Shown: in pieces, positions 1-64,000 of the stretch | Position numbering within the stretch: position 1 is the stretch's first letter | Layout: every line of letters starts with the position of its first letter | DNA from: Patescibacteria group bacterium | Lineage (GTDB): Bacteria > Patescibacteriota > Minisyncoccia > Phycocordibacterales > Phycocordibacteraceae | NCBI GenBank assembly: GCA_040388985.1 | Contig: JAZKAU010000002.1 | Span: 119,642 to 183,641 of the forward strand | Reading direction: 5' to 3' | DNA: 64,000 bases | Translations under genes and position numbers: made by a program | Notes under the pieces: generated by a model | Seen by the model: the letters and a program-made list of their open reading frames with translations, nothing else | Database searches by the model: none | Told to the model about the DNA's origin: nothing

Positions 1-429
1 TGGGGCGGGCTGGACTTGCGCTGCGGCGACTTGCATGACCGGTACTTCGACCGGCGTTGGCGCGCTTGCAGGCGGAGCTTTAGGAGCAGCTTGCGGCTCG
101 CGAAGCTCCTGCTCGCGAAGCCTCTTGAATACCTGCTCGTTCACGTCATTCGTGAGTCCCTGAACTGTGTCCGTACCGATTCCGGCATTTCGTAAGTCCT
201 GTACGAATTCGTCCGGAGTATCTACCCCAAGCAGCATGTATACGTAGGCGCGTTCAAAGGCGGCCGCTTGGTCGGCGTGGAGATTGTATTTCTGAGTCAG
301 CCGGAGTGATACTGCATCGCGTTCGGGACTCGTGAGGAAGTCTCGGACAGGCGCTGGGAGTGCGCCCACAAGGACACTAACTTTCTCCTCGAATGAAAGG
401 TCGTCGATGTTCGGTGAGTCGTCAGGCAT
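1..429 (-). CDS. hypothetical protein, partial (N-terminus in window, runs off the 5' edge); next gene downstream in the operon of 448..5632
   Basis: ATG (rc of cat at 427-429) lies 18 nt after the stop of the upstream gene; the frame stays open for 429 nt to the window edge; not in the ORF track because no stop is present. Confidence 0.35.
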   Translation of the reverse strand, partial: MPDDSPNIDDLSFEEKVSVLVGALPAPVRDFLTSPERDAVSLRLTQKYNLHADQAAAFERAYVYMLLGVDTPDEFVQDLRNAGIGTDTVQGLTNDVNEQVFKRLREQELREPQAAPKAPPASAPTPVEVPVMQVAAAQVQPAP

Positions 430-447
430 ACTGGGGATTATTGTACC

Positions 448-2988
448 TTAGTGGGCAGGCGCCGCATGATCTGCAGCATCGTGTGCTTCTTCGTGTGCTT
501 CGTGAAGTTCATGCTCTATGTGCTCGAGCGTGTGTCCAGTATCGTGACCGCTTTCCTTAAGATATTTTAGTATCTTATCGAGGCCTTTCTCGGTAGGGTC
601 TTTCTTGATCTCCTTACTTATCGCGGCGATTGCCTGCCTATTAGCCATAAACGTAGCATTTATAACCCTCTTGAAATGACGGTTATCTACGTTATTGAGA
701 GGAGCGGAAAAAGGACCGCCGAGATTTGCTGCATAGCGTTGCTGCTGCTGCTTCGCATCCATCTGTATACGACCACCTTCGCGAGCGCTCTTTTCTGCCG
801 CCCTAGCTGCAGCAAGCTTATTAGTCTCTTCCGTGAGCTTAGCCTCAGCCGCCGCTTCTTCTTTTTGGCGTTCTTCAAGTATCTTTTCTTGCGCTTCGAG
901 GCTCTTCTTAAGACCTGGAATACCAGGGTTGTTTGTAGCAAGCCTCCGGGCCTCCTCCACTTTCTGTTCCTCTGCCTCTCTGCTGGTAACAGCATCTTGA
1001 TGAGCCGAACTCGCCGCATTTGTCGCTTCCAGTTGCGTGGTGGTCTCTCCAGAGATCTTAGCGATGCGCGCTTCGTAATCCTTCTTGCCCTCCGTACCGC
1101 CCTTCAAGCTCTCTGCGTATTCGGTGCGCGCTTCTTTCGCCTTCTTTACGGAACCCGCGAAGCCACCCTTCTGCGCTCCGCCGAAGTCTATGCCGCCCAG
1201 AGCTTTGCCGCCGGCACCCTTGGCAGCGCCCTGGAACGCCTTAGTTCCGCGCAGGTCGAAGCTAGCCTTTGCCCCCTTGTCTCCGATGAGCGCGAGACGT
1301 CTGCCGGTCTCGGTCGCTCCAAGCCTTGAATTCCGTATGGCTTGCGAGAATGCGGAACCGCCGCGGCCGATGGTCTGCCGGGCACCCCAGGCACTAAGCC
1401 CGAGGGTCGCTCCACCCGTCATCTTGCCGGCCGTGCTTATGGCGAAGCTCGCGCCCGCTGCCCCGAATTTCTTCGCGGCAATGAGCGAGGCCATCATGAA
1501 TCCGGTAACCAGAACGAATATCATGATGATGCCCATGACCGAGGCACCTGGCTGAGTGATGGCAGCAGCGAGGCTCTGCCGGGTATCGGATCCCGCGAAG
1601 CCATCGGTTATCTTAAGGCTCACGAATATGAGCAGTATCAGTATGGGGGCGAAGAACGACTGGTGTAGAAGAGTATTCCACCACTGCTCCCCCATCTTCT
1701 TGAGCGGCGGCACGGCCATGGCAGCGAAGCCTATGGGCGCGAATATCATGAGGAAGGTAAGCGTTATGGCACGTATGGCGAGCATGATGGCAGTCGAGAA
1801 CAGGACTACGGCACCTATGGTCGCAAACAGAGCCATACCCACGAGCGCCGAAGCTTTTATATTCGGGTCGCTATTCTGACTCACCGCGTACATCGAGCTA
1901 AGGCCCGTGGCCTGCATGATATGCCCGGCGATACCGTAGTTCTCGGAACATTGCTCTGCTGTCTGTCCGGCCGTCCCCGATTCAGCGACGTTCCCGCTCG
2001 CTACTCCTGCACACGGGTCCGTATTCGCCTGGCTATAGAAGACGGCGGAGAGCACGTTCGAGCTATCGATGACCGCTTCAGCTGCGAAGAGGCTGAAGTT
2101 CATGAGAATGGCGAAGATGATAAGCCGCGGAAGCGCCTTCTTCGCGGTATAGGTATGCAGATCGAGAATGGTCGCAAGGCCGATGAATATGAATCCGAAG
2201 AGCAGGATCATGTTCCCGATGTCGCGCAGGATGCCCCAGGCGATGAGGAGGCCGGGCGAATTCCCCATGAGGTCCGAGAACTTAAAGACCGTCTTCACCA
2301 CCACCCAGTTGAGCAACGTGCCGGCGATGCCCAGCATGAAGTTCGCTATCTCAAGAATGAGGTAGGCAACAGCACTTATTGCTCGTGAAACGACATCCGA
2401 AGCGGTGCTGATAGCCTGATTCGCCAGCCTCTGACCTGAGCTGACTTCCTCAGCCGGAGCAGCCTCTACGCCAGCTGCGTTGTAGTGATGTATCTGTTGC
2501 GGCGCAGTGAAAAGACCTTGGCTGTAGTAAGTATCATAGCTGCCATCCCCGTGGGTCATTACACAGCTGTAGGCATTCTGGACAGGTGTAAAGGACAGAG
2601 ATACGACTCGGGCTGCCCTACACTTCACCGTGTCTCCCGCGGAAAAGATGGCACCGGCAAAATTTGGAACAGTACCTGCAGCTGTGGCCTTGAAGCCGCA
2701 GGTATATTTAAGTCCGACAAAGCCGAGTCCATTGCCAAAATTATTCGGAAGACAGCTTTCAGCAATATCATCCGGGATGTTGATGCTGGTATAGGTGGCC
2801 GGCTTGCTCCCGGTCCCGGTCCCGCTATCGGGGGTTATGTAATACAGGGCACAGTCCTTTTGTAGGCATGTAGGTGTGGATGCGGTCGATGTTCCTGCCG
2901 CATGCGCCACTGGACCCAAGAAGAAGATGCTTCCGAGCGCGAGAACGCCCAGATACAGGAGCGGAAGATTTTTTAGGGAAATCCGCAT
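448..2988 (-). CDS. large polytopic membrane protein with N-terminal signal peptide, Cys-rich extracytoplasmic domain, ~7 TM helices and a long Gly/Lys/Glu-rich C-terminal tail ending in a His-rich stretch; possibly TrbL/VirB6-like
   Basis: 856-aa ORF. The start is likely at internal ATG (MRISLKNLPLL), 9 nt after the upstream stop; hydrophobic signal followed by AHA; multiple long hydrophobic segments; coiled-coil-like EEQKVEEARRLA C-terminus. Family assignment is by architecture only. Confidence 0.55.
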   Translation of the reverse strand: MRISLKNLPLLYLGVLALGSIFFLGPVAHAAGTSTASTPTCLQKDCALYYITPDSGTGTGSKPATYTSINIPDDIAESCLPNNFGNGLGFVGLKYTCGFKATAAGTVPNFAGAIFSAGDTVKCRAARVVSLSFTPVQNAYSCVMTHGDGSYDTYYSQGLFTAPQQIHHYNAAGVEAAPAEEVSSGQRLANQAISTASDVVSRAISAVAYLILEIANFMLGIAGTLLNWVVVKTVFKFSDLMGNSPGLLIAWGILRDIGNMILLFGFIFIGLATILDLHTYTAKKALPRLIIFAILMNFSLFAAEAVIDSSNVLSAVFYSQANTDPCAGVASGNVAESGTAGQTAEQCSENYGIAGHIMQATGLSSMYAVSQNSDPNIKASALVGMALFATIGAVVLFSTAIMLAIRAITLTFLMIFAPIGFAAMAVPPLKKMGEQWWNTLLHQSFFAPILILLIFVSLKITDGFAGSDTRQSLAAAITQPGASVMGIIMIFVLVTGFMMASLIAAKKFGAAGASFAISTAGKMTGGATLGLSAWGARQTIGRGGSAFSQAIRNSRLGATETGRRLALIGDKGAKASFDLRGTKAFQGAAKGAGGKALGGIDFGGAQKGGFAGSVKKAKEARTEYAESLKGGTEGKKDYEARIAKISGETTTQLEATNAASSAHQDAVTSREAEEQKVEEARRLATNNPGIPGLKKSLEAQEKILEERQKEEAAAEAKLTEETNKLAAARAAEKSAREGGRIQMDAKQQQQRYAANLGGPFSAPLNNVDNRHFKRVINATFMANRQAIAAISKEIKKDPTEKGLDKILKYLKESGHDTGHTLEHIEHELHEAHEEAHDAADHAAPAH

Positions 2989-2996
2989 AGGAGTTC

Positions 2997-4598
2997 TTAT
3001 CCGCCGCTCGTCGCGCACGACTTCTGAAGGTCGACCATCTGGCCATAGAGACTGTCGCTCGAAGCGCTCGATTCGGAGGCAGCTTCCTGCTCATCAGCGT
3101 CGTTGGGGGAAGTTTTCAGGTACCCGTTATATTCGATAGTGATGGCGCTGATAGCGGTAGAGTTGTTTGCGCTCAGTGACGTCTTGGTCGCCTGTATCTC
3201 CGAACTGATCTTGTCGATGGACGCGAGCGCCTGCGTCGCCTTCGAGATTGCCTTTGACGCCCGGTCGCTCGCCGCCGCTATCTCGGGACGTACTCCGCAT
3301 TTCTGTTGCGCCGCTTGCGTTGCGCTCTGTATCTTCTCCCAATCCGCCTCGTACACGACGATGTTCTGTCTATCCAGCGTCAGCTGCTGCAAGATGCCGT
3401 CAGAAAGGCTCGTGTTGAGCGTAGTGTAGTCGCTGCCGTTGGTTGCTTGGCTCAGGTACGATGCTCCTCCCCCTGCCGACGGCTGGGACACGCCTGACAA
3501 GCCGCCGCTTCCAAGTACTTGGTTCACGAGCTGGCCCACAAGCGCGCCGACGATCTCGTTGATGGAGTCGGCTAGTTCGAGCTGACGGATACCCGAGCCA
3601 AGCGCACCTTCGAGCTGACTCTCGATGACGGATCCCGGCGTCTTGATCGAGTTGAACGGACACTTCTCGGTCAGCTTTAGCGAGATCGCGTCCGTCTTCG
3701 AGTTTCCGGTACTTGCCGGACAATCCCCTCTCCACGGCAGGAACCCCTTACCCCAACCGATCTCGTCCTTGCGTTGCTGCGCCGCCTGATCTATCTGCGC
3801 CCAGAGCTGATTGCTCGCGAGCTTATAGGCGCCGAACGGGTTGTTCGCCGGGTTCTGAGTCGCGGAGAAGAACGCGTTGAAACCGCCCTTAGAGAAGTCT
3901 CCTCCTTGCACGAAGGCCTTAGGATCCTGACTCTGCTGACCGAGCGTATAGTTGAGTCCCCAGCTCCCGGTCGTGCGATAGTATTCTGCTCTCAGCTGTT
4001 GGTTTATCTGGTCCTGGAACGGGGACGTGAGATTAAAGCCGGTCTGTTTCTGCACTTCCGTATTCAAGTGAGTGAAGAAATCGTCTGCGACCGCGTCCCC
4101 AAGATTTTGCAGGTTAGCCTTCAGATCGCTCACGAAGGCAGGAGAGCCTTGGAAGCCGGAATTTATCCAGTTGACGGTGCTACGCGTTATCGATTGAACG
4201 GCAACCTTGGCAACGCTCCAAGCTATCGCATCGAGCGAGCATTTTATAGTATTTTGATATGAGGTATTGGCTGCAACGGTAGTATTGGCGGCTAGGTTCG
4301 CGGTTTCAATGAGGCCTAGCGCCGCATCATGCACAGGGAAGCCGCTGGCTACTCCCGCAGCGTCTACTGCTGTTCCGCCTGCCGCTCCTCCCACCGCAGC
4401 TCCGCCTCCAATCAATGCAGATAAACCGCAAACCGCAGCTGACCCGGCAGCTTGGGCTGCTGAGTCACTTATCACGTTCCCTCCTCCCCCTGTCTGCGCA
4501 TGCGCCGTAAGCGGCTGGTACGCGAATATCGAAGAAATCAAAAGAGTCGCCGCTAAGAACGCACCCAGCTGATGTCGTATATGCGTAGTCATGGTCAT
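2997..4598 (-). CDS. secreted Gly/Ala/Ser/Asn/Gln-rich protein (cleavable signal peptide ...TAHA|QT), unknown function
   Basis: 533-aa ORF; overlaps the upstream gene by 4 nt (operon); N-terminal signal peptide; low-complexity G/A-rich N-terminal region. Confidence 0.55.
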   Translation of the reverse strand: MTMTTHIRHQLGAFLAATLLISSIFAYQPLTAHAQTGGGGNVISDSAAQAAGSAAVCGLSALIGGGAAVGGAAGGTAVDAAGVASGFPVHDAALGLIETANLAANTTVAANTSYQNTIKCSLDAIAWSVAKVAVQSITRSTVNWINSGFQGSPAFVSDLKANLQNLGDAVADDFFTHLNTEVQKQTGFNLTSPFQDQINQQLRAEYYRTTGSWGLNYTLGQQSQDPKAFVQGGDFSKGGFNAFFSATQNPANNPFGAYKLASNQLWAQIDQAAQQRKDEIGWGKGFLPWRGDCPASTGNSKTDAISLKLTEKCPFNSIKTPGSVIESQLEGALGSGIRQLELADSINEIVGALVGQLVNQVLGSGGLSGVSQPSAGGGASYLSQATNGSDYTTLNTSLSDGILQQLTLDRQNIVVYEADWEKIQSATQAAQQKCGVRPEIAAASDRASKAISKATQALASIDKISSEIQATKTSLSANNSTAISAITIEYNGYLKTSPNDADEQEAASESSASSDSLYGQMVDLQKSCATSGG

Positions 4599-5599
4599 GA
4601 GTTCTGCAGGCGTGCCAGTCCGATGAGTAGGTACCCAGGCTCGCCTTCCTGCGGTTCGCCCCCTACCAGGATCACGTTTGCGAGAGAGCTTAGGGCTGCA
4701 GAGAATGATCCTGCCGAACCGGTATAGGTCGATAGTGCGCCCATAGTCGCAAGCGGATCTTTCTCATAGTCGCTGACTATCCTCGTCGCTTTCGCGAGTT
4801 CATCCAAAGAACGTACAAGTTTCACGTGTGAATCTACGAGCGATGGCGGTACCTGCGCGTCCCGCAGATCCTGCGCCATGGCCGCATATGCGTTCGATAC
4901 CTTCACGAGTTTCGAAGCCGCGCTCTTGTCATTTTCTTCGATGACCTTCCCTATGAGTAATAACGGATTTCCTCCGTCATCTTTAATATCGTGCGCTCCC
5001 AGAGTACTTTCTACGGTAGCTGCATATTGCAAAACGGAAGTGGAAGTATTGGTATGCACCGAAACCGAAGCATAGGTCGAGGACAGTGCTTCCCCGGCTT
5101 TGGCGCTGAACTCGCCTAGTAGTTTTGTGACAAGCGCTTGTTGCGCTTCCTCAGTCATTGGCTGCCCATTGCTTGCCGCGACATATTCCTTGAGGAATTC
5201 TTTGGAGAATTCGTCCGTGATGCTGCCTGGAGCAGCTGCAGTAACAGGAATATCGGCGTCCGTGAGAGTAGTCGTTCCCTGCTGGTCTGACGGAAGCTGT
5301 GAGGCGAGGGCATTCGGAGTCAGCAAGCCTCTACGGGCTGCGTCTCCGTCGGATATGCCGTCGCCGTCAGTATCTGCCTTGTTAGGATCGGTTCCATAGA
5401 GGGCCTCCTGCCAGTCAGGAAGACCGTCCCCGTCTGTGTCTTTCGAGGCATACGCCTTCAAAAGTGCATCGGTCGACTCAGCACTCGCGGTCTTGCTTGA
5501 AAGGAAGGAAGGACCTGACAGGACATAGGAGGCCGCAACGAATAAGAGCGCCAATAGAGATGCACCACCAATGCGAAGCGTACGTTCAGAAAGTCTCAT
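4595..5599 (-). CDS. membrane-anchored protein with thrombospondin type-3-like calcium-binding repeats (DTDGDGLPD / DTDGDGISDGD)
   Basis: 345-aa ORF whose M1 is a TTG. The internal ATG (MRLSERTL...) gives an N-terminal hydrophobic anchor; repeated DxDGDG motifs. Confidence 0.5.
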   Translation of the reverse strand: MRLSERTLRIGGASLLALLFVAASYVLSGPSFLSSKTASAESTDALLKAYASKDTDGDGLPDWQEALYGTDPNKADTDGDGISDGDAARRGLLTPNALASQLPSDQQGTTTLTDADIPVTAAAPGSITDEFSKEFLKEYVAASNGQPMTEEAQQALVTKLLGEFSAKAGEALSSTYASVSVHTNTSTSVLQYAATVESTLGAHDIKDDGGNPLLLIGKVIEENDKSAASKLVKVSNAYAAMAQDLRDAQVPPSLVDSHVKLVRSLDELAKATRIVSDYEKDPLATMGALSTYTGSAGSFSAALSSLANVILVGGEPQEGEPGYLLIGLARLQNS

Positions 5600-5665
5600 A
5601 AAAGCTAAAGAAATAGTAGCATGAACGCACAATTAAGACGGAATACCCTATATAGGATATGTGCA

Positions 5666-6460
5666 TTACTTTCTGAGCTTTCGAGCCGTATGTGCGAGCC
5701 TCTTCCAGGACGCCAAATCCACATCCTCCGATCGCGCGTCAGGCATCACCCCTGCCTCTTGGAGGAGCGTTTTCGCTGCCTCGCCAGATACGAGCGCTTC
5801 GAGATTCTTCGCTAAGCGCTTGCGCTTATGCGCGAAGCCCGCCTTAAGCACCTCGAAGAAGGCTTCTTCGTCTGCAAGGCTTTCAAAGCAGTCGCCACGA
5901 ATGTCTTGTATGGAGAGTACTGCAGAGTCGACGTTCGGCGCGGGGCGGAAGGCTCCGCGCGGAACTGTAAAGGCGTATGTGGGCGTACCGTACGCCTTTA
6001 CCGAAAGCGAGAGGATGCTCTCTTTCCCGCGCGACCGCGCGACACGCTCGGCAACCTCCTTCTGTACCAGGACCGTCATCGAATACGGTTTGTGAGGAGC
6101 GGTGAGGAACATGCGCATGATCTCCCCGGTTATGTAGTACGGGATATTCGCGACAAGGCCATAGGAGCCTGTAATACGAGCGGGATCGAAGGTACGGATG
6201 TCCGCATGGACAAGCTCAAGCCTTCCCTTTTCGATCTCATCCGCGAATGTTTCGGCAAGCTCGGGGATCAGTTGATCGTCCGCTTCGACCGCGATTACTC
6301 GTGCCGCCTTCGCCAGTAGCGCACGGGTGAGCATACCGGTCCCGGGACCTATCTCGAGCACCGTCGCGTTCTCTGGAAGATTCGCAACCATAACGATGCG
6401 CTCCGCGATCCTCGGGTGCATGAGAAAGTTCTGTCCGAGTGATTTCTTAGGATGTCCCAT
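5666..6460 (-). CDS. rsmA: 16S rRNA (adenine1518/1519-N6)-dimethyltransferase RsmA/KsgA
   Basis: N-terminal KKSLGQNFL motif; SAM-binding LEIGPGTG; 264 aa. Confidence 0.92.
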   Translation of the reverse strand: MGHPKKSLGQNFLMHPRIAERIVMVANLPENATVLEIGPGTGMLTRALLAKAARVIAVEADDQLIPELAETFADEIEKGRLELVHADIRTFDPARITGSYGLVANIPYYITGEIMRMFLTAPHKPYSMTVLVQKEVAERVARSRGKESILSLSVKAYGTPTYAFTVPRGAFRPAPNVDSAVLSIQDIRGDCFESLADEEAFFEVLKAGFAHKRKRLAKNLEALVSGEAAKTLLQEAGVMPDARSEDVDLASWKRLAHTARKLRK

Positions 6461-6589
6461 GTCTCTTGAGTGTGCTCAAAAATCCCTCAGATGCAAGGCG
6501 CGAGAAGTTCGACGAATGAGCCGTACTCCGCCGTACGGTGAAGAGGAGAACTGAGCGGCAACGCAGCAGATGAGGATTTTGGAGTATAC

Positions 6590-8566
6590 TCACGCCTCGA
6601 TGATGTTCTCCGCGCCGTATTCATCCGCTTCGTCGTATTCGATAAGGAGCGGATCGATGTCTCGCAGGAACGATGACGGTTCGGAAAGGTAGTCCGTACC
6701 GTAAATGCGACGGATGCGCGCGAGCGTAAGGATAAGTCGCTTCTTGGCGCGCGTCACCGCGACATAGAAGAGACGGCGTTCTTCTTCCTCGTCCCGATTC
6801 TCGTCCGAAGCATTGCCCATGCCTTCGTGCGGGAAGAGACCTTCCTCAAGTCCGGTCACGAACACCGTATCGAACTCCAGCCCCTTAGCCGCATGCACGG
6901 TCATGAGCGTCACGCCCTTCTTCTTCTCACCGCTTTCGGTCGGGCGATCCATCTCGTCCTGGTCTCCGGCGAGCGCTGCTTCTGCAAGGAATGCGCTCAG
7001 GCCTTCGAGTCCCGGCTGTCCGTCATGCCGGCTCGCGAGCGTACCGAGCTCTTTCGCGTTCTCGAGCCGTTCCTGTCCGTCCTCGCCTTCCTTTAGGAGT
7101 GCACTTTCAAGTCCGCTGCGCTCGATCACGAGCTTCACGAACTCGGAAGGCACGAGCGTCTGCGCCGCTTCCTGCAGTCCTCCCAAAAGCGCCTCAAAGC
7201 TATCTATCTTGGCCCTGTCGCTCGCGCGAAGCTCGTCCCGTTTGCCGGCCAGGAGCTTCCCGAGCGTCACCTTCCCGATGCCGCGCGGCGGCGACTGGAC
7301 CGCGCGCATGCGATCAACTTCCCGGCTCGGATCAAGCGCGAGCCGTATCCACGCCAGTACGTCTTTCACCTCCTTCCGATCGAAGAAGCGGGTGCCGAGG
7401 AGTCGATACGGAATGCCCGCGTGTAGGAACGCTTCCTCAAGCGCACGCGATTGGAAATTCGTTCGGAAAAGCACCGCGATCTCTTCGGCTCTCGTACCTC
7501 TGTCGAGCGCACGCGCCGCTTCGCGTGCTACCCACCGCGCTTCCGCCTCCGCATTTGTCGCCGGATGTATCTTGATCCGTTCGCCGTCCGGGTTATCGGT
7601 GACCGCATGCTTGTCCTTGCGATTGCGATTCTTCTCGATTATTTCGTTTGCTGCGCTCACGATGGTCTGCGTGGAACGGTAATTATGTTCGAGCACGATG
7701 TGCTTCGCGTTCTCGTACGTCTCTTCGAACTTTAGGAGGTTGTCGATAGTCGCTCCGCGCCAGGTATATATCGACTGATCGATATCGCCCACGACGAAGA
7801 GGTTACGCCTGTCTCCGGCGATAAGGTGCGCGAGCTTCCCCTGGAGTTCATTCGTGTCTTGGAACTCGTCGACATGCAGATGGCTGAAGCGCTCCTGCAC
7901 GCGAGCGCGCACCTCTTCGTGCTCCTGGAGGAGCCGCACGGGCAGCACGATGAGGTCGTCGAAGTCGAGCGACTTCTCGCGCTTCAAGGTCTCCTCATAG
8001 CGTATCCACGCTTCAGCGACGATGCGCGAACGGAAACTCTCTCGTCCGTGCTTCTCGCGGAACTGCTGGAGCGTCTGCCCTTCCCCTTTGGCCCTCGAGA
8101 TGCGGCCGAGTATCGCGCTCGGCGGCACTTCCTTCGGATCGACGTCGAGCGCCTTGAGCGCTTCGCGTATCGCGCTCTTCGAGTCGTCGCGATCGTAGAT
8201 AGTGAAGTGACGCGGAATGTCCATCACGCTGCCGTAGGTCTGCAGAAGTTCCCGGCCCAGCCCATGGAACGTAGCCACGAACGGAAGACCGTATGCGCCC
8301 GGCCTGCGGTCGCGTCCTGATTCGACCTTGAGCAATATCTGGAGACGTTCGCGCATCTCGCGCGCTGCCTTGTTCGTGAAGGTCACGGCGAGGATGCTCC
8401 CTGCAGGTATTCCCTGCCGTATGAGGTGATAGATGCGGGTGGTAAGCACCGAGGTCTTTCCTGACCCCGCTCCTGCGAGGACGGACACTGGTCCGTCGAC
8501 GGCGAGTACCGCTTCCTTCTGAGCCGGATTAAGGTGCGAAATATACTCAGGAGGAGATGAGGACAT
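6590..8566 (-). CDS. pcrA: ATP-dependent DNA helicase PcrA/UvrD family
   Basis: LNPAQKEAV...AGAGSGKTSVLTTR Walker A and UvrD motifs. The long ORF begins at 8755, but the helicase N-terminus aligns to the internal ATG at 8566 (MSSSPPEYISHLNPAQ). Confidence 0.9.
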   Translation of the reverse strand: MSSSPPEYISHLNPAQKEAVLAVDGPVSVLAGAGSGKTSVLTTRIYHLIRQGIPAGSILAVTFTNKAAREMRERLQILLKVESGRDRRPGAYGLPFVATFHGLGRELLQTYGSVMDIPRHFTIYDRDDSKSAIREALKALDVDPKEVPPSAILGRISRAKGEGQTLQQFREKHGRESFRSRIVAEAWIRYEETLKREKSLDFDDLIVLPVRLLQEHEEVRARVQERFSHLHVDEFQDTNELQGKLAHLIAGDRRNLFVVGDIDQSIYTWRGATIDNLLKFEETYENAKHIVLEHNYRSTQTIVSAANEIIEKNRNRKDKHAVTDNPDGERIKIHPATNAEAEARWVAREAARALDRGTRAEEIAVLFRTNFQSRALEEAFLHAGIPYRLLGTRFFDRKEVKDVLAWIRLALDPSREVDRMRAVQSPPRGIGKVTLGKLLAGKRDELRASDRAKIDSFEALLGGLQEAAQTLVPSEFVKLVIERSGLESALLKEGEDGQERLENAKELGTLASRHDGQPGLEGLSAFLAEAALAGDQDEMDRPTESGEKKKGVTLMTVHAAKGLEFDTVFVTGLEEGLFPHEGMGNASDENRDEEEERRLFYVAVTRAKKRLILTLARIRRIYGTDYLSEPSSFLRDIDPLLIEYDEADEYGAENIIEA

Positions 8567-8703
8567 ATGCTGACTATACAAGAGCGTCTGAGGTATTGGA
8601 ACGTGCGCGGCGCACGAGCCAGCACGCGAGCGCACTTGCGAATGTATAAAAGTCGAACTCCGAGAAACGATCACGTCCCTCGGAGCCCAATCCCTGATGC
8701 TGG

Positions 8704-9078
8704 CTAACTCCAGTCGCCCTCGACGTCCCGGCACGTGTGCCAGGCGAAACCGCACACCAGCAGATGCCAGCCTAGGAACACAGCGTCGAACGCCAGGGCG
8801 ACCGAATCATGGCGCGGATCGAGGGACGCAATGGTGACGAAGGTGGAAAGCGTGAATCCCAGCAGTCCGAGCCACGCGTGTTCACCGATCTCGTCATGCG
8901 TGCCGATTTGGCGAAGCCGGTGGCTTAGATAGAGGGACGGCACGAAGAGAACGAGCGCCGACCCGATAAGATACAGGGTCACGGCAGTTCTCCCAGTTGT
9001 TTTGCCATTATATTCATACAACGAATATGGACAGTCAGTCAATAATCGGGTCTTCATACGTTCTCCACACTTCATCAA
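8704..9078 (-). CDS. small hypothetical membrane protein
   Basis: 124-aa ORF with two hydrophobic helices; the start is uncertain. Confidence 0.3.
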   Translation of the reverse strand: MMKCGERMKTRLLTDCPYSLYEYNGKTTGRTAVTLYLIGSALVLFVPSLYLSHRLRQIGTHDEIGEHAWLGLLGFTLSTFVTIASLDPRHDSVALAFDAVFLGWHLLVCGFAWHTCRDVEGDWS

Positions 9079-9239
9079 TTGTCAAGAATTGACCCGCATC
9101 CTGGCCACGCTATACTTGCCAGGTTGATTGATACGACCGTACTCAAGAAATGGCCTAGGTAAGCCATTTTTGTATTCTGAAGATTGTCTGAAGAACCCTC
9201 ACCCTGTTTATTTTAAAGACCCCGAATCCTTCCCGCCAC

Positions 9240-10382
9240 ATGCCTTCGGGCACACGCAGGAACGCATATAAGGCTCTAGCGGTTGCCGGCTCATCGGCGC
9301 TTCTCCTGGGTACGATTTCGCTCCTCTCTCCCTCGACGCTCGGGGCATTTTTTCCGTTCGCTATCACGCACGCAGCTGATGGCGATACTCCGCTCCTCCA
9401 TGACCCGTCTCTCAACCTGCTCGAGGCTGCAATAAATTCTGATCCTAATCCGACCAAGGGCGACACGCTCCTTTCCCTCTCCGAAGGTTCGGCACTCATG
9501 AATACCTCAGGCCCTGACGGAACCATTCCTGCGGGTACGGCAGCCGAGAATCCTTCCGTAGGAGCCATTTCCGTATATACCGTCAAGAACGGCGACTCTA
9601 TCTCGGGCATCGCTGATCACTTCGGCGTTTCCGTGAACACCATCCTCTGGGCGAACGACCTCACTACCAAGAGCACCATCAAGCCTGGCATGTCGCTCGT
9701 GATCCTGCCGGTCTCGGGCACTCGTCATACGGTAGCCGAAGGAGAAACCCTTTCATCGATTGCCACGAAATTTCATGCCTCTACAAGCGAGATCGCAACT
9801 TTCAACGGTCTTGATACCGATGCGACCGTCGTCGTAGGTTCGACCCTGATCATTCCAGGAGGTGAAGCGGCGAATACTACTGCTCCTGCGCCTGCCAAGA
9901 AGAGCAGTGCAGCATCAAAGCCCGCTGCGACATCTGCGAAGAAGACGACAAGCAAGAGCACGACGAAGACTGGCAAGGACATCGGGGCAGCGTCCGCCGG
10001 TAGCGGCTACTACGAGAATCCTGTTCCTGGCGCGATCCTCTACCAGGGAATACACGGCAATAACGGCGTCGACCTTTCCGCACCGAGCGGCACACCGATA
10101 CATGCAGCAGCAGATGGCACCGTCATCATCTCGAAGGCCGACGGCGGATGGAATGGCGGTTATGGCTCCTATGTCGTCGTAAGCCATGCCAACGGCACGC
10201 AGACTCTGTATGCCCACATGAGCAAGGACATCGCGACCGTAGGCGAGACCGTCTCGAAGGGCGAACTTCTGGGCTACGTAGGCGAGACCGGCGAGGCTAC
10301 CGGCAATCACCTCCACTTCGAGGTCCGCGGCGCGAAGAATCCGTTCGGCTACTCGTGCACGCTGATGAAGAAGTGCTACTAG
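9240..10382 (+). CDS. LysM-domain M23 family peptidase (peptidoglycan hydrolase)
   Basis: N-terminal anchor, two LysM repeats (NGDSISGIADHFGVSVNTILWAN; GETLSSIATKFHASTSEIATFNGL), Ala/Ser/Lys-rich linker, M23 motifs (HxxxD...HLHFEVR). Confidence 0.85.
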   Translation: MPSGTRRNAYKALAVAGSSALLLGTISLLSPSTLGAFFPFAITHAADGDTPLLHDPSLNLLEAAINSDPNPTKGDTLLSLSEGSALMNTSGPDGTIPAGTAAENPSVGAISVYTVKNGDSISGIADHFGVSVNTILWANDLTTKSTIKPGMSLVILPVSGTRHTVAEGETLSSIATKFHASTSEIATFNGLDTDATVVVGSTLIIPGGEAANTTAPAPAKKSSAASKPAATSAKKTTSKSTTKTGKDIGAASAGSGYYENPVPGAILYQGIHGNNGVDLSAPSGTPIHAAADGTVIISKADGGWNGGYGSYVVVSHANGTQTLYAHMSKDIATVGETVSKGELLGYVGETGEATGNHLHFEVRGAKNPFGYSCTLMKKCY

Positions 10383-10399
10383 AGGTTCTCGAGGTTCTT

Positions 10400-11167
10400 T
10401 TAGTGCAATTCTCTCCCCATTTCCCTGCTCCACTTCTCACGAATCGCACCAAGGTCGTTGTAGTATCCGTGATCAAATCCAGGCATGGGTTTGTATATTT
10501 TTATTTCAGACCACAAGGTCGCTTTTTCTAGGTACGGTATAGAGCGTGCAACAAGTTCTCGCGTTGAAAGCCAGTAGCGCTCGTCTGCAAATGGCCGTAG
10601 CGATCGTTCCTTATCTGTAGCAACCGTGCTGACTTCAAAGAATACGGAATGCACCAGGCCGTCCGAATTCTCTGCAAATATCCGCATACGTTCCCGCAGC
10701 TTAAGCTTTGCGCGTGAATAAGACCGCCAGTACTTAATGTCGTATGGATCGCTCAGAGAGCCGAAGGCGCACGCCGTGATTGGTATCGGTCGGCGTTCCT
10801 TATTAACGCAAGCAAGTAAAGGAAAGAAGACGTTCTCGAACGTTTTAATATTAGACGCGAGAATCTCGTCATCAATACCATCCTCGTCCTTATCCCATTC
10901 AGGAATCCCCTCAGCTTCGAATTTAAACATCCCCACCGGATGGATGAAAATTATTTCACCCACCTCCTTTAATGAGATTTCTCTAATGCTTACCTCAACT
11001 GCTTTCGTTTCGAGCAGGTCGACAATAATGTCGTCCGGTCTTGTCGATTCCATCGCTCTACGTGAGATCCCGATACACTTCGTTTTGGGTTTCTTGCTGA
11101 AGTAATCCATATACGCGCGCCCGAGCGTGCCACTTGCGCCTGACACGATGACCAGTTTATTTTTCAT
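10400..11167 (-). CDS. NAD(P)-binding Rossmann-fold protein, atypical SDR-like
   Basis: N-terminal VSGASGTLG glycine motif; 255 aa; divergently transcribed from the wHTH gene at 11263. Confidence 0.45.
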   Translation of the reverse strand: MKNKLVIVSGASGTLGRAYMDYFSKKPKTKCIGISRRAMESTRPDDIIVDLLETKAVEVSIREISLKEVGEIIFIHPVGMFKFEAEGIPEWDKDEDGIDDEILASNIKTFENVFFPLLACVNKERRPIPITACAFGSLSDPYDIKYWRSYSRAKLKLRERMRIFAENSDGLVHSVFFEVSTVATDKERSLRPFADERYWLSTRELVARSIPYLEKATLWSEIKIYKPMPGFDHGYYNDLGAIREKWSREMGRELH

Positions 11168-11262
11168 TCCGCGAGCGTATCGCAGATATTTGACTTACTA
11201 AAATAAATGTTGCATTCAGTACAATAAGTAAAATATATTTTTACTTCTGCTATGCTAGATAA

Positions 11263-12087
11263 ATGGATATATTGAAGCCGAAGAGTATAGAAGAAATGGT
11301 CATCTCCCTTCTACGGCAAGGACCCCTATCGAATGCTGAACTTCTGGCGAGCGTCCGAATCCAACGCGGCGTACTTACGAAACAAGGATTCTACGCAGCA
11401 CTTCGAAAGCTTAAGAAAGAGGAAATCGTAGTCGTATATAAAAAAATCACCGCACTTAATGCAAGTTGGATAGAGCGCATGCAGCGATTGGTCGAGACCA
11501 TGCGTGACTCTTATGTCGGGAGCGACCAGGCCCGCATCACTGACTTGGCAGATCGTGAAAGTGTTTCGTATGTATTCCTGAACATTCGCCACCTTGATGT
11601 CTTCTGGGGTCACGCCCAGAATCTGCTCATAAGTGCTGCCCCGAAGGGAGCCGCCCTGCTTGCTTACGACCCGCACTACTGGTTCTATATCGCGCGCAAA
11701 GAGACAGAACAGGAACTCTTGAAGCAAGTCGTATCAAGCGGACGCCAGTTTCTCATGACGGTCGGCGGCAATACGAAGCTCGATCGCTCCATCAAGGCAG
11801 ATTTTAAAACGGATATGCAGCAATACCACATTAATCGTGCATTTGAACGGAATACATACTATGTAACTGTCATTGGAGACTTCATATTAGAAGTGTATCT
11901 AGATGCTTCGGTTGCGCGGACAGTCGAAGATATTTACGCGCTAGGCTCTGTAGACGCCGAAACCAAACTTGTGGATCTGCTTACAAGACGCAGCAGAAAC
12001 CGATTACGCATATCCAGGAATTATGCTCGGGCGGAGCAGATACGGACACGTCTCAGCAAACACTTTTATATAAAGAACGAGGCTTAG
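11263..12087 (+). CDS. winged-helix protein, paralog family 2 (member A); putative transcriptional regulator
   Basis: 274 aa; shares motifs with 37959..38783 (HLD.FW, YDPHYWFY/YNPHNFWAY, GDFILEV/GDFIITV); N-terminal wHTH-like segment. Confidence 0.5.
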   Translation: MDILKPKSIEEMVISLLRQGPLSNAELLASVRIQRGVLTKQGFYAALRKLKKEEIVVVYKKITALNASWIERMQRLVETMRDSYVGSDQARITDLADRESVSYVFLNIRHLDVFWGHAQNLLISAAPKGAALLAYDPHYWFYIARKETEQELLKQVVSSGRQFLMTVGGNTKLDRSIKADFKTDMQQYHINRAFERNTYYVTVIGDFILEVYLDASVARTVEDIYALGSVDAETKLVDLLTRRSRNRLRISRNYARAEQIRTRLSKHFYIKNEA

Positions 12088-13665
12088 TCACTCGAATCCG
12101 AACAACCCACGCGGACGATACTGGAGCGCTTCAAGTATGTGTGGAGCTTCCACGCTGTCGGAGTCCGCGAGGTCGGCGATGGTGCGAGCGACACGCATGG
12201 TCCGGTGATAGCTGCGCGGCGAGAGATTGAGCTTCTTGGCAGATGCAAGTAGGGCGGCATTGGCCTCACTCGTGAAGTAAGACTGTTCTTCAAGCTCGCG
12301 CGAGGTAAGGCGTCCGTTCACCGCATCGTCTCGTTCCAAGCGCCGCGCCATCCGACTACGCGCCGCCTCTACCCGCGCCCGTACTATCTCTGACGGCTCG
12401 CCTTCCCCGAGACTCGCTAATGTCTCGTGCGGAATGTGCGCGACCTCGACCCAGAGGTCGAGACGGTCCGCGATGGGGCGTGATATCTTCTTCGCCTGCT
12501 TCAACGCCTGACGCACGGCGACTTCCGCATCTGCTGAAAGCGTTTCTGCCGGATTCATCGCGGCGACGAGCATGAAGTCGGCGGGGAATACTATCGTCGC
12601 CTTCGTTCTCGCCACGGTGACCATGCGGTCCTCAAGCGGCTGACGCAGCGCCTCAAGCGCGCGTGCGTCGAACTCCGCGAACTCGTCCAGGAAGAGTACT
12701 CCATAATGGGCGAGCGTCACTTCGCCCGCGCGCGGATAGGCTCCACCGCCCACGATGGCGGTGTGCGAGACCGTGTGATGCGGCGCACGGAAGGGCGGCC
12801 AGCGGAGCAGGCCGCCCGCAGGAAGTGCACCTGCCGTCGAATGTATGGCGGTTACCTCAAGGAGCTCGTTCTCCGAAAGTGCCGGGAGTATTCCCGGGAG
12901 TGCGCGAGCGAGCATGGTCTTGCCGGTACCGGGAGGGCCATAGAGGACGAGATTATGCCGACCCGCGGCCGCTATCTCAAGCGCGCGCTTGGCACCTTCC
13001 TGTCCCTTCACATCCCTGAGGTCGATTGCCGGAGGACGCACATCTGGCAGTGGCGAGCGTTCTGCGGCCACGAGCTTCTTCTTACCGCTGATGTGTTCGA
13101 CTATCTGCCGCAGACTTTCAGCCGCATAGATCTGTACGCCCGGTACGAGAAGCGCTTCGAAGGCGTTAGCAGACGGCACGAATACGTCAGCGATACCTTC
13201 TTGCTTCGCTCGTATGACTTGTGCGACCGCGCCGCGCACGCTGCGGAGCGTTCCATCGAGCCCGAGCTCACCCGTGTAGAGCGCGGGAGTCTCCGGAAGA
13301 GTGATATCTCCGGCTGCAGCCAAGTAAGCGAGCGCCAGCGGCAGGTCATAGTGAGAGCCTTCCTTCTTGAGGTCAGCCGGAGAGAGCGAGAGGATGATGC
13401 GTTTATTCGTGGCCTTCGGCGACTTGAAACCGGCGTGGCGTATGGCGCTTGAAATACGGTCTCGAGCTTCTTCCACCGCCTTGTCCGGCAACCCCACGAC
13501 CGAGAACGCATGCAGGCCGCGCGATAGATCAGCTTCGATGGTCACAAGCTCAGCGCCAGCGCCCACTGGTTGCGCAGCGAAGACGCGAGCATAGCCGCCT
13601 TTCTCCTTATTTTTCTTATCGGTTTCTTCGACACCTCCCATACCTCCATTTTCCAGAACAAGCAC
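12088..13665 (-). CDS. comM: YifB/ComM family Mg-chelatase-like AAA+ ATPase
   Basis: N-terminal Lon-like domain, Walker A GPPGTGKT, ChlI-type AAA module, C-terminal Mg-chelatase domain. The start may be GTG at 13665 or ATG at 13641. Confidence 0.85.
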
Positions 13666-13715
13666 CCTCGAAGTGTCTTAGTAGACTGTGGAAATCACAG
13701 AATATACTTTATAAA

Positions 13716-13753
13716 AAATACATCGAGTCCTCTTTAGAGGACTCGATGTATTT
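13716..13753. terminator. perfect 17-bp stem hairpin flanked by A-tract and T-tract (bidirectional intrinsic terminator-like)
   Basis: aaatacatcgagtcctc-ttta-gaggactcgatgtattt; downstream of the minus-strand membrane-protein gene and upstream of the comM start. Confidence 0.6.
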
Positions 13754-13769
13754 TCGTTTGAACCGATAC

Positions 13770-14435
13770 TTAACTTGCAGCAACTATTTCCGGTTCCTTA
13801 TATTCCCGAGAAAGCACGCGATACGCATGCACGACGGCAAGAGCTGAGACGGGCAAGGTTACCAGAAGCCCTACGATAAGCGCGATGAAGCCGACGATAT
13901 TTATACCCACAAGCGCAAGTCCGAGTAAGAACATCCGCCAACGATTCCCTTTCGTGATCGCGCGGCTGCGCTTGAGCGCGTCTACAGGGCCGAGACCGTC
14001 CTCGATAACGCCATAAAGCGCAAAGCCGAACATGATGCCAAGGATGATACCCGGGACGATGAGCAGAATGAAGCCTATGAGCAGGATTACCGTGAGAAGG
14101 ATAGACGTCCCAACGAACTTCAAGTATGGAGATGGGTGCCACAGAGTGCGTACTGAGACGTCGGACACCACGTCATGCGCTTTCAGGAAGAAGGAAATCT
14201 TTCCCATGCTTACGAGGAACGTGAGTGCCATACCGGCTATCGCTGAGATGATCGCAACGACGGTCGACTCCGGTCCGAGCACGTATGCTCCGCCGACTTG
14301 CAGCATCGACTGGAATCCGCTTATGAGCATGTTGACGAGCAGGAGAAGTACGCCGACGCCGATGAATATCCACGGGCGAGTCTTGAAGGTGTTCCATCCA
14401 GACGTCAGGCACTCTTTTACCGAGAGGGTGTACAT
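13770..14435 (-). CDS. polytopic membrane protein of unknown function
   Basis: 221 aa with 5-6 hydrophobic helices; ATG lies 4 nt after the dksA-like stop (operon). Confidence 0.5.
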   Translation of the reverse strand: MYTLSVKECLTSGWNTFKTRPWIFIGVGVLLLLVNMLISGFQSMLQVGGAYVLGPESTVVAIISAIAGMALTFLVSMGKISFFLKAHDVVSDVSVRTLWHPSPYLKFVGTSILLTVILLIGFILLIVPGIILGIMFGFALYGVIEDGLGPVDALKRSRAITKGNRWRMFLLGLALVGINIVGFIALIVGLLVTLPVSALAVVHAYRVLSREYKEPEIVAAS

Positions 14436-14439
14436 ATGA

Positions 14440-14832
14440 TTATCCGTTCATATGCGCCTTGCAGGTCTTTGCTGACGGGTCGGCGTTCAGCCGATCTTCC
14501 TCGATGGCTTCGCCCGACACTGCGCATATGCCGTAAGTGCCCTTTTCAATGCGTTCAAGCGCAGCGAGGACGTCGTTGTAGCGTATCTCGAGCTCCTTGA
14601 GTATCGCCGTATTATCGCCGAAATGCTCTATGAGGTCGGCACGATCGTTGGGGTCCGCCTCGAGCCCGGTTTCCTGAGGCACTGGTTCCCAATCGTTCGG
14701 GTTCGACGGATTACGCCTTCCTACGCTCTCAAGCTCGGTCTCAAGGACCTTCTTTTCGTCTTCAAGCCGCCCTTTGTATATGCTGGTGTCGTTCATGACT
14801 GAAACTGTAGCATGGCCCTGCCCTGCCAGCAC
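14440..14832 (-). CDS. dksA: DksA/TraR family transcription factor with degenerate (2-Cys) zinc finger
   Basis: N-terminal coiled coil, C-terminal C-x(n)-RL-A-P-A-x-C motif with only two Cys; 130 aa. Confidence 0.65.
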   Translation of the reverse strand: MLAGQGHATVSVMNDTSIYKGRLEDEKKVLETELESVGRRNPSNPNDWEPVPQETGLEADPNDRADLIEHFGDNTAILKELEIRYNDVLAALERIEKGTYGICAVSGEAIEEDRLNADPSAKTCKAHMNG

Positions 14833-14841
14833 GGGAATCCA

Positions 14842-16494
14842 CTAATTCCCTGAGGCAGGACTAAGTCGGGCGATAAGCGCGGAGAATGCCGCCTCGTCGC
14901 GGGCGATGATAAGCGTATCCTTCCCGTGATAGCCATAAAGTAGGAGACTGCGTCCTTGTGCATCTCTGAGCACCCGCACGTCCTGGTTGGCGACGACCGC
15001 GTCCGAGAAATAAGGAGACGCTGGTGCAGGAAGGGGGGCTGCTGTCGGAGTGCTACTCGACGTCGTTGCGACCGACGGCGTGATCGCCGTCGGATACGGT
15101 GGGAAGAGTACTGCCAAGTCAGTTGCCATCGTCGGTTCCCAGGCCAGCATGCCCGCGAATGTCCGTTCATAGGAGTTTACGCGAAGCACCAAGAACGGTT
15201 TCGACTCGCTTCCTGCGTGTATGGCGCCCACGGTGCTCGTCGTATCGATATTGCGCAGGAGGATGTCAGGCGCCGGAAGCGCGAACGCTGAAATGACCGC
15301 ACCCCCTGGTTGCGGGATCGAAGCCCCGGTTGTCCCAGGTTGCGAGAGGTATGTGATCACGACATTGCCGGCGACTGAGGCGCCGCCCGCTACGTCCGCG
15401 ATATTCTGCATGAGCGCGCTGCCCGTGCCATGCACTTCCACGCTTTCGTCGAAGGCCACGAGCGACGGAACACTTGCGACAAACGGGGCGGATGCGGGTC
15501 TATTCATGAATACGACGACCGCACCCGCGATGATGCCGATACCCAAGATCAGTAGCACGACTCCGATGACTAAGCGCGGCTGGATGCGGCGCGTCGGCTT
15601 CAGGCTCTGCACGGCGGGGGCGTCGTTCTGGGCTGCAAGTACGGAAAAGGTCGACGCGTTCTGCCGGTCGATGCGATCAGCGAAGTCGGAGCTGAAGGTG
15701 TGGAGCGGTGAAGCTAGTGGAGCAGGTACCACTACAGGCGCAGGTACCGGCTGCGGGCGCTCTGCTGCAGGCGTAGCAGAAGACAAGGTCGCTTTGAAGG
15801 CAGCTTCCGAAGGGTTGAAGACAGGCGCGGCGGTTCGCAGTAGCTCCGGCTCCTGTAGCGCGCTCGGAGGTGGCGACACTATCGCTTCTGGTACCACTCT
15901 TGGTTGCGGCGCAGGTTGAGGTGCTATTACAGGCGCAGGCTCCTGCACTGCCGGAACGGATGCTTGCAGAGGACTTGGTTCCGTACCGTGGCTCGCAAGC
16001 TTAGCACGCAGGCGTGCGAGCACGGCCTCGCGTCCTGGATCCGGAGGCAGCTCTACGGCCGGCGCAGGGATTGGAGTAGGAGCCGGTGCAGGAGCCGGCA
16101 TAGGCACAGGAGCCTTAGGCAGATCCGGAATGACATTTACCCCTGCCTGCGGCATGAGCGGCGTCTTTTGCGGCTCCGATTTCGAGACGAAGATACCATC
16201 CGAGTCATCTTTGGATAGCGTGACCATTTCCTGCTCGAATTCCTTCGGAGAGACGGGATCGTTCTTGTGATCCACAGGTGATGCGTCGAATTCAGGAAGC
16301 GTCACTGCCGCATCTTGAACGTCTGGAGTCACGGTGGGTGCAGAAGATACTGCGGAGGCGGGCGACTGCTCGGCCTTCGGCGGGATCTTAGAGAGCTGCG
16401 CGACGTCTTTGGCGTACGTGCGTATGTACTGCGACGGGTCGTCGGGCGGAGTAAAGGTGCCGTCTGTCTGTGGCTTCACGTCGTCAGCATTCAT
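14842..16494 (-). CDS. Pro/Ala-rich bitopic membrane protein (cytoplasmic proline-rich N-terminus, one TM, extracytoplasmic C-terminal domain)
   Basis: 550 aa; PAPAPAPTPIPAP-type low complexity; one TM segment (VIGVVLLILGIGIIAGAVVVF); ATG start confirmed. Confidence 0.5.
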   Translation of the reverse strand: MNADDVKPQTDGTFTPPDDPSQYIRTYAKDVAQLSKIPPKAEQSPASAVSSAPTVTPDVQDAAVTLPEFDASPVDHKNDPVSPKEFEQEMVTLSKDDSDGIFVSKSEPQKTPLMPQAGVNVIPDLPKAPVPMPAPAPAPTPIPAPAVELPPDPGREAVLARLRAKLASHGTEPSPLQASVPAVQEPAPVIAPQPAPQPRVVPEAIVSPPPSALQEPELLRTAAPVFNPSEAAFKATLSSATPAAERPQPVPAPVVVPAPLASPLHTFSSDFADRIDRQNASTFSVLAAQNDAPAVQSLKPTRRIQPRLVIGVVLLILGIGIIAGAVVVFMNRPASAPFVASVPSLVAFDESVEVHGTGSALMQNIADVAGGASVAGNVVITYLSQPGTTGASIPQPGGAVISAFALPAPDILLRNIDTTSTVGAIHAGSESKPFLVLRVNSYERTFAGMLAWEPTMATDLAVLFPPYPTAITPSVATTSSSTPTAAPLPAPASPYFSDAVVANQDVRVLRDAQGRSLLLYGYHGKDTLIIARDEAAFSALIARLSPASGN

Positions 16495-16567
16495 TTCCCT
16501 CTATTCTACATGCAGGGCCCCCTTGGCGGGGGCCCTGCATGTGTACTGACTATGATCCGAGGGCCTG

Positions 16568-17080
16568 CTAGCGCTGCCCTATGAGAAACTTTTTCGGATC
16601 GTCGCACATATCCGTGAAGGCATGCGCCGCTTCCTTGAGCTTCGCGCTTGAAGACTTCCCGAAGGAGATTACTTCTACCTGGCAGCCCATGTGCATGTCC
16701 AAGTATTCGATGAGCGGTACAAAGTCACCGTCACCGGTCGCAAGTATCACCGTATCAAGCTTGGGACCGAGCTTAACCGCGTCTATAGCGATGCCTACGT
16801 CCCAGTCCGCTTTCTTAGCGCCGTCGGAGAATATCTGAAGGCCTTTCACCTTCGTCTCGATGCCGATCTTCGTAAGCGCATCGAAGAAAGCCGATTCGTC
16901 CCCGCTTTCCGTGGAGATTACGTAGGCGATAGCACGAACGAGCGTGCGGTCCCCCACCGCCTCTTTGAGGACATTGGCGAAGTTCACGCGGGTCTTATAA
17001 AGATGCTTTGCGCTATGGTACAGGTTCTGCGTATCGATGAATACGCCTACGCGCTGTGCCGGATGTTTTATGACTGCCAT
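16568..17080 (-). CDS. NYN/LabA-like domain protein (DUF88)
   Basis: VGVFIDTQNLY...DVGIAIDAV...ATGDGDF motifs. The ORF M1 is TTG, so the internal ATG at 17080 (MAVIKHP) is the likely start. Confidence 0.7.
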   Translation of the reverse strand: MAVIKHPAQRVGVFIDTQNLYHSAKHLYKTRVNFANVLKEAVGDRTLVRAIAYVISTESGDESAFFDALTKIGIETKVKGLQIFSDGAKKADWDVGIAIDAVKLGPKLDTVILATGDGDFVPLIEYLDMHMGCQVEVISFGKSSSAKLKEAAHAFTDMCDDPKKFLIGQR

Positions 17081-17231
17081 ATGAAATGAGTTATAGGAGC
17101 AGGAAGGGCTGCATGCCAGCAATCCTGCGAACCTTAAAATAATTATGTAAACCGTAACGGTGTGTTACAAGAGTATTCTAACACTTACAAAACGTTCCGA
17201 TACGCCTAATCTGCATGGAGCGAGGTGTTTT

Positions 17232-17282
17232 AAATAAAAAGGGTCAAGCGTAATGCAGCGAAGCGAAATGCACTTTTTATTT
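17232..17282. repeat. palindromic-armed element A (AAATAAAAAG ... core tgcagcgaagcgaaatgca ... CTTTTTATTT) in the rpsO 3' region
   Basis: 10-bp perfect inverted AT-rich arms; the core is 30/31 identical to the element upstream of rny (46134-46206), in opposite orientation relative to the adjacent gene. Confidence 0.6.
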
Positions 17283-17300
17283 AAAATTCCGAGCGGAACT

Positions 17301-17576
17301 TTACTTCTTGAGGCCCAGCTTCTTTATAAGAGAGCTGTACTGACGCTTGTTATTCTTCTCCAGGTAGCGGAGATGCGTGCGACGGTCAGCGACCATCTGC
17401 AGGAGTCCGCGGCGGGAGTGAAAATCCTTCTGATTCTTCTTGAGGTGGCTCGTAAGCTCCTCGATCTTGCGGGAAAGGATACCGACCTGGACTGCGGCTG
17501 AGCCGGTGTCCGTAGCATGCAGCGCCGTGTTCTTAATAACGGCTGTTTTTACGCGTTTTGTAAGCATTGAAGGCAT
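17301..17576 (-). CDS. rpsO: 30S ribosomal protein S15
   Basis: 91 aa; HSRRGLL...LIKKLGL S15 signature. Confidence 0.92.
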   Translation of the reverse strand: MPSMLTKRVKTAVIKNTALHATDTGSAAVQVGILSRKIEELTSHLKKNQKDFHSRRGLLQMVADRRTHLRYLEKNNKRQYSSLIKKLGLKK

Positions 17577-17656
17577 GGTACCACACCTTGATTAATCACG
17601 CAAGGGTGTTCTAGTTTCAAGCTCCGATGGCAGTCTGGGACAATGTTGAGAACTCT

Positions 17657-17953
17657 TTAGAACAGCTTTCCTCCAACAATAGCCTCGTCCCTATCGGGAC
17701 GTATTAGAATTACCTTCCCATTTTCGTCAGGTACTCCCAAAGTAAGAACTTCTGATTCAAATGGGCCGATCTTTCTAGGGGGAAAATTAACAACTCCCAA
17801 CACTTTCCTGCCAAGCAACTCGTCTTTTGTATACAAATCGACTATCTGAACTGACGAATTCTTTACACCAACTTCTGCACCAAAATCTATCTTTAGCTTA
17901 TACGCTGGCTTCTTTGCTTCTGGGAAGTTGTTAATTTCTACTATCTTACCCAC
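17657..17953 (-). CDS. tRNA-binding domain protein (CsaA/YgjH/EMAP-like OB fold)
   Basis: 98 aa; KLKIDFG...VVNFPPRKIG...S.GM motif typical of the MetRS C-terminal/CsaA tRNA-binding domain. Confidence 0.75.
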   Translation of the reverse strand: MGKIVEINNFPEAKKPAYKLKIDFGAEVGVKNSSVQIVDLYTKDELLGRKVLGVVNFPPRKIGPFESEVLTLGVPDENGKVILIRPDRDEAIVGGKLF

Positions 17954-18071
17954 ACGGATATCTAGCTGGAGAAAGTCATCAATGGTTGCCAGGCAGTAAG
18001 TGTAGCAAATATTGCTGGGAGAGTAGGTTTGGAAGCACTTCGCACAATACGCAGTGCGATATACTTAGTCC

Positions 18072-18980
18072 ATGAACGCTGAGCAGATGAAACGTGAATT
18101 CCTCGAATACACGGAAATCGAGCGTGGCCGGGCCGTGAAGACCATTCAGAACTACGACCATTACCTCACTCGCTTCTTCAAGCAGATGCAGATAGCCAGT
18201 GTGGGTGATATTACCGAAGACAAGGTCCGCGAGTTTCGCCTGTGGCTCAATCGTCAGCCCGGTACGAACAAGGACTCCATGAAGCGCAAGACTCAGAACT
18301 ACTACCTCATCGCGCTGCGCGCCTTTCTCAAATATCTGCGCAAGCGTGGCATCGAAGGTCTGTCCCCTGAACGCATTGAGCTTGCGAAGGTTCCTGACCG
18401 CCATCTCGATCTGATTTCCTCTGCTGAACTCGACCGCTTGCTCAACTCCGCTGACGGTACTGACGAGCGGGGGCTTCGCGATAAGGCCATACTTGAGCTC
18501 CTGTTCTCTACAGGGCTGCGTGTTTCTGAGCTCTGTTCGCTCGACCGCGATCTTGATCTCGCGCGCGACAGCTTCCCTATCCGGGGAAAGGGAGAGAAGG
18601 TGCGCGTCGTCTTCCTTTCGGACGCGGCCAAGGATGCGGTCCGCGCATATCTCAAAGCCCGGAAGGACCTCGAAGACGCGTTGTTCGTGAATGTGCCTCG
18701 TAGCAGGACTATCAAGACCGCACCGTCGCGCCTCACTCCCCGCTCCATCGAGATGATGATAAAGATATATGCCGCCAAGGCCGGCATCACGAAGAAAGTC
18801 ACGCCGCACGTCATGCGTCACTCATTCGCCACCGACCTGCTCAATAACGGCGCTGATATTCGTTCCGTACAGCAGCTTCTCGGTCACGCCTCAATCACCA
18901 CCACCCAGATCTACACGCACGTTACCGACGCGCACCTCGCCAACGTCCACAAGCAGTTCCATTCCCGCGATCGCAAGTGA
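18072..18980 (+). CDS. tyrosine site-specific recombinase, XerC/XerD family
   Basis: Phage-integrase N-terminal SAM-like domain; catalytic R...HxxR...Y (HVMRHSFATDLL...LGHASITTTQIYTHV); 302 aa. The antisense ORF 17979..18821 was rejected. Confidence 0.9.
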   Translation: MNAEQMKREFLEYTEIERGRAVKTIQNYDHYLTRFFKQMQIASVGDITEDKVREFRLWLNRQPGTNKDSMKRKTQNYYLIALRAFLKYLRKRGIEGLSPERIELAKVPDRHLDLISSAELDRLLNSADGTDERGLRDKAILELLFSTGLRVSELCSLDRDLDLARDSFPIRGKGEKVRVVFLSDAAKDAVRAYLKARKDLEDALFVNVPRSRTIKTAPSRLTPRSIEMMIKIYAAKAGITKKVTPHVMRHSFATDLLNNGADIRSVQQLLGHASITTTQIYTHVTDAHLANVHKQFHSRDRK

Positions 18981-19046
18981 CTTTGACAGTGGAAGCCGGC
19001 GCGGGTACCGTCTCTATAGGGCAGCATAAATAGTTAGGAGCGTCGC

Positions 19047-19535
19047 ATGCGACCGAGTAACCCACCAAGGAAATACTTCTCGGTTCATGCGGAGCTTACC
19101 GCACGCTTGGAGTCCGAGACATATCCCATCAATACGCTCGAGGAATACAGAGCGTATGCTGATTCGATCCCCTATTCGGAAGTGGGACGTATCATCGTCG
19201 AGGCCATCGATAGGATCACGCTTCCCTTGCGGAATCCTGATGGTTCGCCTGATCGGAAGGCCATCTATGAGCGCAGGAAGCTATTTAAGGGAGGGTCGTT
19301 GCCGCTCAGCGCCGAGATAGACCTGAATGTCTTCGCTGCATTGAGTAATACGCTCGAAAAGCGTACTGGAGAGTTCGCGGCTTTCGGCGAAGCGGCGAAG
19401 CAGAGCTCCTTCCGCGAATACGGGACATCGACCCCGCTCGAACTCGCGCACGACATAACCAATATGGTCAGCCGCCGGATCTTTGAGAATTCGAGCGTGC
19501 GCGCCCGCAACTTACTACCGGATGGCCTCCGGTAG
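19047..19535 (+). CDS. hypothetical protein
   Basis: 162-aa ORF with no recognisable motif. Confidence 0.35.
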   Translation: MRPSNPPRKYFSVHAELTARLESETYPINTLEEYRAYADSIPYSEVGRIIVEAIDRITLPLRNPDGSPDRKAIYERRKLFKGGSLPLSAEIDLNVFAALSNTLEKRTGEFAAFGEAAKQSSFREYGTSTPLELAHDITNMVSRRIFENSSVRARNLLPDGLR

Positions 19536-19557
19536 TATTTTTATGGACCATATTTCT

Positions 19558-20145
19558 TTAGGATTTCGACGGCTCGGATATCACCAACGGCAGCGTCTTA
19601 AGGTCATGTATGACCGGCCATTGGCCATTCCCCTTTCCTTTGTCCCGCCGCATCTCTATGACCTGCACCTGCGGGCACCACTTGGAGACTGAGGCGAGCT
19701 GGAAATGCCGGTCGTCGACGAAGGTCCAGGGACCCGGTTCCGTTGCAGTGAGTCGTGCGATAGTCCTCCCCTTTCTCCTGCTCGTGTATACGATGTCGGT
19801 GAGCTGCAACCCGAAGACTGCAGTGGTCACTTTCGCCGTTATGAATGCCCGTACTCCGTAAGTGACGATAGTGCAGTCGTGTGACGCCAGGAACCCGGGC
19901 GTATCTTCATATAGGAAGCATGCAAGTTCGCCTGGAGCGAATGAGAAACGACCGTGACTCAGAAACGTACCCCATGTACGAGAGAATCTCCGACGTCTGC
20001 TCATCGTTTCATCGTGACCAAAGAACTCGACCACTGCGGCCTTGAACTGAGTCAGTAGCTCGAGCAGTGTCGGTCTCTTCGCGAGACTCGCCTTGAAGGC
20101 GTCAGTGTCGAAGATCGTCCTATCAAAATCAAGAAAGTACTTCAT
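19558..20145 (-). CDS. HAD superfamily hydrolase
   Basis: Motif I FDFDRTIFD at the N-terminus when started at internal ATG 20145 (16 nt after the upstream stop); the longer ORF to 20226 is an N-terminal over-extension. Confidence 0.55.
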   Translation of the reverse strand: MKYFLDFDRTIFDTDAFKASLAKRPTLLELLTQFKAAVVEFFGHDETMSRRRRFSRTWGTFLSHGRFSFAPGELACFLYEDTPGFLASHDCTIVTYGVRAFITAKVTTAVFGLQLTDIVYTSRRKGRTIARLTATEPGPWTFVDDRHFQLASVSKWCPQVQVIEMRRDKGKGNGQWPVIHDLKTLPLVISEPSKS

Positions 20146-21025
20146 CGTGAGGAACGAGCGCAGTAAAGGCGATCGAGAGGAACTCGATACTGACTTCTCG
20201 ACCGACCTCGACCGTTTCGCCGTCAAGGATTATAGGCACATCACGGTCGGAGGATACGACGACTTTCTTGGTGCGGATTACCTCGACGCGCTTTGCTTCT
20301 CGCCATCCCTTGAATGCTGCAGCAGTAGCAAGCGCAAAGACTTCCCCCGCGTCGTTCACGTCTATAACCGCGGCCTCGAATACCTCACGGTCGTCCGCGA
20401 GTCCGCTTGAAACGAGCGGACAGGTAACCGTGAGCGCTTCGACGTCTCCCTCAGTGGCGTCGTTAAATCGGTAATGGATCTTCTCCGCAAACATGCGACT
20501 CATCGCGACTTTTCCGTATTCGACCACGCCTTTGATATCGCCCGCGCGCAGCGCCTCACGAGCATCCGCCCAAAGTGCAGGCGCGCCGCATATAGCCGAG
20601 ATGAAAAAACGATGCCCCGCCACTTCCCCACCCGAGACTTGTTTTGTCACGGGATTCGCGAGAACGCGGCCAAGTATCTCCTGCCACGTACCGCCTCCGT
20701 AGAGAGCCCTCGGAAGAATATTCATCGTGCCGCCCGGAAGCGGAATAAGTAACGGTCCGTCTGCAGTACAGAGCTCAGCTGCGCTGCGAATCGTGCCGTC
20801 TCCGCCGAGGACCACAAGCACATCAAGGTCACGCTTCTCTACCTCTGCGAAGGCCGCAGGCAACTCATTGGAATCTCCGCACCAGATACGAACAGGCTTC
20901 AGGCCGTATGTCTGGAAGATAGCCTCCATCTCTGGTACGGACTCGTTCGTGCAACTCCCGCTCGCGGTATTAAGGACTGCGCCTATCTTTCGAGTACGCA
21001 GGTCTACCGCAGCAGGTTCGTTCAT
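20129..21025 (-). CDS. diacylglycerol kinase catalytic-domain lipid kinase (YegS/BmrU family)
   Basis: VLGGDGT and PLGTMN-like motifs (LVVLGGDGTI...PLPGGTMN); good SD (AAGGTGG) before the ATG. Confidence 0.75.
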   Translation of the reverse strand: MNEPAAVDLRTRKIGAVLNTASGSCTNESVPEMEAIFQTYGLKPVRIWCGDSNELPAAFAEVEKRDLDVLVVLGGDGTIRSAAELCTADGPLLIPLPGGTMNILPRALYGGGTWQEILGRVLANPVTKQVSGGEVAGHRFFISAICGAPALWADAREALRAGDIKGVVEYGKVAMSRMFAEKIHYRFNDATEGDVEALTVTCPLVSSGLADDREVFEAAVIDVNDAGEVFALATAAAFKGWREAKRVEVIRTKKVVVSSDRDVPIILDGETVEVGREVSIEFLSIAFTALVPHDEVLS

Positions 21026-21138
21026 TCACCCACCTTACCAGGTTCACGTGAAGCGTTCATTAACGATCGAATCAACAGACCAAGTAACTTACATTGGATA
21101 TATTTCGAACGTCATGCAAATCGGGCTACAATAGGGCG

Positions 21139-21903
21139 ATGAAAATCGTGTCATGGAATGTAAACGGCTTGCGGGCCGTACACCGTAATGGTTATTGGGA
21201 AGCATTCCTGCGTGGCACGAAGCCTGACATTTTCTGCTTCCAAGAAGTGAAAGCCGAGCCGGATCAATTGCCTGACGAAGTGCGCGAAGTAGGCGGCTTC
21301 TCTTCCTTCTTTTCCCCTTCTCTCACCAAGAAAGGCTACAGCGGCGTCGCGCTCTATTCCCGGATCGAGCCACTCTCGGTCATATACGGCATGGGAATCA
21401 AGGAGTTCGACGAAGAAGGGCGTTTGATTGGCGCAGAATATGATGATTTCTGGCTTCTCAATATCTACTTCCCCAACGGTGGACGTGGGCCCGACAGACT
21501 TGATTTCAAGCTCCGCTACTACGAAGCCTTCCTTGCCTTCTGCGAAGGACTACGTAAGAGCAAGCCAGTGATATTCTGCGGCGACGTTAATACCGCACAC
21601 TTCCCTATCGACCTTGCACGTCCGAAGGAAAATCAGAACACGACCGGCTTCCTGCCCATTGAGCGCAAATGGCTCGACGAAGTCGTTGGAGCTGGGTATG
21701 TGGATGTCTTCCGACACTTCCATCCAGAGCAAAGCGAAATATATAGCTATTGGGACAACTTTACCCATGCGCGCGAGCGCAATGTGGGATGGCGCATCGA
21801 TTACTTTTTCGTAGCACAGGAGTTCCTTAAGCACATAAAGAAAGCGGAAATACACGTTGATATTTTCGGCTCCGATCACTGCCCCATATCTATAATCTTA
21901 TAA
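21139..21903 (+). CDS. xth: exodeoxyribonuclease III (AP endonuclease)
   Basis: MKIVSWNVNGLRA...FQEVK...GYSGVA...SDHCP EEP-family motifs; starts at the internal ATG. Confidence 0.9.
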   Translation: MKIVSWNVNGLRAVHRNGYWEAFLRGTKPDIFCFQEVKAEPDQLPDEVREVGGFSSFFSPSLTKKGYSGVALYSRIEPLSVIYGMGIKEFDEEGRLIGAEYDDFWLLNIYFPNGGRGPDRLDFKLRYYEAFLAFCEGLRKSKPVIFCGDVNTAHFPIDLARPKENQNTTGFLPIERKWLDEVVGAGYVDVFRHFHPEQSEIYSYWDNFTHARERNVGWRIDYFFVAQEFLKHIKKAEIHVDIFGSDHCPISIIL

Positions 21904-22308
21904 AGGACACTTATCCCCACAAATGTCCTTTACTCTGTCCTATACAAGCGTAGTATCAGTAAAGGAAGGGGAGCGGCAAGGCTTGTGAAGGGTTTGCCGG
22001 TTCCCGAAACCGGCTGATCTTTGTTGTTCTTTGTTCTCTATCAGGCGCATGTAGTGTGGTATCTCTAACTCTCTACTTACATCTTCGGGATGATTCCCTG
22101 ATACTTAAGCGAGCTAGACAGTGATGTAGGTTCCACGTGAAAGCGCAGTTTACACAAGCCGCCAGGACCATATCTCCCGGAGGCCACCAATTCTTGCCCC
22201 CGCTCAATATTTGGTCTCCTGTGCTCGGTCTCAAGCAGCTTACGACAAAGAGGTCGCAGTGAGTGATTTCAACAGATTGGAATCCCTCCCTGCGGCCTCT
22301 TTTCTTTT
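21904..22308 (+). ncRNA. candidate structured non-coding RNA region, unidentified (~400 nt gap between convergent genes ending in an intrinsic terminator)
   Basis: No credible ORF; ends with hairpin gaggtcgcag...ctgcggcctc followed by TTTTCTTTTC. A non-coding gap of this size is unusual in this compact window. Confidence 0.25.
22250..22308 (+). terminator. rho-independent terminator-like hairpin with U-tract
   Basis: 10-bp stem (one G-U), 30-nt loop, then tttcttttc. Confidence 0.45.
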
Positions 22309-22376
22309 CACATGAAACAGGAGCAAAAGTGCCGTAATCGCTAGCGATTACGGCACTTTTGCTCCTGTTTCATGTG
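22309..22376. repeat. perfect 68-bp palindrome (33-bp arms around a central ctag)
   Basis: cacatgaaacaggagcaaaagtgccgtaatcg|ctag|cgattacggcacttttgctcctgtttcatgtg equals its own reverse complement; 20 nt downstream of the cca stop. Confidence 0.8.
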
Positions 22377-22396
22377 GAACTATCTATGGGAAGCCT

Positions 22397-23863
22397 TTAG
22401 CAAACGTGGTGCTTGGACATAATAGCGTTAATCTCCTCCTCTTCCTTTTCCTCCCGTTTCTTCTTACCGGAATCACCCAGTTCCTTAAGTTCTTCATCTG
22501 AAAGCTTTAGCAGAGTCTCTGTCTTAGAGTCCAAATATTCAGGAGTATTCTTTGTAGGGTCTTCCAGTACTTCCTCCAGAAGGGCACTAAGAACCCAGCC
22601 GATTCTGGGACCTGGTTTCATGTGGAACCTATCCATGATATGGCCACCATCGGTCTTAAGCATGCCAACTGAAATAGGATCACGGAGAGCCTCCTCAACC
22701 ATGGCCTTATATTTACGGAACCTGAAAGGCTGCTCTTTAGGACGTCCCGTACCTATGCGGTCGCAGATACGTAGATTAAGCAAATCCCATATATTCTCCT
22801 CTCCCACATTCCGAATCACGCGCCGAACAGCCGAAAGGGTAATCTGGTCAGGATCTGAGAAGAACATATGCCAACGCACCAGTTTAGTCACTTTTTCTAT
22901 AGTTTCACGTGAAAAGCGAAGCTCCTCAAGGGCCTTCTTAGTGACCCGGGCGCCAACAACCTCATGTCCGTGAAAGGTCCAATCATTCTTTTTCTGCTCG
23001 AAACGTCTTACTGCAGGCTTTGAAACGTCATGAAATACAGCCGCAAGGCGAATATCAAAGCTCCAGCCTTTGTCCGCCGCATGCTGAAGAGACCGCATGA
23101 GATGTCCAAAAACGTCATAACTGTGGGCCTGATTCTGCTCTATGCCGATTCCGCGCGTAAGATCACGCGCAATGAATTCCAAGAGTCCGAGCTGCTGGGC
23201 GAGTACAAGTGCCATCATCGGCTGATCGGAATTGAGAATACGAACGAATTCATCACGTACTCGCTCTCGTGAGATATGGCCCAGATTCTGGGCCTTTTGC
23301 TGTATGGCAGCGGCCGTATCGGCGTCTAGTGCAAAGCCGAGCTCAGCCACCAGACGCACTGCGCGCATGAGCCGGAGAGCATCTTCCTCGAAGCGTTCAG
23401 TAGGATTTCCGACCGTCCGTAGCACCCGAAGCTCGATGTCCTTTTGTCCTTTAAACGGATCGATTATCTGTCCTTTAGATTCATCGTAGGCGACAGCGTT
23501 TATCGTGAAGTCCCGACGCGCCAGATCTTCCTCAAGGCTCTGTCCGAACTCCACCGCGTCAGGTCGTCGCTTATCGCTGTACTCGCTCTCCGTACGGTAG
23601 GGGGTAACCTCGATCACTTTCAATCGATCATCCTCGGTCTCGCGCTTAACCCCTACCGTTCCGAAGTCGTTGGTGTAGAACGACTCAGGGAATATGCGCT
23701 GGATATCTTCGGGCTTCGCGTTCGTCGTTACGTCCCAGTCCTTTGGGGTTCGATTAAGAAAGAGGTCGCGTACACAGCCGCCTACCAGATACGCTTCGAA
23801 TCCCGCTTCTCGCAGTCCTTCCGCAACCTGTCGTACTTCGCTGGGGACTCGGAATTCCATCAT
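22397..23863 (-). CDS. cca: CCA-adding tRNA nucleotidyltransferase with HD domain
   Basis: GGCVRDLFL...DWDVTT polymerase-beta motif; C-terminal HD phosphohydrolase region; 488 aa. Confidence 0.85.
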   Translation of the reverse strand: MMEFRVPSEVRQVAEGLREAGFEAYLVGGCVRDLFLNRTPKDWDVTTNAKPEDIQRIFPESFYTNDFGTVGVKRETEDDRLKVIEVTPYRTESEYSDKRRPDAVEFGQSLEEDLARRDFTINAVAYDESKGQIIDPFKGQKDIELRVLRTVGNPTERFEEDALRLMRAVRLVAELGFALDADTAAAIQQKAQNLGHISRERVRDEFVRILNSDQPMMALVLAQQLGLLEFIARDLTRGIGIEQNQAHSYDVFGHLMRSLQHAADKGWSFDIRLAAVFHDVSKPAVRRFEQKKNDWTFHGHEVVGARVTKKALEELRFSRETIEKVTKLVRWHMFFSDPDQITLSAVRRVIRNVGEENIWDLLNLRICDRIGTGRPKEQPFRFRKYKAMVEEALRDPISVGMLKTDGGHIMDRFHMKPGPRIGWVLSALLEEVLEDPTKNTPEYLDSKTETLLKLSDEELKELGDSGKKKREEKEEEEINAIMSKHHVC

Positions 23864-23918
23864 TCAAATACTAGCTCGCAGCTACCTTTTCGCCTAGCGT
23901 GTAGTAAAGTGCTTATAC

Positions 23919-23990
23919 GCTCCTGTGGTGAAATGGATATCACAACAGTCTTCGGAACTGTCGTTCCAGGTTCGAATCCTGGCGGGAGCA
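23919..23990 (+). tRNA. tRNA-Arg (anticodon TCG), no encoded CCA
   Basis: Manual fold: acceptor GCTCCTG/CGGGAGC, D-arm GTGA..TCAC, anticodon loop CTTCGGA, T-arm CCAGG-TTCGAAT-CCTGG, discriminator A. Confidence 0.8.
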
Positions 23991-24010
23991 CAGAAGGAGG
24001 TGAGTCAGGT

Positions 24011-25396
24011 TTATCGCTTAACGACCAATCGCTGCAGAATCAGGCCTGCGACGATCACTCCGATCGATGTGTATGCGCTCAAGTGAAATGGTGCCGGAAT
24101 CGTGAAGAGAGCTAGCTCCGCCACTATCCAGCAGGCGGCTATCACTATCACCGGCATACGCCAGAGACCCAGAGAGAATGTATCTGGAGAGGGAAGCTTT
24201 TTCATGTTCAGTGCAAAGCTCAGAATAGTTATGAGGTATACCAGCGAGAGTAATATTATAGTCGTCGCATACAGCGCCGTCTGTCCGTAGGCGAATACGA
24301 TAAGTAATATCTCGATTGTGGCTACGAATATGGCTGCATTTGCCGGTACGCCTCGTCCCGAGACTTTCTTCAGGATGTGCGAGCCGCGCGTGGCCTCGTC
24401 TCGTGCCATGGCGAACGTCAGACGCGCTGCATTAGTAATGACGAGAAGGCCTACCGCCAGCATCGCTATGAGGACGCAGACTAGGAATATATACGTCGGT
24501 ATCATGCCCAAGTGATAGAAGAATATGCTCGAGACAGGATCAACTTCACTGGCGATAGTGGCTGCGTTTGGAATCGCAAGCGTAAGGATCAGCAAGAAGA
24601 TAAAGCCAAGGATGGCTGAAGAAGAGACGGCAGCTATAACACTCTGCGGCGCAGTCCGGCGGGCATTAAAGGTTTCTTCCGATACGTCAGAAGGAGCTTC
24701 ATAGCCGAATATCGTCCACGCCGCGAGAAGTCCCGAGATAAAGAACGCTGGCAAGTACGGAACGGGGTCGTGAGGAATGGTAGTGAGAAGGGCAAAATGC
24801 AAGCCACCATGTAGTACGGATGCGATCACGAGCGCCGTGCCGAATACGACGAGGGCTATCATCTCGATGATGACCGCATACCGGTTCAAGAGACCAGCGA
24901 AGGCTATGCCGTATATGTTTATGAATAGCTGGACGAGAACGATACTGATACCAATGACCTGCACCGTACCCGGACTGAACGTGTGGCCGAGCAGGGAGCC
25001 CAGAGGCGCCATCATGGCCGCTATGAGGCCGACGCCGGCGACCGCATAGCCGAAGATCGTAAGCCACCCTGCCTGCCACCCGACGGAATGCCCGCTCATG
25101 CGGGTATTCCAGTTATAGAGAGAGCCGGTAAGAGGAAGACGCCCTGCTATCTCAGCGAATACCAGCGCGACGAACATTTGACCGACAGCAACGATTGGCC
25201 ACGTCCAGATGCTGAAGGGTCCGGCCGATGCAAGAGCGAAGCCGTAGTTCGAATACACTCCCATTAGGACTGACATGAATGAAAAGGCAGCGGCGAAAGA
25301 AGCGAATCGGGTAAGCTTGCGACGCAGTTGGGGCTGGTATCCGGAATCAAGGATGAGCTGGTCATCTGCAGAGACTCTCTCGAATTGTGTTTCCAT
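24011..25396 (-). CDS. APC-family amino acid/polyamine permease
   Basis: 461 aa, 12 predicted TM helices, amino-acid permease-like N-terminus. Confidence 0.75.
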   Translation of the reverse strand: METQFERVSADDQLILDSGYQPQLRRKLTRFASFAAAFSFMSVLMGVYSNYGFALASAGPFSIWTWPIVAVGQMFVALVFAEIAGRLPLTGSLYNWNTRMSGHSVGWQAGWLTIFGYAVAGVGLIAAMMAPLGSLLGHTFSPGTVQVIGISIVLVQLFINIYGIAFAGLLNRYAVIIEMIALVVFGTALVIASVLHGGLHFALLTTIPHDPVPYLPAFFISGLLAAWTIFGYEAPSDVSEETFNARRTAPQSVIAAVSSSAILGFIFLLILTLAIPNAATIASEVDPVSSIFFYHLGMIPTYIFLVCVLIAMLAVGLLVITNAARLTFAMARDEATRGSHILKKVSGRGVPANAAIFVATIEILLIVFAYGQTALYATTIILLSLVYLITILSFALNMKKLPSPDTFSLGLWRMPVIVIAACWIVAELALFTIPAPFHLSAYTSIGVIVAGLILQRLVVKR

Positions 25397-25544
25397 GCCC
25401 GTACCCTACGTTCAGGGCGTTATATTAGAAGGACATGTCTGCATTCAGTATATTTTCACCACAATAACGAATAAAAACAGTTAATTTGACTATAATTTTG
25501 TCAGAATAGTTGACATAAAATGGGTGGTCCCGGAGAATGATGGG

Positions 25545-26282
25545 ATGGATATGGCGATTTTCAAAGCCCTCGGTATAGACGAAAAGGCTGCCGCTATCTA
25601 CCTTGCCACTCTTCTCCTTGGAACCACATCCGTACAACACATCGCCAGAAAATCGGGCCTCAAACGCCCGACCGTCTACTTGCACTTAGATGACCTTATT
25701 AAGCAAGGCTTGATCGAACATGTCCCGCTCCATAAGAAGAACTATTACCGGGCCACTGACCCCGTGGTAATCGAAGAGCGTTTAAAGAAGAATCTGTCTA
25801 CATTCCAGGCGCAAATGCCGAGGATGCAGTCCTTGCGAGCCGACACGATGGGGAAGCCGCAGGTACGGCTCCTCGAAGGGCAGGAGGGCATAAAGCAGGT
25901 CTACGAGGAGATACGGAAGACTAACAGCTTCAGAGTCTGGTCGAATGTCGGTCAGGAATATGGTCCGTTCCACAATACCTATATGGAGCTCGCCGAAACC
26001 ATCAAGGAGCAAGGGATAGGAGTGCGGGAGATAAGCGCGAATACCAAGGAATCTCGGCGCTATATACGCCTTATCGCCAAAGTCGCCGGCCCATCCTACA
26101 GCGTCCGCATGGCCACCGTTGATGGCATAGAGAACGATACGATCATATATGGGGATGTCATCGCATTGTTCCGCCTACCTGGCTTGAATCAATTTGTGGT
26201 GCGTATTGAGGACAAGACCATGGCCGATACTATGCGCGCCATGTTCGACATGGCCTGGAAGACGGCGCGACCTTTCAAATAG
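25545..26282 (+). CDS. TrmB-family winged-helix transcriptional regulator, paralog 1
   Basis: N-terminal HTH (IFKALGIDEKAAAIYLATLLLG...IARKSGLKRPTVYLHLDDLIKQGLI); C-terminal F..MAW motif shared by all seven paralogs. ORF M1 at 25524 is GTG, so the start is placed at an internal ATG. Confidence 0.7.
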   Translation: MDMAIFKALGIDEKAAAIYLATLLLGTTSVQHIARKSGLKRPTVYLHLDDLIKQGLIEHVPLHKKNYYRATDPVVIEERLKKNLSTFQAQMPRMQSLRADTMGKPQVRLLEGQEGIKQVYEEIRKTNSFRVWSNVGQEYGPFHNTYMELAETIKEQGIGVREISANTKESRRYIRLIAKVAGPSYSVRMATVDGIENDTIIYGDVIALFRLPGLNQFVVRIEDKTMADTMRAMFDMAWKTARPFK

Positions 26283-26331
26283 AACTCGAGGAATTGATGA
26301 AACGCCCAGGTTGTGAGAATATATACCCGTT

Positions 26332-26402
26332 GCGGGTATAGTTTAGTGGTAGAACGTGACGTTGCCAATGTCAAAGCGGGGTTTCGATTACCCCTACCCG
26401 CA
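26332..26402 (+). tRNA. tRNA-Gly (anticodon GCC), no encoded CCA
   Basis: Acceptor GCGGGTA/TACCCGC, anticodon loop TTGCCAA, T-arm GGGGT-TTCGATT-ACCCC, discriminator A. Confidence 0.85.
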
Positions 26403-26431
26403 CTCGAGTTTAGACAGGAAGCATAATGCGA

Positions 26432-26875
26432 TTAAGTAGAGTCCGATTCTCGGCGTTTCAAACTTACGCCTATTCCTGCATTTTCAGAGACATACTTAAT
26501 AGCCTTAGAAAGTAGCTCAGGCTTATCTTTAAACTGCCCTAGTCCTATATTGCAGTTGGAACAAAGTAAGCCTCGAACGACCATGGTTTTATGGCAATGA
26601 TCCAGAACAGGCCTCTTCATAGGGTTTTGACATATACCGCAAAGCCCTCGCTGCCTCTCAAACAAGTCTGCATATAGCTGTCTATGTGGCCCGGCAGTTC
26701 CAAATTTTTGGTTTAGCTTTTTATCCTCAAGACATTGTATGCAACACACTCGGCCCTCTGCCGAAGGATTTTTCGTGCAACTTGGACAAATACCCTTCTC
26801 CTTAAAAGCAGCCTTCCGGCGTCGCTGGTACGCTAAAAAATGTTGTCTTTGTTCCTCGGATTTCCAAGCGCTCAT
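26432..26875 (-). CDS. recombination endonuclease VII family protein (phage T4 endo VII-like)
   Basis: LDHCHKTMVVRGLLCSNCNIGLG motif matching Endonuclease_7 (DHxH...RGLLC..CN); multiple CxxC; 147 aa; adjacent to tRNA-Gly. Confidence 0.65.
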   Translation of the reverse strand: MSAWKSEEQRQHFLAYQRRRKAAFKEKGICPSCTKNPSAEGRVCCIQCLEDKKLNQKFGTAGPHRQLYADLFERQRGLCGICQNPMKRPVLDHCHKTMVVRGLLCSNCNIGLGQFKDKPELLSKAIKYVSENAGIGVSLKRRESDST

Positions 26876-27032
26876 ATTGCTTATATATCCACAATATACT
26901 TCTGTGGAAATAAGAAAAGGGGAAAAGTCTGTTAGTACTGGGGATAAAGGACAAATATTTTAAAAGATATTTATAGGGGCTTTAGGGATATTTTATAAAA
27001 TATTCAGTAAATACAAGCTATTCTTAAAGGCC

Positions 27033-27428
27033 GTGGAACTCAGCAATTCTTCACGTAAGGACATCGGGAACCTCGGAGAGCAGATCGCGGCCGAATATCT
27101 GCGTCGCCGCGGATTCACCGTCGTCGACCGCAATATCGTCCGAAAGACCGGCGAGCTTGATGTGGTAGCGCGCAAGGGAGACGTACTCCACGTTGTCGAG
27201 GTGAAAACCGTGCTCTGCGACAGCTTTCCGAACGACGCAACGAGCGACGACCAGTACGATCCGTCCGTGAATTTACACGCGCACAAGATTCAGAAAGTCG
27301 CGCGGACCGCCGAGTGGTATGTCGCGAGCAAAGACTGGAAAGGGGAGTGGCAGGTGGACGGTATCCTGGTCTGGCTACGCGCGCACGATGGCTTAGCCAG
27401 GGTCCGCTATTTCCCCCAAATCCTCTAG
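27033..27428 (+). CDS. YraN/UPF0102 family endonuclease-like protein
   Basis: GNLGEQIAAEYLRRRGFTVVDRN...GELDVVARKGDVLHVVEVKT matches YraN; GTG start. Confidence 0.7.
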   Translation: MELSNSSRKDIGNLGEQIAAEYLRRRGFTVVDRNIVRKTGELDVVARKGDVLHVVEVKTVLCDSFPNDATSDDQYDPSVNLHAHKIQKVARTAEWYVASKDWKGEWQVDGILVWLRAHDGLARVRYFPQIL

Positions 27429-27629
27429 GACACCTCCCAAAATACCCATCTACTTTGTTGCTCGCTCCGTTGCTCCCTCACCGTATAGCCCAATACGCCT
27501 CGGTACGCTCCTCACTCGCGCCTCGTAGCTGAGCATTTTTGAAAGTGTCCTGATTAGACCTTATATAAAAACCTGATAGAATAGGCAAAACAGGGGGTTC
27601 GAGACCATCTCGGTTCCCATTCTGTCATT

Positions 27630-27700
27630 CGGGGTGTCGTATACCGGTAGTACGACTGCTTTGGGAGCAGTTAGACGGGGTTCAATTCCCCGCACCCCGA
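27630..27700 (+). tRNA. tRNA-Pro (anticodon TGG), no encoded CCA
   Basis: Acceptor CGGGGTG/CACCCCG with C1:G72 and discriminator A, the bacterial tRNA-Pro hallmark; anticodon loop TTTGGGA with G37; T-arm CGGGG-TTCAATT-CCCCG. Confidence 0.75.
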
Positions 27701-27911
27701 CAAATTAGCGAGCGCAGCGAGACAATTTGTCGGGGCGAGCAGGCAAACTGCTTTGCCTGAGTCGGGGAATTGAAAGGCGGAACATGTCTGAGGCTCTGCG
27801 AGGACAGTGAGCCGGGGTGGCGGATACTTAGCGAGTCTTCGAGCTTAGTAAACCGTGACCAATCCCCGCACAATTTAATAAGCAGCAGCCAGTTCTCCAA
27901 AATACTAAGTA

Positions 27912-29003
27912 CTAGTCCGCAACAATCTCCCCACCCTTCACCTTCGGGAAATACACATTCGGTACTCGCAGTCCTGCGTTGTCGAAGTATACGTCTCCAT
28001 CTGCACCGACGAATCTTGCGTCTTTCATATTCTGGATCCACTGCATAGAATCCTTGCTGTACGTCTTAGCTAGAAGCTCAAAGGAGTCGTACCCGACTTC
28101 TGAGCCGAACGGGGGCTGCTCGCCATATTTAGCCACATACTGCTTAGTAAATTCAGCCGTAGGTGCGTTATTGGAAGCCGATACGATACTTCCTTGGATT
28201 CCCGCCAGATCGCTACCCAGTACTGCTTGATATTCTGGTAGTCCCGACTGGATACTCTGATCGAAGACGAAGTACGGGCGAGTGGCAGCAGTTGTAATCG
28301 TGAGGATCTCTTTCACGAGCAGTGCCCCGTCTCTCGGAGCCATGAATAGGCAGACGACATCAGGCTTTGACGCGACTATCGCTAAAGCTTGAGAACGGAT
28401 ATCACTTACATCGCTACCAATATTGAATTTCGGCACGTTCCCGCCATACCCGTCGTTGAAGCCATTATAGAAGTTCTGATACACGGAGGTGGAGTTGCTT
28501 ACGGCCGCTACCGGTTTCTTGTATCCGAGTCGCCTTACTTCAATGCCAAGCGCGTGCTGGACAGGGTTAGCTGCAGGGACTACCTGGAAGATATTGTCAT
28601 CTTCGGCGGGCTCCGTTTGCTCAAAGCCGAGTGCAACCGGCTTCTTCTCCGTATGAACGGCGTCATATATGACGTCTATAGTGAATGTCGTAAGCACCGC
28701 GTATGCGTCAGGAGCATTGAATTCTTGAAGCTTTTTGTATGCGGAGAGTCCGGTCGTCGAATCGAAGTGATCGTCCTCAGTCGTTGCTTCGAACTTGAGA
28801 TCATGAGAACCGTTCCACTGCTCTAGTGCGAGATTAAAGCCCTTCACATATCCCTCCCCAACCGCAGCATACTGACCGGTCATGCCGGCAATGACTCCTA
28901 GATGAACCACGGATGCTTCCTTCTTGTGGCCGATAGAACTTACGGCATAGGCAAGTATGCCAAGAATAACGATTGCGACAGCAACGACCAGAAGTTTCTT
29001 CAT
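27912..29003 (-). CDS. ABC transporter substrate-binding protein, LivK/branched-chain amino acid-binding type (orphan, no permease adjacent)
   Basis: N-terminal signal anchor, periplasmic-binding type I fold motifs (GVIAGMTGQYAAVGEGYVKG); 363 aa. Confidence 0.7.
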   Translation of the reverse strand: MKKLLVVAVAIVILGILAYAVSSIGHKKEASVVHLGVIAGMTGQYAAVGEGYVKGFNLALEQWNGSHDLKFEATTEDDHFDSTTGLSAYKKLQEFNAPDAYAVLTTFTIDVIYDAVHTEKKPVALGFEQTEPAEDDNIFQVVPAANPVQHALGIEVRRLGYKKPVAAVSNSTSVYQNFYNGFNDGYGGNVPKFNIGSDVSDIRSQALAIVASKPDVVCLFMAPRDGALLVKEILTITTAATRPYFVFDQSIQSGLPEYQAVLGSDLAGIQGSIVSASNNAPTAEFTKQYVAKYGEQPPFGSEVGYDSFELLAKTYSKDSMQWIQNMKDARFVGADGDVYFDNAGLRVPNVYFPKVKGGEIVAD

Positions 29004-29213
29004 AAATATAAGGGTTAGGGAAGTAAAGGCGCACGGAGATTCTTTACTTATGTGGGCAATCCTGGCGTAGTTATATTATAACGTCAAGTATTTTGTCTAA
29101 AATATGAGCATCAAATATCGCAAAAACCTTCATTCTATAAGGTTGTATGAAAAACTTGCTACTTATCATCAAAATTATTGACTATTTTATAACAATGCAT
29201 ACACTTCAAATAT

Positions 29214-29960
29214 ATGGACGTCTCCGAGTCGCTAACGGCCCTGGGCTTGAATGAGAAGCAATCGACTATCTACGTAGCATTACTGCAACTCGGGCGAGGA
29301 AGCGCGTATTCGATCGCCGATAAGGCGGGGATAAAGCGACCGACCGCCTACGTCATTCTAGGAGAACTTATTGAGAAGGGGCTCGTGTCTCGGGTGCCAC
29401 GGGTGCGCAAACAGCTATACGTTGCCGTATCACCGGAACAAGCCTTCGCATCTGCCGAGGAGAGACTGGCCGCGGCCAAGCAAAAACTGCCGGAGCTGCT
29501 AGCGATGACCAAGGGCGCAGATTCGAAAGTGAACGTGCTTTTTTTCGAAGGCGTGAAGGGTATAAAGCAGGTTATGGAATATAAGCGGGAGGAAGATAAA
29601 GGTAAAGAGTTCGTGGGCTTCTACGCTATGACGAAGAACGTGCCCAAAGACCTGCTTGAATATTTTGAAGAATGGAATGAGAAAGTCCGCAAGAGAGGTA
29701 CAACCATGCGCGGTATCGTACCGGATCACTCAACCCTTGCCTTCCATCGCTCGCAGGACAAGCACTTGGGAAGGGACATGAAGATAGTGCCGTATAAGCA
29801 ATTCTCGTCGGAGGTCGCCATAGATATCTCCGAACGCATAGTGCGTATCCACGACTATAAGAATCTCCAAGGCGTTGCCATAGAGAACGCGGACGTAGCG
29901 AAGACGATGCGAGAGATATTCGAGATGTTGTGGAGTCGCATCCCTGAGCGGGAAACATAG
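29214..29960 (+). CDS. TrmB-family winged-helix transcriptional regulator, paralog 2
   Basis: LTALGLNEKQSTIYVALLQLGRGSAYSIADKAGIKRPTAYVILGELIEKGLV HTH; C-terminal REIFEMLW motif; ATG start. Confidence 0.7.
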   Translation: MDVSESLTALGLNEKQSTIYVALLQLGRGSAYSIADKAGIKRPTAYVILGELIEKGLVSRVPRVRKQLYVAVSPEQAFASAEERLAAAKQKLPELLAMTKGADSKVNVLFFEGVKGIKQVMEYKREEDKGKEFVGFYAMTKNVPKDLLEYFEEWNEKVRKRGTTMRGIVPDHSTLAFHRSQDKHLGRDMKIVPYKQFSSEVAIDISERIVRIHDYKNLQGVAIENADVAKTMREIFEMLWSRIPERET

Positions 29961-29997
29961 CCAGACCGAGTCCGAATATGGTATCCTCGCTCTTACA

Positions 29998-30068
29998 GCG
30001 GGATTAGTTTAATGGTAGAACATCAGTTTTCCAAACTGAGAGCAGGAGTCCGATTCTCCTATCCCGCA
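29998..30068 (+). tRNA. tRNA-Trp (anticodon CCA), no encoded CCA
   Basis: Acceptor GCGGGAT/ATCCCGC, anticodon stem CAGTT/AACTG with loop TTCCAAA, T-arm AGGAG-TCCGATT-CTCCT, discriminator A. Confidence 0.8.
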
Positions 30069-30189
30069 CATAACCATAACTCCATCCTCGTCTAATAATG
30101 TTTCTCGATGAGCCAACGAATGTTCGCGGGCTTAAAAGAGCGGAGGAATTTTGTGAACTCCTCCGATGACAGTTTCTTTCGGCAGGATG

Positions 30190-30477
30190 TCAGCCCGCCA
30201 CAGGGATGCCGTGCGCTTCATGCCAACCAGCGTATGTGCACGTGTCGGTTTCCGTGTGTTCCGTCACGTAGCGCCGGTATCGCCTGAACGCCGCCTTGTT
30301 CTTTCCGAAGTCATACATCGCCCCGCAGTCTGCGCACGAATGTGGGACTTCGCCTGCCAGGAACGCATCCAACGTCGCCTTAGGCACGGGCGGTTGCGGC
30401 CGCAGCTCTTTTGGCTGAAGGCACACGGCGCATTTGAAAGGGTTGGATGGGCGTGACAGGGTCATCATCATTTTCAT
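30190..30477 (-). CDS. small hypothetical Zn-ribbon-like protein (CxxC...CxxC)
   Basis: Internal ATG preceded by GGAGAA SD; KCAVCL and SCADCG pairs; the opposite-strand ORF was judged spurious. Confidence 0.4.
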   Translation of the reverse strand: MKMMMTLSRPSNPFKCAVCLQPKELRPQPPVPKATLDAFLAGEVPHSCADCGAMYDFGKNKAAFRRYRRYVTEHTETDTCTYAGWHEAHGIPVAG

Positions 30478-30594
30478 TGCATTCTCCACGGGTTTGGGTT
30501 GTCTCAAGATCAGTCTCGATGAGGCTCCCATTCGTATGCGCGAATCGTTGCCTCAATGAAGGGCAGGAATTACTTCCTGCCAGTCAGCACTTAT

Positions 30595-30891
30595 TCACGC
30601 TTTCGGATCGCGATCCCACGAGGGGTCGCATCCCCAGGATTTGCATACCTCAGCGTGAATCTGGACCACTCTTTCTCGGACCCTTGTCGGAGTGTCGGAG
30701 GGGAAATCCAGCTTGACGATCGTGCCGTTGTTGAAGAGAGGGAGGTCGATTTTTTCACGAAGCGCGGCCTCGATATCCTTTTCCTCGTACCCCGACTCCG
30801 TCTGTGCCTGAGCAAGCAGCTCGAGAAGTTGCTTGAAGGGGCAGCACAGCAGTCGGTGGCGAAGGTCATCGCGCTCTATTTGGGTAAGCAT
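30595..30891 (-). CDS. hypothetical protein
   Basis: Internal ATG (MLTQIERDD...) preceded by GGGGAGA SD; 98 aa; forms a two-gene unit with 30190..30477, divergent from TrmB paralog 3. Confidence 0.4.
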   Translation of the reverse strand: MLTQIERDDLRHRLLCCPFKQLLELLAQAQTESGYEEKDIEAALREKIDLPLFNNGTIVKLDFPSDTPTRVRERVVQIHAEVCKSWGCDPSWDRDPKA

Positions 30892-31023
30892 GCTGGTCTC
30901 CCCGATTGGTTGAAGGTGCTTTACTTCTAGAGTAACTATATTATAATTAATTGGTAATGTCAAAAAGTACTGATGATATAAAAGCGATATAATTGTATTG
31001 ATAAACAATGCTAATATAGATAT

Positions 31024-31791
31024 ATGTCAAAGAAGACTGATGAAGTCGATTCAGAGGAATTGCTTAAAAAATTAGAAGAGATAGGTCTTTCTAAGAAGGA
31101 AGCCCAGGTATATCTGGCCCTTTTGCCACGTCGGGACACGGGAACTTCTAACATCATCCGTGCCACAGGACTCCATGGGCAGTTCGTCTACGATGCTCTG
31201 GAACGTCTTGAGACACTCGGCCTGGCGAAACATGTCATCCAGAAAGGCAGAAAGAAATTTAGTGCGAACACACCCGGCAGACTCATCGCTCTTGTTGATG
31301 AGAAGCGACTAGCCGCACACTCGATTGCGCGAGAACTTCAAAGTCGCTTCCAGGGGGCGCACGAGCAAGATTTCGAAGTGTATCAAGGGCGCGACGCGTT
31401 CGTTGCGCATGAATTTGAGCTTATGCAAGAAATGCCCGAAGGCTGCACAATCGATATTCTTGGTGGGGGTGGTAGTAAATATATGGGGATACTCGCGGAA
31501 GAAATGAATGAGCTGGAGATTCTTCGCAACAAGCGCGGCATCAAGATTCGCTACATAAGCACGGTGAGCCAGGGGGAGTCACTCCGAAAAATGGCAGGGA
31601 ACAGGAAGAACTTTGAGTATCGAATCTTTCCGAACCTTGAAGGCGGCATTATAGACACCGATATCTGGCCCGACAGGCTGATCTTGCAGTTCTATGGCGA
31701 ACCCATCCTCTCATTCTCTATTACGAGTAAGGAGATAGCAACCAGCTATCGCGAATTCTTTAACGCGCTTTGGACTTTGTCGAAACCTTAA
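31024..31791 (+). CDS. TrmB-family winged-helix transcriptional regulator, paralog 3
   Basis: LLKKLEEIGLSKKEAQVYLALLP HTH; C-terminal REFFNALW motif. Confidence 0.7.
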   Translation: MSKKTDEVDSEELLKKLEEIGLSKKEAQVYLALLPRRDTGTSNIIRATGLHGQFVYDALERLETLGLAKHVIQKGRKKFSANTPGRLIALVDEKRLAAHSIARELQSRFQGAHEQDFEVYQGRDAFVAHEFELMQEMPEGCTIDILGGGGSKYMGILAEEMNELEILRNKRGIKIRYISTVSQGESLRKMAGNRKNFEYRIFPNLEGGIIDTDIWPDRLILQFYGEPILSFSITSKEIATSYREFFNALWTLSKP

Positions 31792-31864
31792 AGAGAGAAA
31801 CTGACTTCGGCTCTACCTGCATATTACTGAACAACGCGTACGAGCTGATCTACTAACTTCCACA

Positions 31865-32275
31865 CTAGTTACTAGCCTTTACCAAAGCCAACACCCTTTC
31901 TTTAATCTCCGCCCCGACTTCCTTCTGGACTTCTTCTGAGGCTGAGACAATGTCCGGAATATCAGACCAATTAATAAGTTTTTTGGCTTTTTGTACAAAG
32001 CCAGGTAAAGGGTAGGTGGTAAGTATCACAACAATGTCGGCCTTCGTTACCATTTCTTTCGTAAGCCACTTACGCTTTTGAGAATGCGCATCAATTCCAA
32101 AATGTTCTAGAAGTTCATGTACCATTGCCGGCACCTCCATATCGATACCCTGTATGGAGTTAATGAGATCAACTCCGGCGCTCGAAGCGCTTTCGGTTGT
32201 CGAAAGATGACGGTAGAACGCCTCGGCGATCTGACTTCTGATCGCATTCGCACGACAGATAAAGAGAGTTTTCAT
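31865..32275 (-). CDS. low-molecular-weight protein-tyrosine phosphatase / ArsC-type arsenate reductase family
   Basis: CRANAIRS P-loop (CX5R) at the N-terminus; 136 aa; start immediately after the upstream stop. Confidence 0.8.
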   Translation of the reverse strand: MKTLFICRANAIRSQIAEAFYRHLSTTESASSAGVDLINSIQGIDMEVPAMVHELLEHFGIDAHSQKRKWLTKEMVTKADIVVILTTYPLPGFVQKAKKLINWSDIPDIVSASEEVQKEVGAEIKERVLALVKASN

Positions 32276-32276
32276 A

Positions 32277-33037
32277 TTAATCCGAGATCTTTTTAGTGAA
32301 GAGAAGACCGTTATCTAGCGCTGCAAGATAGTAGCTCTTTACGCGGTGATCAGTTCGAGTCTTGGGTAGATGAGTGCCGCAGACTTTCTGTAGGTAATCT
32401 TCCATCAAGTGGCCGTAGTCGTTAATATTGTCAGCTACGATAAGTCCGTCGACGGACATAAGGGGAATGAGCTGCTCTAGGTACTTGCCGTAATTTTCCT
32501 TATCGGCGTCGAGAAACACAAAATCAATCGGCCCGTATTGCCAGTTCCTCAGTACTGCAGACGCTTCTGCTTCGATCAGATTTATATTTTTAACCCTTGC
32601 TCCCGTAAAGTACTTTCTCGCTAACTTGGCCTTTATGGGAAGAAGTTCAATGGTATGTACGACTCCCCCGGTAATGCTGGCAGCATGAGAGAGATGTAGG
32701 GCTGCGTAGCTAGCAGAAGTACCAATTTCGAGAATCGTCTTAGCGTCGGTGAGAATGACCAGGTTCTCAAGTACCTGGGCACTCTTAGCAGGGACGCTCC
32801 AGAGTTTTATACTTTCTCCCCCGTGCTTACGTCCGTAGGTGTGTGCTGCGTCAGCGTCGGTATACTCCCAAGAGTCTTCAATTAATTCGATATCCTCAAT
32901 GGCCTGGCGCATAGAGCGTGATTTTTCTTCAAAGAGCCTTTCCCCACCTTTGTTTGATACGGATATTCCTAGTCGAGCTAAGACCAGCCTACTGATGACC
33001 TGAGTATCTATATGTTCTAGTGCAGTCAACATGCTCA
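32277..33037 (-). CDS. class I SAM-dependent O-methyltransferase (family 3, caffeoyl-CoA OMT-like)
   Basis: LEIGTSASYAALHLS...VFLDADKENY motifs; the start was moved to the internal ATG directly abutting the upstream stop. Confidence 0.75.
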
Positions 33038-34006
33038 TTACTCGGTTAGGCTCTTGAAGAAAGCCGGGCCTCCACCCCAGATCGGTCCACCAGAACACTG
33101 AACGGCCGCAGCACCTGCTTCCAAGTAGTCAGATACGTCTTGAGTGGTAAGCACGCCCCCACAACCAATGATATCGACCGCAAGGTCGTGAGCCCTTAAG
33201 AATCTTATAGTCTTGAGATTCCCGGCCTTAAGAGCTCGCCCCGAGAGTCCTGCGCTCCTACTGACCGTTCCATCAGCTCTTTTAATCTGGATTTCTGTAC
33301 CGCGGACGACTTGCGGAAGGCCGTTTGAGACGATAACGGCTGAGATAATCTCGGAGTATTCTTTCAATAGTTTTTGCAATTCATCCATAAAGGTCTCGGT
33401 AACAGTAGGGCAGTCACTAAAATCATAAGACGGATACTCAGCACCAAGCTGTGTGAGATCATTACTGGTTAGATACGGGGATAGCTTGAACCAGAGGGGT
33501 TTGGTAACTGACAGTTTCTTGATCTCGATAAATAGCTCCCTCAATGAATGAATTGAGTACGCAAGCGGCGCATGTCCCATAGTCGGACAGCTGCAATTTA
33601 TTTCGATTGCGCCTACTCGTGATACATTCTGATGCGTTGCGATAGCTTTAAGAGAACGAAGATATTCATCCGTGCTATATCCCGCAATGCTGATGACTAT
33701 CGGCTTCGGAGAGTTGGGTGGAAGGTTATCCATTGTATCGATAATGCCCAAATTGCGCATGCCATTAGCATGCAGCCCTCCCTCGGCGAAGAACGTTTGG
33801 TAAGCGCCATGCACTCCCGGCCAATTCAGCACGCCGGCATTCCCCGTACGCTCATTAGGAGTGATAGAACCGATGGTCACTGCTCCTACTACGTCTACGA
33901 TATTAAGATAATCCTTAATATCTGGTGAGAGGGGAGACTTTACTACGCCTCCACCCAGGAAGACAGGGGAGCTAACGCTTAGGCCTCCCACGCGGTATCT
34001 TTTCAT
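33038..34006 (-). CDS. dihydroorotate dehydrogenase-like FMN-dependent oxidoreductase (class 1 DHOD/DHPD family)
   Basis: TIM-barrel DHOD motifs (VGAIEINCSCPTMGH; IIGCGGVLTTQDVSDYLEAGAAAVQ); the ORF N-terminus to 34108 is over-extended, so the start is at MKRYRVGG. Confidence 0.7.
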   Translation of the reverse strand: MKRYRVGGLSVSSPVFLGGGVVKSPLSPDIKDYLNIVDVVGAVTIGSITPNERTGNAGVLNWPGVHGAYQTFFAEGGLHANGMRNLGIIDTMDNLPPNSPKPIVISIAGYSTDEYLRSLKAIATHQNVSRVGAIEINCSCPTMGHAPLAYSIHSLRELFIEIKKLSVTKPLWFKLSPYLTSNDLTQLGAEYPSYDFSDCPTVTETFMDELQKLLKEYSEIISAVIVSNGLPQVVRGTEIQIKRADGTVSRSAGLSGRALKAGNLKTIRFLRAHDLAVDIIGCGGVLTTQDVSDYLEAGAAAVQCSGGPIWGGGPAFFKSLTE

Positions 34007-34111
34007 TGACATAAGTATAATAGATTGCATAAATACATACAAAAATGTATACAGATTATCAAAAAATATGATTTTACTGTTATAATATATAGTATTAATG
34101 TTGTTCAAGTT

Positions 34112-34852
34112 ATGGACAGAAATATAAAGATACTGGAAGAATTTGGACTTTCTGAAGAAGAGGCGCAGGTATATCTGGCTGGCCTCTCCCTTGGGCCCAC
34201 TACTATTCTCAAATTAGCTAAGACGGCTGAGGTCCAGCGGACTTCTGTGTACCGAGTAGTCGAATCGCTGCGCCAACACGGTCTGATGAAAACCGAGCTC
34301 AAGGGCTTGAAGAAGCTTTACGCGGTTGAAAGTCCACATAACCTGAAACGGGTCCTCGAGGAGAAGGTGGAGCAAATGAACGATATCCTTCCCGGATTGC
34401 TATCGATTTATAAGAAGCAAGGTAAGGATACGCTGATTAAATATCACGAGGGGATAGAGAGCGTTAAGAGCGTATACGAATCTCTTTTGCGTGAGAATCG
34501 TAGCGGAGAGCCATATTATGTCATCTCCTCTCATCAAGAATGGTACAAGCTGGATGAAAAATGGTTTGAAGATTTTTCTGAACGTAGAAACCGAGAGCAT
34601 TTCGACTTCAGATTTTTCCTTCTTGATTCTGAACCAGCGCGCTTGCTTAAGGAGCGAGAGGAAGCTCTAGGTATAAAGGTAAAGATATTACCTTCTAGCC
34701 TTGATTTCACTTCGATACTTATCCTGACAAAGGATAAGATTTACATTCATAACTTCGAACCGCCGATCGAAGGCCTGGTGATCGAGAACCAGGACATGAT
34801 CACCATGATGCTGCAGGTATTTAAAATAATGTGGGAAGCAATCCCCGAGTAG
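34112..34852 (+). CDS. TrmB-family winged-helix transcriptional regulator, paralog 4
   Basis: ILEEFGLSEEEAQVYLAGLSLGPTTILKLAKTAEVQRTSVYRVVESLRQHGLM; C-terminal LQVFKIMW; the ORF N-terminal extension was rejected. Confidence 0.7.
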   Translation: MDRNIKILEEFGLSEEEAQVYLAGLSLGPTTILKLAKTAEVQRTSVYRVVESLRQHGLMKTELKGLKKLYAVESPHNLKRVLEEKVEQMNDILPGLLSIYKKQGKDTLIKYHEGIESVKSVYESLLRENRSGEPYYVISSHQEWYKLDEKWFEDFSERRNREHFDFRFFLLDSEPARLLKEREEALGIKVKILPSSLDFTSILILTKDKIYIHNFEPPIEGLVIENQDMITMMLQVFKIMWEAIPE

Positions 34853-34861
34853 CTAAGTCAA

Positions 34862-35581
34862 TCACTTCAAACTCCGCCACTCCTTATCAAATATATCTTC
34901 GTGATATTCGGCGATCATGTCGTTCGCTATAAGCACACCGAACAGATTTTCGAATGAGATAAGTGCCACGTGACCGTTAAAGACGATCATATTGATTGCC
35001 GGCGTGTATCCCTTCTCTAGGAATCGATATCGGTAATTCTCGCTTCCCTTATATTTTCTACGTTTTACTCCCAACTCTGTCCTTTCGATAAGCACCTTCG
35101 CATCAATACCTTTTTCTTTCACTCTTTCGACGAATCTGTCTTCCTTTGCAGCAAAGACTTCCAGATACTTATCTGGAGAGAAGATACTTTTTATATATCC
35201 CGCCTTCTGCACAATTTCCGTGTATAAGTCTTGCAGCCCGTCCTTATCCTGATATAGCGTAATGCTCGGCGTCTGCTTCACCGATGAAAAGACGACGGTT
35301 AGCGCTTCCAAGTTCTTCTCAAATTCAAATGCTGCGCTGTGATACTTCGTTACGAGCGATTTCGGATTTTCTGCCAAATAATACAGTCGTTTCCCGAGTA
35401 CGGTCTTCTTTATATAGTTCTTCTCCAAGAGATTCTCTAGATACGCATACAGCGTCGTCCTGTTTATCCTTGTCGCACTCGATATGCCTGCCAGATTTAG
35501 TCGGCCTCCTCGCAAGATAGCCAGGTATACGCGAGACTCATTCTTTGTCAGGCCCAACTTCTCCAATCCCTGGGTTTCCAT
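34862..35581 (-). CDS. TrmB-family winged-helix transcriptional regulator, paralog 5
   Basis: LEKLGLTKNESRVYLAILRGG...RINRTTLYAYLENLLEKNYI; C-terminal EDIFDKEW. Confidence 0.7.
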   Translation of the reverse strand: METQGLEKLGLTKNESRVYLAILRGGRLNLAGISSATRINRTTLYAYLENLLEKNYIKKTVLGKRLYYLAENPKSLVTKYHSAAFEFEKNLEALTVVFSSVKQTPSITLYQDKDGLQDLYTEIVQKAGYIKSIFSPDKYLEVFAAKEDRFVERVKEKGIDAKVLIERTELGVKRRKYKGSENYRYRFLEKGYTPAINMIVFNGHVALISFENLFGVLIANDMIAEYHEDIFDKEWRSLK

Positions 35582-35771
35582 CCATATACAGTATGCCTAT
35601 ATGAATAAATGTCAAAAATAATGAATCTTTTATCTATATAACTTAATAAGATGGCTCATTACATAGCTAATAAAACAGAATATTTGAATATTTTGTCAAT
35701 AAATAATAAGGTCACCGCAGAAGGGAAGGCAGCCTCTTCAACGACTCGATTCGCTGTTTGGGAGAGAAACG

Positions 35772-36146
35772 ATGGGAAACGTTCGTGATCAAGGAAGAAA
35801 AATTAGGATTCTCGAATCTGCTTACCGTGTGGCAGATGCCTTCGCAAGAGCAATCTTAGTAGCGGTCCTAACGGCTTTGACTGTTGTGATTGGACTTCTA
35901 GGTGCTCAGCTTGGAGCTGTCTGTGGTGCCGTCGCATGTGCACTCGTAGGCGTCCTCTTGGTTGTCACTACTGTGTTCCTTTGCGTGTTAAGTATCGGTG
36001 CACTGGAACCGTTCCCTGATCCTCAACAGCTCGAAGCTATGTGGGCATGGGGGTGGGCTGCAGGAGGCTGGGTTGGGGCGTTCTTGCCTCCAATGATCTT
36101 CTTGTGGACGTTGTTCCTACTTCTCAACCGTGAAGATTACCCGTGA
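35772..36146 (+). CDS. small membrane protein (3 TM), unknown function
   Basis: GGGAGAG SD; hydrophobic helices; 124 aa; followed by a 9-bp hairpin. Confidence 0.45.
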   Translation: MGNVRDQGRKIRILESAYRVADAFARAILVAVLTALTVVIGLLGAQLGAVCGAVACALVGVLLVVTTVFLCVLSIGALEPFPDPQQLEAMWAWGWAAGGWVGAFLPPMIFLWTLFLLLNREDYP

Positions 36147-36278
36147 AAAATAATTAGAATCGGTCGCTCCATCTATGGGGCGACCGATCTACATATCGAG
36201 ACCGATCACTCATGATAAACGAGCAAGCTTAAACGAAAATCTCTCAATAGCAGTTCATTCATAGGGTAGAATATCCAG

Positions 36279-37403
36279 ATGCAACTTCCTCGTTACGAAT
36301 ACAGCCGCAGCAAGATCAAAGAGCGTCTCGACTATCTGATTAGTCTCTCCGCGCCCTATGGGCTCACGGTGCGCTTTGCCGCCAAGGCTAATCCGCATCC
36401 GGAGGTGATTAGCTTGATGCGTGAAGCGGGACTCCACTTTGATGCGAGTTCGAGTTATGAAGCTGCAGAGCTTATGCAGCAAGGCGTGCCAGGCAGCTCG
36501 ATATCCCTCTCGTCGCAGCAATCGCCACATAACCTCCCGGAACTGCTGAAGGAGGGAGTCCTATTCGTGGCGACGTCTCTCAAACAGCTCGGGGTATTCC
36601 TTGCGACCGAGGACCGGCCGAATACGGTAGGCATACGCATTAACCCGAGTACGGGCCACGGACACAATAAGCGCACTACTACCGGGGGAGTGAGCGCCAG
36701 CTTCGGCATCTGGCACGAATACGCGAAGGAGGCGGTGGAGATAGCGCGCGCAGAAGGGGTGTTAGTCGACCGTATACATATTCATGTGGGCTCAGGCGCG
36801 GATCCTGCCGTATGGGGAGGCGTCATGGACCGGTCGCTCGAAGTTATGGAAGAGTTCGAGCACGCGACATCTCTCGACATCGGCGGCGGATTCAAGGTGG
36901 AGCGATACGAGGGAGAACAAGAAGCGGACCTCAAGGCAATCATGGCGGTATTTGCAGAGAAGCTGGTAGCCTTCAAGGAACGGACCGGGCGCGAGCTACT
37001 GCTCGAGATAGAGCCGGGCACGTATGTGATGGCGCACGCAGGTACCTTGGTCGCGCACGTCGACGATATCGTCGACACGGGCAGCGATGGGCACACGTTC
37101 TTGCGGCTCACTACCGGCATGAACGACTTCATGCGAAGCGCTCTCTATGGCGCACGCCATCGTATAGAAGTAATGAATGATGCGCAGACGACGAAAGAGT
37201 ATATCGTCGTAGGTCATAACTGCGAATCGGGAGATATATTCACCCCGGCGCCAGGGAATCCTGAAGAGATCGAAACACGAACACTCAAAGAAGCCGCTAT
37301 CGGAGACGAGGTGCGCATATACGACACCGGCACCTATTGCGCGAGCATGCGAGTGAAGGGATACAACTCATTCCCTGATGCGACAGAGGTGGTGGTCGAT
37401 TGA
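36279..37403 (+). CDS. type III PLP-dependent decarboxylase (diaminopimelate/ornithine decarboxylase family)
   Basis: FAAKANPHPEV (PLP lysine region), HVGSG, and CESGD motif of Orn/DAP/Arg decarboxylase family 2; 374 aa. Confidence 0.75.
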   Translation: MQLPRYEYSRSKIKERLDYLISLSAPYGLTVRFAAKANPHPEVISLMREAGLHFDASSSYEAAELMQQGVPGSSISLSSQQSPHNLPELLKEGVLFVATSLKQLGVFLATEDRPNTVGIRINPSTGHGHNKRTTTGGVSASFGIWHEYAKEAVEIARAEGVLVDRIHIHVGSGADPAVWGGVMDRSLEVMEEFEHATSLDIGGGFKVERYEGEQEADLKAIMAVFAEKLVAFKERTGRELLLEIEPGTYVMAHAGTLVAHVDDIVDTGSDGHTFLRLTTGMNDFMRSALYGARHRIEVMNDAQTTKEYIVVGHNCESGDIFTPAPGNPEEIETRTLKEAAIGDEVRIYDTGTYCASMRVKGYNSFPDATEVVVD

Positions 37404-37429
37404 GAGTAGCGCAGCTCGGGATATAAAAG

Positions 37430-37457
37430 TTCAGGCGGCCGGAAGTGGCCGCCTGAA
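37430..37457. terminator. 11-bp perfect stem hairpin between convergent genes (bidirectional terminator-like)
   Basis: ttcaggcggcc-ggaagt-ggccgcctgaa, preceded by atataaaag. Confidence 0.5.
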
Positions 37458-37476
37458 AGGCAAGTGGGGGGCATGA

Positions 37477-37911
37477 TCACGTCGGACGTTCGACCAGATT
37501 CCCGTCTTCGTCGATGTGCAGCTTTTCGAGTTCGTCCTTGAGTTCGAGAATGTAGGCGTCCGCCATGTCCTCGAACCTCGTGGAAGTGCTCGCGCGCAAT
37601 TTGCGCAGCAGATCCTTGTAGAAGCGAAGCGTGAAGATCAGCGCACCGAAGGTCGCTTCCAGGCAGAAGCTCTCGGATTGCCCGGTGTCGCCAGCGAGTA
37701 CACGTTCCATCTGGGCGATCTCGTGCTCGAGGCCCGTCTCAATGGTCGAGTGCTTGCCAGCTTCGATCTCCAGCTGCAGGAGGCGCAGAGAGTCTTCCCC
37801 GAATTCGATAAGCGCGTCTACTCCGCGCTTCCTAAATCCACACGGTGGCATACAGTTCTCCATATCTGTTGAGCCAAGAACTGACCCGAAACAAATATAA
37901 TATTTTGTCAA
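37477..37911 (-). CDS. hypothetical protein
   Basis: 144-aa ORF, no motif; divergent from the wHTH paralog at 37959. Confidence 0.35.
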   Translation of the reverse strand: MTKYYICFGSVLGSTDMENCMPPCGFRKRGVDALIEFGEDSLRLLQLEIEAGKHSTIETGLEHEIAQMERVLAGDTGQSESFCLEATFGALIFTLRFYKDLLRKLRASTSTRFEDMADAYILELKDELEKLHIDEDGNLVERPT

Positions 37912-37958
37912 TCATCGCAAAAGAAATAAGGCTATTTTAAGTATTTTTTGAATATAAA

Positions 37959-38783
37959 GTGCAAAATGATAGCATCATCTCAATGCTATATAGCGCCCGC
38001 CGGAGCCTTGAAGACCGTGTCACCGAGCTAGTCATGTCAGGACCGACTTCAATCAAGAAACTGCATGCGCAACTGCAAGCGGTAGACTCGCCGCTCAGCT
38101 TACGAGCCGTATATAAGGCGGCCAACCAGCTCGTCGACTCAGGAGTGCTGTTGAAGGCAGGAAAGATACTGCGAATCAACGAAGAATGGGCGCGAGCCAT
38201 CCGGAAACATCTGGCGCCCGTGGTTTCACTCAAGCTCGCAGCAGGGGAGCGGATGACGCATTCCTTTACCTCCATCGCGCATCTCGATGCATTCTGGACA
38301 ACGATAGCATTCCAACTCGAAGAGTTAGAAAAGGACGGTCAGATCTTTTTCTACAATCCGCATAATTTCTGGGCATATATCCCGGAACGAAGAGAACAGG
38401 AGAATGCGTACTATTCTCACTTTACAGACTCGAAATTGCACGCCTTCTTCACTCTCGGTGGCGAATCGGCCGCTGATCTTGAGTTCAAGAGAAGCCATCA
38501 AAATCAATACTTGCAGATAGACACACGAAATATTCCTTCTTTGCCCAGGACTGACCACATTACGATAATGGGTGACTTCATAATCACGGTGCGCATACCG
38601 AAAGTGCTCTCAGCCCGCATCGACGAGCTTTATTCGTCCGGAAACTCCATAAGCGAATTACTGCCCATACTCATAAAGCTATACAGAACAACGTTCTCGA
38701 GCAGGTTCGTTCTGGAACACAATCCAACCAAGGCAAAAAAGCTCAAAAAGATGCTCTCGACCAACTTCTACTTTCCGAGATAG
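37959..38783 (+). CDS. winged-helix protein, paralog family 2 (member B)
   Basis: 274 aa, same length and shared motifs as 11263..12087; GTG start. Confidence 0.5.
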   Translation: MQNDSIISMLYSARRSLEDRVTELVMSGPTSIKKLHAQLQAVDSPLSLRAVYKAANQLVDSGVLLKAGKILRINEEWARAIRKHLAPVVSLKLAAGERMTHSFTSIAHLDAFWTTIAFQLEELEKDGQIFFYNPHNFWAYIPERREQENAYYSHFTDSKLHAFFTLGGESAADLEFKRSHQNQYLQIDTRNIPSLPRTDHITIMGDFIITVRIPKVLSARIDELYSSGNSISELLPILIKLYRTTFSSRFVLEHNPTKAKKLKKMLSTNFYFPR

Positions 38784-39134
38784 GCCGCTCGGCTTCCTGT
38801 GGTACCATAATCAGCACTATGAGCGAAAGATTTGATCGATATCTACCAAGACAAGAGAAACCCCTAGACTCAGGTATTCTTCCGGACGCGATCCCTGACA
38901 TTGAAAGGACCGCTACTCAATTACGAGAGCAAGGGGCGGCCCGCGGGCTCGTTGAGGCAGGTACTCTAGGACCAGATGAAAGGAATGCGCTTGCCGAGGT
39001 ACTTTCTGGCATTCCAGGCCGTAATCTGGGGATTGAGTGATATATCGCCTTACACCCTCGCCAGGCAAAACGAACGAGCGGCCACTTATAGTGGCCGCTC
39101 TTTCGTTTTGCCCTCAGAAGCGTACACTTTTTAC

Positions 39135-40328
39135 ATGGAACCGCTCGCGAACAAACTACGGCCGAAGACATTGGACGAGATTAACGGCCAGGAGCATTTG
39201 GTAGGCGAGGGGAAGCCGTTACGCGTCGCCATAGAGAAGAAACATCTCTTCTCCTTCCTCCTGTGGGGCCCGCCGGGCACTGGTAAGACGACTATCGCCC
39301 GCATCTACGCACGAGCGCTCGACGCGGAGCTGCACGAGCTCTCAGCGGTGTCAGCAGGCAAAGAAGACATACGCAGGATAGTGGAAGGAGACGTACCGAA
39401 GGGTCGTAAACGAACGGAGCAGGAGCCGTTCGAGTCAGACGCATTCCGCGGGAAGCCGAAGCTCCTGTTCTTGGATGAGATCCATCGCTTCAATAAGAGC
39501 CAGCAAGATTTCCTTCTCCCGTATGTGGAGAGCGGTCAGCTTACGCTCATCGGTGCTACGACTGAGAATCCTTCGTTCGAGGTCATACCCGCGCTCCTCT
39601 CTCGCTCTCGGGTGTTTGTACTAGAACCATTAAGTGAAGAGGCCCTGCGTGCCATCGTAAAGCGCTCGAAGATGAAGCTCGGGAAGGATGCATTCGAGTG
39701 GCTGCTCGGCTATAGCAACGGGGATGCACGGCGTGCGCTTACCTTGCTCGACAGCACGAACAGTCTCTACGGAAAGATAACGGTCGAGAACCTGAACAAG
39801 GCGCTCGAGTCTCCGCATCTGCGCTACGACAAGAAAGGCGACGAGCATTACGACACCATCTCAGCCTTCATAAAAAGCATGCGCGCCAGTCAGCCTGATG
39901 CCGCAGTCTATTACCTCGCGCGTATGGTGGAAGCGGGAGAAGACCCGCTCTTCATCGCGCGCCGCATGGTAATCTTCGCGTCCGAAGACATCGGGCTCGC
40001 TCAGCCTACCGCCCTCGTGGTCGCAAACGCCGTATTCCGCGCCTGCGAGACGGTCGGCTATCCAGAATGCTCCATTAACCTCGCGCACGGCGTCGCATAT
40101 CTCGCTAACTGCAAGAAGACGAAGTCTGCGTATGAAGCGTTACGAGAGGCGCAGGCTGATATCCGTGCCTACGGCAACCTCCCTATTCCCAAAAAGATCC
40201 GTAACGCGCCCACCAAGCTCATGAAAGACCTCGACTATGGAAAGGGATATGAACGGTATGACGATGAGAGCTATATGCCCGATAAGTTGAAGAATAAGAA
40301 ATACTTCAAGAATTCAGATTCCGCTTAG
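39135..40328 (+). CDS. rarA: replication-associated recombination protein A (MgsA/RarA AAA+ ATPase)
   Basis: [15 protein letters not shown]...[11 protein letters not shown] Walker A, sensor motifs, C-terminal MgsA helical domain; the start is at internal ATG 39135. Confidence 0.85.
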
Positions 40329-40998
40329 CGAATGCAAAGACAGAAGCGTCGCGTTCATATCCTATAAATGCGCCGCCACGCCTGACCACCTCTTTGCCTA
40401 TTGCTGCTGTACCCATAAAGGGGTCGAGCACGGTCATACCCGTCTTAAAATAAGCATCAAGAATGAAATTAATAATTCCGACAGGGGTTGGACATGGGTG
40501 TTGCTCAATGGGTTCATAGTCATAATAGAGAATCTTGCCACTGGGGTCGAAGTTGATCGCCGAATCTTTTGACAGGACTAGCAGTTGGGAAGAATTTGAA
40601 TGGGCGTTTATGCGCGTTGAATAGTCTGTATCCCAGTGTTCTTCGGGAAGTTCGACACCTGATACACTTCGCGCAAAGTTAATGTGCCGGGAATGTAAGT
40701 GGAAGCCGAGGGAGATGCACTGTGCCTGCATATAACCTGCAAGCTGAAGATAGGTCCCATTGGTTACAAGAGAATCAGCGCATTCAATAACTAGCATCCC
40801 GGTATCTGTAAGAACACGGTAGCATTCACTAAACACTCGTCTCAAAAGAGCATGGTACTCACCAAGCTCCAAATTATCGGTATATGAGCCGTAGCGCGTG
40901 CCGATATTATATGGCGGGCCTGCATAAATCAAGTCGACAGAGCTGTCCGCGACTTCGGCCATATGTTCAGCCGATTTTCGATGTAGGTGTGTATCCAT
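40306..40998 (-). CDS. beta-class N6-adenine/N4-cytosine DNA methyltransferase (orphan)
   Basis: Motif IV (D/S)PPY (LIYAGPPYNIG) precedes motif I FxGxG (DPFMGTAAIG), the beta-class order; its 3' end overlaps the rarA 3' end by 23 nt (convergent); no REase neighbour. Confidence 0.75.
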   Translation of the reverse strand: MDTHLHRKSAEHMAEVADSSVDLIYAGPPYNIGTRYGSYTDNLELGEYHALLRRVFSECYRVLTDTGMLVIECADSLVTNGTYLQLAGYMQAQCISLGFHLHSRHINFARSVSGVELPEEHWDTDYSTRINAHSNSSQLLVLSKDSAINFDPSGKILYYDYEPIEQHPCPTPVGIINFILDAYFKTGMTVLDPFMGTAAIGKEVVRRGGAFIGYERDASVFAFAKRNLNS

Positions 40999-41175
40999 CC
41001 TGCGTTATTAAGATTCATTAAATAGCTCCTACCCTCGACCGATCATTCCAGTGAAGCGGTCGCTAGAGTCCATGATGATTCTCCTGTCAGGCGCGAAAAT
41101 CTTTCGCGCCTGAATAAGAGGGGCGACCGTGGTCGCCCCAGGTTGGCTAACGGGTGCACCATGCACCCGTTAGCC

Positions 41176-41856
41176 CTAGAGGTGCAGCTTCAGTCCGGCA
41201 GATACCACGTGGCCGGTGCGATCGGTGTCTTCCCAGCTGAGATTGAACGACAGGCGTTCGGTGGCTTGGTAGGAGCCGGTAAGCGAGCCGCGGACCGTTG
41301 CGTAGCCCTGGGTCACGTTGATCGAATACCGGCCGTCGACGCTCACCGTGACCCGGCTGATAGGTTGAAACGAGATACGGCCGCCGGGCTGCAGAAGAGT
41401 GAGCGAGGGCAGGTCCTTCACGCCCACCATCTCTACCACCCGGAACACCGGAGCGACAGTCACCTTGCCGCGCGTTATCGGTACGGACACGTCGCCATAG
41501 AACTCCACGATGTCGTCCTTGGGCTTAAAGAGCGAGCGACCCAGGTTCACGAAGTAATATTGTCCCGAGAGCTGGATCTTGAAGATGCCCTCGACGGTAT
41601 CGTAGTAGAGCGATAGGTCGATCTCGTTCGCGGTCTTTCCCGCGGGTCCTCCGCTCAGGAAGATGTCGTACGAGATCTTTCCGCAGGTGCGGGTGCCTTC
41701 TACCTGCACGACCGGGTCTTTGGAAGCCGTCACGCCTACATCCTTGAGGATGTAGCCGCTCGCAGCCTTGATGGTGATCGTGTCGGAGCAGTCGGCGAGT
41801 GCCGGTGTCGCAGCGCACAGGAACGTCGAAGCGAGAAGAGCGAGCGAGATACGCAT
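41176..41856 (-). CDS. secreted beta-rich protein of unknown function (signal peptide, possible lipoprotein Cys)
   Basis: MRISLALLASTFLCAATPALADC signal; alternating hydrophobic pattern; 226 aa. Confidence 0.45.
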   Translation of the reverse strand: MRISLALLASTFLCAATPALADCSDTITIKAASGYILKDVGVTASKDPVVQVEGTRTCGKISYDIFLSGGPAGKTANEIDLSLYYDTVEGIFKIQLSGQYYFVNLGRSLFKPKDDIVEFYGDVSVPITRGKVTVAPVFRVVEMVGVKDLPSLTLLQPGGRISFQPISRVTVSVDGRYSINVTQGYATVRGSLTGSYQATERLSFNLSWEDTDRTGHVVSAGLKLHL

Positions 41857-41977
41857 TTCATAATCCCCTTGATTGGAGAGCAGCGGCTATCGCTGTCTAG
41901 GCATATAAAAACAAAATCTGTCAAATACGTCAAATAATGTCGGACATTTGTTGACAAATATTCGACAACACTCTAGC

Positions 41978-42745
41978 ATGCGCTCTATGGATGAAGGCCT
42001 CTTGGCATCTTTGGGACTTAGCGATAGTGAAATGAGGCTGTATAAAGCCGTACTCACAGCAAAGGAGCTTTCTCCCCCTGAACTTGCGCGGAAGACCGGG
42101 ATCAAGAGAACTACGGCCTATAGCATGGCGCGCGGTCTTGTTGAGAAGGGACTTCTCATAGAAGACTCAAGCCGACGCCCCCGCGTGTTCAAAGCCTCGA
42201 CTCCCGAGGACATCGCGCTCGTGATGGAAACGGAAAAGAAACATTCAGAGGGACGCCAGGAGTTGCTTAGGAAACTGTCTGAAAATGTGGCTATGGCGAA
42301 CGCGGAGGTCGAATATCCGGTCCCCCGCATCAAATTCATAGAGGAGTCGAAGATAGATCAATATTTCAGGCAGGCGTTCCCGTTCTGGATAGAGAGCATG
42401 AAGGATAGCGGAGAGTACGGGTTCTGGGGATACCAGGACGCGACCCTCGTCGCGCATTTCGAAGACCAGCTGCATCACTGGTGGAAGATCAGTCCGCCGG
42501 AATCGCATGTATACCTTCTTACGAACCTGACCGGCAGTGAGCGTAAGCTGAAGGATCAGTATCCGCAGCGTCATATGAAGTACTGGGGAGAGGCGACTGA
42601 CTTCATCTCGAGCACCTGGATAGCGGGTGACTATATAATCATTATCAATACGCGCAGCCGGCCATTCTATGTCATCGAGATCCATTCGCGCTCACTAGCG
42701 CACGATCAGCGGGAAGTATTTAGGAATCTGTGGGAGATGGTGTAG
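41978..42745 (+). CDS. TrmB-family winged-helix transcriptional regulator, paralog 6
   Basis: LLASLGLSDSEMRLYKAVLTAKELSPPELARKTGIKRTTAYSMARGLVEKGLL; C-terminal REVFRNLW. ORF M1 is TTG, so the first in-frame ATG is used. Confidence 0.7.
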   Translation: MRSMDEGLLASLGLSDSEMRLYKAVLTAKELSPPELARKTGIKRTTAYSMARGLVEKGLLIEDSSRRPRVFKASTPEDIALVMETEKKHSEGRQELLRKLSENVAMANAEVEYPVPRIKFIEESKIDQYFRQAFPFWIESMKDSGEYGFWGYQDATLVAHFEDQLHHWWKISPPESHVYLLTNLTGSERKLKDQYPQRHMKYWGEATDFISSTWIAGDYIIIINTRSRPFYVIEIHSRSLAHDQREVFRNLWEMV

Positions 42746-42756
42746 GCTGGAACGAT

Positions 42757-43323
42757 ATGAAAATAGGCATCATGGGCGCGGAAGGGAGCTTCTCGCAGGA
42801 AGCCGCCGAAGCATATATCAAGAAGGAAGGACTGAAAGACGCTGAACTTGCGTTCTTGGTCCTTACGGAAACGGTCCTGACTGCGCTTGAAGCGGGCGAG
42901 GTAGATCTGGGGGTCTTTCCAATAGAGAACAGCAATGGCGGCATCGTTATCGAAGCGGTACATGCCATGGCAAAGCACCGCTTCCACATTAAGACGATGT
43001 TCGAGATAGACGTGCATCAGAACTTGCTCGCGCTTCCCGGAACGACCGCAGACAGTATCAAGGTCATCACTTCACACGACCAAGCGCTCAAGCAGTGCCG
43101 TATGTATCTGAAACGCGTGTGGCCGGGCGTCGATATCGAGGAATATGAGGATACCGCTAAGGCAGCAGCTGACCTTGCGAACGGTACGCTCCCGAAGACG
43201 ACTGCCGTCATAGCCTCAAAAACCGCTGCTGCGCTCTACGGACTTGATATCCTAGAAGCGAGCATCCAGGACCTGAAGTTCAATTATACGAGTTTCGTGG
43301 TGGCAGAGCGTTTGGAAAAGTAG
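42757..43323 (+). CDS. prephenate dehydratase (PDT) domain protein lacking an ACT domain
   Basis: MKIGIMGAEGSFSQEAA N-terminus typical of the PDT domain; 189 aa; starts 12 nt after the paralog 6 stop (same operon). Confidence 0.6.
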   Translation: MKIGIMGAEGSFSQEAAEAYIKKEGLKDAELAFLVLTETVLTALEAGEVDLGVFPIENSNGGIVIEAVHAMAKHRFHIKTMFEIDVHQNLLALPGTTADSIKVITSHDQALKQCRMYLKRVWPGVDIEEYEDTAKAAADLANGTLPKTTAVIASKTAAALYGLDILEASIQDLKFNYTSFVVAERLEK

Positions 43324-43371
43324 AAACAGAGACGCCCCCGACCGCAGGAGTCGAGGACGCCAGAATGTCAG

Positions 43372-44055
43372 TCACGATACGCGGCCGAGCAGCTCATATC
43401 CGAGGTCATAGTGCGTTTGCAGAAGGACGCGAGCGTCGCCGAGAGCATCCCGGAGCCTTCTTATAAGATCCACTATTCCCCAATAGCCTTGTTTACCGTG
43501 AAGCATGAGGTGCTCATGCAAATACGAGTTAGAAACGATCTCCAGCCTATTCGCCAGGATGACTAAGGCGTTGATCTGTCGCCCTGTAAGCGCGATCATC
43601 TTCCCGTTCACCCATACCTTATAGGCTAACTCGTCGATCTCAAGGACTTGGCCGTCCTTCTCGAATCGAAGAATTCGCGGGCCCAAACTCGTCGTTCGCC
43701 AGAGCGTTTGGCGGATGGCAAGTTCGATAAGCCGTAGGTTCGTCGGCCCAAGCAGCACGTTATCGCAGCCGGCGTCCAGGAATCGAGCGCAGCGATCCGC
43801 CCACGCTTCATCCCACGGTCCTTCCATGATGCGGATAATCGGCGCTTTGAAGCCTGTATCCCGTATGCTCGAGATAGTTTCGATTCCGATTCGCGCGTCC
43901 ATGCCGAATAATACGGACTGATATGGATGCTGTTGAAGAAGCTCGCACAAGTGATGCGGCTGGGTATCCGGAGCCGTAGCGACCGAGTACCCGCCTTGCG
44001 CGAGAAACCACGTAGCCTGGGAATCAATCCCGGCCGTCAATATCTCAGTGCTCAT
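43372..44055 (-). CDS. OmpR/PhoB-type winged-helix DNA-binding protein with degenerate receiver-like N-terminal domain (atypical orphan response regulator)
   Basis: C-terminal trans_reg_C motifs (LTGRQINALVILA...VDLIRRLRDAL); N-domain retains a candidate acceptor Asp (VLFGMDA) but lacks the conserved Lys; AGAGGAG SD before ATG 44055. Confidence 0.6.
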   Translation of the reverse strand: MSTEILTAGIDSQATWFLAQGGYSVATAPDTQPHHLCELLQQHPYQSVLFGMDARIGIETISSIRDTGFKAPIIRIMEGPWDEAWADRCARFLDAGCDNVLLGPTNLRLIELAIRQTLWRTTSLGPRILRFEKDGQVLEIDELAYKVWVNGKMIALTGRQINALVILANRLEIVSNSYLHEHLMLHGKQGYWGIVDLIRRLRDALGDARVLLQTHYDLGYELLGRVS

Positions 44056-44165
44056 GATAGGTACTCCTCTACACTGAGCGCAGTAAACGCTAGTCAATAC
44101 TAAGTGTCAAGAAATGAAGAAAAGGCCGCCCGTGAGGGCGGCCTTTTCTTCATTCGGAACCGATA

Positions 44166-44438
44166 TTACTTAACTGCGTCCTTGAGCGCCTTAGCTGCGC
44201 GGAACTTAGGAGTCCGGGTAGCAGCGATCTGGATGGTCTCACCGGTGCGAGGGTTGCGGCCGGTGCGAGCTGGGCGAGCCTTGGCGGTGAAGATACCGAG
44301 ACCTGCGATAGAAACCTCATCTCCTCCCTTGAGGCCGGAAACGATGCTGTCGATGACGCACTCTACTGCGCGGTCAGCGTCTGCCTTGGTTCCGCCGAGC
44401 ACATCCTGCACCTTCGTTACGATATCTGCTTTGTTCAT
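44166..44438 (-). CDS. hup: DNA-binding protein HU
   Basis: 90 aa; GLGIFTAKARPARTGRNPRTGE arm motif. Confidence 0.92.
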   Translation of the reverse strand: MNKADIVTKVQDVLGGTKADADRAVECVIDSIVSGLKGGDEVSIAGLGIFTAKARPARTGRNPRTGETIQIAATRTPKFRAAKALKDAVK

Positions 44439-44548
44439 AGTATACGTTGGGGACTGTTACGGGTTAAATCCTCCTTTCGGGGGCTTATGACACAAAGTAT
44501 AGGAAATGAGCCATTTTACGCAATAGGGCGGCAAACCCGGAGGGGATA

Positions 44549-44580
44549 GTGAAAAATAGCCCTAAAGGGCTATTTTTCAC
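44549..44580. terminator. 14-bp perfect stem hairpin downstream of rny
   Basis: gtgaaaaatagccc-taaa-gggctatttttcac. Confidence 0.55.
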
Positions 44581-44607
44581 GCACTGTGTCAAGATCTTAA
44601 GCCGCCT

Positions 44608-46116
44608 CTAACGAGCGAATTCGACGACACGGTTCTCGCGAATGACATTTACTTTGATCTCTCCTGGATAGCGGAGCTCTTCCTGCACGCGAAGCGCGAT
44701 CTTTCGCGCGAGCGTGTGGGTTTCGAGGTCTGAAATCTTTCCGGGATTCACGAAGATGCGTATCTCGCGCCCGGCCTGTATGGCATAGGCTTTCTCGACG
44801 CCTTCGAAGCTGCTAGCAAGACGCTCAAGGTCGCCAAGACGCTCAAGGTAGCGCTCTACGGTGTCGCGACGCGCTCCCGGCCTGCCGCCCGAGACGGAGT
44901 CGGCTACCTGTACGATGACGGATTCGGGAGTCTCATACGGGAATTCCTCGTGATGGGACTGCATAGCCTGGATTATGCGCACATCGACGCCGAACTTCTC
45001 GAGGATGCGACGGCCTATTTCCACGTGCGTACCCTGCACTTCATGATCGACCGCCTTGCCGATGTCGTGCAGAAGGGCGCCTGCGCGCGCGATGTCAGGA
45101 TCAGCGCCGAGCTCTTCGGCAAGCATTCCGGCGATGTGCGCCATCTCGACCGAATGGGTGAGAACGTTCTGCCCGTAGCTTGTGCGGAAGTGGAGGCGGC
45201 CCAGGAGCGCGGTGAGCTTAGGGTCGATGCCTACGACGCCGACTTCATATGCGGCCTGCTCGCCTTTCTGTTTCATGAGGCTCTCGACTTCGCTGCGGGT
45301 CTTCTGTACGGTCTCTTCTATCTTGGCGGGCTGGATGCGGCCGTCTTCGATAAGCTTCTCGAGCGCAATCTTAGCTATATGGCGACGTAATGGGTCGAAG
45401 GAGGAAAGGGTTATTGATCCAGGGGCTTCGTCGATGATGACATCGACACCCGTAGCACGTTCGAAGGCCTTAATATTGCGGCCCTCCTTGCCGATGATCT
45501 TTCCCTTTATCTCCTCAGACGGTATAGGGACGGCAAGCGACATGACTTCCGCGTTCACGGGGTTCGCAAGACGCTGGATGACCGAGAGGAGAATGCTACG
45601 AGCCTTCTCCTCAAGCCGTTTGCGACCGGTCGCCTCAAGCTTCTGGATACGCCCGAGGAGCGCGCCTTCCTGGGCCTTCTCGATGTCGGATATGAGTCGT
45701 GCCTGCGCTTCTTCTTCGGAGAACTGGGCGATGCGCGCGAGTTCGGCCTTGCGCTCTTTGAGCACTTCCTCAGCGTCCTTGCGGAGACTCGTTGAGATCT
45801 GCTCGCGCTCGACGAGGCTGCGCTCGCGCTCGTCGAGGAACTCTTCACGCTTCATGAGCCGAGCGTTGAAGCGCTCGAGCCGCTCTTCGCGTTCCTGGAG
45901 AGGAGCGGCGCGCGTGACTTCTACTTCTTCAGCGCGCTCTTCAGCTTCCTCAAGAATGCGTCCGGCGCGTTCCTTGGCTTCAAGGAGCTTCTGCTTCACT
46001 TCAAGCTCCAATGAGCCGCGCTGGCTCAGACCGATGAGCAAGCGCAGGACATAGCCGACCATGACGCCGGCGAGCCCGGACAGGGCGAGCAGGGAAAGCA
46101 CTAATTTTATAGACAT
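44608..46116 (-). CDS. rny: ribonuclease Y (N-terminal TM, coiled coil, KH and HD domains)
   Basis: TM anchor MSIKLVLSLLALSGL, charged coiled-coil, KH (IIGKEGRNIK), HD (LLHDIGKAVDHE). The start is set at the internal ATG because the longer ORF N-terminus overlaps repeat element B. Confidence 0.9.
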   Translation of the reverse strand: MSIKLVLSLLALSGLAGVMVGYVLRLLIGLSQRGSLELEVKQKLLEAKERAGRILEEAEERAEEVEVTRAAPLQEREERLERFNARLMKREEFLDERERSLVEREQISTSLRKDAEEVLKERKAELARIAQFSEEEAQARLISDIEKAQEGALLGRIQKLEATGRKRLEEKARSILLSVIQRLANPVNAEVMSLAVPIPSEEIKGKIIGKEGRNIKAFERATGVDVIIDEAPGSITLSSFDPLRRHIAKIALEKLIEDGRIQPAKIEETVQKTRSEVESLMKQKGEQAAYEVGVVGIDPKLTALLGRLHFRTSYGQNVLTHSVEMAHIAGMLAEELGADPDIARAGALLHDIGKAVDHEVQGTHVEIGRRILEKFGVDVRIIQAMQSHHEEFPYETPESVIVQVADSVSGGRPGARRDTVERYLERLGDLERLASSFEGVEKAYAIQAGREIRIFVNPGKISDLETHTLARKIALRVQEELRYPGEIKVNVIRENRVVEFAR

Positions 46117-46133
46117 AGATAAAGGGTCGCTCA

Positions 46134-46206
46134 GTCCCTGGGCAAATAAAAAGTGCGTTTCGCTTCGCTGCACTCGGCATTCAAGCCTTTTTATTTGCCC
46201 AGGGAC
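46134..46206. repeat. palindromic-armed element B (20-bp perfect inverted arms gtccctgggcaaataaaaag / ctttttatttgcccagggac around a 33-nt core) 18 nt upstream of the rny start
   Basis: The core contains tgcagcgaagcgaaacgcac, 30/31 identical to element A at 17232-17282; the inner segment gctgcactcggcattc resembles element C. Confidence 0.65.
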
Positions 46207-46262
46207 CTCGCTAAAGTTGCGGGATTGCTAGGGCACCGTACCATATTTGGAGTTTCCGGTAC

Positions 46263-46296
46263 AGAAATGGCGACTCCGAGCGGAGTCGCCATTTCT
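46263..46296. terminator. 16-bp perfect stem hairpin downstream of clpP
   Basis: agaaatggcgactccg-ag-cggagtcgccatttct. Confidence 0.5.
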
Positions 46297-46325
46297 ACTA
46301 TCTGCTGATACTCGTTCGCTACAGA

Positions 46326-46928
46326 TTACTTATATACCTGGTCGACGATGCCATACTTCTTCGCTTCTTCGGCAGTCAGGAAGAAGTCGCGGTCCACATC
46401 GCGCTCGATCTTCTCAAGCGGCTGCCCGCTGGTCTTCGCGAGGATCTTATTGAGACGGTCGCGCAGCGACAGGATGCGCTTCGCGCTTATCTCGATGTCC
46501 GCGGCCTGGCCTTCGGCACCACCATGAGGCTGATGAATCATGATATCTGCGTTCGGAAGCGCGAAGCGTTTTCCCTTAGCGCCTGAGGCGAGGATGATGG
46601 AGCCCATGGATGCTGCCATGCCTACCGCAACGGTAGCGACATCAGGCTTGATGTGATTCATGGCGTCGACGATGGCGAGGCCCGAGTGCACGTGCCCGCC
46701 CGGACTATTCACGTAGAGGTAGATGTCCTTCTTCGGATCTTCCGACTCGAGGAAGAGGAGCTGGGAGATGATGAGGTTTGCCACATCGTCATCGATGCCG
46801 CCCCCGAGGAAGACGATGCGATCCTTGAGGAGTCGCGAGTAGATGTCGTAGCCGCGTTCGCCGAACTGCGTCTTTTCGACAACCATCGGTACGAGAGTGT
46901 TTGCGCGCGGTAGTGGGTTCTGTTTCAT
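46326..46928 (-). CDS. clpP: ATP-dependent Clp protease proteolytic subunit
   Basis: 200 aa; catalytic Ser context GMAASMGS, His and Asp present; [10 protein letters not shown]. Confidence 0.93.
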
Positions 46929-47041
46929 ATAAGGGATATTAGTGAGGCAATGATATCAAAATCTACTTGAGAAGACGAGTGAAGAGATGAGATTGAACGC
47001 GGCTTGACGATGGTGGCACACTTTTGATACACTTTTATCAC

Positions 47042-47263
47042 ATGGCAACAACCAAGAAACGTATCAATATAAGCGTGTCCAAAGAGATGGACGACGTACT
47101 CGGAAGACTTGCGAAGCGCGATCAAGTTCCTCAGGCGACCAAGGCGGAACATCTCATCCAGCTTGCTCTTGAGATAGAGGAAGATGAAGCTTTGGACGTC
47201 ATCGCGCGTAAGCGTGATGTGAAGAGCGCACGCTTCATCCCCCATACTCGCGCATGGCAGTAA
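47042..47263 (+). CDS. ribbon-helix-helix type II antitoxin (RelB/ParD/CopG-like)
   Basis: Small basic N-terminus (KKRINISVSKEMDDVLGRLAKRD); overlaps the downstream RelE-like gene by 10 nt. Confidence 0.65.
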   Translation: MATTKKRINISVSKEMDDVLGRLAKRDQVPQATKAEHLIQLALEIEEDEALDVIARKRDVKSARFIPHTRAWQ

Positions 47264-47544
47264 TATACGAGGTCGTATATGAGAGCCAGGTAGTATCGGT
47301 CGATATCCCGAAGCTCCCTCGCGCATTGAAAGAAAGAATCCGAAGCGCGATTGAAGAGAAACTTACTACCCACCCTGACGTGTATGGTAAGCCGCTGCGG
47401 CGCTCGCTCAAGGGATATCGTAAACTGCGAGTCGGCGACTACCGCGTGGTATTCCGCATCGACTCCTCCAAGATAAAAGTCTTTGCCATACTCCACCGAT
47501 CAGTGGTCTACGCCATTATGGAGAGACAGGGCGGAAGTTCCTAA
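47254..47544 (+). CDS. relE: RelE/ParE family type II toxin
   Basis: 96 aa; YRVVFRID...KIKVFAILHR motif. Confidence 0.8.
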   Translation: MAVIYEVVYESQVVSVDIPKLPRALKERIRSAIEEKLTTHPDVYGKPLRRSLKGYRKLRVGDYRVVFRIDSSKIKVFAILHRSVVYAIMERQGGSS

Positions 47545-47717
47545 TACGAAGCGTTTGCAGTGGTACTAGTGGGAACAGGCTGAGGAGTAATGCGCTTGGT
47601 GAGGGTGTAGTAGGCGCCGGCGACGACGATGAGGAGAATGAGGAGGATAGCGATAAAGACCCCCCACGGGGCCGGCTTTGCGGAAGCACGCGGAGAATCG
47701 GCAATTTCAGTTTCCAT
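47541..47717 (-). CDS. small (58 aa) single-TM protein, not in the ORF track (below size cutoff)
   Basis: ATG at 47717 preceded by TTTCAT-17nt-TATAGT promoter-like boxes; METEIADSPRASAKPAPWGVFIAILLILLIVVAGAYYTLTKR...; stop overlaps the relE stop. Confidence 0.35.
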   Translation of the reverse strand: METEIADSPRASAKPAPWGVFIAILLILLIVVAGAYYTLTKRITPQPVPTSTTANASY

Positions 47718-47771
47718 ATCTACTCTTTACTATACTAGTCGTGTAGATTTCATGAAACTTACAGGATAATT

Positions 47772-47809
47772 GAAATCCCCCTGAAGGCTGTGGCCTTCAG
47801 GGGGATTTC
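47772..47809. terminator. 17-bp perfect stem hairpin downstream of ppa
   Basis: gaaatccccctgaaggc-tgtg-gccttcagggggatttc. Confidence 0.6.
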
Positions 47810-47843
47810 ATAAGTTCTTCAGTTTTCTTTTAGAACCGGAAGA

Positions 47844-48362
47844 CTATTTCGACTCTTTGTAGAGTTTCACGGCGCGTTCGAATGCGGCCTGCGCTTCTTT
47901 GCGGTCAGCAAATCCTTCGATAACGACTTCCTTCTTCTGCAGGCCCTTATAGGTCTCAAAGAAGTGCTGGATCTCTTTAAGGGTGTGAGGATTTACATCT
48001 CCCAAATCCTGGACATCGTTGAAGCGTGGATCCTGCGTCGGAACAGCAAGTATCTTGTAGTCACTTTCTCCGCCGTCGATCATACGCACCACTGCGACAG
48101 GACGAGCTCGGACGAGGACGCCGGGCACGAACGGATACGTCGAAAGAAGAATGGCATCCAGCGCATCCCCGTCATCCCAAAGGGTCTGTGGAACAAAGCC
48201 GTATTCGACCGGGAAGTCCTGCGCGGTATGAAGAACGCGATCGAGCGCAATCATGCCGGTCTCCTTATCTATCTCGTACTTGTTCTTCGAGCCGCGTGGG
48301 CATTCGATGATGATATTCATCTCATCGCTGGTTCCCGGTGCTATGTCGTGAAGTAGGTGCAT
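47844..48362 (-). CDS. ppa: inorganic pyrophosphatase (family I)
   Basis: 172 aa; DGDALDAILL...VRMIDGGESDYKILAVP motifs. Confidence 0.92.
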   Translation of the reverse strand: MHLLHDIAPGTSDEMNIIIECPRGSKNKYEIDKETGMIALDRVLHTAQDFPVEYGFVPQTLWDDGDALDAILLSTYPFVPGVLVRARPVAVVRMIDGGESDYKILAVPTQDPRFNDVQDLGDVNPHTLKEIQHFFETYKGLQKKEVVIEGFADRKEAQAAFERAVKLYKESK

Positions 48363-48398
48363 GGATTGTTCTAGTTAGATAGGTAGATGATACCAGCT

Positions 48399-49853
48399 CT
48401 AGGATGCGTCTTTGACGGACTCGGAGCTCTCGTCGCGAGCCTCGCTCGCGTCCGAGGTCGCGCCGTTGTCCGTGAAACCAGTCTCCTCTTCCATGCTGAG
48501 CGAGCCGTTCGTTTCATCCGCTGCGTCAGGGACGATGATGGACTCGGTGCCCACCGTATCAGCCTCAGCGACAGAGTCGCTCTGGGGATCGGTAAGGGCT
48601 TCCTGCATCTCGCTCGCGCCTTCGCTCGCGGCCTCGTCTATGGTCTCTTCGGATGGAGTCTGGTCAGGACGCAGTGATACGTCAGCGTCGGCTTCTCCTA
48701 CGGATTCACCGCCGAGCGAGATGATGTCGATATTCCAGCCAGTGAGCTTCGCGGCCAGGCGTACGTTCTGTCCGCCGCGGCCGATGGCGAGTGACTGCTG
48801 GTCTTCGCTTACGGTAACGAGCGCGCGGTGATCAGCTTCGTCGAGTTTCACCTCGAGGACGGATGCAGGATTGAGCGACTCCTTTATATAGGCAACCTGG
48901 TCTTCGGACCATTCGATGATGTCGATGCGCTCTCCGCCGAGTGCGCCCATGACGGTCGAGACGCGTACGCCGCGCTGACCTACGAGCGCGCCAACAGGAT
49001 CGACATGTGGGTCGATGGAAGCGATGGCGATCTTCGTGCGGCTACCTGCTTCGCGCGCGAGCCCTTTGACTTCAAGGGAGCCAGCTGCAAGTTCAGGCAC
49101 TTCGGCTTCGAAAAGTTTCACAAGGAATTTCGGATGCGCGCGTGAAAGGCGCAGGTATACGCCGCGGAACCCTTCATCCACCGTGTAGAGGAAGGCACGG
49201 ATACGCTCGCCGGCACGGAAGCGCTCTCCCGGAATCTGCTCCTCGTAGGGGATGATGCCGGTCGCGCGACCGAGGTCGACGAAGATGGCACCGCGCTCGA
49301 TGCGCTGGACGATACCGGAAACGATCTCGCCCTTCTTGTGACCGAACTCTTCGAGGATGGAGAGCTTCTCGGCCTCGCGGATCTTCTGGATGACGACCTG
49401 CTTTGCGGTCTGTGCCGCGATGCGGCCGAAGTCGTCCTGCGGCTCGAGCGGGAAGACGAGTTCGCCGCCGAGCGTGGCGTCGCGCTTGATGCGCTTGGCG
49501 TCCTCGAGGAGGATGTGCTTCTCAGCGTCGAAGCGAGGAAGCTCGCCTTCAGGAGTATCGTCGTGCTCGTGTCCGAAGCGATCCTGGTGATGGTCAGCCT
49601 GCGCAAGCTCCTCCACTTCCTCAGGATCAGGGAAGCGCACCATCGTATCGTCCACGATGGTCTTTACCTGTTCGAAGGTGACTCCGCCCGAGTTCATGTC
49701 GAGCTTGGCGCGCACGACCTGGCCGCGCTTGCCGTACTCCTTCTTGTACGCGGTCGCCATGGCTGACTCGATGGCCTCCATCATGGTCTCACGGCTGATG
49801 CCGCGGTCTTCGAACTCTCCGAGCACTGAATGTATCGTCTTTAGGTCCAACAT
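48399..49853 (-). CDS. nusA: transcription termination/antitermination factor NusA with acidic C-terminal extension
   Basis: N-terminal NusA domain, S1 and two KH domains; ~90-aa acidic Asp/Glu/Ser tail; ATG confirmed. Confidence 0.9.
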   Translation of the reverse strand: MLDLKTIHSVLGEFEDRGISRETMMEAIESAMATAYKKEYGKRGQVVRAKLDMNSGGVTFEQVKTIVDDTMVRFPDPEEVEELAQADHHQDRFGHEHDDTPEGELPRFDAEKHILLEDAKRIKRDATLGGELVFPLEPQDDFGRIAAQTAKQVVIQKIREAEKLSILEEFGHKKGEIVSGIVQRIERGAIFVDLGRATGIIPYEEQIPGERFRAGERIRAFLYTVDEGFRGVYLRLSRAHPKFLVKLFEAEVPELAAGSLEVKGLAREAGSRTKIAIASIDPHVDPVGALVGQRGVRVSTVMGALGGERIDIIEWSEDQVAYIKESLNPASVLEVKLDEADHRALVTVSEDQQSLAIGRGGQNVRLAAKLTGWNIDIISLGGESVGEADADVSLRPDQTPSEETIDEAASEGASEMQEALTDPQSDSVAEADTVGTESIIVPDAADETNGSLSMEEETGFTDNGATSDASEARDESSESVKDAS

Positions 49854-49981
49854 ATTCGTGTATTTAATTGTGTATTCCCGTATGTAATTTTCGCCCGATA
49901 AAAAGAAAGGCCCGCGGGTGCGGACATCTCAGACCTCTACAACATACCATATATAGGCTCACTCGGTCAACGAGCCGTTCG

Positions 49982-50056
49982 GAGCCGGAGATAAAAGCGC
50001 CGTTCCGCATAGGAATGCTGCACTTGGCAATCCTGAACCGCTTTTATCTCCGGCTC
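49982..50056. repeat. palindromic-armed element C (18-bp perfect inverted arms gagccggagataaaagcg / cgcttttatctccggctc around a 39-nt core) ~130 nt upstream of nusA
   Basis: The core gctgcacttggcaatc resembles gctgcactcggcattc of element B (13 of 16 positions identical); ATAAAAG/CTTTTAT arm signature as in A and B. Confidence 0.6.
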
Positions 50057-50169
50057 CTCTCTGCGTTACCTCGTTCGCTTTCAGGGGCAGAGCTTGATAT
50101 TTGTTGGTAGTATGGTAAAAATCATTCGGTTGCCAATCCGGCACTGAATAATCTACAGGAGACGTTGTT

Positions 50170-50460
50170 ATGCCGGGAGGAAGCATGAATACCCGCCCCT
50201 TCGATCCCACCAGTAAGCTGGACTGGTTCAGCGCGGATTTCGGAGCTCTGTTCTACACCACGATCGTCGTATGCATCGTACTCGCCGTTCTGGTCGGCGG
50301 AAGCTATGCCATCGTGTCATACTTCTCCGTTCAGACTCAGATCCTGCTGCTGATTGGCGCGAGCGTGGCGATCGCCTTCGTGATCGTGTTCTGCCTCCGG
50401 CGGAACTGGATGGTCCACGGCGAACCGCGGCAATTCCGCTATATCTGCCGCTGGCTCTGA
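50170..50460 (+). CDS. small membrane protein (2 TM), unknown
   Basis: 96 aa with two long hydrophobic helices. Confidence 0.4.
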   Translation: MPGGSMNTRPFDPTSKLDWFSADFGALFYTTIVVCIVLAVLVGGSYAIVSYFSVQTQILLLIGASVAIAFVIVFCLRRNWMVHGEPRQFRYICRWL

Positions 50461-50569
50461 CCGATCGCAGCGGTCAGATGTTCGGGGAGCGCGTCTGACA
50501 AACGCGCTCTTCCCTTTTCCCCTAATTTAAAAAGTTATACAGGCGAAGCTTCGGTATACTGTATGCAGC

Positions 50570-52315
50570 ATGCAAGTACCGGAAAGCGAGCTGAAGAGTT
50601 TCATACTTGATTCGGGACTAGTGTCCCGACAGAATCTCGATGCTGCCGAAGCGGAGGCGAAGGAGCGCGCTCAATCGGTGGGCGACATTCTCGTAAATTG
50701 GGGAATGCTTTCGAGCGACGCGCTTAGGCGCACGAAGGCATACGTGCTCGGCATCCCGTTCGTGAATCTTCGCGACGCGAATCTTTCGTTCGATGTCCTC
50801 TCGCTGATACCGGAACCTATCGCCCGCGGCCGCAATATCGTCGCATTCGTCAGGAACGGGAACGAGCTTGAAGTGGCTATGCTCGACACGCGCGACCTGT
50901 CTGCCGTTGACTCGACCATCGCCAAGACCGGGCTTAAAGTCCTTCCGCGTCTCACTGACGAGGAGTCGATGCGTCATGCGCTCCTGCACTACCAGAAGCT
51001 GCTCAAAGCGGAATTCGGCGACCGCATAGCAAGCGAAGTCGGCAGGCTTACGCCGACACGAGGAGAAGGGAAGGCTGCATCCGCAGAAGAGCTCGCGCTG
51101 GTGGCACAAGATCTTTCCATCGTCCGCATCGTCGATACGTTGCTGCGCCATGCGATCCTGCAGAATGCGTCGGACGTGCATGTCGAACCGCTCGAGAAGG
51201 ATGTCCTCGTTCGCTACAGGATCGACGGCGCCTTGCATGACGCGATGACGCTCCCGTCTACGGCGAATGCTGGCATCGCAGCGCGCATAAAGACGCTCGC
51301 GAACCTCGCGCTCGGAGAGACGCGAGCGCCGCAGGATGGGCGCTTCAAGCTCGAGACCGGCGCGGAATCGGTATCCTTCCGCGTCTCGGTCCTGCCAACG
51401 CACTCAGGCGAGAAGATCGTCATGCGCCTTCTGCGCGAGACGGGAGAGGGCTTCACGCTCGACACGCTCGGCTTCCACGGCGCCTCCCAGGAATGCGTCC
51501 ATAAAGCCATACGCGCGAAGCGCGGACTGATCCTCGTCGCGGGCCCTCGTGGCTCCGGAAAGACGACGACGCTCTACACTATCCTCGACATCCTGAATAC
51601 TCCGGACGTGAGCATCGCGACTATCGAAGACAGGGTCGAGTATAGGATGAACCGGGTGAATCAGACGCAGACGGATCCGGAAATAGGGCTCACGACCGCT
51701 CATGGCCTGCGCGCTCTTCTTCGCCAGGACCCCGACATACTCATGGTGGGTGATATCCGCGATAGCGAGACGGCGGCGCTTGCGGTGAACGCTGCTCTGA
51801 CCGGACACTTGGTAGTCGCGAGCATTACGGGTGATACGGCAGCGGGCGCCGTGCTACGGCTTCTGGATATGGGTATCGAATCATCACAGATAGCTAGGGC
51901 ACTCACGCTCGTCGTGGGGCAGCGCCTGGCGCGCGGGCTCTGCGACCCTAAGGAGGCCTACTCGCTCGACGCCTCGTCGCGCATAGATATCGCAGAGGCG
52001 ACGTCCTTCAAGGCCGCATTCGATGCCTTGGTGTCCGAGGGCTTGGTGCAGCCGGGGACGCTCATAGATACGCTGCCGTTTTATAAAGCCGTTCCGTCTG
52101 CGCTCTGCGATGACGGATATCGCGGGCACACCGCTCTGCAGGAAGTCCTACCGATCTCTCCCGCTATCCGCGATCTCATCCTCGAAGAGGCGTCCGCCGC
52201 TGAGATAGAGACCCAAGCACGAAAGGAAGGCATGCTCACGCTCCTTGAAGACGGTATCTATAAGGCGACGAGAGGGTTCACGAGTTTGGAAGAAGTGCTT
52301 CGTATAGCTACCTAA
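50570..52315 (+). CDS. pilB: type IV pilus/type II secretion assembly ATPase (PilB/GspE family)
   Basis: N-terminal GSPII_E_N-like domain, Walker A GPRGSGKTTTLY, Asp box, His box; 581 aa; TATACT box 9 nt before the ATG. Confidence 0.85.
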   Translation: MQVPESELKSFILDSGLVSRQNLDAAEAEAKERAQSVGDILVNWGMLSSDALRRTKAYVLGIPFVNLRDANLSFDVLSLIPEPIARGRNIVAFVRNGNELEVAMLDTRDLSAVDSTIAKTGLKVLPRLTDEESMRHALLHYQKLLKAEFGDRIASEVGRLTPTRGEGKAASAEELALVAQDLSIVRIVDTLLRHAILQNASDVHVEPLEKDVLVRYRIDGALHDAMTLPSTANAGIAARIKTLANLALGETRAPQDGRFKLETGAESVSFRVSVLPTHSGEKIVMRLLRETGEGFTLDTLGFHGASQECVHKAIRAKRGLILVAGPRGSGKTTTLYTILDILNTPDVSIATIEDRVEYRMNRVNQTQTDPEIGLTTAHGLRALLRQDPDILMVGDIRDSETAALAVNAALTGHLVVASITGDTAAGAVLRLLDMGIESSQIARALTLVVGQRLARGLCDPKEAYSLDASSRIDIAEATSFKAAFDALVSEGLVQPGTLIDTLPFYKAVPSALCDDGYRGHTALQEVLPISPAIRDLILEEASAAEIETQARKEGMLTLLEDGIYKATRGFTSLEEVLRIAT

Positions 52316-52325
52316 GTAGATCGAC

Positions 52326-53060
52326 TCATTTGCTCGCCTTCCAGAGAAAGTCAAAGTAATTCTGGTAGTTCTTTGCAAGTTCAGCGTTGATGATTTCAAC
52401 GACGGTGTACGGCTCAGTGAAGGTTTGGATACAGATACGATCTTGTAATATTTCTACATTATTGGTGTCGCTGCCAATGAGCGGGTTGAAGCGCAGTTCG
52501 GTTAGACCATTGCCTTCTGCAAGCAATGACCGTATCTGCGGGAAAGAGGTCTTAGCGATGCCTCGCAAACGTAACCTCTTTTCTCTTTGTATCCGGGTTA
52601 CTTCCTTTTCTGTCGCAAGACCTACGACGGCATGCCAATGAGGCGAGGTACCAAGATACCGATGAAGCGCACCAGGTTCAGCAAGCTCATAGGAGCGTAC
52701 GACGTGACGACGGAATTCATCGATACCTTCATATACGATCACTTCCTGGCGATTCTTCTTCGTAAGGTGCGAGAGTTCTTCTATCGCATGCTTGGCTATG
52801 CGCTCCTTTTCTTCGACATCAGCCAGAAGACGGGTAGGGGAGAGGAGTTTGAACATTAATATGCCTCGCTCGCGCGCGCTGGTAATAAGTTTCTTTTCGA
52901 CAAGTTCTTCAAGCGCGGTATAGACGATGTTGCGGTGCATCCCTGTCTGCTTTATGAGCTCCCCAGCCTTCGCGCTCCCTGCCTTTGCAAGTGCGAGATA
53001 GAGCACGGTCTGATTCTCCGTGAGGCCAAGCTTCTGCAGATTGTCGAAAATGGCTGTCAT
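52326..53060 (-). CDS. TrmB-family winged-helix transcriptional regulator, paralog 7
   Basis: LQKLGLTENQTVLYLALAKAGSAKAGELIKQTGMHRNIVYTALEELVEKKLI; C-terminal QNYFDFLW. Confidence 0.7.
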   Translation of the reverse strand: MTAIFDNLQKLGLTENQTVLYLALAKAGSAKAGELIKQTGMHRNIVYTALEELVEKKLITSARERGILMFKLLSPTRLLADVEEKERIAKHAIEELSHLTKKNRQEVIVYEGIDEFRRHVVRSYELAEPGALHRYLGTSPHWHAVVGLATEKEVTRIQREKRLRLRGIAKTSFPQIRSLLAEGNGLTELRFNPLIGSDTNNVEILQDRICIQTFTEPYTVVEIINAELAKNYQNYFDFLWKASK

Positions 53061-53163
53061 ATCCGAAGTGATAGTTAGTAAGGAGTGTCGTCGGAATAGA
53101 GCATTTCTATTCTTTTATCATATATCATCATGAATATGTTGACAAATATGCAAGTGGACGCAA

Positions 53164-53967
53164 TTGTTTCGTATAGATGCAGACCTTGAACCTCGGAAGG
53201 AACTCATGATGCGCAAAGAACTGACATCCTCGGAGGAGATTCCGAATGAAATGATAGAGAATGATGCAAGGCGTGCAGAGATGGCCATGTTCCTATCCAA
53301 CTGGGCAGAGGAGTACCTATTGCAGACACAGCAGAACAGACTGTTCGAGAATACTAGTTCGGAGGCACGGGGGTGGAGTGACCGTCAGAAGGAAACGTTC
53401 GTCGCGCTCCTATATCACGCGCGCGGACATTTCTATCGGTTCCTTTGGCATCTTGCAAACCAGGCTTCTCTCGAACAACGAAAGGTAGTATTCGAGAATA
53501 TAAGGGATGAACTCGGCGGAGAATCATACGCCCCGCACGAAGTTTTATTCTCGCGCTTTGCTGCGGAGTTCGGCACGGATGTTCAGAAGGAGATGTTTGG
53601 ACGAACAGCCCTCTGGGATCACTTCCTCGCAGGATTCAACGATGGGCATCTTCGTTTCATCCTCACGCACGAATCTGATGCCAATTGGGCGTTCTTCTCG
53701 GCGTATGAGCTCCTTGATAATGTGGACTACGTGAATTTATTGAATCTGGCAAAAGCAATGGGGGCATGTAAGCCAGAAGCCCTCGAATTCTTCGAAGTCC
53801 ATATTGGAAGCACCCACCATGAAGAGACAAGAAGGCTTCTTTCTGATATCTGGGTAGCGAATCCGGATAGTGTACGAGAGGCGTTTGCATTCATCGCGCA
53901 GCATCAGCTCAGAATGTGGCGAGGGATAGAGAGTGTGATCATGCCGTACGCGCCGGGCGTGCGCTGA
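53164..53967 (+). CDS. heme-oxygenase-like fold protein (TenA/PqqC/iron-containing redox enzyme-like), tentative
   Basis: 267 aa; helical, with HE..F...F..EFG-type motif reminiscent of TenA/CADD-like proteins; divergent from paralog 7. The assignment is weak. Confidence 0.35.
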   Translation: MFRIDADLEPRKELMMRKELTSSEEIPNEMIENDARRAEMAMFLSNWAEEYLLQTQQNRLFENTSSEARGWSDRQKETFVALLYHARGHFYRFLWHLANQASLEQRKVVFENIRDELGGESYAPHEVLFSRFAAEFGTDVQKEMFGRTALWDHFLAGFNDGHLRFILTHESDANWAFFSAYELLDNVDYVNLLNLAKAMGACKPEALEFFEVHIGSTHHEETRRLLSDIWVANPDSVREAFAFIAQHQLRMWRGIESVIMPYAPGVR

Positions 53968-54016
53968 GAACTACAAACATCCGGGGCGGCCCCGGATGTT
54001 TTTTTGCTGAGGAAAC

Positions 54017-54790
54017 ATGACACCGAGTAACTGGTATCATATGCCTATGTTGATTGTCGCTAACTGGAAGGCGTATGTGGAGTCGAGTACGAAAGCCAAG
54101 GTGCTGCTTGCGAGCGCGAAGAAGCTCGCGGCAGTGAGTCCTCACGAGATAGTATTGGCACCGCCTAGCCCGCTGCTGGGACTACTTACTCCCGGCAATA
54201 GGTCAAAGGTCAGGTTCGGCGCGCAGGATGTGTCGGATTCTACCGGAGGCGCCGCTACCGGCGAGGTTACTGCTGCGCTGCTTTCCGGCATGGGAGTGAA
54301 GTACGTCATCGTCGGACATTCTGAGCGCCGCGCGCAAGGTGAGACGAACGAGGTTGTCGCGTCGAAAGTCTCGCATGCGCTCGCGCACGGCCTCACGCCT
54401 ATCGTGTGCATCGGAGAACGGGAACGCGATGCGGACGCGACGTATCTGCACGGGCTGCGAGCGCAGCTCGCAGCCGTGTTCGCGCCGCTTTCTCAGAAAG
54501 AACGCATGGAGGTCGTCGTCGCCTATGAGCCGATATGGGCGATAGGAAAGACGGCAGCGGATGCCATCACCGCGCATGACTTGCGCGAGATGGTGCTTTA
54601 CATACGGAAGGTGCTTGAAGAGTATCTCCCCGGAAAGGGGGCCTCTAGTATACGGGTGATATACGGCGGTTCAGTCGAGCCGGGAGATGTGCGAGAGCTT
54701 GCAAGCGGCAGCGGCGCAGACGGGTTCCTAGTCGGACACGCGAGCGCAGATGTCGGGATGTTTACGAAGCTTGTAAGAGAAATCTCGTGA
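54017..54790 (+). CDS. tpiA: triose-phosphate isomerase
   Basis: ANWKAY, VGHSERR, IVCIGE, AYEPIWAIGKT, YGGSV motifs; GAGGAAA SD. Confidence 0.92.
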   Translation: MTPSNWYHMPMLIVANWKAYVESSTKAKVLLASAKKLAAVSPHEIVLAPPSPLLGLLTPGNRSKVRFGAQDVSDSTGGAATGEVTAALLSGMGVKYVIVGHSERRAQGETNEVVASKVSHALAHGLTPIVCIGERERDADATYLHGLRAQLAAVFAPLSQKERMEVVVAYEPIWAIGKTAADAITAHDLREMVLYIRKVLEEYLPGKGASSIRVIYGGSVEPGDVRELASGSGADGFLVGHASADVGMFTKLVREIS

Positions 54791-55512
54791 CCGCTCCAAA
54801 GCTATTCTTGGGAGCAGTCGGCATACTGATAGCATTCGTATGCGTGTATTGGGGTGTACGCTTCCTGTATCTGCTGAATGCGTCGAAGAAGCTGGTTGCC
54901 GCAGCAGTTCCGTATGAGCATCTAACGGCTGACACGAGCGTATCGATGCTCGTGCTTGGAGACAGTACTGCGGTTGGAGTAGGAGCGTCTACATCTACAG
55001 AAAGCCTGCCGGGTCTCGTAGCGCACTTCACGGGCGCGACCTATGTAGAGAATCATGCGGTCTCAGGTGCTGTGGTGAGCGATCTTGCCGGTCAGATAGG
55101 AAAGGCAGAGCTTACTCGCTATGACCTCATCCTCGTGCAGATAGGTGCGAACGATATCGTTCGGTTCCATGACGCCCGAGAGACTGCCGAACGACTCTCG
55201 AAGGTGCTCGGCACTCTACCGCAAGCCGAGCATGTCGTCGTACTCTCTGCGGGAGATGTCGGCGCAGCGACTCTCTTTCCCGAACCGATCCGTCCTTTCT
55301 ATACTCGCCTGAATCAAGGCTTCCACCAGGAATTCTCGCGAGCGCTTGCGGCGCAAGGCATTACCTACGTGAATCTTTCCACGGGTCCAGGAGTCGAACT
55401 CTTTATAGAGCAGCCGAACGTGTATCTTGCGGCCGACGGTTTTCACCCATCATCCGCAGGATATGGACTATGGTTCGAGGCCGTACGATCCTATCTCAAA
55501 GCGAATAAGTAG
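54787..55512 (+). CDS. SGNH/GDSL family hydrolase with N-terminal TM anchor
   Basis: VLGDSTAVG block I; GxND (QIGANDI) block; GTGA start overlapping the tpiA stop. Confidence 0.7.
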   Translation: MTAPKLFLGAVGILIAFVCVYWGVRFLYLLNASKKLVAAAVPYEHLTADTSVSMLVLGDSTAVGVGASTSTESLPGLVAHFTGATYVENHAVSGAVVSDLAGQIGKAELTRYDLILVQIGANDIVRFHDARETAERLSKVLGTLPQAEHVVVLSAGDVGAATLFPEPIRPFYTRLNQGFHQEFSRALAAQGITYVNLSTGPGVELFIEQPNVYLAADGFHPSSAGYGLWFEAVRSYLKANK

Positions 55513-55719
55513 CTACTGCGTAAGAGAGTCGAGATTCTGGGTATAGGTGTTAAGAAATGAGGGTACGACGAAGAGAAGACCGACGAGCGGAAGGACCACA
55601 GCGACGACCGTAACGATCATGGTCGTGAGAAAGTATTTCCTGGTCTTCTCGACGGATATGTAGATCGCATCTATTTTTTGTTCGAGCGCATGTAACCGAA
55701 GGCCGATATCAGGTTCCAT
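55513..55719 (-). CDS. small single-TM protein
   Basis: 68 aa; TTMIVTVVAVVLPLVGLLFVV helix. Confidence 0.3.
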   Translation of the reverse strand: MEPDIGLRLHALEQKIDAIYISVEKTRKYFLTTMIVTVVAVVLPLVGLLFVVPSFLNTYTQNLDSLTQ

Positions 55720-55880
55720 ATATGGAGTATTATACTCCTATGCCCGGTATGACAACTTCGGATAGATTTCTACATGCGCCAGTAGCTAGTAATGGAAATT
55801 TCTCTCTACGTATACATACGAGCGCTTTATCAGCCGGACCGTTCGAAATCAGGTGCGATACGAAGTTGTCATAACCGGGT

Positions 55881-57017
55881 ATGCGAAGCGTCAAAACTAT
55901 CAAGAAGCTCGAGAACATTCCGGTCCTGCTGCGCGGGTCGCTCAACGTACCCATAGAGAACGGCAAGGTCGCAAATACCTTTCGCCTACACGCCGTAGTC
56001 CCTACTATCGAATATCTCCAGTCGCGCTACGCGCGCGTTATTCTCATCGGACACATCGGCGAACAGGGTACGGAAACGCTCGAGCCGGTATATCAGGCGA
56101 TGAAGGAGTTCATCCCGAAGCTCGAATTCTGTCCGGTCACCATAGGCGCAAAGGCGCGCGAAGCGGTACGCAATCTGCCGCCCGGAGGCGTGCTCATGCT
56201 TGAGAACTTGCGCCGCGATACAGGGGAGACAAAGAACAGTCCCGACTTCGCGACCGCACTCGCAGAACTCGCGGATGTCTTCATACAGGATTCGTTCGAT
56301 GTGTGCCACCGTGAGCACGCTTCAGTAGTGGGCGTGCCGAAACTCCTGCCGAGCTATGCAGGCTTCCAGCTTCTGAAGGAAGTGAAGGAACTCACGAAGG
56401 CACTGAAGCCCAAGAGTCCGTCGTTGGCCGTCATCGGCGGCGCAAAGTTCTCTACTAAGGAGCCGGTCCTGACTTCACTCCTGAAGTCATACGACCGAGT
56501 CTTCGTGGGCGGCGCGCTCGCAAACGATTTCATGCGTGAAGGAGGGTATTCGATAGGGAAGTCGCTTACATCGCTCGAAGCGGATACGCATGCCATCCGT
56601 GCGCTCCTCAAGAATCCGAAACTCATGCTTCCGCTCGACGAGGAAGTGGCGAATCCGGGTGAAGATAGCACGCACGCCGAAGTGGTCACCACTGGCTCGG
56701 TTCCTTCAGGAGAAGCTATCTATGATGACGGTCCGAAGACGGTAGCTGAGCTTGCGAAACTTGCTGCGAACGCAAAGACGGTTCTCTGGAACGGCCCGCT
56801 CGGCCTGTACGAGAAAGGATTTACTGATGCGACCGAGGGACTCGCACGCGCCATAGGGGAGTCTTCGGCGTATTCGATACTTGGCGGCGGCGACACGGTC
56901 GCGGCCGTCGAAGAGCTCGGACTCTCTAAGCGCTTCTCTTTCATCTCCACTGGCGGCGGAGCCATGCTCGATTTTCTCGCAACAGGAACGCTGTCCGGTA
57001 TCGACGCGCTTAACTAG
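55881..57017 (+). CDS. pgk: phosphoglycerate kinase
   Basis: RVILIGHIGEQG..., GGGDTVAAV, STGGGAMLDFL motifs; 378 aa. Confidence 0.93.
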   Translation: MRSVKTIKKLENIPVLLRGSLNVPIENGKVANTFRLHAVVPTIEYLQSRYARVILIGHIGEQGTETLEPVYQAMKEFIPKLEFCPVTIGAKAREAVRNLPPGGVLMLENLRRDTGETKNSPDFATALAELADVFIQDSFDVCHREHASVVGVPKLLPSYAGFQLLKEVKELTKALKPKSPSLAVIGGAKFSTKEPVLTSLLKSYDRVFVGGALANDFMREGGYSIGKSLTSLEADTHAIRALLKNPKLMLPLDEEVANPGEDSTHAEVVTTGSVPSGEAIYDDGPKTVAELAKLAANAKTVLWNGPLGLYEKGFTDATEGLARAIGESSAYSILGGGDTVAAVEELGLSKRFSFISTGGGAMLDFLATGTLSGIDALN

Positions 57018-57408
57018 GTTGCGATACTTTTCGAATCTTCTCGGCGACTTCTTTGAGAGTCTCGTCGCTCGCCATGGGCCCTGGAGCAAGAGCAAGGTGT
57101 CCGCTCACTATCGGATAGAGACGAACGTGTACGTGCGGGACGTCGAATCCTTCTACTATCATGCACGTGCGGAGCGTTCCGAAAGTCTGATCCAAGATCC
57201 TCGCCATCTTTTTCGTGACTTCCATAAGATGAAGATAGGTTTCCGGATCAAGGTCGAAGATATAGGGAGCAGGCTGTTTCGGTATGACTACCGTCTGCCC
57301 TTCGGTATTCGGGAATCGGTCGAGTATGACGATGACGCTATCATCCTCATAGAGGATCTCTGCGGGAAGTTCCCGGTCGATTATCTTCGTGAATACGGTC
57401 TTTTCCAT
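57010..57408 (-). CDS. HIT family (histidine triad) protein
   Basis: VFTKIIDRELPAEILYEDD...HVHVRLYP histidine triad HxHxH-like. Confidence 0.85.
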   Translation of the reverse strand: MEKTVFTKIIDRELPAEILYEDDSVIVILDRFPNTEGQTVVIPKQPAPYIFDLDPETYLHLMEVTKKMARILDQTFGTLRTCMIVEGFDVPHVHVRLYPIVSGHLALAPGPMASDETLKEVAEKIRKVSQPS

Positions 57409-57452
57409 ATGGTGGGCGCGGTTGTGCGTTTGCGTTTATACTACCACCACCT

Positions 57453-59186
57453 ATGTTCTCTCTCTACGATCCGATAGACCCGAGTGTGCGCGAAGCGCTC
57501 AAGGAGCACGACGACTATACTGCTGCGCTTCTCGCGCGCCGGGGCATCACGACGCCTGAAGCGGCTGAAGCCTTCCTCTCTCCGTCCTACGACACACACA
57601 TCGGCGACCCGTTCGGTATCCTCAATATGGAGAAGTCGGCACGACGAATCGCGAAGGCCATAGACGAGCAGGAACGCATCACGGTCTGGAGCGACTACGA
57701 CTGCGACGGCATTCCAGGCGGCGTCGTGCTCCACGATTTTTTAAAGAAAGCGAAGGCGAATTTCACGAATTACATCCCGCACCGGCATCTTGAAGGCTAC
57801 GGACTCAATATCGCGGGTATCGAGAAGCTCGCAGAAGAAGGAACGACCCTTATTGTCACGGTTGACTCCGGCATCACGGACGTGGAGCAGGTCGCGCGTG
57901 CGAACGAACTCGGTATCGACGTCATCATTACCGATCACCACCTCCCGCAGGAAGTGCTCCCGCCCGCATTCGCGGTCGTCGATCCCAAACAAGACGGAGA
58001 GACGTATCCGTATCGGGATTTCTGCGGAGGAGGACTGGCGTGGAAGCTATCGTGCGCGATTCTGAAGGTCGGCTTCAAAGGTCGGGAAGATATTCCAGTC
58101 GGATGGGAGAAGTGGTTGCTTGATATGGCAGGACTCTCCACTATCGCTGACATGGTGCCGCTTACGGGCGAGAATCGTGTGATCGCCAAATATGGACTCC
58201 TCGTGATGCGCAAGACCCCGCGCATCGGCTTCCAGAAACTCTGCCAGGTGGCGCGTGTGAACCAGCGTTTCATAACGGAGGACGATGTCGGTTTCATGAT
58301 AGCGCCGCGCGTGAATGCGGCGAGCCGCATGGGAAATCCGCGCGATGCCTTCGAGCTCTTCACGACGACAGACGAAGTACGCGCCGACGAGCTCGCCAAG
58401 GAGCTCGAACGTATCAACCGTTCGCGCCGCGCGTCTGGAGCTGCGGTCACGCGTGCGGTGCATGAGCGGCTCGAAGAGCGGAAGCTCACGGGCGCACTTC
58501 CTAGCGTTATCGCCATGGGTGACCCTGACTGGCGTCCTGGACTCCTCGGACTCGTCGCCAATTCTGTCGCCGAAGAATATGGCCGACCCGTCTTCCTGTG
58601 GGGACGCGAAGGAGGAACGACCGCGAAGGGATCATGTCGTGCGGGCGGCAACGGCATCTCGCTCGTCTCGCTCATGGAAGAGGCGGCAAGCGTGTTCAGT
58701 GAATTCGGCGGACATGCAGCGTCAGGAGGTTTCACCGTAAAGGACGATCAGATCTTCTTTCTTGAAGAACGTCTGTGCGAAGCTCTCGCACGGTTGCCGG
58801 AAGCGGATTTCAAGGACCGTGCCATGTTCGCTGACCGGGAACTCACGGAAGCCGATGAGTTGCGCGAGCAGATGGCCCGGACAGAACGGTTCGCGCCGTT
58901 CGGAATGGAGAACCGGAAGCCTGCTTTCCTGCTACGCGATATTCGCCTCGAGAAGATTTCTTGGTTCGGGAAGGCCGAGGAACATCTGCGCCTTTCGCTC
59001 ATGCGCGATGATGGCTTCGACGAGCGTCCGCTCGAAGCTATCTCTTTTTATGCGAAACGGGAACTCGGGGACGCATGCAAGCTCCTTGCGCCTGGCACGA
59101 CCGTTACTATTCTCGGCAACTTGGAACGTGATCAGTTCTCGCGCGGGCAGCCGGTACGCCTGCGCATCATTGCATTGTCGGTCTAG
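57453..59186 (+). CDS. recJ: single-stranded-DNA-specific exonuclease RecJ
   Basis: DHH motifs (DYDCDGI, ITDHH), DHHA1 GGGH-like region (GGHAASGG); 577 aa. Confidence 0.9.
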   Translation: MFSLYDPIDPSVREALKEHDDYTAALLARRGITTPEAAEAFLSPSYDTHIGDPFGILNMEKSARRIAKAIDEQERITVWSDYDCDGIPGGVVLHDFLKKAKANFTNYIPHRHLEGYGLNIAGIEKLAEEGTTLIVTVDSGITDVEQVARANELGIDVIITDHHLPQEVLPPAFAVVDPKQDGETYPYRDFCGGGLAWKLSCAILKVGFKGREDIPVGWEKWLLDMAGLSTIADMVPLTGENRVIAKYGLLVMRKTPRIGFQKLCQVARVNQRFITEDDVGFMIAPRVNAASRMGNPRDAFELFTTTDEVRADELAKELERINRSRRASGAAVTRAVHERLEERKLTGALPSVIAMGDPDWRPGLLGLVANSVAEEYGRPVFLWGREGGTTAKGSCRAGGNGISLVSLMEEAASVFSEFGGHAASGGFTVKDDQIFFLEERLCEALARLPEADFKDRAMFADRELTEADELREQMARTERFAPFGMENRKPAFLLRDIRLEKISWFGKAEEHLRLSLMRDDGFDERPLEAISFYAKRELGDACKLLAPGTTVTILGNLERDQFSRGQPVRLRIIALSV

Positions 59187-59227
59187 GGTGGTATCTTTCG
59201 ATTCTGTGCGTTTTTCGGAGGTAGTCG

Positions 59228-59569
59228 ATGTTGAGTTCTTTGGGGCCAGCAGCTGAAAAGCTATATGAAGAAGCGAGGCGGGTGAGTCCTGACTTTACGC
59301 CGCTTGCCAAGGGTGGAGAATTCCGACCCGGACAGCATGAGTGCGTATGCTTCGCTCCAGCTATCGTGGGCCAACTGCTCGCCCGCAAGAAGGAGTTGAA
59401 GGCAGCGAGTCATGGGCTCGGGGAACAAGAGAAGAAGCGCAGCGCCCAAGTGCAGTCGCTTCTTCATCACCTGGCCGAACATGAGCTTCTCGACTTCATC
59501 GAGAAGCAGGAGATGGGCGAGCTGATACTCTGCAAGGCGGGTCAGCTCGTACGGCCCATCTCAAATTAG
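59228..59569 (+). CDS. hypothetical protein
   Basis: 113-aa ORF between recJ and rnhA. Confidence 0.35.
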   Translation: MLSSLGPAAEKLYEEARRVSPDFTPLAKGGEFRPGQHECVCFAPAIVGQLLARKKELKAASHGLGEQEKKRSAQVQSLLHHLAEHELLDFIEKQEMGELILCKAGQLVRPISN

Positions 59570-59660
59570 TGCGGCACGCGTTTCGGATGGGAGATCCGCG
59601 TGCCGCTTAGGGGCCAGGTCTGCGAAGATCTGGCTCTTAACTTTTAGGTATACTACGGCT

Positions 59661-60083
59661 ATGAATTACATCCTCTACGCTGACGGCGGCGCGCGCGGGA
59701 ATCCGGGACCCGCAGGTGCAGGCGCAGTCGTTTTCGATAACATCGGGAAGCGCGTCGCAGAAGTCTCTGACTATCTGGGAACAGCAACTAATAATGTTGC
59801 CGAGTATGAGGCGCTCCTGCGCGGGCTCAAGAGTCTGCGTGATGCCTTCGATGAAGGGCACTTCGCTCACGCTACCCTTACTATTCGCATGGACAGTAAG
59901 CTCGTAATCGAACAGCTCAAGGGCGCGTACAAGGTGAAACATCCGAATCTCGTACCGCGCTATCTCGAAGTGAAGAACTTGATCGCGCGCAGTTTCTCGC
60001 ACGTTACCTATGAACACGTGCGACGTGAATTCAACACTGATGCTGATGCGCTTGCCAACGAGGCAATGGATAGAGGCGCGTAG
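59661..60083 (+). CDS. rnhA: ribonuclease HI
   Basis: DGGARGNPGPAG, TNNVAEYEAL, NTDADALAN motifs; TATACT box 6 nt before the ATG (possible leaderless mRNA). Confidence 0.88.
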   Translation: MNYILYADGGARGNPGPAGAGAVVFDNIGKRVAEVSDYLGTATNNVAEYEALLRGLKSLRDAFDEGHFAHATLTIRMDSKLVIEQLKGAYKVKHPNLVPRYLEVKNLIARSFSHVTYEHVRREFNTDADALANEAMDRGA

Positions 60084-60144
60084 AGAGATTTCTCAGGAAT
60101 AGTTGAGAGACTCTCAGGATTAATTTTACATAGGCGGGAGTAAG

Positions 60145-61671
60145 ATGAGGCCGATGCGAAGCGTCGGCCTGTATATATTCGTGAGCGCGTTCTCGCTTAC
60201 CGTAGTAAGCGAGTCATTCGTCGCGCTTCCGTGGGAGTACGGTATCTTCGCGCTCGTGCTCGTTACTTCATTCACGTTCGTTCGCAGTCGCAGTCACATC
60301 CCTGCGTATAGCTTCATGGTGGGCGTCGCAATCGCTATCGCCATCCTGCGCATGAGTATGATTCCTGCGCACCTACCCGAAGCCTTCGAGTCGCTTGTTG
60401 ACCGGAAGGTCGTGCTTGAGGGCAGTGTCGTCGCGCTTCCGGATATGCGCGAGAGCGAGAACAGAGTCACGGTCGAAGTAACGAAAGACCGTGGGAGAAC
60501 ACGCATCATCGCTGCAGTACCGCTCTACCCGTCAGTACACGTGGGTGACCGCATACGGGTCTCCGGCGTCTTGAAGAAACCACAGCCCTTTGCGACTGAC
60601 GGCGGACGCACATTCGCGTACGATGCCTTCCTGCGCAAGGACGGAGTCTATGCTCTCATGCAGCCAGCTTCGGCAGAGAGTATGGGGGAAGACGGGCGAC
60701 TCACGCTCAGATTCTTGCGAGTCCTCGAGTATATAAAAGACGCATTTATAGAGCTGCTTACTCGCGCGCTTCCCGAGCCCGAGAGCGCGCTCGCTGCTGG
60801 GCTCGTCGTTGGGGGCAAGCAAGGTCTAGGGAAGATTCTGCTCGAGGCGTTTACGACCGCAGGAATGCTCCAGATAGTCGTACTTTCCGGGTATAACGTC
60901 ATGATAGTCGCAGAAACTATCTTCCGCGCGCTTTCGAGATTCCCGAGACGTGCGGCGGGCCTGGTCGCCGGAGCAAGCATCATCTGCTTCGTGCTTGCGG
61001 CTGGCGCAGGCTCTTCCGCGCTTCGAGCCGGACTCATGGCACTGTTCGCAATCAGCGCGCGGGCGTCAGGAAAGAAGTATCAAGTACTGCGCATCCTTAC
61101 CATCACGTTCTTCTTGCTCGCGCTATGGAATCCGCTCCTCATCGTGTACGATCCAGGATTCCAGTTCTCCTTCCTCGCTACGCTCGGGCTGATCATTGGT
61201 TCTCCAATGCTTGAAATACGTCTCGTTCGTCTGCGAAGCCCGTTCTTGCGCGAGGCCGTCGCGACTACGCTTGCCGCTCAGATAGGCGTCCTGCCACTTT
61301 TACTCTGGCAAACAGGGAATCTATCGCTCGTTGCCGTACCTGCTAATGTGCTCGCGATGCCGGCTATACCCTTTGCTATGGGACTGAGCACCCTTGCCGC
61401 TCTTGTGGCCACTCCGCTCGGACTTCTCTTGAGTACGCTCCCGCTTGTCGCAGGCTTTCCCGCGTACGTGCTCCTGTCCTATGTCATACATGTCGCGACC
61501 ATAGCTGCTGCGTTACCGCTCGCGCAGGTCATCCTGCCAGCCTTTTCGTTCTGGTGGGTGGTATTCGCGTATGCACTGCTTACCGTGATCGTTGTCCGAG
61601 CGCAACGACTCGGCCCCGCGCCGGTAGGCGCGGGGCCGAGGAACCCCATCAAACCTTCTGCGTATGCCTAG
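60145..61671 (+). CDS. comEC: ComEC/Rec2 DNA internalization channel, N-terminal DUF4131 plus competence (TM) domains only
   Basis: OB-like DUF4131 region, then competence domain (AAGLVVGGKQGL...QIVVLSGYNVMIVA) with 8+ TM; GGGAG SD. Confidence 0.8.
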   Translation: MRPMRSVGLYIFVSAFSLTVVSESFVALPWEYGIFALVLVTSFTFVRSRSHIPAYSFMVGVAIAIAILRMSMIPAHLPEAFESLVDRKVVLEGSVVALPDMRESENRVTVEVTKDRGRTRIIAAVPLYPSVHVGDRIRVSGVLKKPQPFATDGGRTFAYDAFLRKDGVYALMQPASAESMGEDGRLTLRFLRVLEYIKDAFIELLTRALPEPESALAAGLVVGGKQGLGKILLEAFTTAGMLQIVVLSGYNVMIVAETIFRALSRFPRRAAGLVAGASIICFVLAAGAGSSALRAGLMALFAISARASGKKYQVLRILTITFFLLALWNPLLIVYDPGFQFSFLATLGLIIGSPMLEIRLVRLRSPFLREAVATTLAAQIGVLPLLLWQTGNLSLVAVPANVLAMPAIPFAMGLSTLAALVATPLGLLLSTLPLVAGFPAYVLLSYVIHVATIAAALPLAQVILPAFSFWWVVFAYALLTVIVVRAQRLGPAPVGAGPRNPIKPSAYA

Positions 61672-61681
61672 AAGCGCCGCA

Positions 61682-62278
61682 CTAGACGGCTTCCGAGAGG
61701 AATCGTCGCTCAACGACGCTCCAGTTGAGGTTATCGAGGAAAGCGTCCACATAAGACTTCTTCTCAGCTGGCTTGTAGTCGACCATGAAGGCGTGCTCCC
61801 AGAGGTCGAGCGCGAGCAAGACCGGAAGCCCCGAAAGCTGACCGAGCTGATGGTCGTCCACCCAGGCGGTGTGGAGCGTCGGACCTGCCGGGTCGAAGTA
61901 GGTGACTACCCAGCCGATGCCGCGGGTGCCTGCGACTTCCTTGAGGTGCGACACGAATCCGTCCCAGCTTCCGTACTTCTGCGCCGCCGCATCCGCGAGT
62001 GCCGAATCGCTTGCTGCGGATGTCGACCCGCCTTCGAACTGCTCGAAGTAGTATTCATGCATTCGCATGCCGTCGAATTCGAAACCGAAGCGACGTCTGA
62101 GCTCGTTAATGAGGTATGCATTTCCTTCGGCGTCCTCTTCGCGAAGTTTCGCGATCGTATCCATGATGAGATTGCTGTGCTTCACGTATCCCTCGTAGAG
62201 AGCGAGGTGGACGGCGATCTGGTCCTTAGAAAGTCCTTTGAGCTCGGGGAGCTCGAATGTCCGTACGGGATAGGTCAT
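61682..62278 (-). CDS. sodA: Fe/Mn superoxide dismutase
   Basis: 198 aa; LPELKGLSKDQIAVHLALYEGY...DLWEHAF(M)VDY metal-binding motifs. Confidence 0.9.
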   Translation of the reverse strand: MTYPVRTFELPELKGLSKDQIAVHLALYEGYVKHSNLIMDTIAKLREEDAEGNAYLINELRRRFGFEFDGMRMHEYYFEQFEGGSTSAASDSALADAAAQKYGSWDGFVSHLKEVAGTRGIGWVVTYFDPAGPTLHTAWVDDHQLGQLSGLPVLLALDLWEHAFMVDYKPAEKKSYVDAFLDNLNWSVVERRFLSEAV

Positions 62279-62427
62279 AAAAGTGGTGCTATCGACTGGT
62301 ATACGATCAGTATACCCCGTATGGAAGCCTCATCGGAGCAGATAAATTACTCTGTGAGCTATCTGTGGCACGTGCGCAAGCATATATTCCAATACGGTGA
62401 GTCGGTCCAAACTGCCATACGGGGTAT

Positions 62428-63333
62428 ATGCCTGCGCCTGATGATATGCTCATGAACAGTATGGCGTCTCTTTCCCGTGGACTCACTCTGAAGCATCTCG
62501 CGTGTCTTGCTCTTGCTGGACTCAATATCTATGTCTGGACGGCATATGCCCGACCAGCGCCCGCGAATCTCCGCGTTTCAGTGCTCGACATCGGACAAGG
62601 CGATTCGATACTCATTCAGGGACCCACCGGCATACAGATGCTCGTTGATGGCGGACCAGACCACTCAGTACTCCGGCAGCTTCCGAGAGAGATGGGTCTC
62701 TTCGACCGTTCCATCGATATGCTCGTTGAGACGCATCCGGACAAGGATCACATCGCAGGGCTCGCTGACGTCTTTGACCGCTATCAGGTCTCCTATTTCA
62801 TGAGTCCGGGTATTCCGAATGACACGTCACCGGTGAGGGCGCTCGAGCATGCTGCCCTAAGTGAGCCAAATCTCCAGACGCTTATCGCGCGCCGCGGCAT
62901 GCGCGTTCATCTGGGCGGCACTGCCTATGCCGACATTCTCTTTCCCGATCGCGACGAGTCGACTCAGACAGCGACGAACGACGGCTCCATCGTCATGCAC
63001 GTGGTATACGGAACGACGTCCTTCATGCTTACGGGTGACCTGCCGTCTAAAGAAGAGGACTACCTGGTCGCGCTTGATGCAGGTGACGGGAACCTTCCCA
63101 GCACCGTACTCAAAGCAGGGCATCATGGCTCTAAGTATTCGACTGATGACACGTGGCTCGCGAGCGTGCACCCCAGCATCGTTGCCATCTCAGCTGGAGC
63201 GAATAATCAGTATGGACATCCGAATCCTGAGACTCTTGAACGCATCCGTACGGAAGGCGCGCAGATAGTCTCCACCATCGATAGAGGTACCTTGCACTTC
63301 GTGAGCGATGGAACTTCCGTAGTTCTCAAATAG
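62428..63333 (+). CDS. ComEC-type metallo-beta-lactamase domain protein (separate ORF, TM-anchored)
   Basis: VSVLDIGQGDSILIQ...HPDKDHIAGL...GHHGSKYS matches the ComEC C-terminal MBL domain; N-terminal TM anchor. Confidence 0.75.
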   Translation: MPAPDDMLMNSMASLSRGLTLKHLACLALAGLNIYVWTAYARPAPANLRVSVLDIGQGDSILIQGPTGIQMLVDGGPDHSVLRQLPREMGLFDRSIDMLVETHPDKDHIAGLADVFDRYQVSYFMSPGIPNDTSPVRALEHAALSEPNLQTLIARRGMRVHLGGTAYADILFPDRDESTQTATNDGSIVMHVVYGTTSFMLTGDLPSKEEDYLVALDAGDGNLPSTVLKAGHHGSKYSTDDTWLASVHPSIVAISAGANNQYGHPNPETLERIRTEGAQIVSTIDRGTLHFVSDGTSVVLK

Positions 63334-63429
63334 GGTCCATATGGCATCCCCGATACGCACCAAGCTTCGTTGACACTCTTTCCACACAGGCGTTAACTCA
63401 AGAGAGGAAGTCTTGTAAGGATTTTTGCG

Positions 63430-63714
63430 ATGGAAGAAGCTGCTTCGGCTGGATTCTTTGCGCAAGGATCCGAGTCACAACCACAACAAACAGGGAGGAA
63501 ATACGAATTTGAGTTCGTCAGGCAGGATACGAAAGCGTACCTGACGCGCACGATCTCGTTTACCGCTTCGAATGATGAGGCGGCAATCGATGCGGCGTAT
63601 CGTACGTTTGGACTCAAGAAAAGGGACCCGTACGAGTTTCATCTGCTAGGCGGGATCGAAGTGCGCTATGTTCCCCCGAATGGGCAACGAAGGGTGAGGA
63701 TCCACCCACGATAA
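63430..63714 (+). CDS. hypothetical protein
   Basis: 94-aa ORF; GC-rich hairpin ccggcgcc-aga-ggcgccgg downstream. Confidence 0.3.
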   Translation: MEEAASAGFFAQGSESQPQQTGRKYEFEFVRQDTKAYLTRTISFTASNDEAAIDAAYRTFGLKKRDPYEFHLLGGIEVRYVPPNGQRRVRIHPR

Positions 63715-63827
63715 AAGATCAGAGGAGAGGAAATGAGAACCCGGCGCCAGAGGCGCCGGTAATGTGTAATTAGACGAAAAAGGGGAAATCGGATATGGTT
63801 CTCGGAGTCGTTCTATAGGGGGTGGAT

Positions 63828-64000
63828 ATGATGCAGGTTGCAACTGCCGCGTCCGGCGGCTCCATGCAAAGATTCGGTGTGAGTCGACAGCAGACGCGAA
63901 TGAACTTCGAGCTCAAACGGACGGTGGGCGGGGAAACCGTAATCGAACCGTTCACCGCGTTCGGCCTCAGTGAGGCGATTACTGAAGCCTTCGCGCGTCT
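63828..64000 (+). CDS. hypothetical protein, partial (runs off the 3' edge)
   Basis: ATG preceded by GGGGGTGG SD; open to the window end. Confidence 0.3.
   Translation, partial: MMQVATAASGGSMQRFGVSRQQTRMNFELKRTVGGETVIEPFTAFGLSEAITEAFAR

Follow-up and report, generated by a model that had tools for sequence, protein, structure and literature searches.

The nusA gene of this patescibacterium appears to have two unrelated neighbours on its upstream side: a short terminator leader through which NusA would regulate its own synthesis and, beyond the promoter, a recent copy (element C) of a palindromic repeat. We consider this reading moderately likely. The small hairpin and T-run of the leader are probably a conserved, nusA-specific early terminator by which NusA limits itself, by analogy with what is known from other bacteria.

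The nusA locus and its promoter

The window (the whole 64-kb stretch of DNA that was analysed) carries nusA on the minus strand, behind a promoter of its own.

48399-49853, minus strand: nusA coding sequence from the list of open reading frames (484 aa), with the Pfam domains NusA_N, S1 and NusA KH
49941-49970, minus strand: nusA promoter from the promoter scan, with the -35 box TTGACC (49965-49970), an 18-nt spacer and the TG-extended -10 box TATGTT (49941-49946)

A protein identical to the NusA of the window carries the name NusA in an NCBI Patescibacteria MAG, and the homologue search for NusA returned close relatives only, with at least 69% identity. Inspection of the open reading frames and their Pfam domains indicated that nusA is the first gene 3' of the promoter, with no rimP in between. 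A pyrophosphatase gene comes after nusA, while the gene on the upstream side, encoding 96 aa, is divergent. Transcription of nusA is predicted to start near 49934. The same promoter architecture is kept in the relatives, and the -35 box lies 38-40 nt from the hairpin stem in 49 of 51 related loci. When the window is compared with the relative L001, homology begins exactly at the nusA -35 box; identity is near-complete from this box through the T-tract and collapses on either side.

A conserved hairpin and U-tract in the nusA leader

49905-49930, minus strand: nusA leader hairpin GAGAUGUCCGC-ACCC-GCGGGCCUUUC, with the core stem at 49910-49925 (fold and covariance model R1)
49898-49909, minus strand: T/U-rich tract CUUUCUUUUUAU after the core stem, found in the terminator scan and kept in nearly all loci

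The core hairpin backed by the comparative data is GTCCGC/ACCC/GCGGGC (49925-49910), which extends to GAGAUGUCCGC/GCGGGCCUUUC and is followed by UUUUUAU; the minus-strand sequence of the T-tract element is ...GTCCGCACCCGCGGGCCTTTCTTTTTAT. The hairpin begins about 5 nt past the predicted transcription start and folds with a dG of -13.3 kcal/mol, and the leader 3' of it is predicted to be unstructured. The first five bases of the T/U tract pair in the lower part of the extended stem, on its 3' side, and UUUUUAU is left unpaired. As an intrinsic terminator we took a G+C-rich stem with a loop of 3-8 nt and at least 5 U within 8 nt past the stem. The terminator scan picks out GTCCGCACCCGCGGGC and CTTTCTTTTT in the nusA leader, where the hairpin shows this form with six core pairs (five of them G-C), a 4-nt loop and the tail CUUUCUUUUU. 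Such a hairpin with a T-tract is unremarkable alone, as the scan expects 0.7 sites per 600 nt by chance; it is significant because it is conserved.

Promoter, hairpin and T-tract are present in nearly all of 80 Paceibacterota nusA loci, and in relatives at 88-90% NusA identity the module of promoter and hairpin has hardly changed. In 1.42 Mb, covariance model R1 has 51 matches at E<0.01, all of them 5' of nusA, one per locus and none elsewhere. On the nusA leader of the window it scores 62 bits, the only match in the window with filters off. A terminator-like signal lies close to 62 of 228 promoter-like sites, and 61 of these 62 are at nusA. The consensus hairpin in the relatives is GAAAUGUCCGC-ACCC-GCGGGCAUUUC, with a C-rich 5' arm, whereas more distant relatives have changed stems, for example AACCGCCC/GGGCGGTT and GTTCGCC/GGCGAAC, with pairing and T-tract retained.

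A covariation-aware comparison of the relatives' nusA leaders, which the initial annotation of this DNA had proposed, supports the hairpin: in a gap-free alignment 95% of the pairs are canonical, against 39-58% for slid-partner controls, and compensatory (double) changes occur at 3-6 of the 11 stem pairs. The stem sequence is conserved more than pairing alone demands and the covariation within the close group is modest, and part of the conservation signal may reflect shared ancestry. In an initial MAFFT alignment of 57 leaders (A1) the divergent stems were wrongly placed and RNAalifold recovered no more than 3 pairs, so that its place was taken by a gap-free subset (A2) together with an alignment guided by the model (A3). 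The same annotation had read gcccgcgggc followed by a T-tract in the transcript and had suggested a possible attenuator. The element is there, although its sequence had been slightly misread and should be GTCCGC/ACCC/GCGGGC followed by UUUUUAU. The attenuator idea has gained ground, as the relatives hold a conserved, nusA-specific, terminator-like leader element, which fits both the published rimP/nusA-leader attenuator and the autoregulation in B. subtilis.

A search of the whole window against Rfam at the gathering score returned four tRNAs only. In E-value mode no rimP-leader or other meaningful match was found at 49800-50200 (E<=10) or in 8 related loci (E<=1). 16S genes, sought in the related loci for a comparison with rRNA leaders, are not present there. 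We also considered a pseudoknot or antiterminator in which GUGCG, conserved past the terminator, would pair with CGCAC of the hairpin, and rejected it because GUGCG persists where the hairpin has no CGCAC.

The hairpin may be read in other ways. It could be a 5'-terminal stabiliser of the nusA mRNA that blocks 5'-end-dependent RNases, the T-run being incidental, and in 49 of 51 loci the stem does start at about +5, at a constant spacing from the -35 box, a constraint that a 5'-protective hairpin needs and a terminator does not. We hold this to be unlikely, since the T-rich tract past the stem is kept even where the stem sequence differs, the stem sequence is conserved past the need of a passive stabiliser, and a generic stabiliser should recur at other genes, whereas 61 of the 62 cases among the 228 promoter-like sites are at nusA. 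It is very improbable that the region is a signal in the DNA or in the initially transcribed stretch, that is, a repressor operator or a sigma-dependent promoter-proximal pause (CTGAAAT after the start) and not an RNA terminator. The segment CTGA(A/G)ATGTCCGC...GCGGGCATTTC is highly conserved at a fixed promoter distance, and its TGAAAT could be seen as resembling a -10 hexamer. However, distant relatives swap the stem sequence and keep the pairing and the T-tract, which fits an RNA structure better than a fixed DNA operator, and the support for pairing is far above that of the slid controls. An early terminator is the reading with which we proceed.

Comparison with known nusA leaders

The rimP-leader is an Rfam family, and the Patescibacteria lineage was unknown when this family was defined. 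It is a short, conserved, sequence-specific terminator without an antiterminator, for which NusA has been proposed as the effector (Naville & Gautheret 2010, Genome Biol 11:R97). As in the rimP-leader, a short hairpin and a U-stretch stand here in the leader of a NusA-encoding operon, at the same position in at least 51 related loci; the stem is conserved beyond the need of pairing and unique to the leader, there is no antiterminator, the distance to the start codon varies, and NusA is the obvious candidate effector. The rimP-leader operon opens with rimP, and nusA and infB come after it, whereas here rimP is missing and nusA comes first. The rimP-leader signature GGGc...gCCC is also reversed in polarity, the hairpin here having a C-rich 5' arm and a G-rich 3' arm (CCGC...GCGG). 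In further contrast to the rimP-leader, the hairpin is only about 5 nt from the predicted start, and the Rfam models do not match it. We therefore see the kinship of the two as one of functional analogy, not as established homology; by this analogy, the nusA leader described here is the Patescibacterial counterpart of the rimP/nusA-leader attenuator.

Two further systems are comparable. The gammaproteobacterial rimP leader has an upstream tandem terminator of the form CCCg...cGGG, a clear antiterminator and a second, downstream terminator (Naville & Gautheret 2010). The G/C polarity of our hairpin is that of this upstream tandem terminator, which belongs to the same operon leader and likewise has a 5' arm rich in C, but a single hairpin is found here, with no space for an antiterminator. 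In B. subtilis, where the leader of the nusA operon is ~180 nt long (Naville & Gautheret 2010, Genome Biol 11:R97), NusA autoregulates via NusA-stimulated termination in the leader, as shown experimentally in a 2016 study summarised in PMC12288461. The hairpin resembles the B. subtilis leader terminator in standing ahead of the nusA operon and in having weak lower stem pairs and an interrupted U-tract, a combination typical of factor-assisted terminators. Unlike its B. subtilis counterpart it is promoter-proximal, and here the effect of NusA is one that we infer.

Element C and its relatives A and B

49981-50057, no strand assigned: element C, a nested palindrome between the divergent promoters of nusA and of the 96-aa gene, its perfect arms 19 nt and its self-folding core 39 nt long
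50094-50122, plus strand: promoter-like site of the divergent 96-aa gene, TTGATA-17-AAAAAT, a consensus match only from the promoter scan, pointing away from element C
46134-46206, minus strand: element A, a sibling of C in the rny leader; its perfect arms measure 20 nt and its core 33 nt, and 17 nt separate it from the ATG at 46116
17228-17286, plus strand: element B, a sibling of A located between the rpsO stop and an NYN-domain gene; its arms are perfect over 14 nt (18 nt with one mismatch) and enclose a core of 31 nt

The arms of element C, GGAGCCGGAGATAAAAGCG and CGCTTTTATCTCCGGCTCC, lie at 49981-49999 and 50039-50057 around a 39-nt spacer. A perfect repeat of 19 bp exceeds chance, and an arm with up to 3 mismatches has no other occurrence in the window (chance expectation 0.06). 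Either strand of the element folds with a dG of -47 kcal/mol, and a second near-palindrome, GGAATGC-N8-GCAATCC, lies within the core. Independent Logan contigs break inside the element. The promoter scan also shows a weak promoter-like site, TTGGCA-16-CATACT at 50136-50109, which lies upstream of element C and could transcribe through it.

The initial annotation had reported this repeat as a perfect 18-bp inverted repeat about 130 nt upstream of nusA and as a part of a structured nusA leader. The repeat is present and perfect, with arms one base longer than reported, and the arm nearer to nusA ends 128 nt before the ATG at 49853. Its place in the leader could not be upheld. Between the end of element C and the conserved nusA -35 box downstream of it lie 10 bp, so the conserved nusA promoter does not transcribe the element, which is absent upstream of nusA in 82 of 82 related loci, including those of relatives at 88-90% NusA identity. 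A lack of conserved structure upstream of nusA in related genomes had been named in advance as evidence against the proposal; what the relatives lack is element C, whereas the small hairpin is conserved in them. We read element C as a recent repeat insertion outside the conserved nusA leader.

The core of C (GCTGCACTTGGCAATC) and that of the rny element A (GCTGCACTCGGCATTC) are identical at 14 of 16 positions, and the cores of A and B at 18 of 19. The resemblance between the C and rny cores, like that among all three elements, had been noticed earlier and is recovered by formal alignment: in a local-alignment shuffle test the likeness of the C and rny cores has p ~4e-4 in the same orientation, whereas the reverse orientation gives no signal. 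Common to the three are the core, the inner arm ATAAAA(A)G / C(T)TTTTAT and a short 5' flank. Their outer arms (GTCCCTGGGC, GGAGCCGGAG and GGTGTTTT) differ among the copies yet are perfectly complementary within each. A MAFFT alignment of A, B and C is not structure-consistent, its left arms being shifted by 3 relative to the right arms, and a covariance model drawn from it would do no more than repeat what BLAST gives. All three copies in the 64 kb are intergenic and B is inverted: A is sense-oriented within the 5' UTR of rny, and the core of B is oriented opposite to both flanking genes. The window holds 3 large-loop perfect inverted repeats, against 9 in 1.35 Mb of the relatives.

Close relatives have neither A at the orthologous rny site nor B at the orthologous rpsO site. 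In L085, L086 and L001 the flanks align and A, B and C are missing; at the rny site of L085, which has no A, only ~16 nt separate the conserved -10 region from the ATG, and at its rpsO site a canonical terminator hairpin stands in place of B. No homologue of A, B or C was found in 1.4 Mb of related loci by BLAST-short, by a regular expression for ATAAAA...TTTTAT or by a search for perfect inverted repeats. A search for GCAGCGAAGCGAAA-N0-8-CTTTTTAT returned one chance match inside a coding region among metagenome contigs and nothing among viral contigs, and the ~8 kb of flanking sequence beyond the window (Logan contigs) held no new copy. By eye, short imperfect direct repeats are seen around A (AGCAA / AGCGA) and around B (GAGCG), with no clear target-site duplication. 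The only recombinase noticed was a XerC-like gene at 18072-18980. Also by eye, attC sites, a retron ncRNA and IS200/IS605 ends were considered for A, B and C and rejected, as there are no R'/R'' boxes, extrahelical bases or nearby reverse transcriptase or TnpA. All three copies adjoin genes of RNA metabolism, which is unexpected for random insertions.

Two explanations would give element C a function. A, B and C might be paralogous structured RNAs in the rny, rpsO and nusA transcripts, serving as RNase III-cleaved stems or binding a common sensing factor, with C in a structured nusA leader. Their place beside RNA-metabolism genes agrees with this, as do the outer arms that differ among the copies and stay perfectly complementary around shared inner arms, core and 5' flank. 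RNase III can act on stems of 19-20 bp, the length found here, while A is in the sense orientation within the rny 5' UTR and C has a weak promoter-like site upstream. However, C lies upstream of the conserved nusA promoter, the core of B is antisense to both neighbours, Rfam has no match, relatives whose NusA is 88-90% identical have none of the three elements at orthologous positions, and neither 1.4 Mb of related genomes nor the scans of metagenome and viral contigs yielded a copy; all in all we find paralogous RNAs improbable. For the reasons of position, absence and orientation just given, the shared RNA-level mechanism at rny, nusA and rpsO put forward in the initial annotation is unlikely. 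Element C could instead act as DNA, by taking up supercoils as a cruciform or by serving as a regulator site, for example, and so affect the nusA promoter without being transcribed. It does sit between the promoter-like sites at 49941-49970 (minus) and 50094-50122 (plus), with perfect 19-bp arms and a second near-palindrome in the core. A and B, by contrast, are not between divergent promoters, and relatives with a nearly identical nusA promoter have no C, so C is dispensable for the conserved regulation; we regard a role of C as DNA as quite improbable.

We favour for A, B and C a lineage-specific palindromic repeat that, to judge from the sequences, reads as recently spread and not as a shared leader RNA, and whose mobility we infer. 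REP/BIME and MITE-like elements (Correia, ERIC) are bacterial palindromic intergenic repeats. As in these families, the elements here are short (60-90 nt), hairpin-forming and intergenic, are found in both orientations, vary in presence among close relatives, and interrupt assemblies made from short reads. In contrast to the classical MITE with its conserved terminal arms, A, B and C have variable outer arms, and inner arms and loop are kept; unlike the REP and MITE families, they are known from three copies, in the 64-kb window and its ~8 kb of flank. They could represent a new kind of hairpin-seeking mobile element that inserts into pre-existing stems, which would explain the variable outer arms around a conserved inner palindrome.

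A/C/U-rich motifs beside the start codon

49861-49873, minus strand: leader motif copy 2, ACACAATTAAATA, a candidate single-stranded protein-binding site 8 nt ahead of the nusA ATG
49880-49896, minus strand: leader motif copy 1, GGGCGAAAATTACATAC, related to copy 2 and in tandem with it on the upstream side; other genomes of the group have GCGACAATTACATAC

At 49861-49896, the motifs AAAUUACAUAC and ACACAAUUAAAUA are rich in A, U and C, contain the critical AUU or AUA and should be unpaired by prediction. They are specific to nusA: ACAAYTAAATA occurs 27 times in 1.42 Mb (both strands), each time ~20 nt 5' of nusA, all 38 occurrences of ACAAYTAMATA are within nusA leaders, and so are all 22 of ACATACAYAWYCCATATG in 1.42 Mb. 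We liken them to the NusA-binding spacers of lambda nutR and nutL and of E. coli rrn, and to the M. tuberculosis rrn boxC ligand. The motifs resemble the NusA-SKK ligands ACAAUUUA, AAAAUUAA and CACAUUCCA, a likeness that was noticed after the fact; the motif ACAAUUA(A/C)AUA is comparable to the rrn spacer ACAAUUUA, and the nutR spacer CACAUUCCA is matched at 9 of 9 positions in the nusA leaders of 7 relatives. Binding of NusA by the E. coli NusA spacers is weak, with micromolar affinities (Prasch et al. 2009). The nut and rrn sites adjoin boxA/boxB and have a role in antitermination, whereas the nusA leader motifs have no boxA or boxB beside them and lie at the ribosome-binding region. No sequence like boxA (GCUCUUUA) was found in the nusA leader, where the motif site abuts the start codon; GUGCGAACAACUAAAUA was considered as a boxA and rejected, as the GCUCUUUA core is missing. 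Judged by sequence, GGGCGAAAAUUACAUAC, ACACAAUUAAAUACACGAAUAUG and GACAUACACAUUCCAUAUG are candidate binding sequences for the S1-KH1-KH2 region of NusA.

Proposed mechanism and implications

Transcription would begin at the sigma-70-type promoter (TTGACC, 18 nt, TG-TATGTT), and about 5 nt into the RNA a hairpin of 10-11 bp followed by a U-run would form an intrinsic-terminator-like signal, releasing an RNA of ~35 nt. As the stem lies ~5 nt past the predicted start, there is no room upstream for an antiterminator, and the fraction of polymerase that enters nusA would therefore be set by the termination efficiency of the hairpin. The most likely factor to set it would be NusA, which could aid hairpin folding and pausing and so provide negative feedback. 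The unstructured stretch downstream, with one or two nusA-specific A/C/U-rich motifs by the start codon, would offer a possible second contact for NusA (KH/S1).

A more far-reaching version, possible but doubtful, is a two-part switch. It would join a NusA-assisted promoter-proximal terminator, whose CCGC...GCGG stem would be read by the elongation complex, to nut-spacer-like sites (ACAAUUACAUA / ACAAYUAAAUA, or ACAUACACAUUCCAU) over the ribosome-binding region, where binding of the KH/S1 domains would repress translation; A, B and C would separately be a hairpin-seeking mobile element. If true, bacteria with hardly any regulators would possess in this switch a minimal, naturally occurring module for the recognition of RNA by NusA.

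The locus also carries a caution, since its most eye-catching structure, element C, appears to be a recent repeat insertion and not a regulatory element. A simple covariance model could annotate the leader motif in hundreds of MAGs. The compact leader could reveal if NusA recognises particular RNA sequences close to the start codon of nusA, and the module, being short and without an antiterminator, would be a clean system for studying what makes terminators NusA-sensitive. NusA autoregulation by a leader terminator is known from B. subtilis and predicted for bacteria at large as the rimP-leader, and the autoregulatory terminator leader that we favour would add the ultra-small Patescibacteria, which are poor in regulators. 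Their version, missed by current Rfam models, would be pared down to a promoter, a hairpin five nucleotides on, a U-tract and a short unstructured segment carrying motifs specific to the gene.

Anatomy of the nusA locus

The window belongs to a Patescibacterium. The best relatives of its nusA gene are MAGs of Paceibacterota/Kaiserbacteria type, and a NusA identical to its own has been deposited for a Patescibacteria group bacterium. The features around this gene are as follows, in minus-strand order.

Divergent 96-aa gene, farthest upstream of the nusA ATG
50094-50122, plus strand: promoter-like site for the 96-aa gene
49981-50057: palindrome C, with 10 nt of spacer between it and the nusA -35 box
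49970-49965 and 49946-49941, minus strand: predicted nusA promoter, TTGACC, an 18-nt spacer and a TG-extended TATGTT
49930-49905, minus strand: leader hairpin GAGAUGUCCGC-ACCC-GCGGGCCUUUC, about 10 nt past the -10 box and followed by UUUUUAU
45 nt between UUUUUAU and the nusA AUG: unstructured in the predicted fold
48399-49853, minus strand: nusA, 484-aa ORF

The inverted repeat noticed near nusA in the initial annotation is perfect, although its length is 19 bp rather than 18, with a 39-nt spacer. Neither C nor anything similar was found upstream of nusA by regex, BLAST-short or inverted-repeat search in 82 loci, namely 80 from different Paceibacterota species and two extra close relatives, L085 (88% NusA identity) and L086 (90%). 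Pairwise alignment with the related locus L001 (90% NusA identity) gave near-identity from the -35 hexamer through the end of the T-tract, and no alignment was possible 5' of the -35 box, where C sits. As this homology begins at the -35 box and C lies beyond it, C would fall outside the transcript of the conserved promoter. A weak promoter-like match upstream of C (50136-50109) is the sole possible route to its transcription. Judged by these comparisons, palindrome C is not part of the conserved nusA leader. Two independent Logan contigs (L081 and L084; run SRR26324622) end within the C core, at window 50018-50020; a second data set confirms C as real, and C breaks de Bruijn assemblies.

A conserved hairpin specific to nusA leaders

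Comparison of the related nusA leaders did reveal a conserved structure, which is the small hairpin with its T-tract. The layout in almost every related locus is TTGAC, 17-18 nt, (TG)TAnnnT, about 10 nt ending in CTG(A/G), the hairpin and a T-rich tract. R1, a covariance model built on the gap-free alignment A2 of 29 leaders, was searched over both strands of 1.42 Mb of pooled related loci. At E<0.01 it had 51 matches, each in a different locus and each directly 5' of nusA. With filters off, the single match in the window is the nusA leader site (62 bits), the next-best score being that of an ordinary terminator (18 bits).

Canonical pairs fill 95% of the cells in A2 versus 39-58% in controls with the 3' partners shifted by 1-3 columns. 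Double changes occur at three pairs of A2 (C-G to G-C, C-G to U-A and A-U to G-C) and at 6 of the 11 pairs in the 61-sequence model alignment. In more distant loci the stem is different, for example AACCGCCC/GGGCGGTT, GTTCGCC/GGCGAAC, GCCCC/GGGGC or AACCGTCCT/AGGTCGGTT, but its position, the upstream CTG and the T-tract are retained. Since a CCGC...GCGG core is common to most stems, the sequence is constrained as well as the pairing. The distance from the -35 box to the first paired base is 38-40 nt in 49 of the 51 loci, so the stem would begin some 5 nt after the predicted start.

The pattern TTGAC-N17-20-TAnnnT has 228 matches in the 1.42 Mb, 62 of them with a terminator-like hairpin and T-tract that start at most 25 nt from the -10 box, and 61 of these 62 are nusA promoters. 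Promoters in these genomes do not generally carry such a signal. The initial annotation had regarded the leader, palindrome included, as a possible attenuator; this idea is supported for the small hairpin and rejected for palindrome C.

Motifs beside the nusA start codon

In the relatives, the stretch from the U-tract to the AUG contains a motif of one of two types. Type 1, (G)TGCG(A/C)ACAACTAAATA, lies about 10 nt 5' of the ATG in 34 loci, often with a related GCGACAATTACATAC before it; the window belongs to this type and carries AAAATTACATAC and ACACAATTAAATA. Type 2, GTGCGACATACA(C/T)A(T/A)(T/C)CCATATG, abuts the ATG in 26 loci. Tandem A/C/U-rich motifs, ACAATTACATA / ACAAYTAAATA or ACATACACATTCCATATG, were observed at window 49853-49900 and in the nusA leaders of L001-L086. 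Every occurrence of ACAAYTAAATA (27/27) and ACATACAYAWYCCATATG (22/22) in the 1.42 Mb is in a nusA leader; by calculation, chance would give about one such match. Because all occurrences are at nusA, the motifs, to judge from their distribution, are not generic ribosome-binding features.

The motifs resemble three RNA ligands of the E. coli NusA S1-KH1-KH2 domains: the rrn spacer ACAAUUUA, the lambda nutL spacer AAAAUUAA and the nutR spacer CACAUUCCA, the last of which seven loci match at 9/9 positions. In those ligands, whose reported affinities are micromolar, the critical bases are AUU or AUA. This resemblance, spotted after the fact, is a lead that makes the motifs candidate NusA-binding sites. 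They might instead form an S1-type translational enhancer, for which specificity to nusA would not be expected.

A local family of nested palindromes

The pattern ATAAAA-N25-50-TTTTAT occurs at exactly three sites in the window, compared with 0.01 expected.

46134-46206: copy A, 17 nt 5' of the rny ATG
17228-17286: copy B, between rpsO and an NYN-domain gene
49981-50057: copy C, 5' of the nusA promoter

The core resemblance proposed initially was recovered for A and B (18/19 identical; BLAST, 29 nt at 97%) and for A and C (14/16, p ~4e-4), whereas that of B and C alone is not significant; in reverse orientation no pair of cores is similar. All three copies share the inner arm ATAAAA(A)G / C(T)TTTTAT, and A and B also the 5' flank AGCGAGGT. 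The predicted folding energies of the three, for both strands, range from -18 to -48 kcal/mol. Between copies the arms differ completely in their outer 8-10 bp, yet within each copy they are still perfectly complementary. Variable outer arms with a conserved inner palindrome would be consistent either with insertion into hairpins already present or with selection for a long stem. The 64-kb window contains three perfect repeats with arms of 13 nt or more and loops of 20-50 nt, versus nine in 1.35 Mb of relatives. On this evidence the family formed by A, B and C is real, but it is local.

L085 lacks all three copies, and both flanks of the equivalent sites align with the window. Its rny leader is short, about 16 nt past the conserved AAATRTGRTA -10 region, its rpsO site has a canonical terminator (GAAATCCCCGG/CCGGGGATTTC), and its nusA site has a plain upstream spacer. 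Three gains of related elements since the split from species of 88-90% identity suggest a recently spread palindromic repeat. The data thus point to recent spread of a repeat rather than an ancient shared regulatory RNA. The RNA-level mechanism once suggested for rny, nusA and rpsO together is disfavored by the absence in L085, the inversion of the B core relative to its flanking genes and the position of C upstream of the promoter. That A, B and C all flank RNA-metabolism genes is unexplained by the repeat reading.

The rny 5' region is highly plastic (window 46117-46250, L001 14190-14314, L086 14596-14729, L085 13028-13118). Where the window has A, the sequence just 5' of the rny ATG in L001 and L086 is a different insert, roughly 88 nt long, that includes an imperfect 14-bp hairpin. 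L006, L008, L009 and L012 share a long leader upstream of rny in which the blocks gtgttattttataagggttc ... gaaacggctgaaa ... cccgaacctaa are conserved; it may be an independent RNase Y leader element. In the window (17301-17576 / 16568-17080), and also in L045 and L085, rpsO is followed by an NYN-domain (RNase-like) gene, not pnp; in the window, element B takes the place of the L085 rpsO terminator, so that no terminator is obvious in the direction of rpsO. A XerC-like recombinase (18072-18980) lies 0.8 kb from B. An identical intergenic inverted repeat in L015 (16911-16977) and L016 (20471-20537), with 17-nt perfect arms and a 33-nt core containing ACACGCTTCGCGTGT, has the arm-and-loop architecture of A, B and C and an unrelated sequence.

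Other features of the window

Unusually long perfect hairpins of 16-23 bp with 2-4-nt loops and A-rich/T-rich outer flanks stand at gene ends (13715-13754, 39064-39112, 44113-44154, 46263-46296 and 47771-47810) and resemble bidirectional terminators. By comparison, the hairpin of the nusA leader is far shorter and weaker. A 74-bp near-perfect palindrome (22306-22379; 37-nt arms, no spacer, 97%) is intergenic, just 3' of a 488-aa minus-strand gene, and one Logan contig from this organism stops near there, going by a window position derived from the contig's length. The palindrome is a bidirectional terminator of great length or else a hairpin that is sensitive to assembly. G+C drops to 0.42 at 34001-36000 from 0.50-0.59 elsewhere, and four tRNA genes are spaced by 1.3-2.4 kb at 23919-30068; the two may mark a foreign or island-like segment. 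PrgI and TraC-like conjugation / type IV secretion genes lie just past the left end of the window (L083 15158-17655), and a ParE-toxin gene is situated between ppa and clpP, 2 kb downstream of nusA (L081 2477-2767; window ~47250-47540).

Discussion

The small hairpin has the form of an intrinsic terminator. In the predicted fold its lower stem contains weak A-U and G-U pairs, its U-tract is interrupted by a C, and the leader downstream is unstructured. As the stem would start at about +5, no upstream competitor sequence is possible, and with an unstructured leader downstream, read-through would be set by the termination efficiency of the hairpin, a property modulated by NusA and NusG. The share of polymerases reading into nusA would then depend on how well the hairpin terminates, and NusA acting on its own leader terminator would give NusA-dependent attenuation. 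PMC12288461 describes B. subtilis NusA as autoregulated via NusA-stimulated termination in its own leader. Naville and Gautheret described the "rimP-leader" as the most widespread of predicted attenuators; in their account this short terminator lacks an antiterminator, its stem is conserved to an unusual degree, and NusA is the likely effector. Given the terminator form and these precedents, we judge with moderate confidence that NusA-dependent attenuation is the most likely function. In the main rival explanation the hairpin is a 5'-end stabiliser of nusA mRNA, which would account for the fixed distance from the start but leaves both the conserved U-tract and the restriction to nusA unexplained.

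If NusA-dependent attenuation is the function, the hairpin would work like the rimP/nusA-leader attenuator. However, the rimP-leader has rimP after it while the window element does not, and its stem has the opposite G/C polarity; in polarity the window hairpin resembles the gammaproteobacterial upstream CCCg...cGGG terminator. Rfam holds no model matching the window hairpin, and our literature search returned nothing on nusA leaders in Patescibacteria. The hairpin would represent a compact, widely conserved and easily testable module of NusA autoregulation in a poorly studied phylum, accompanied by an unexplained small family of nested palindromes.
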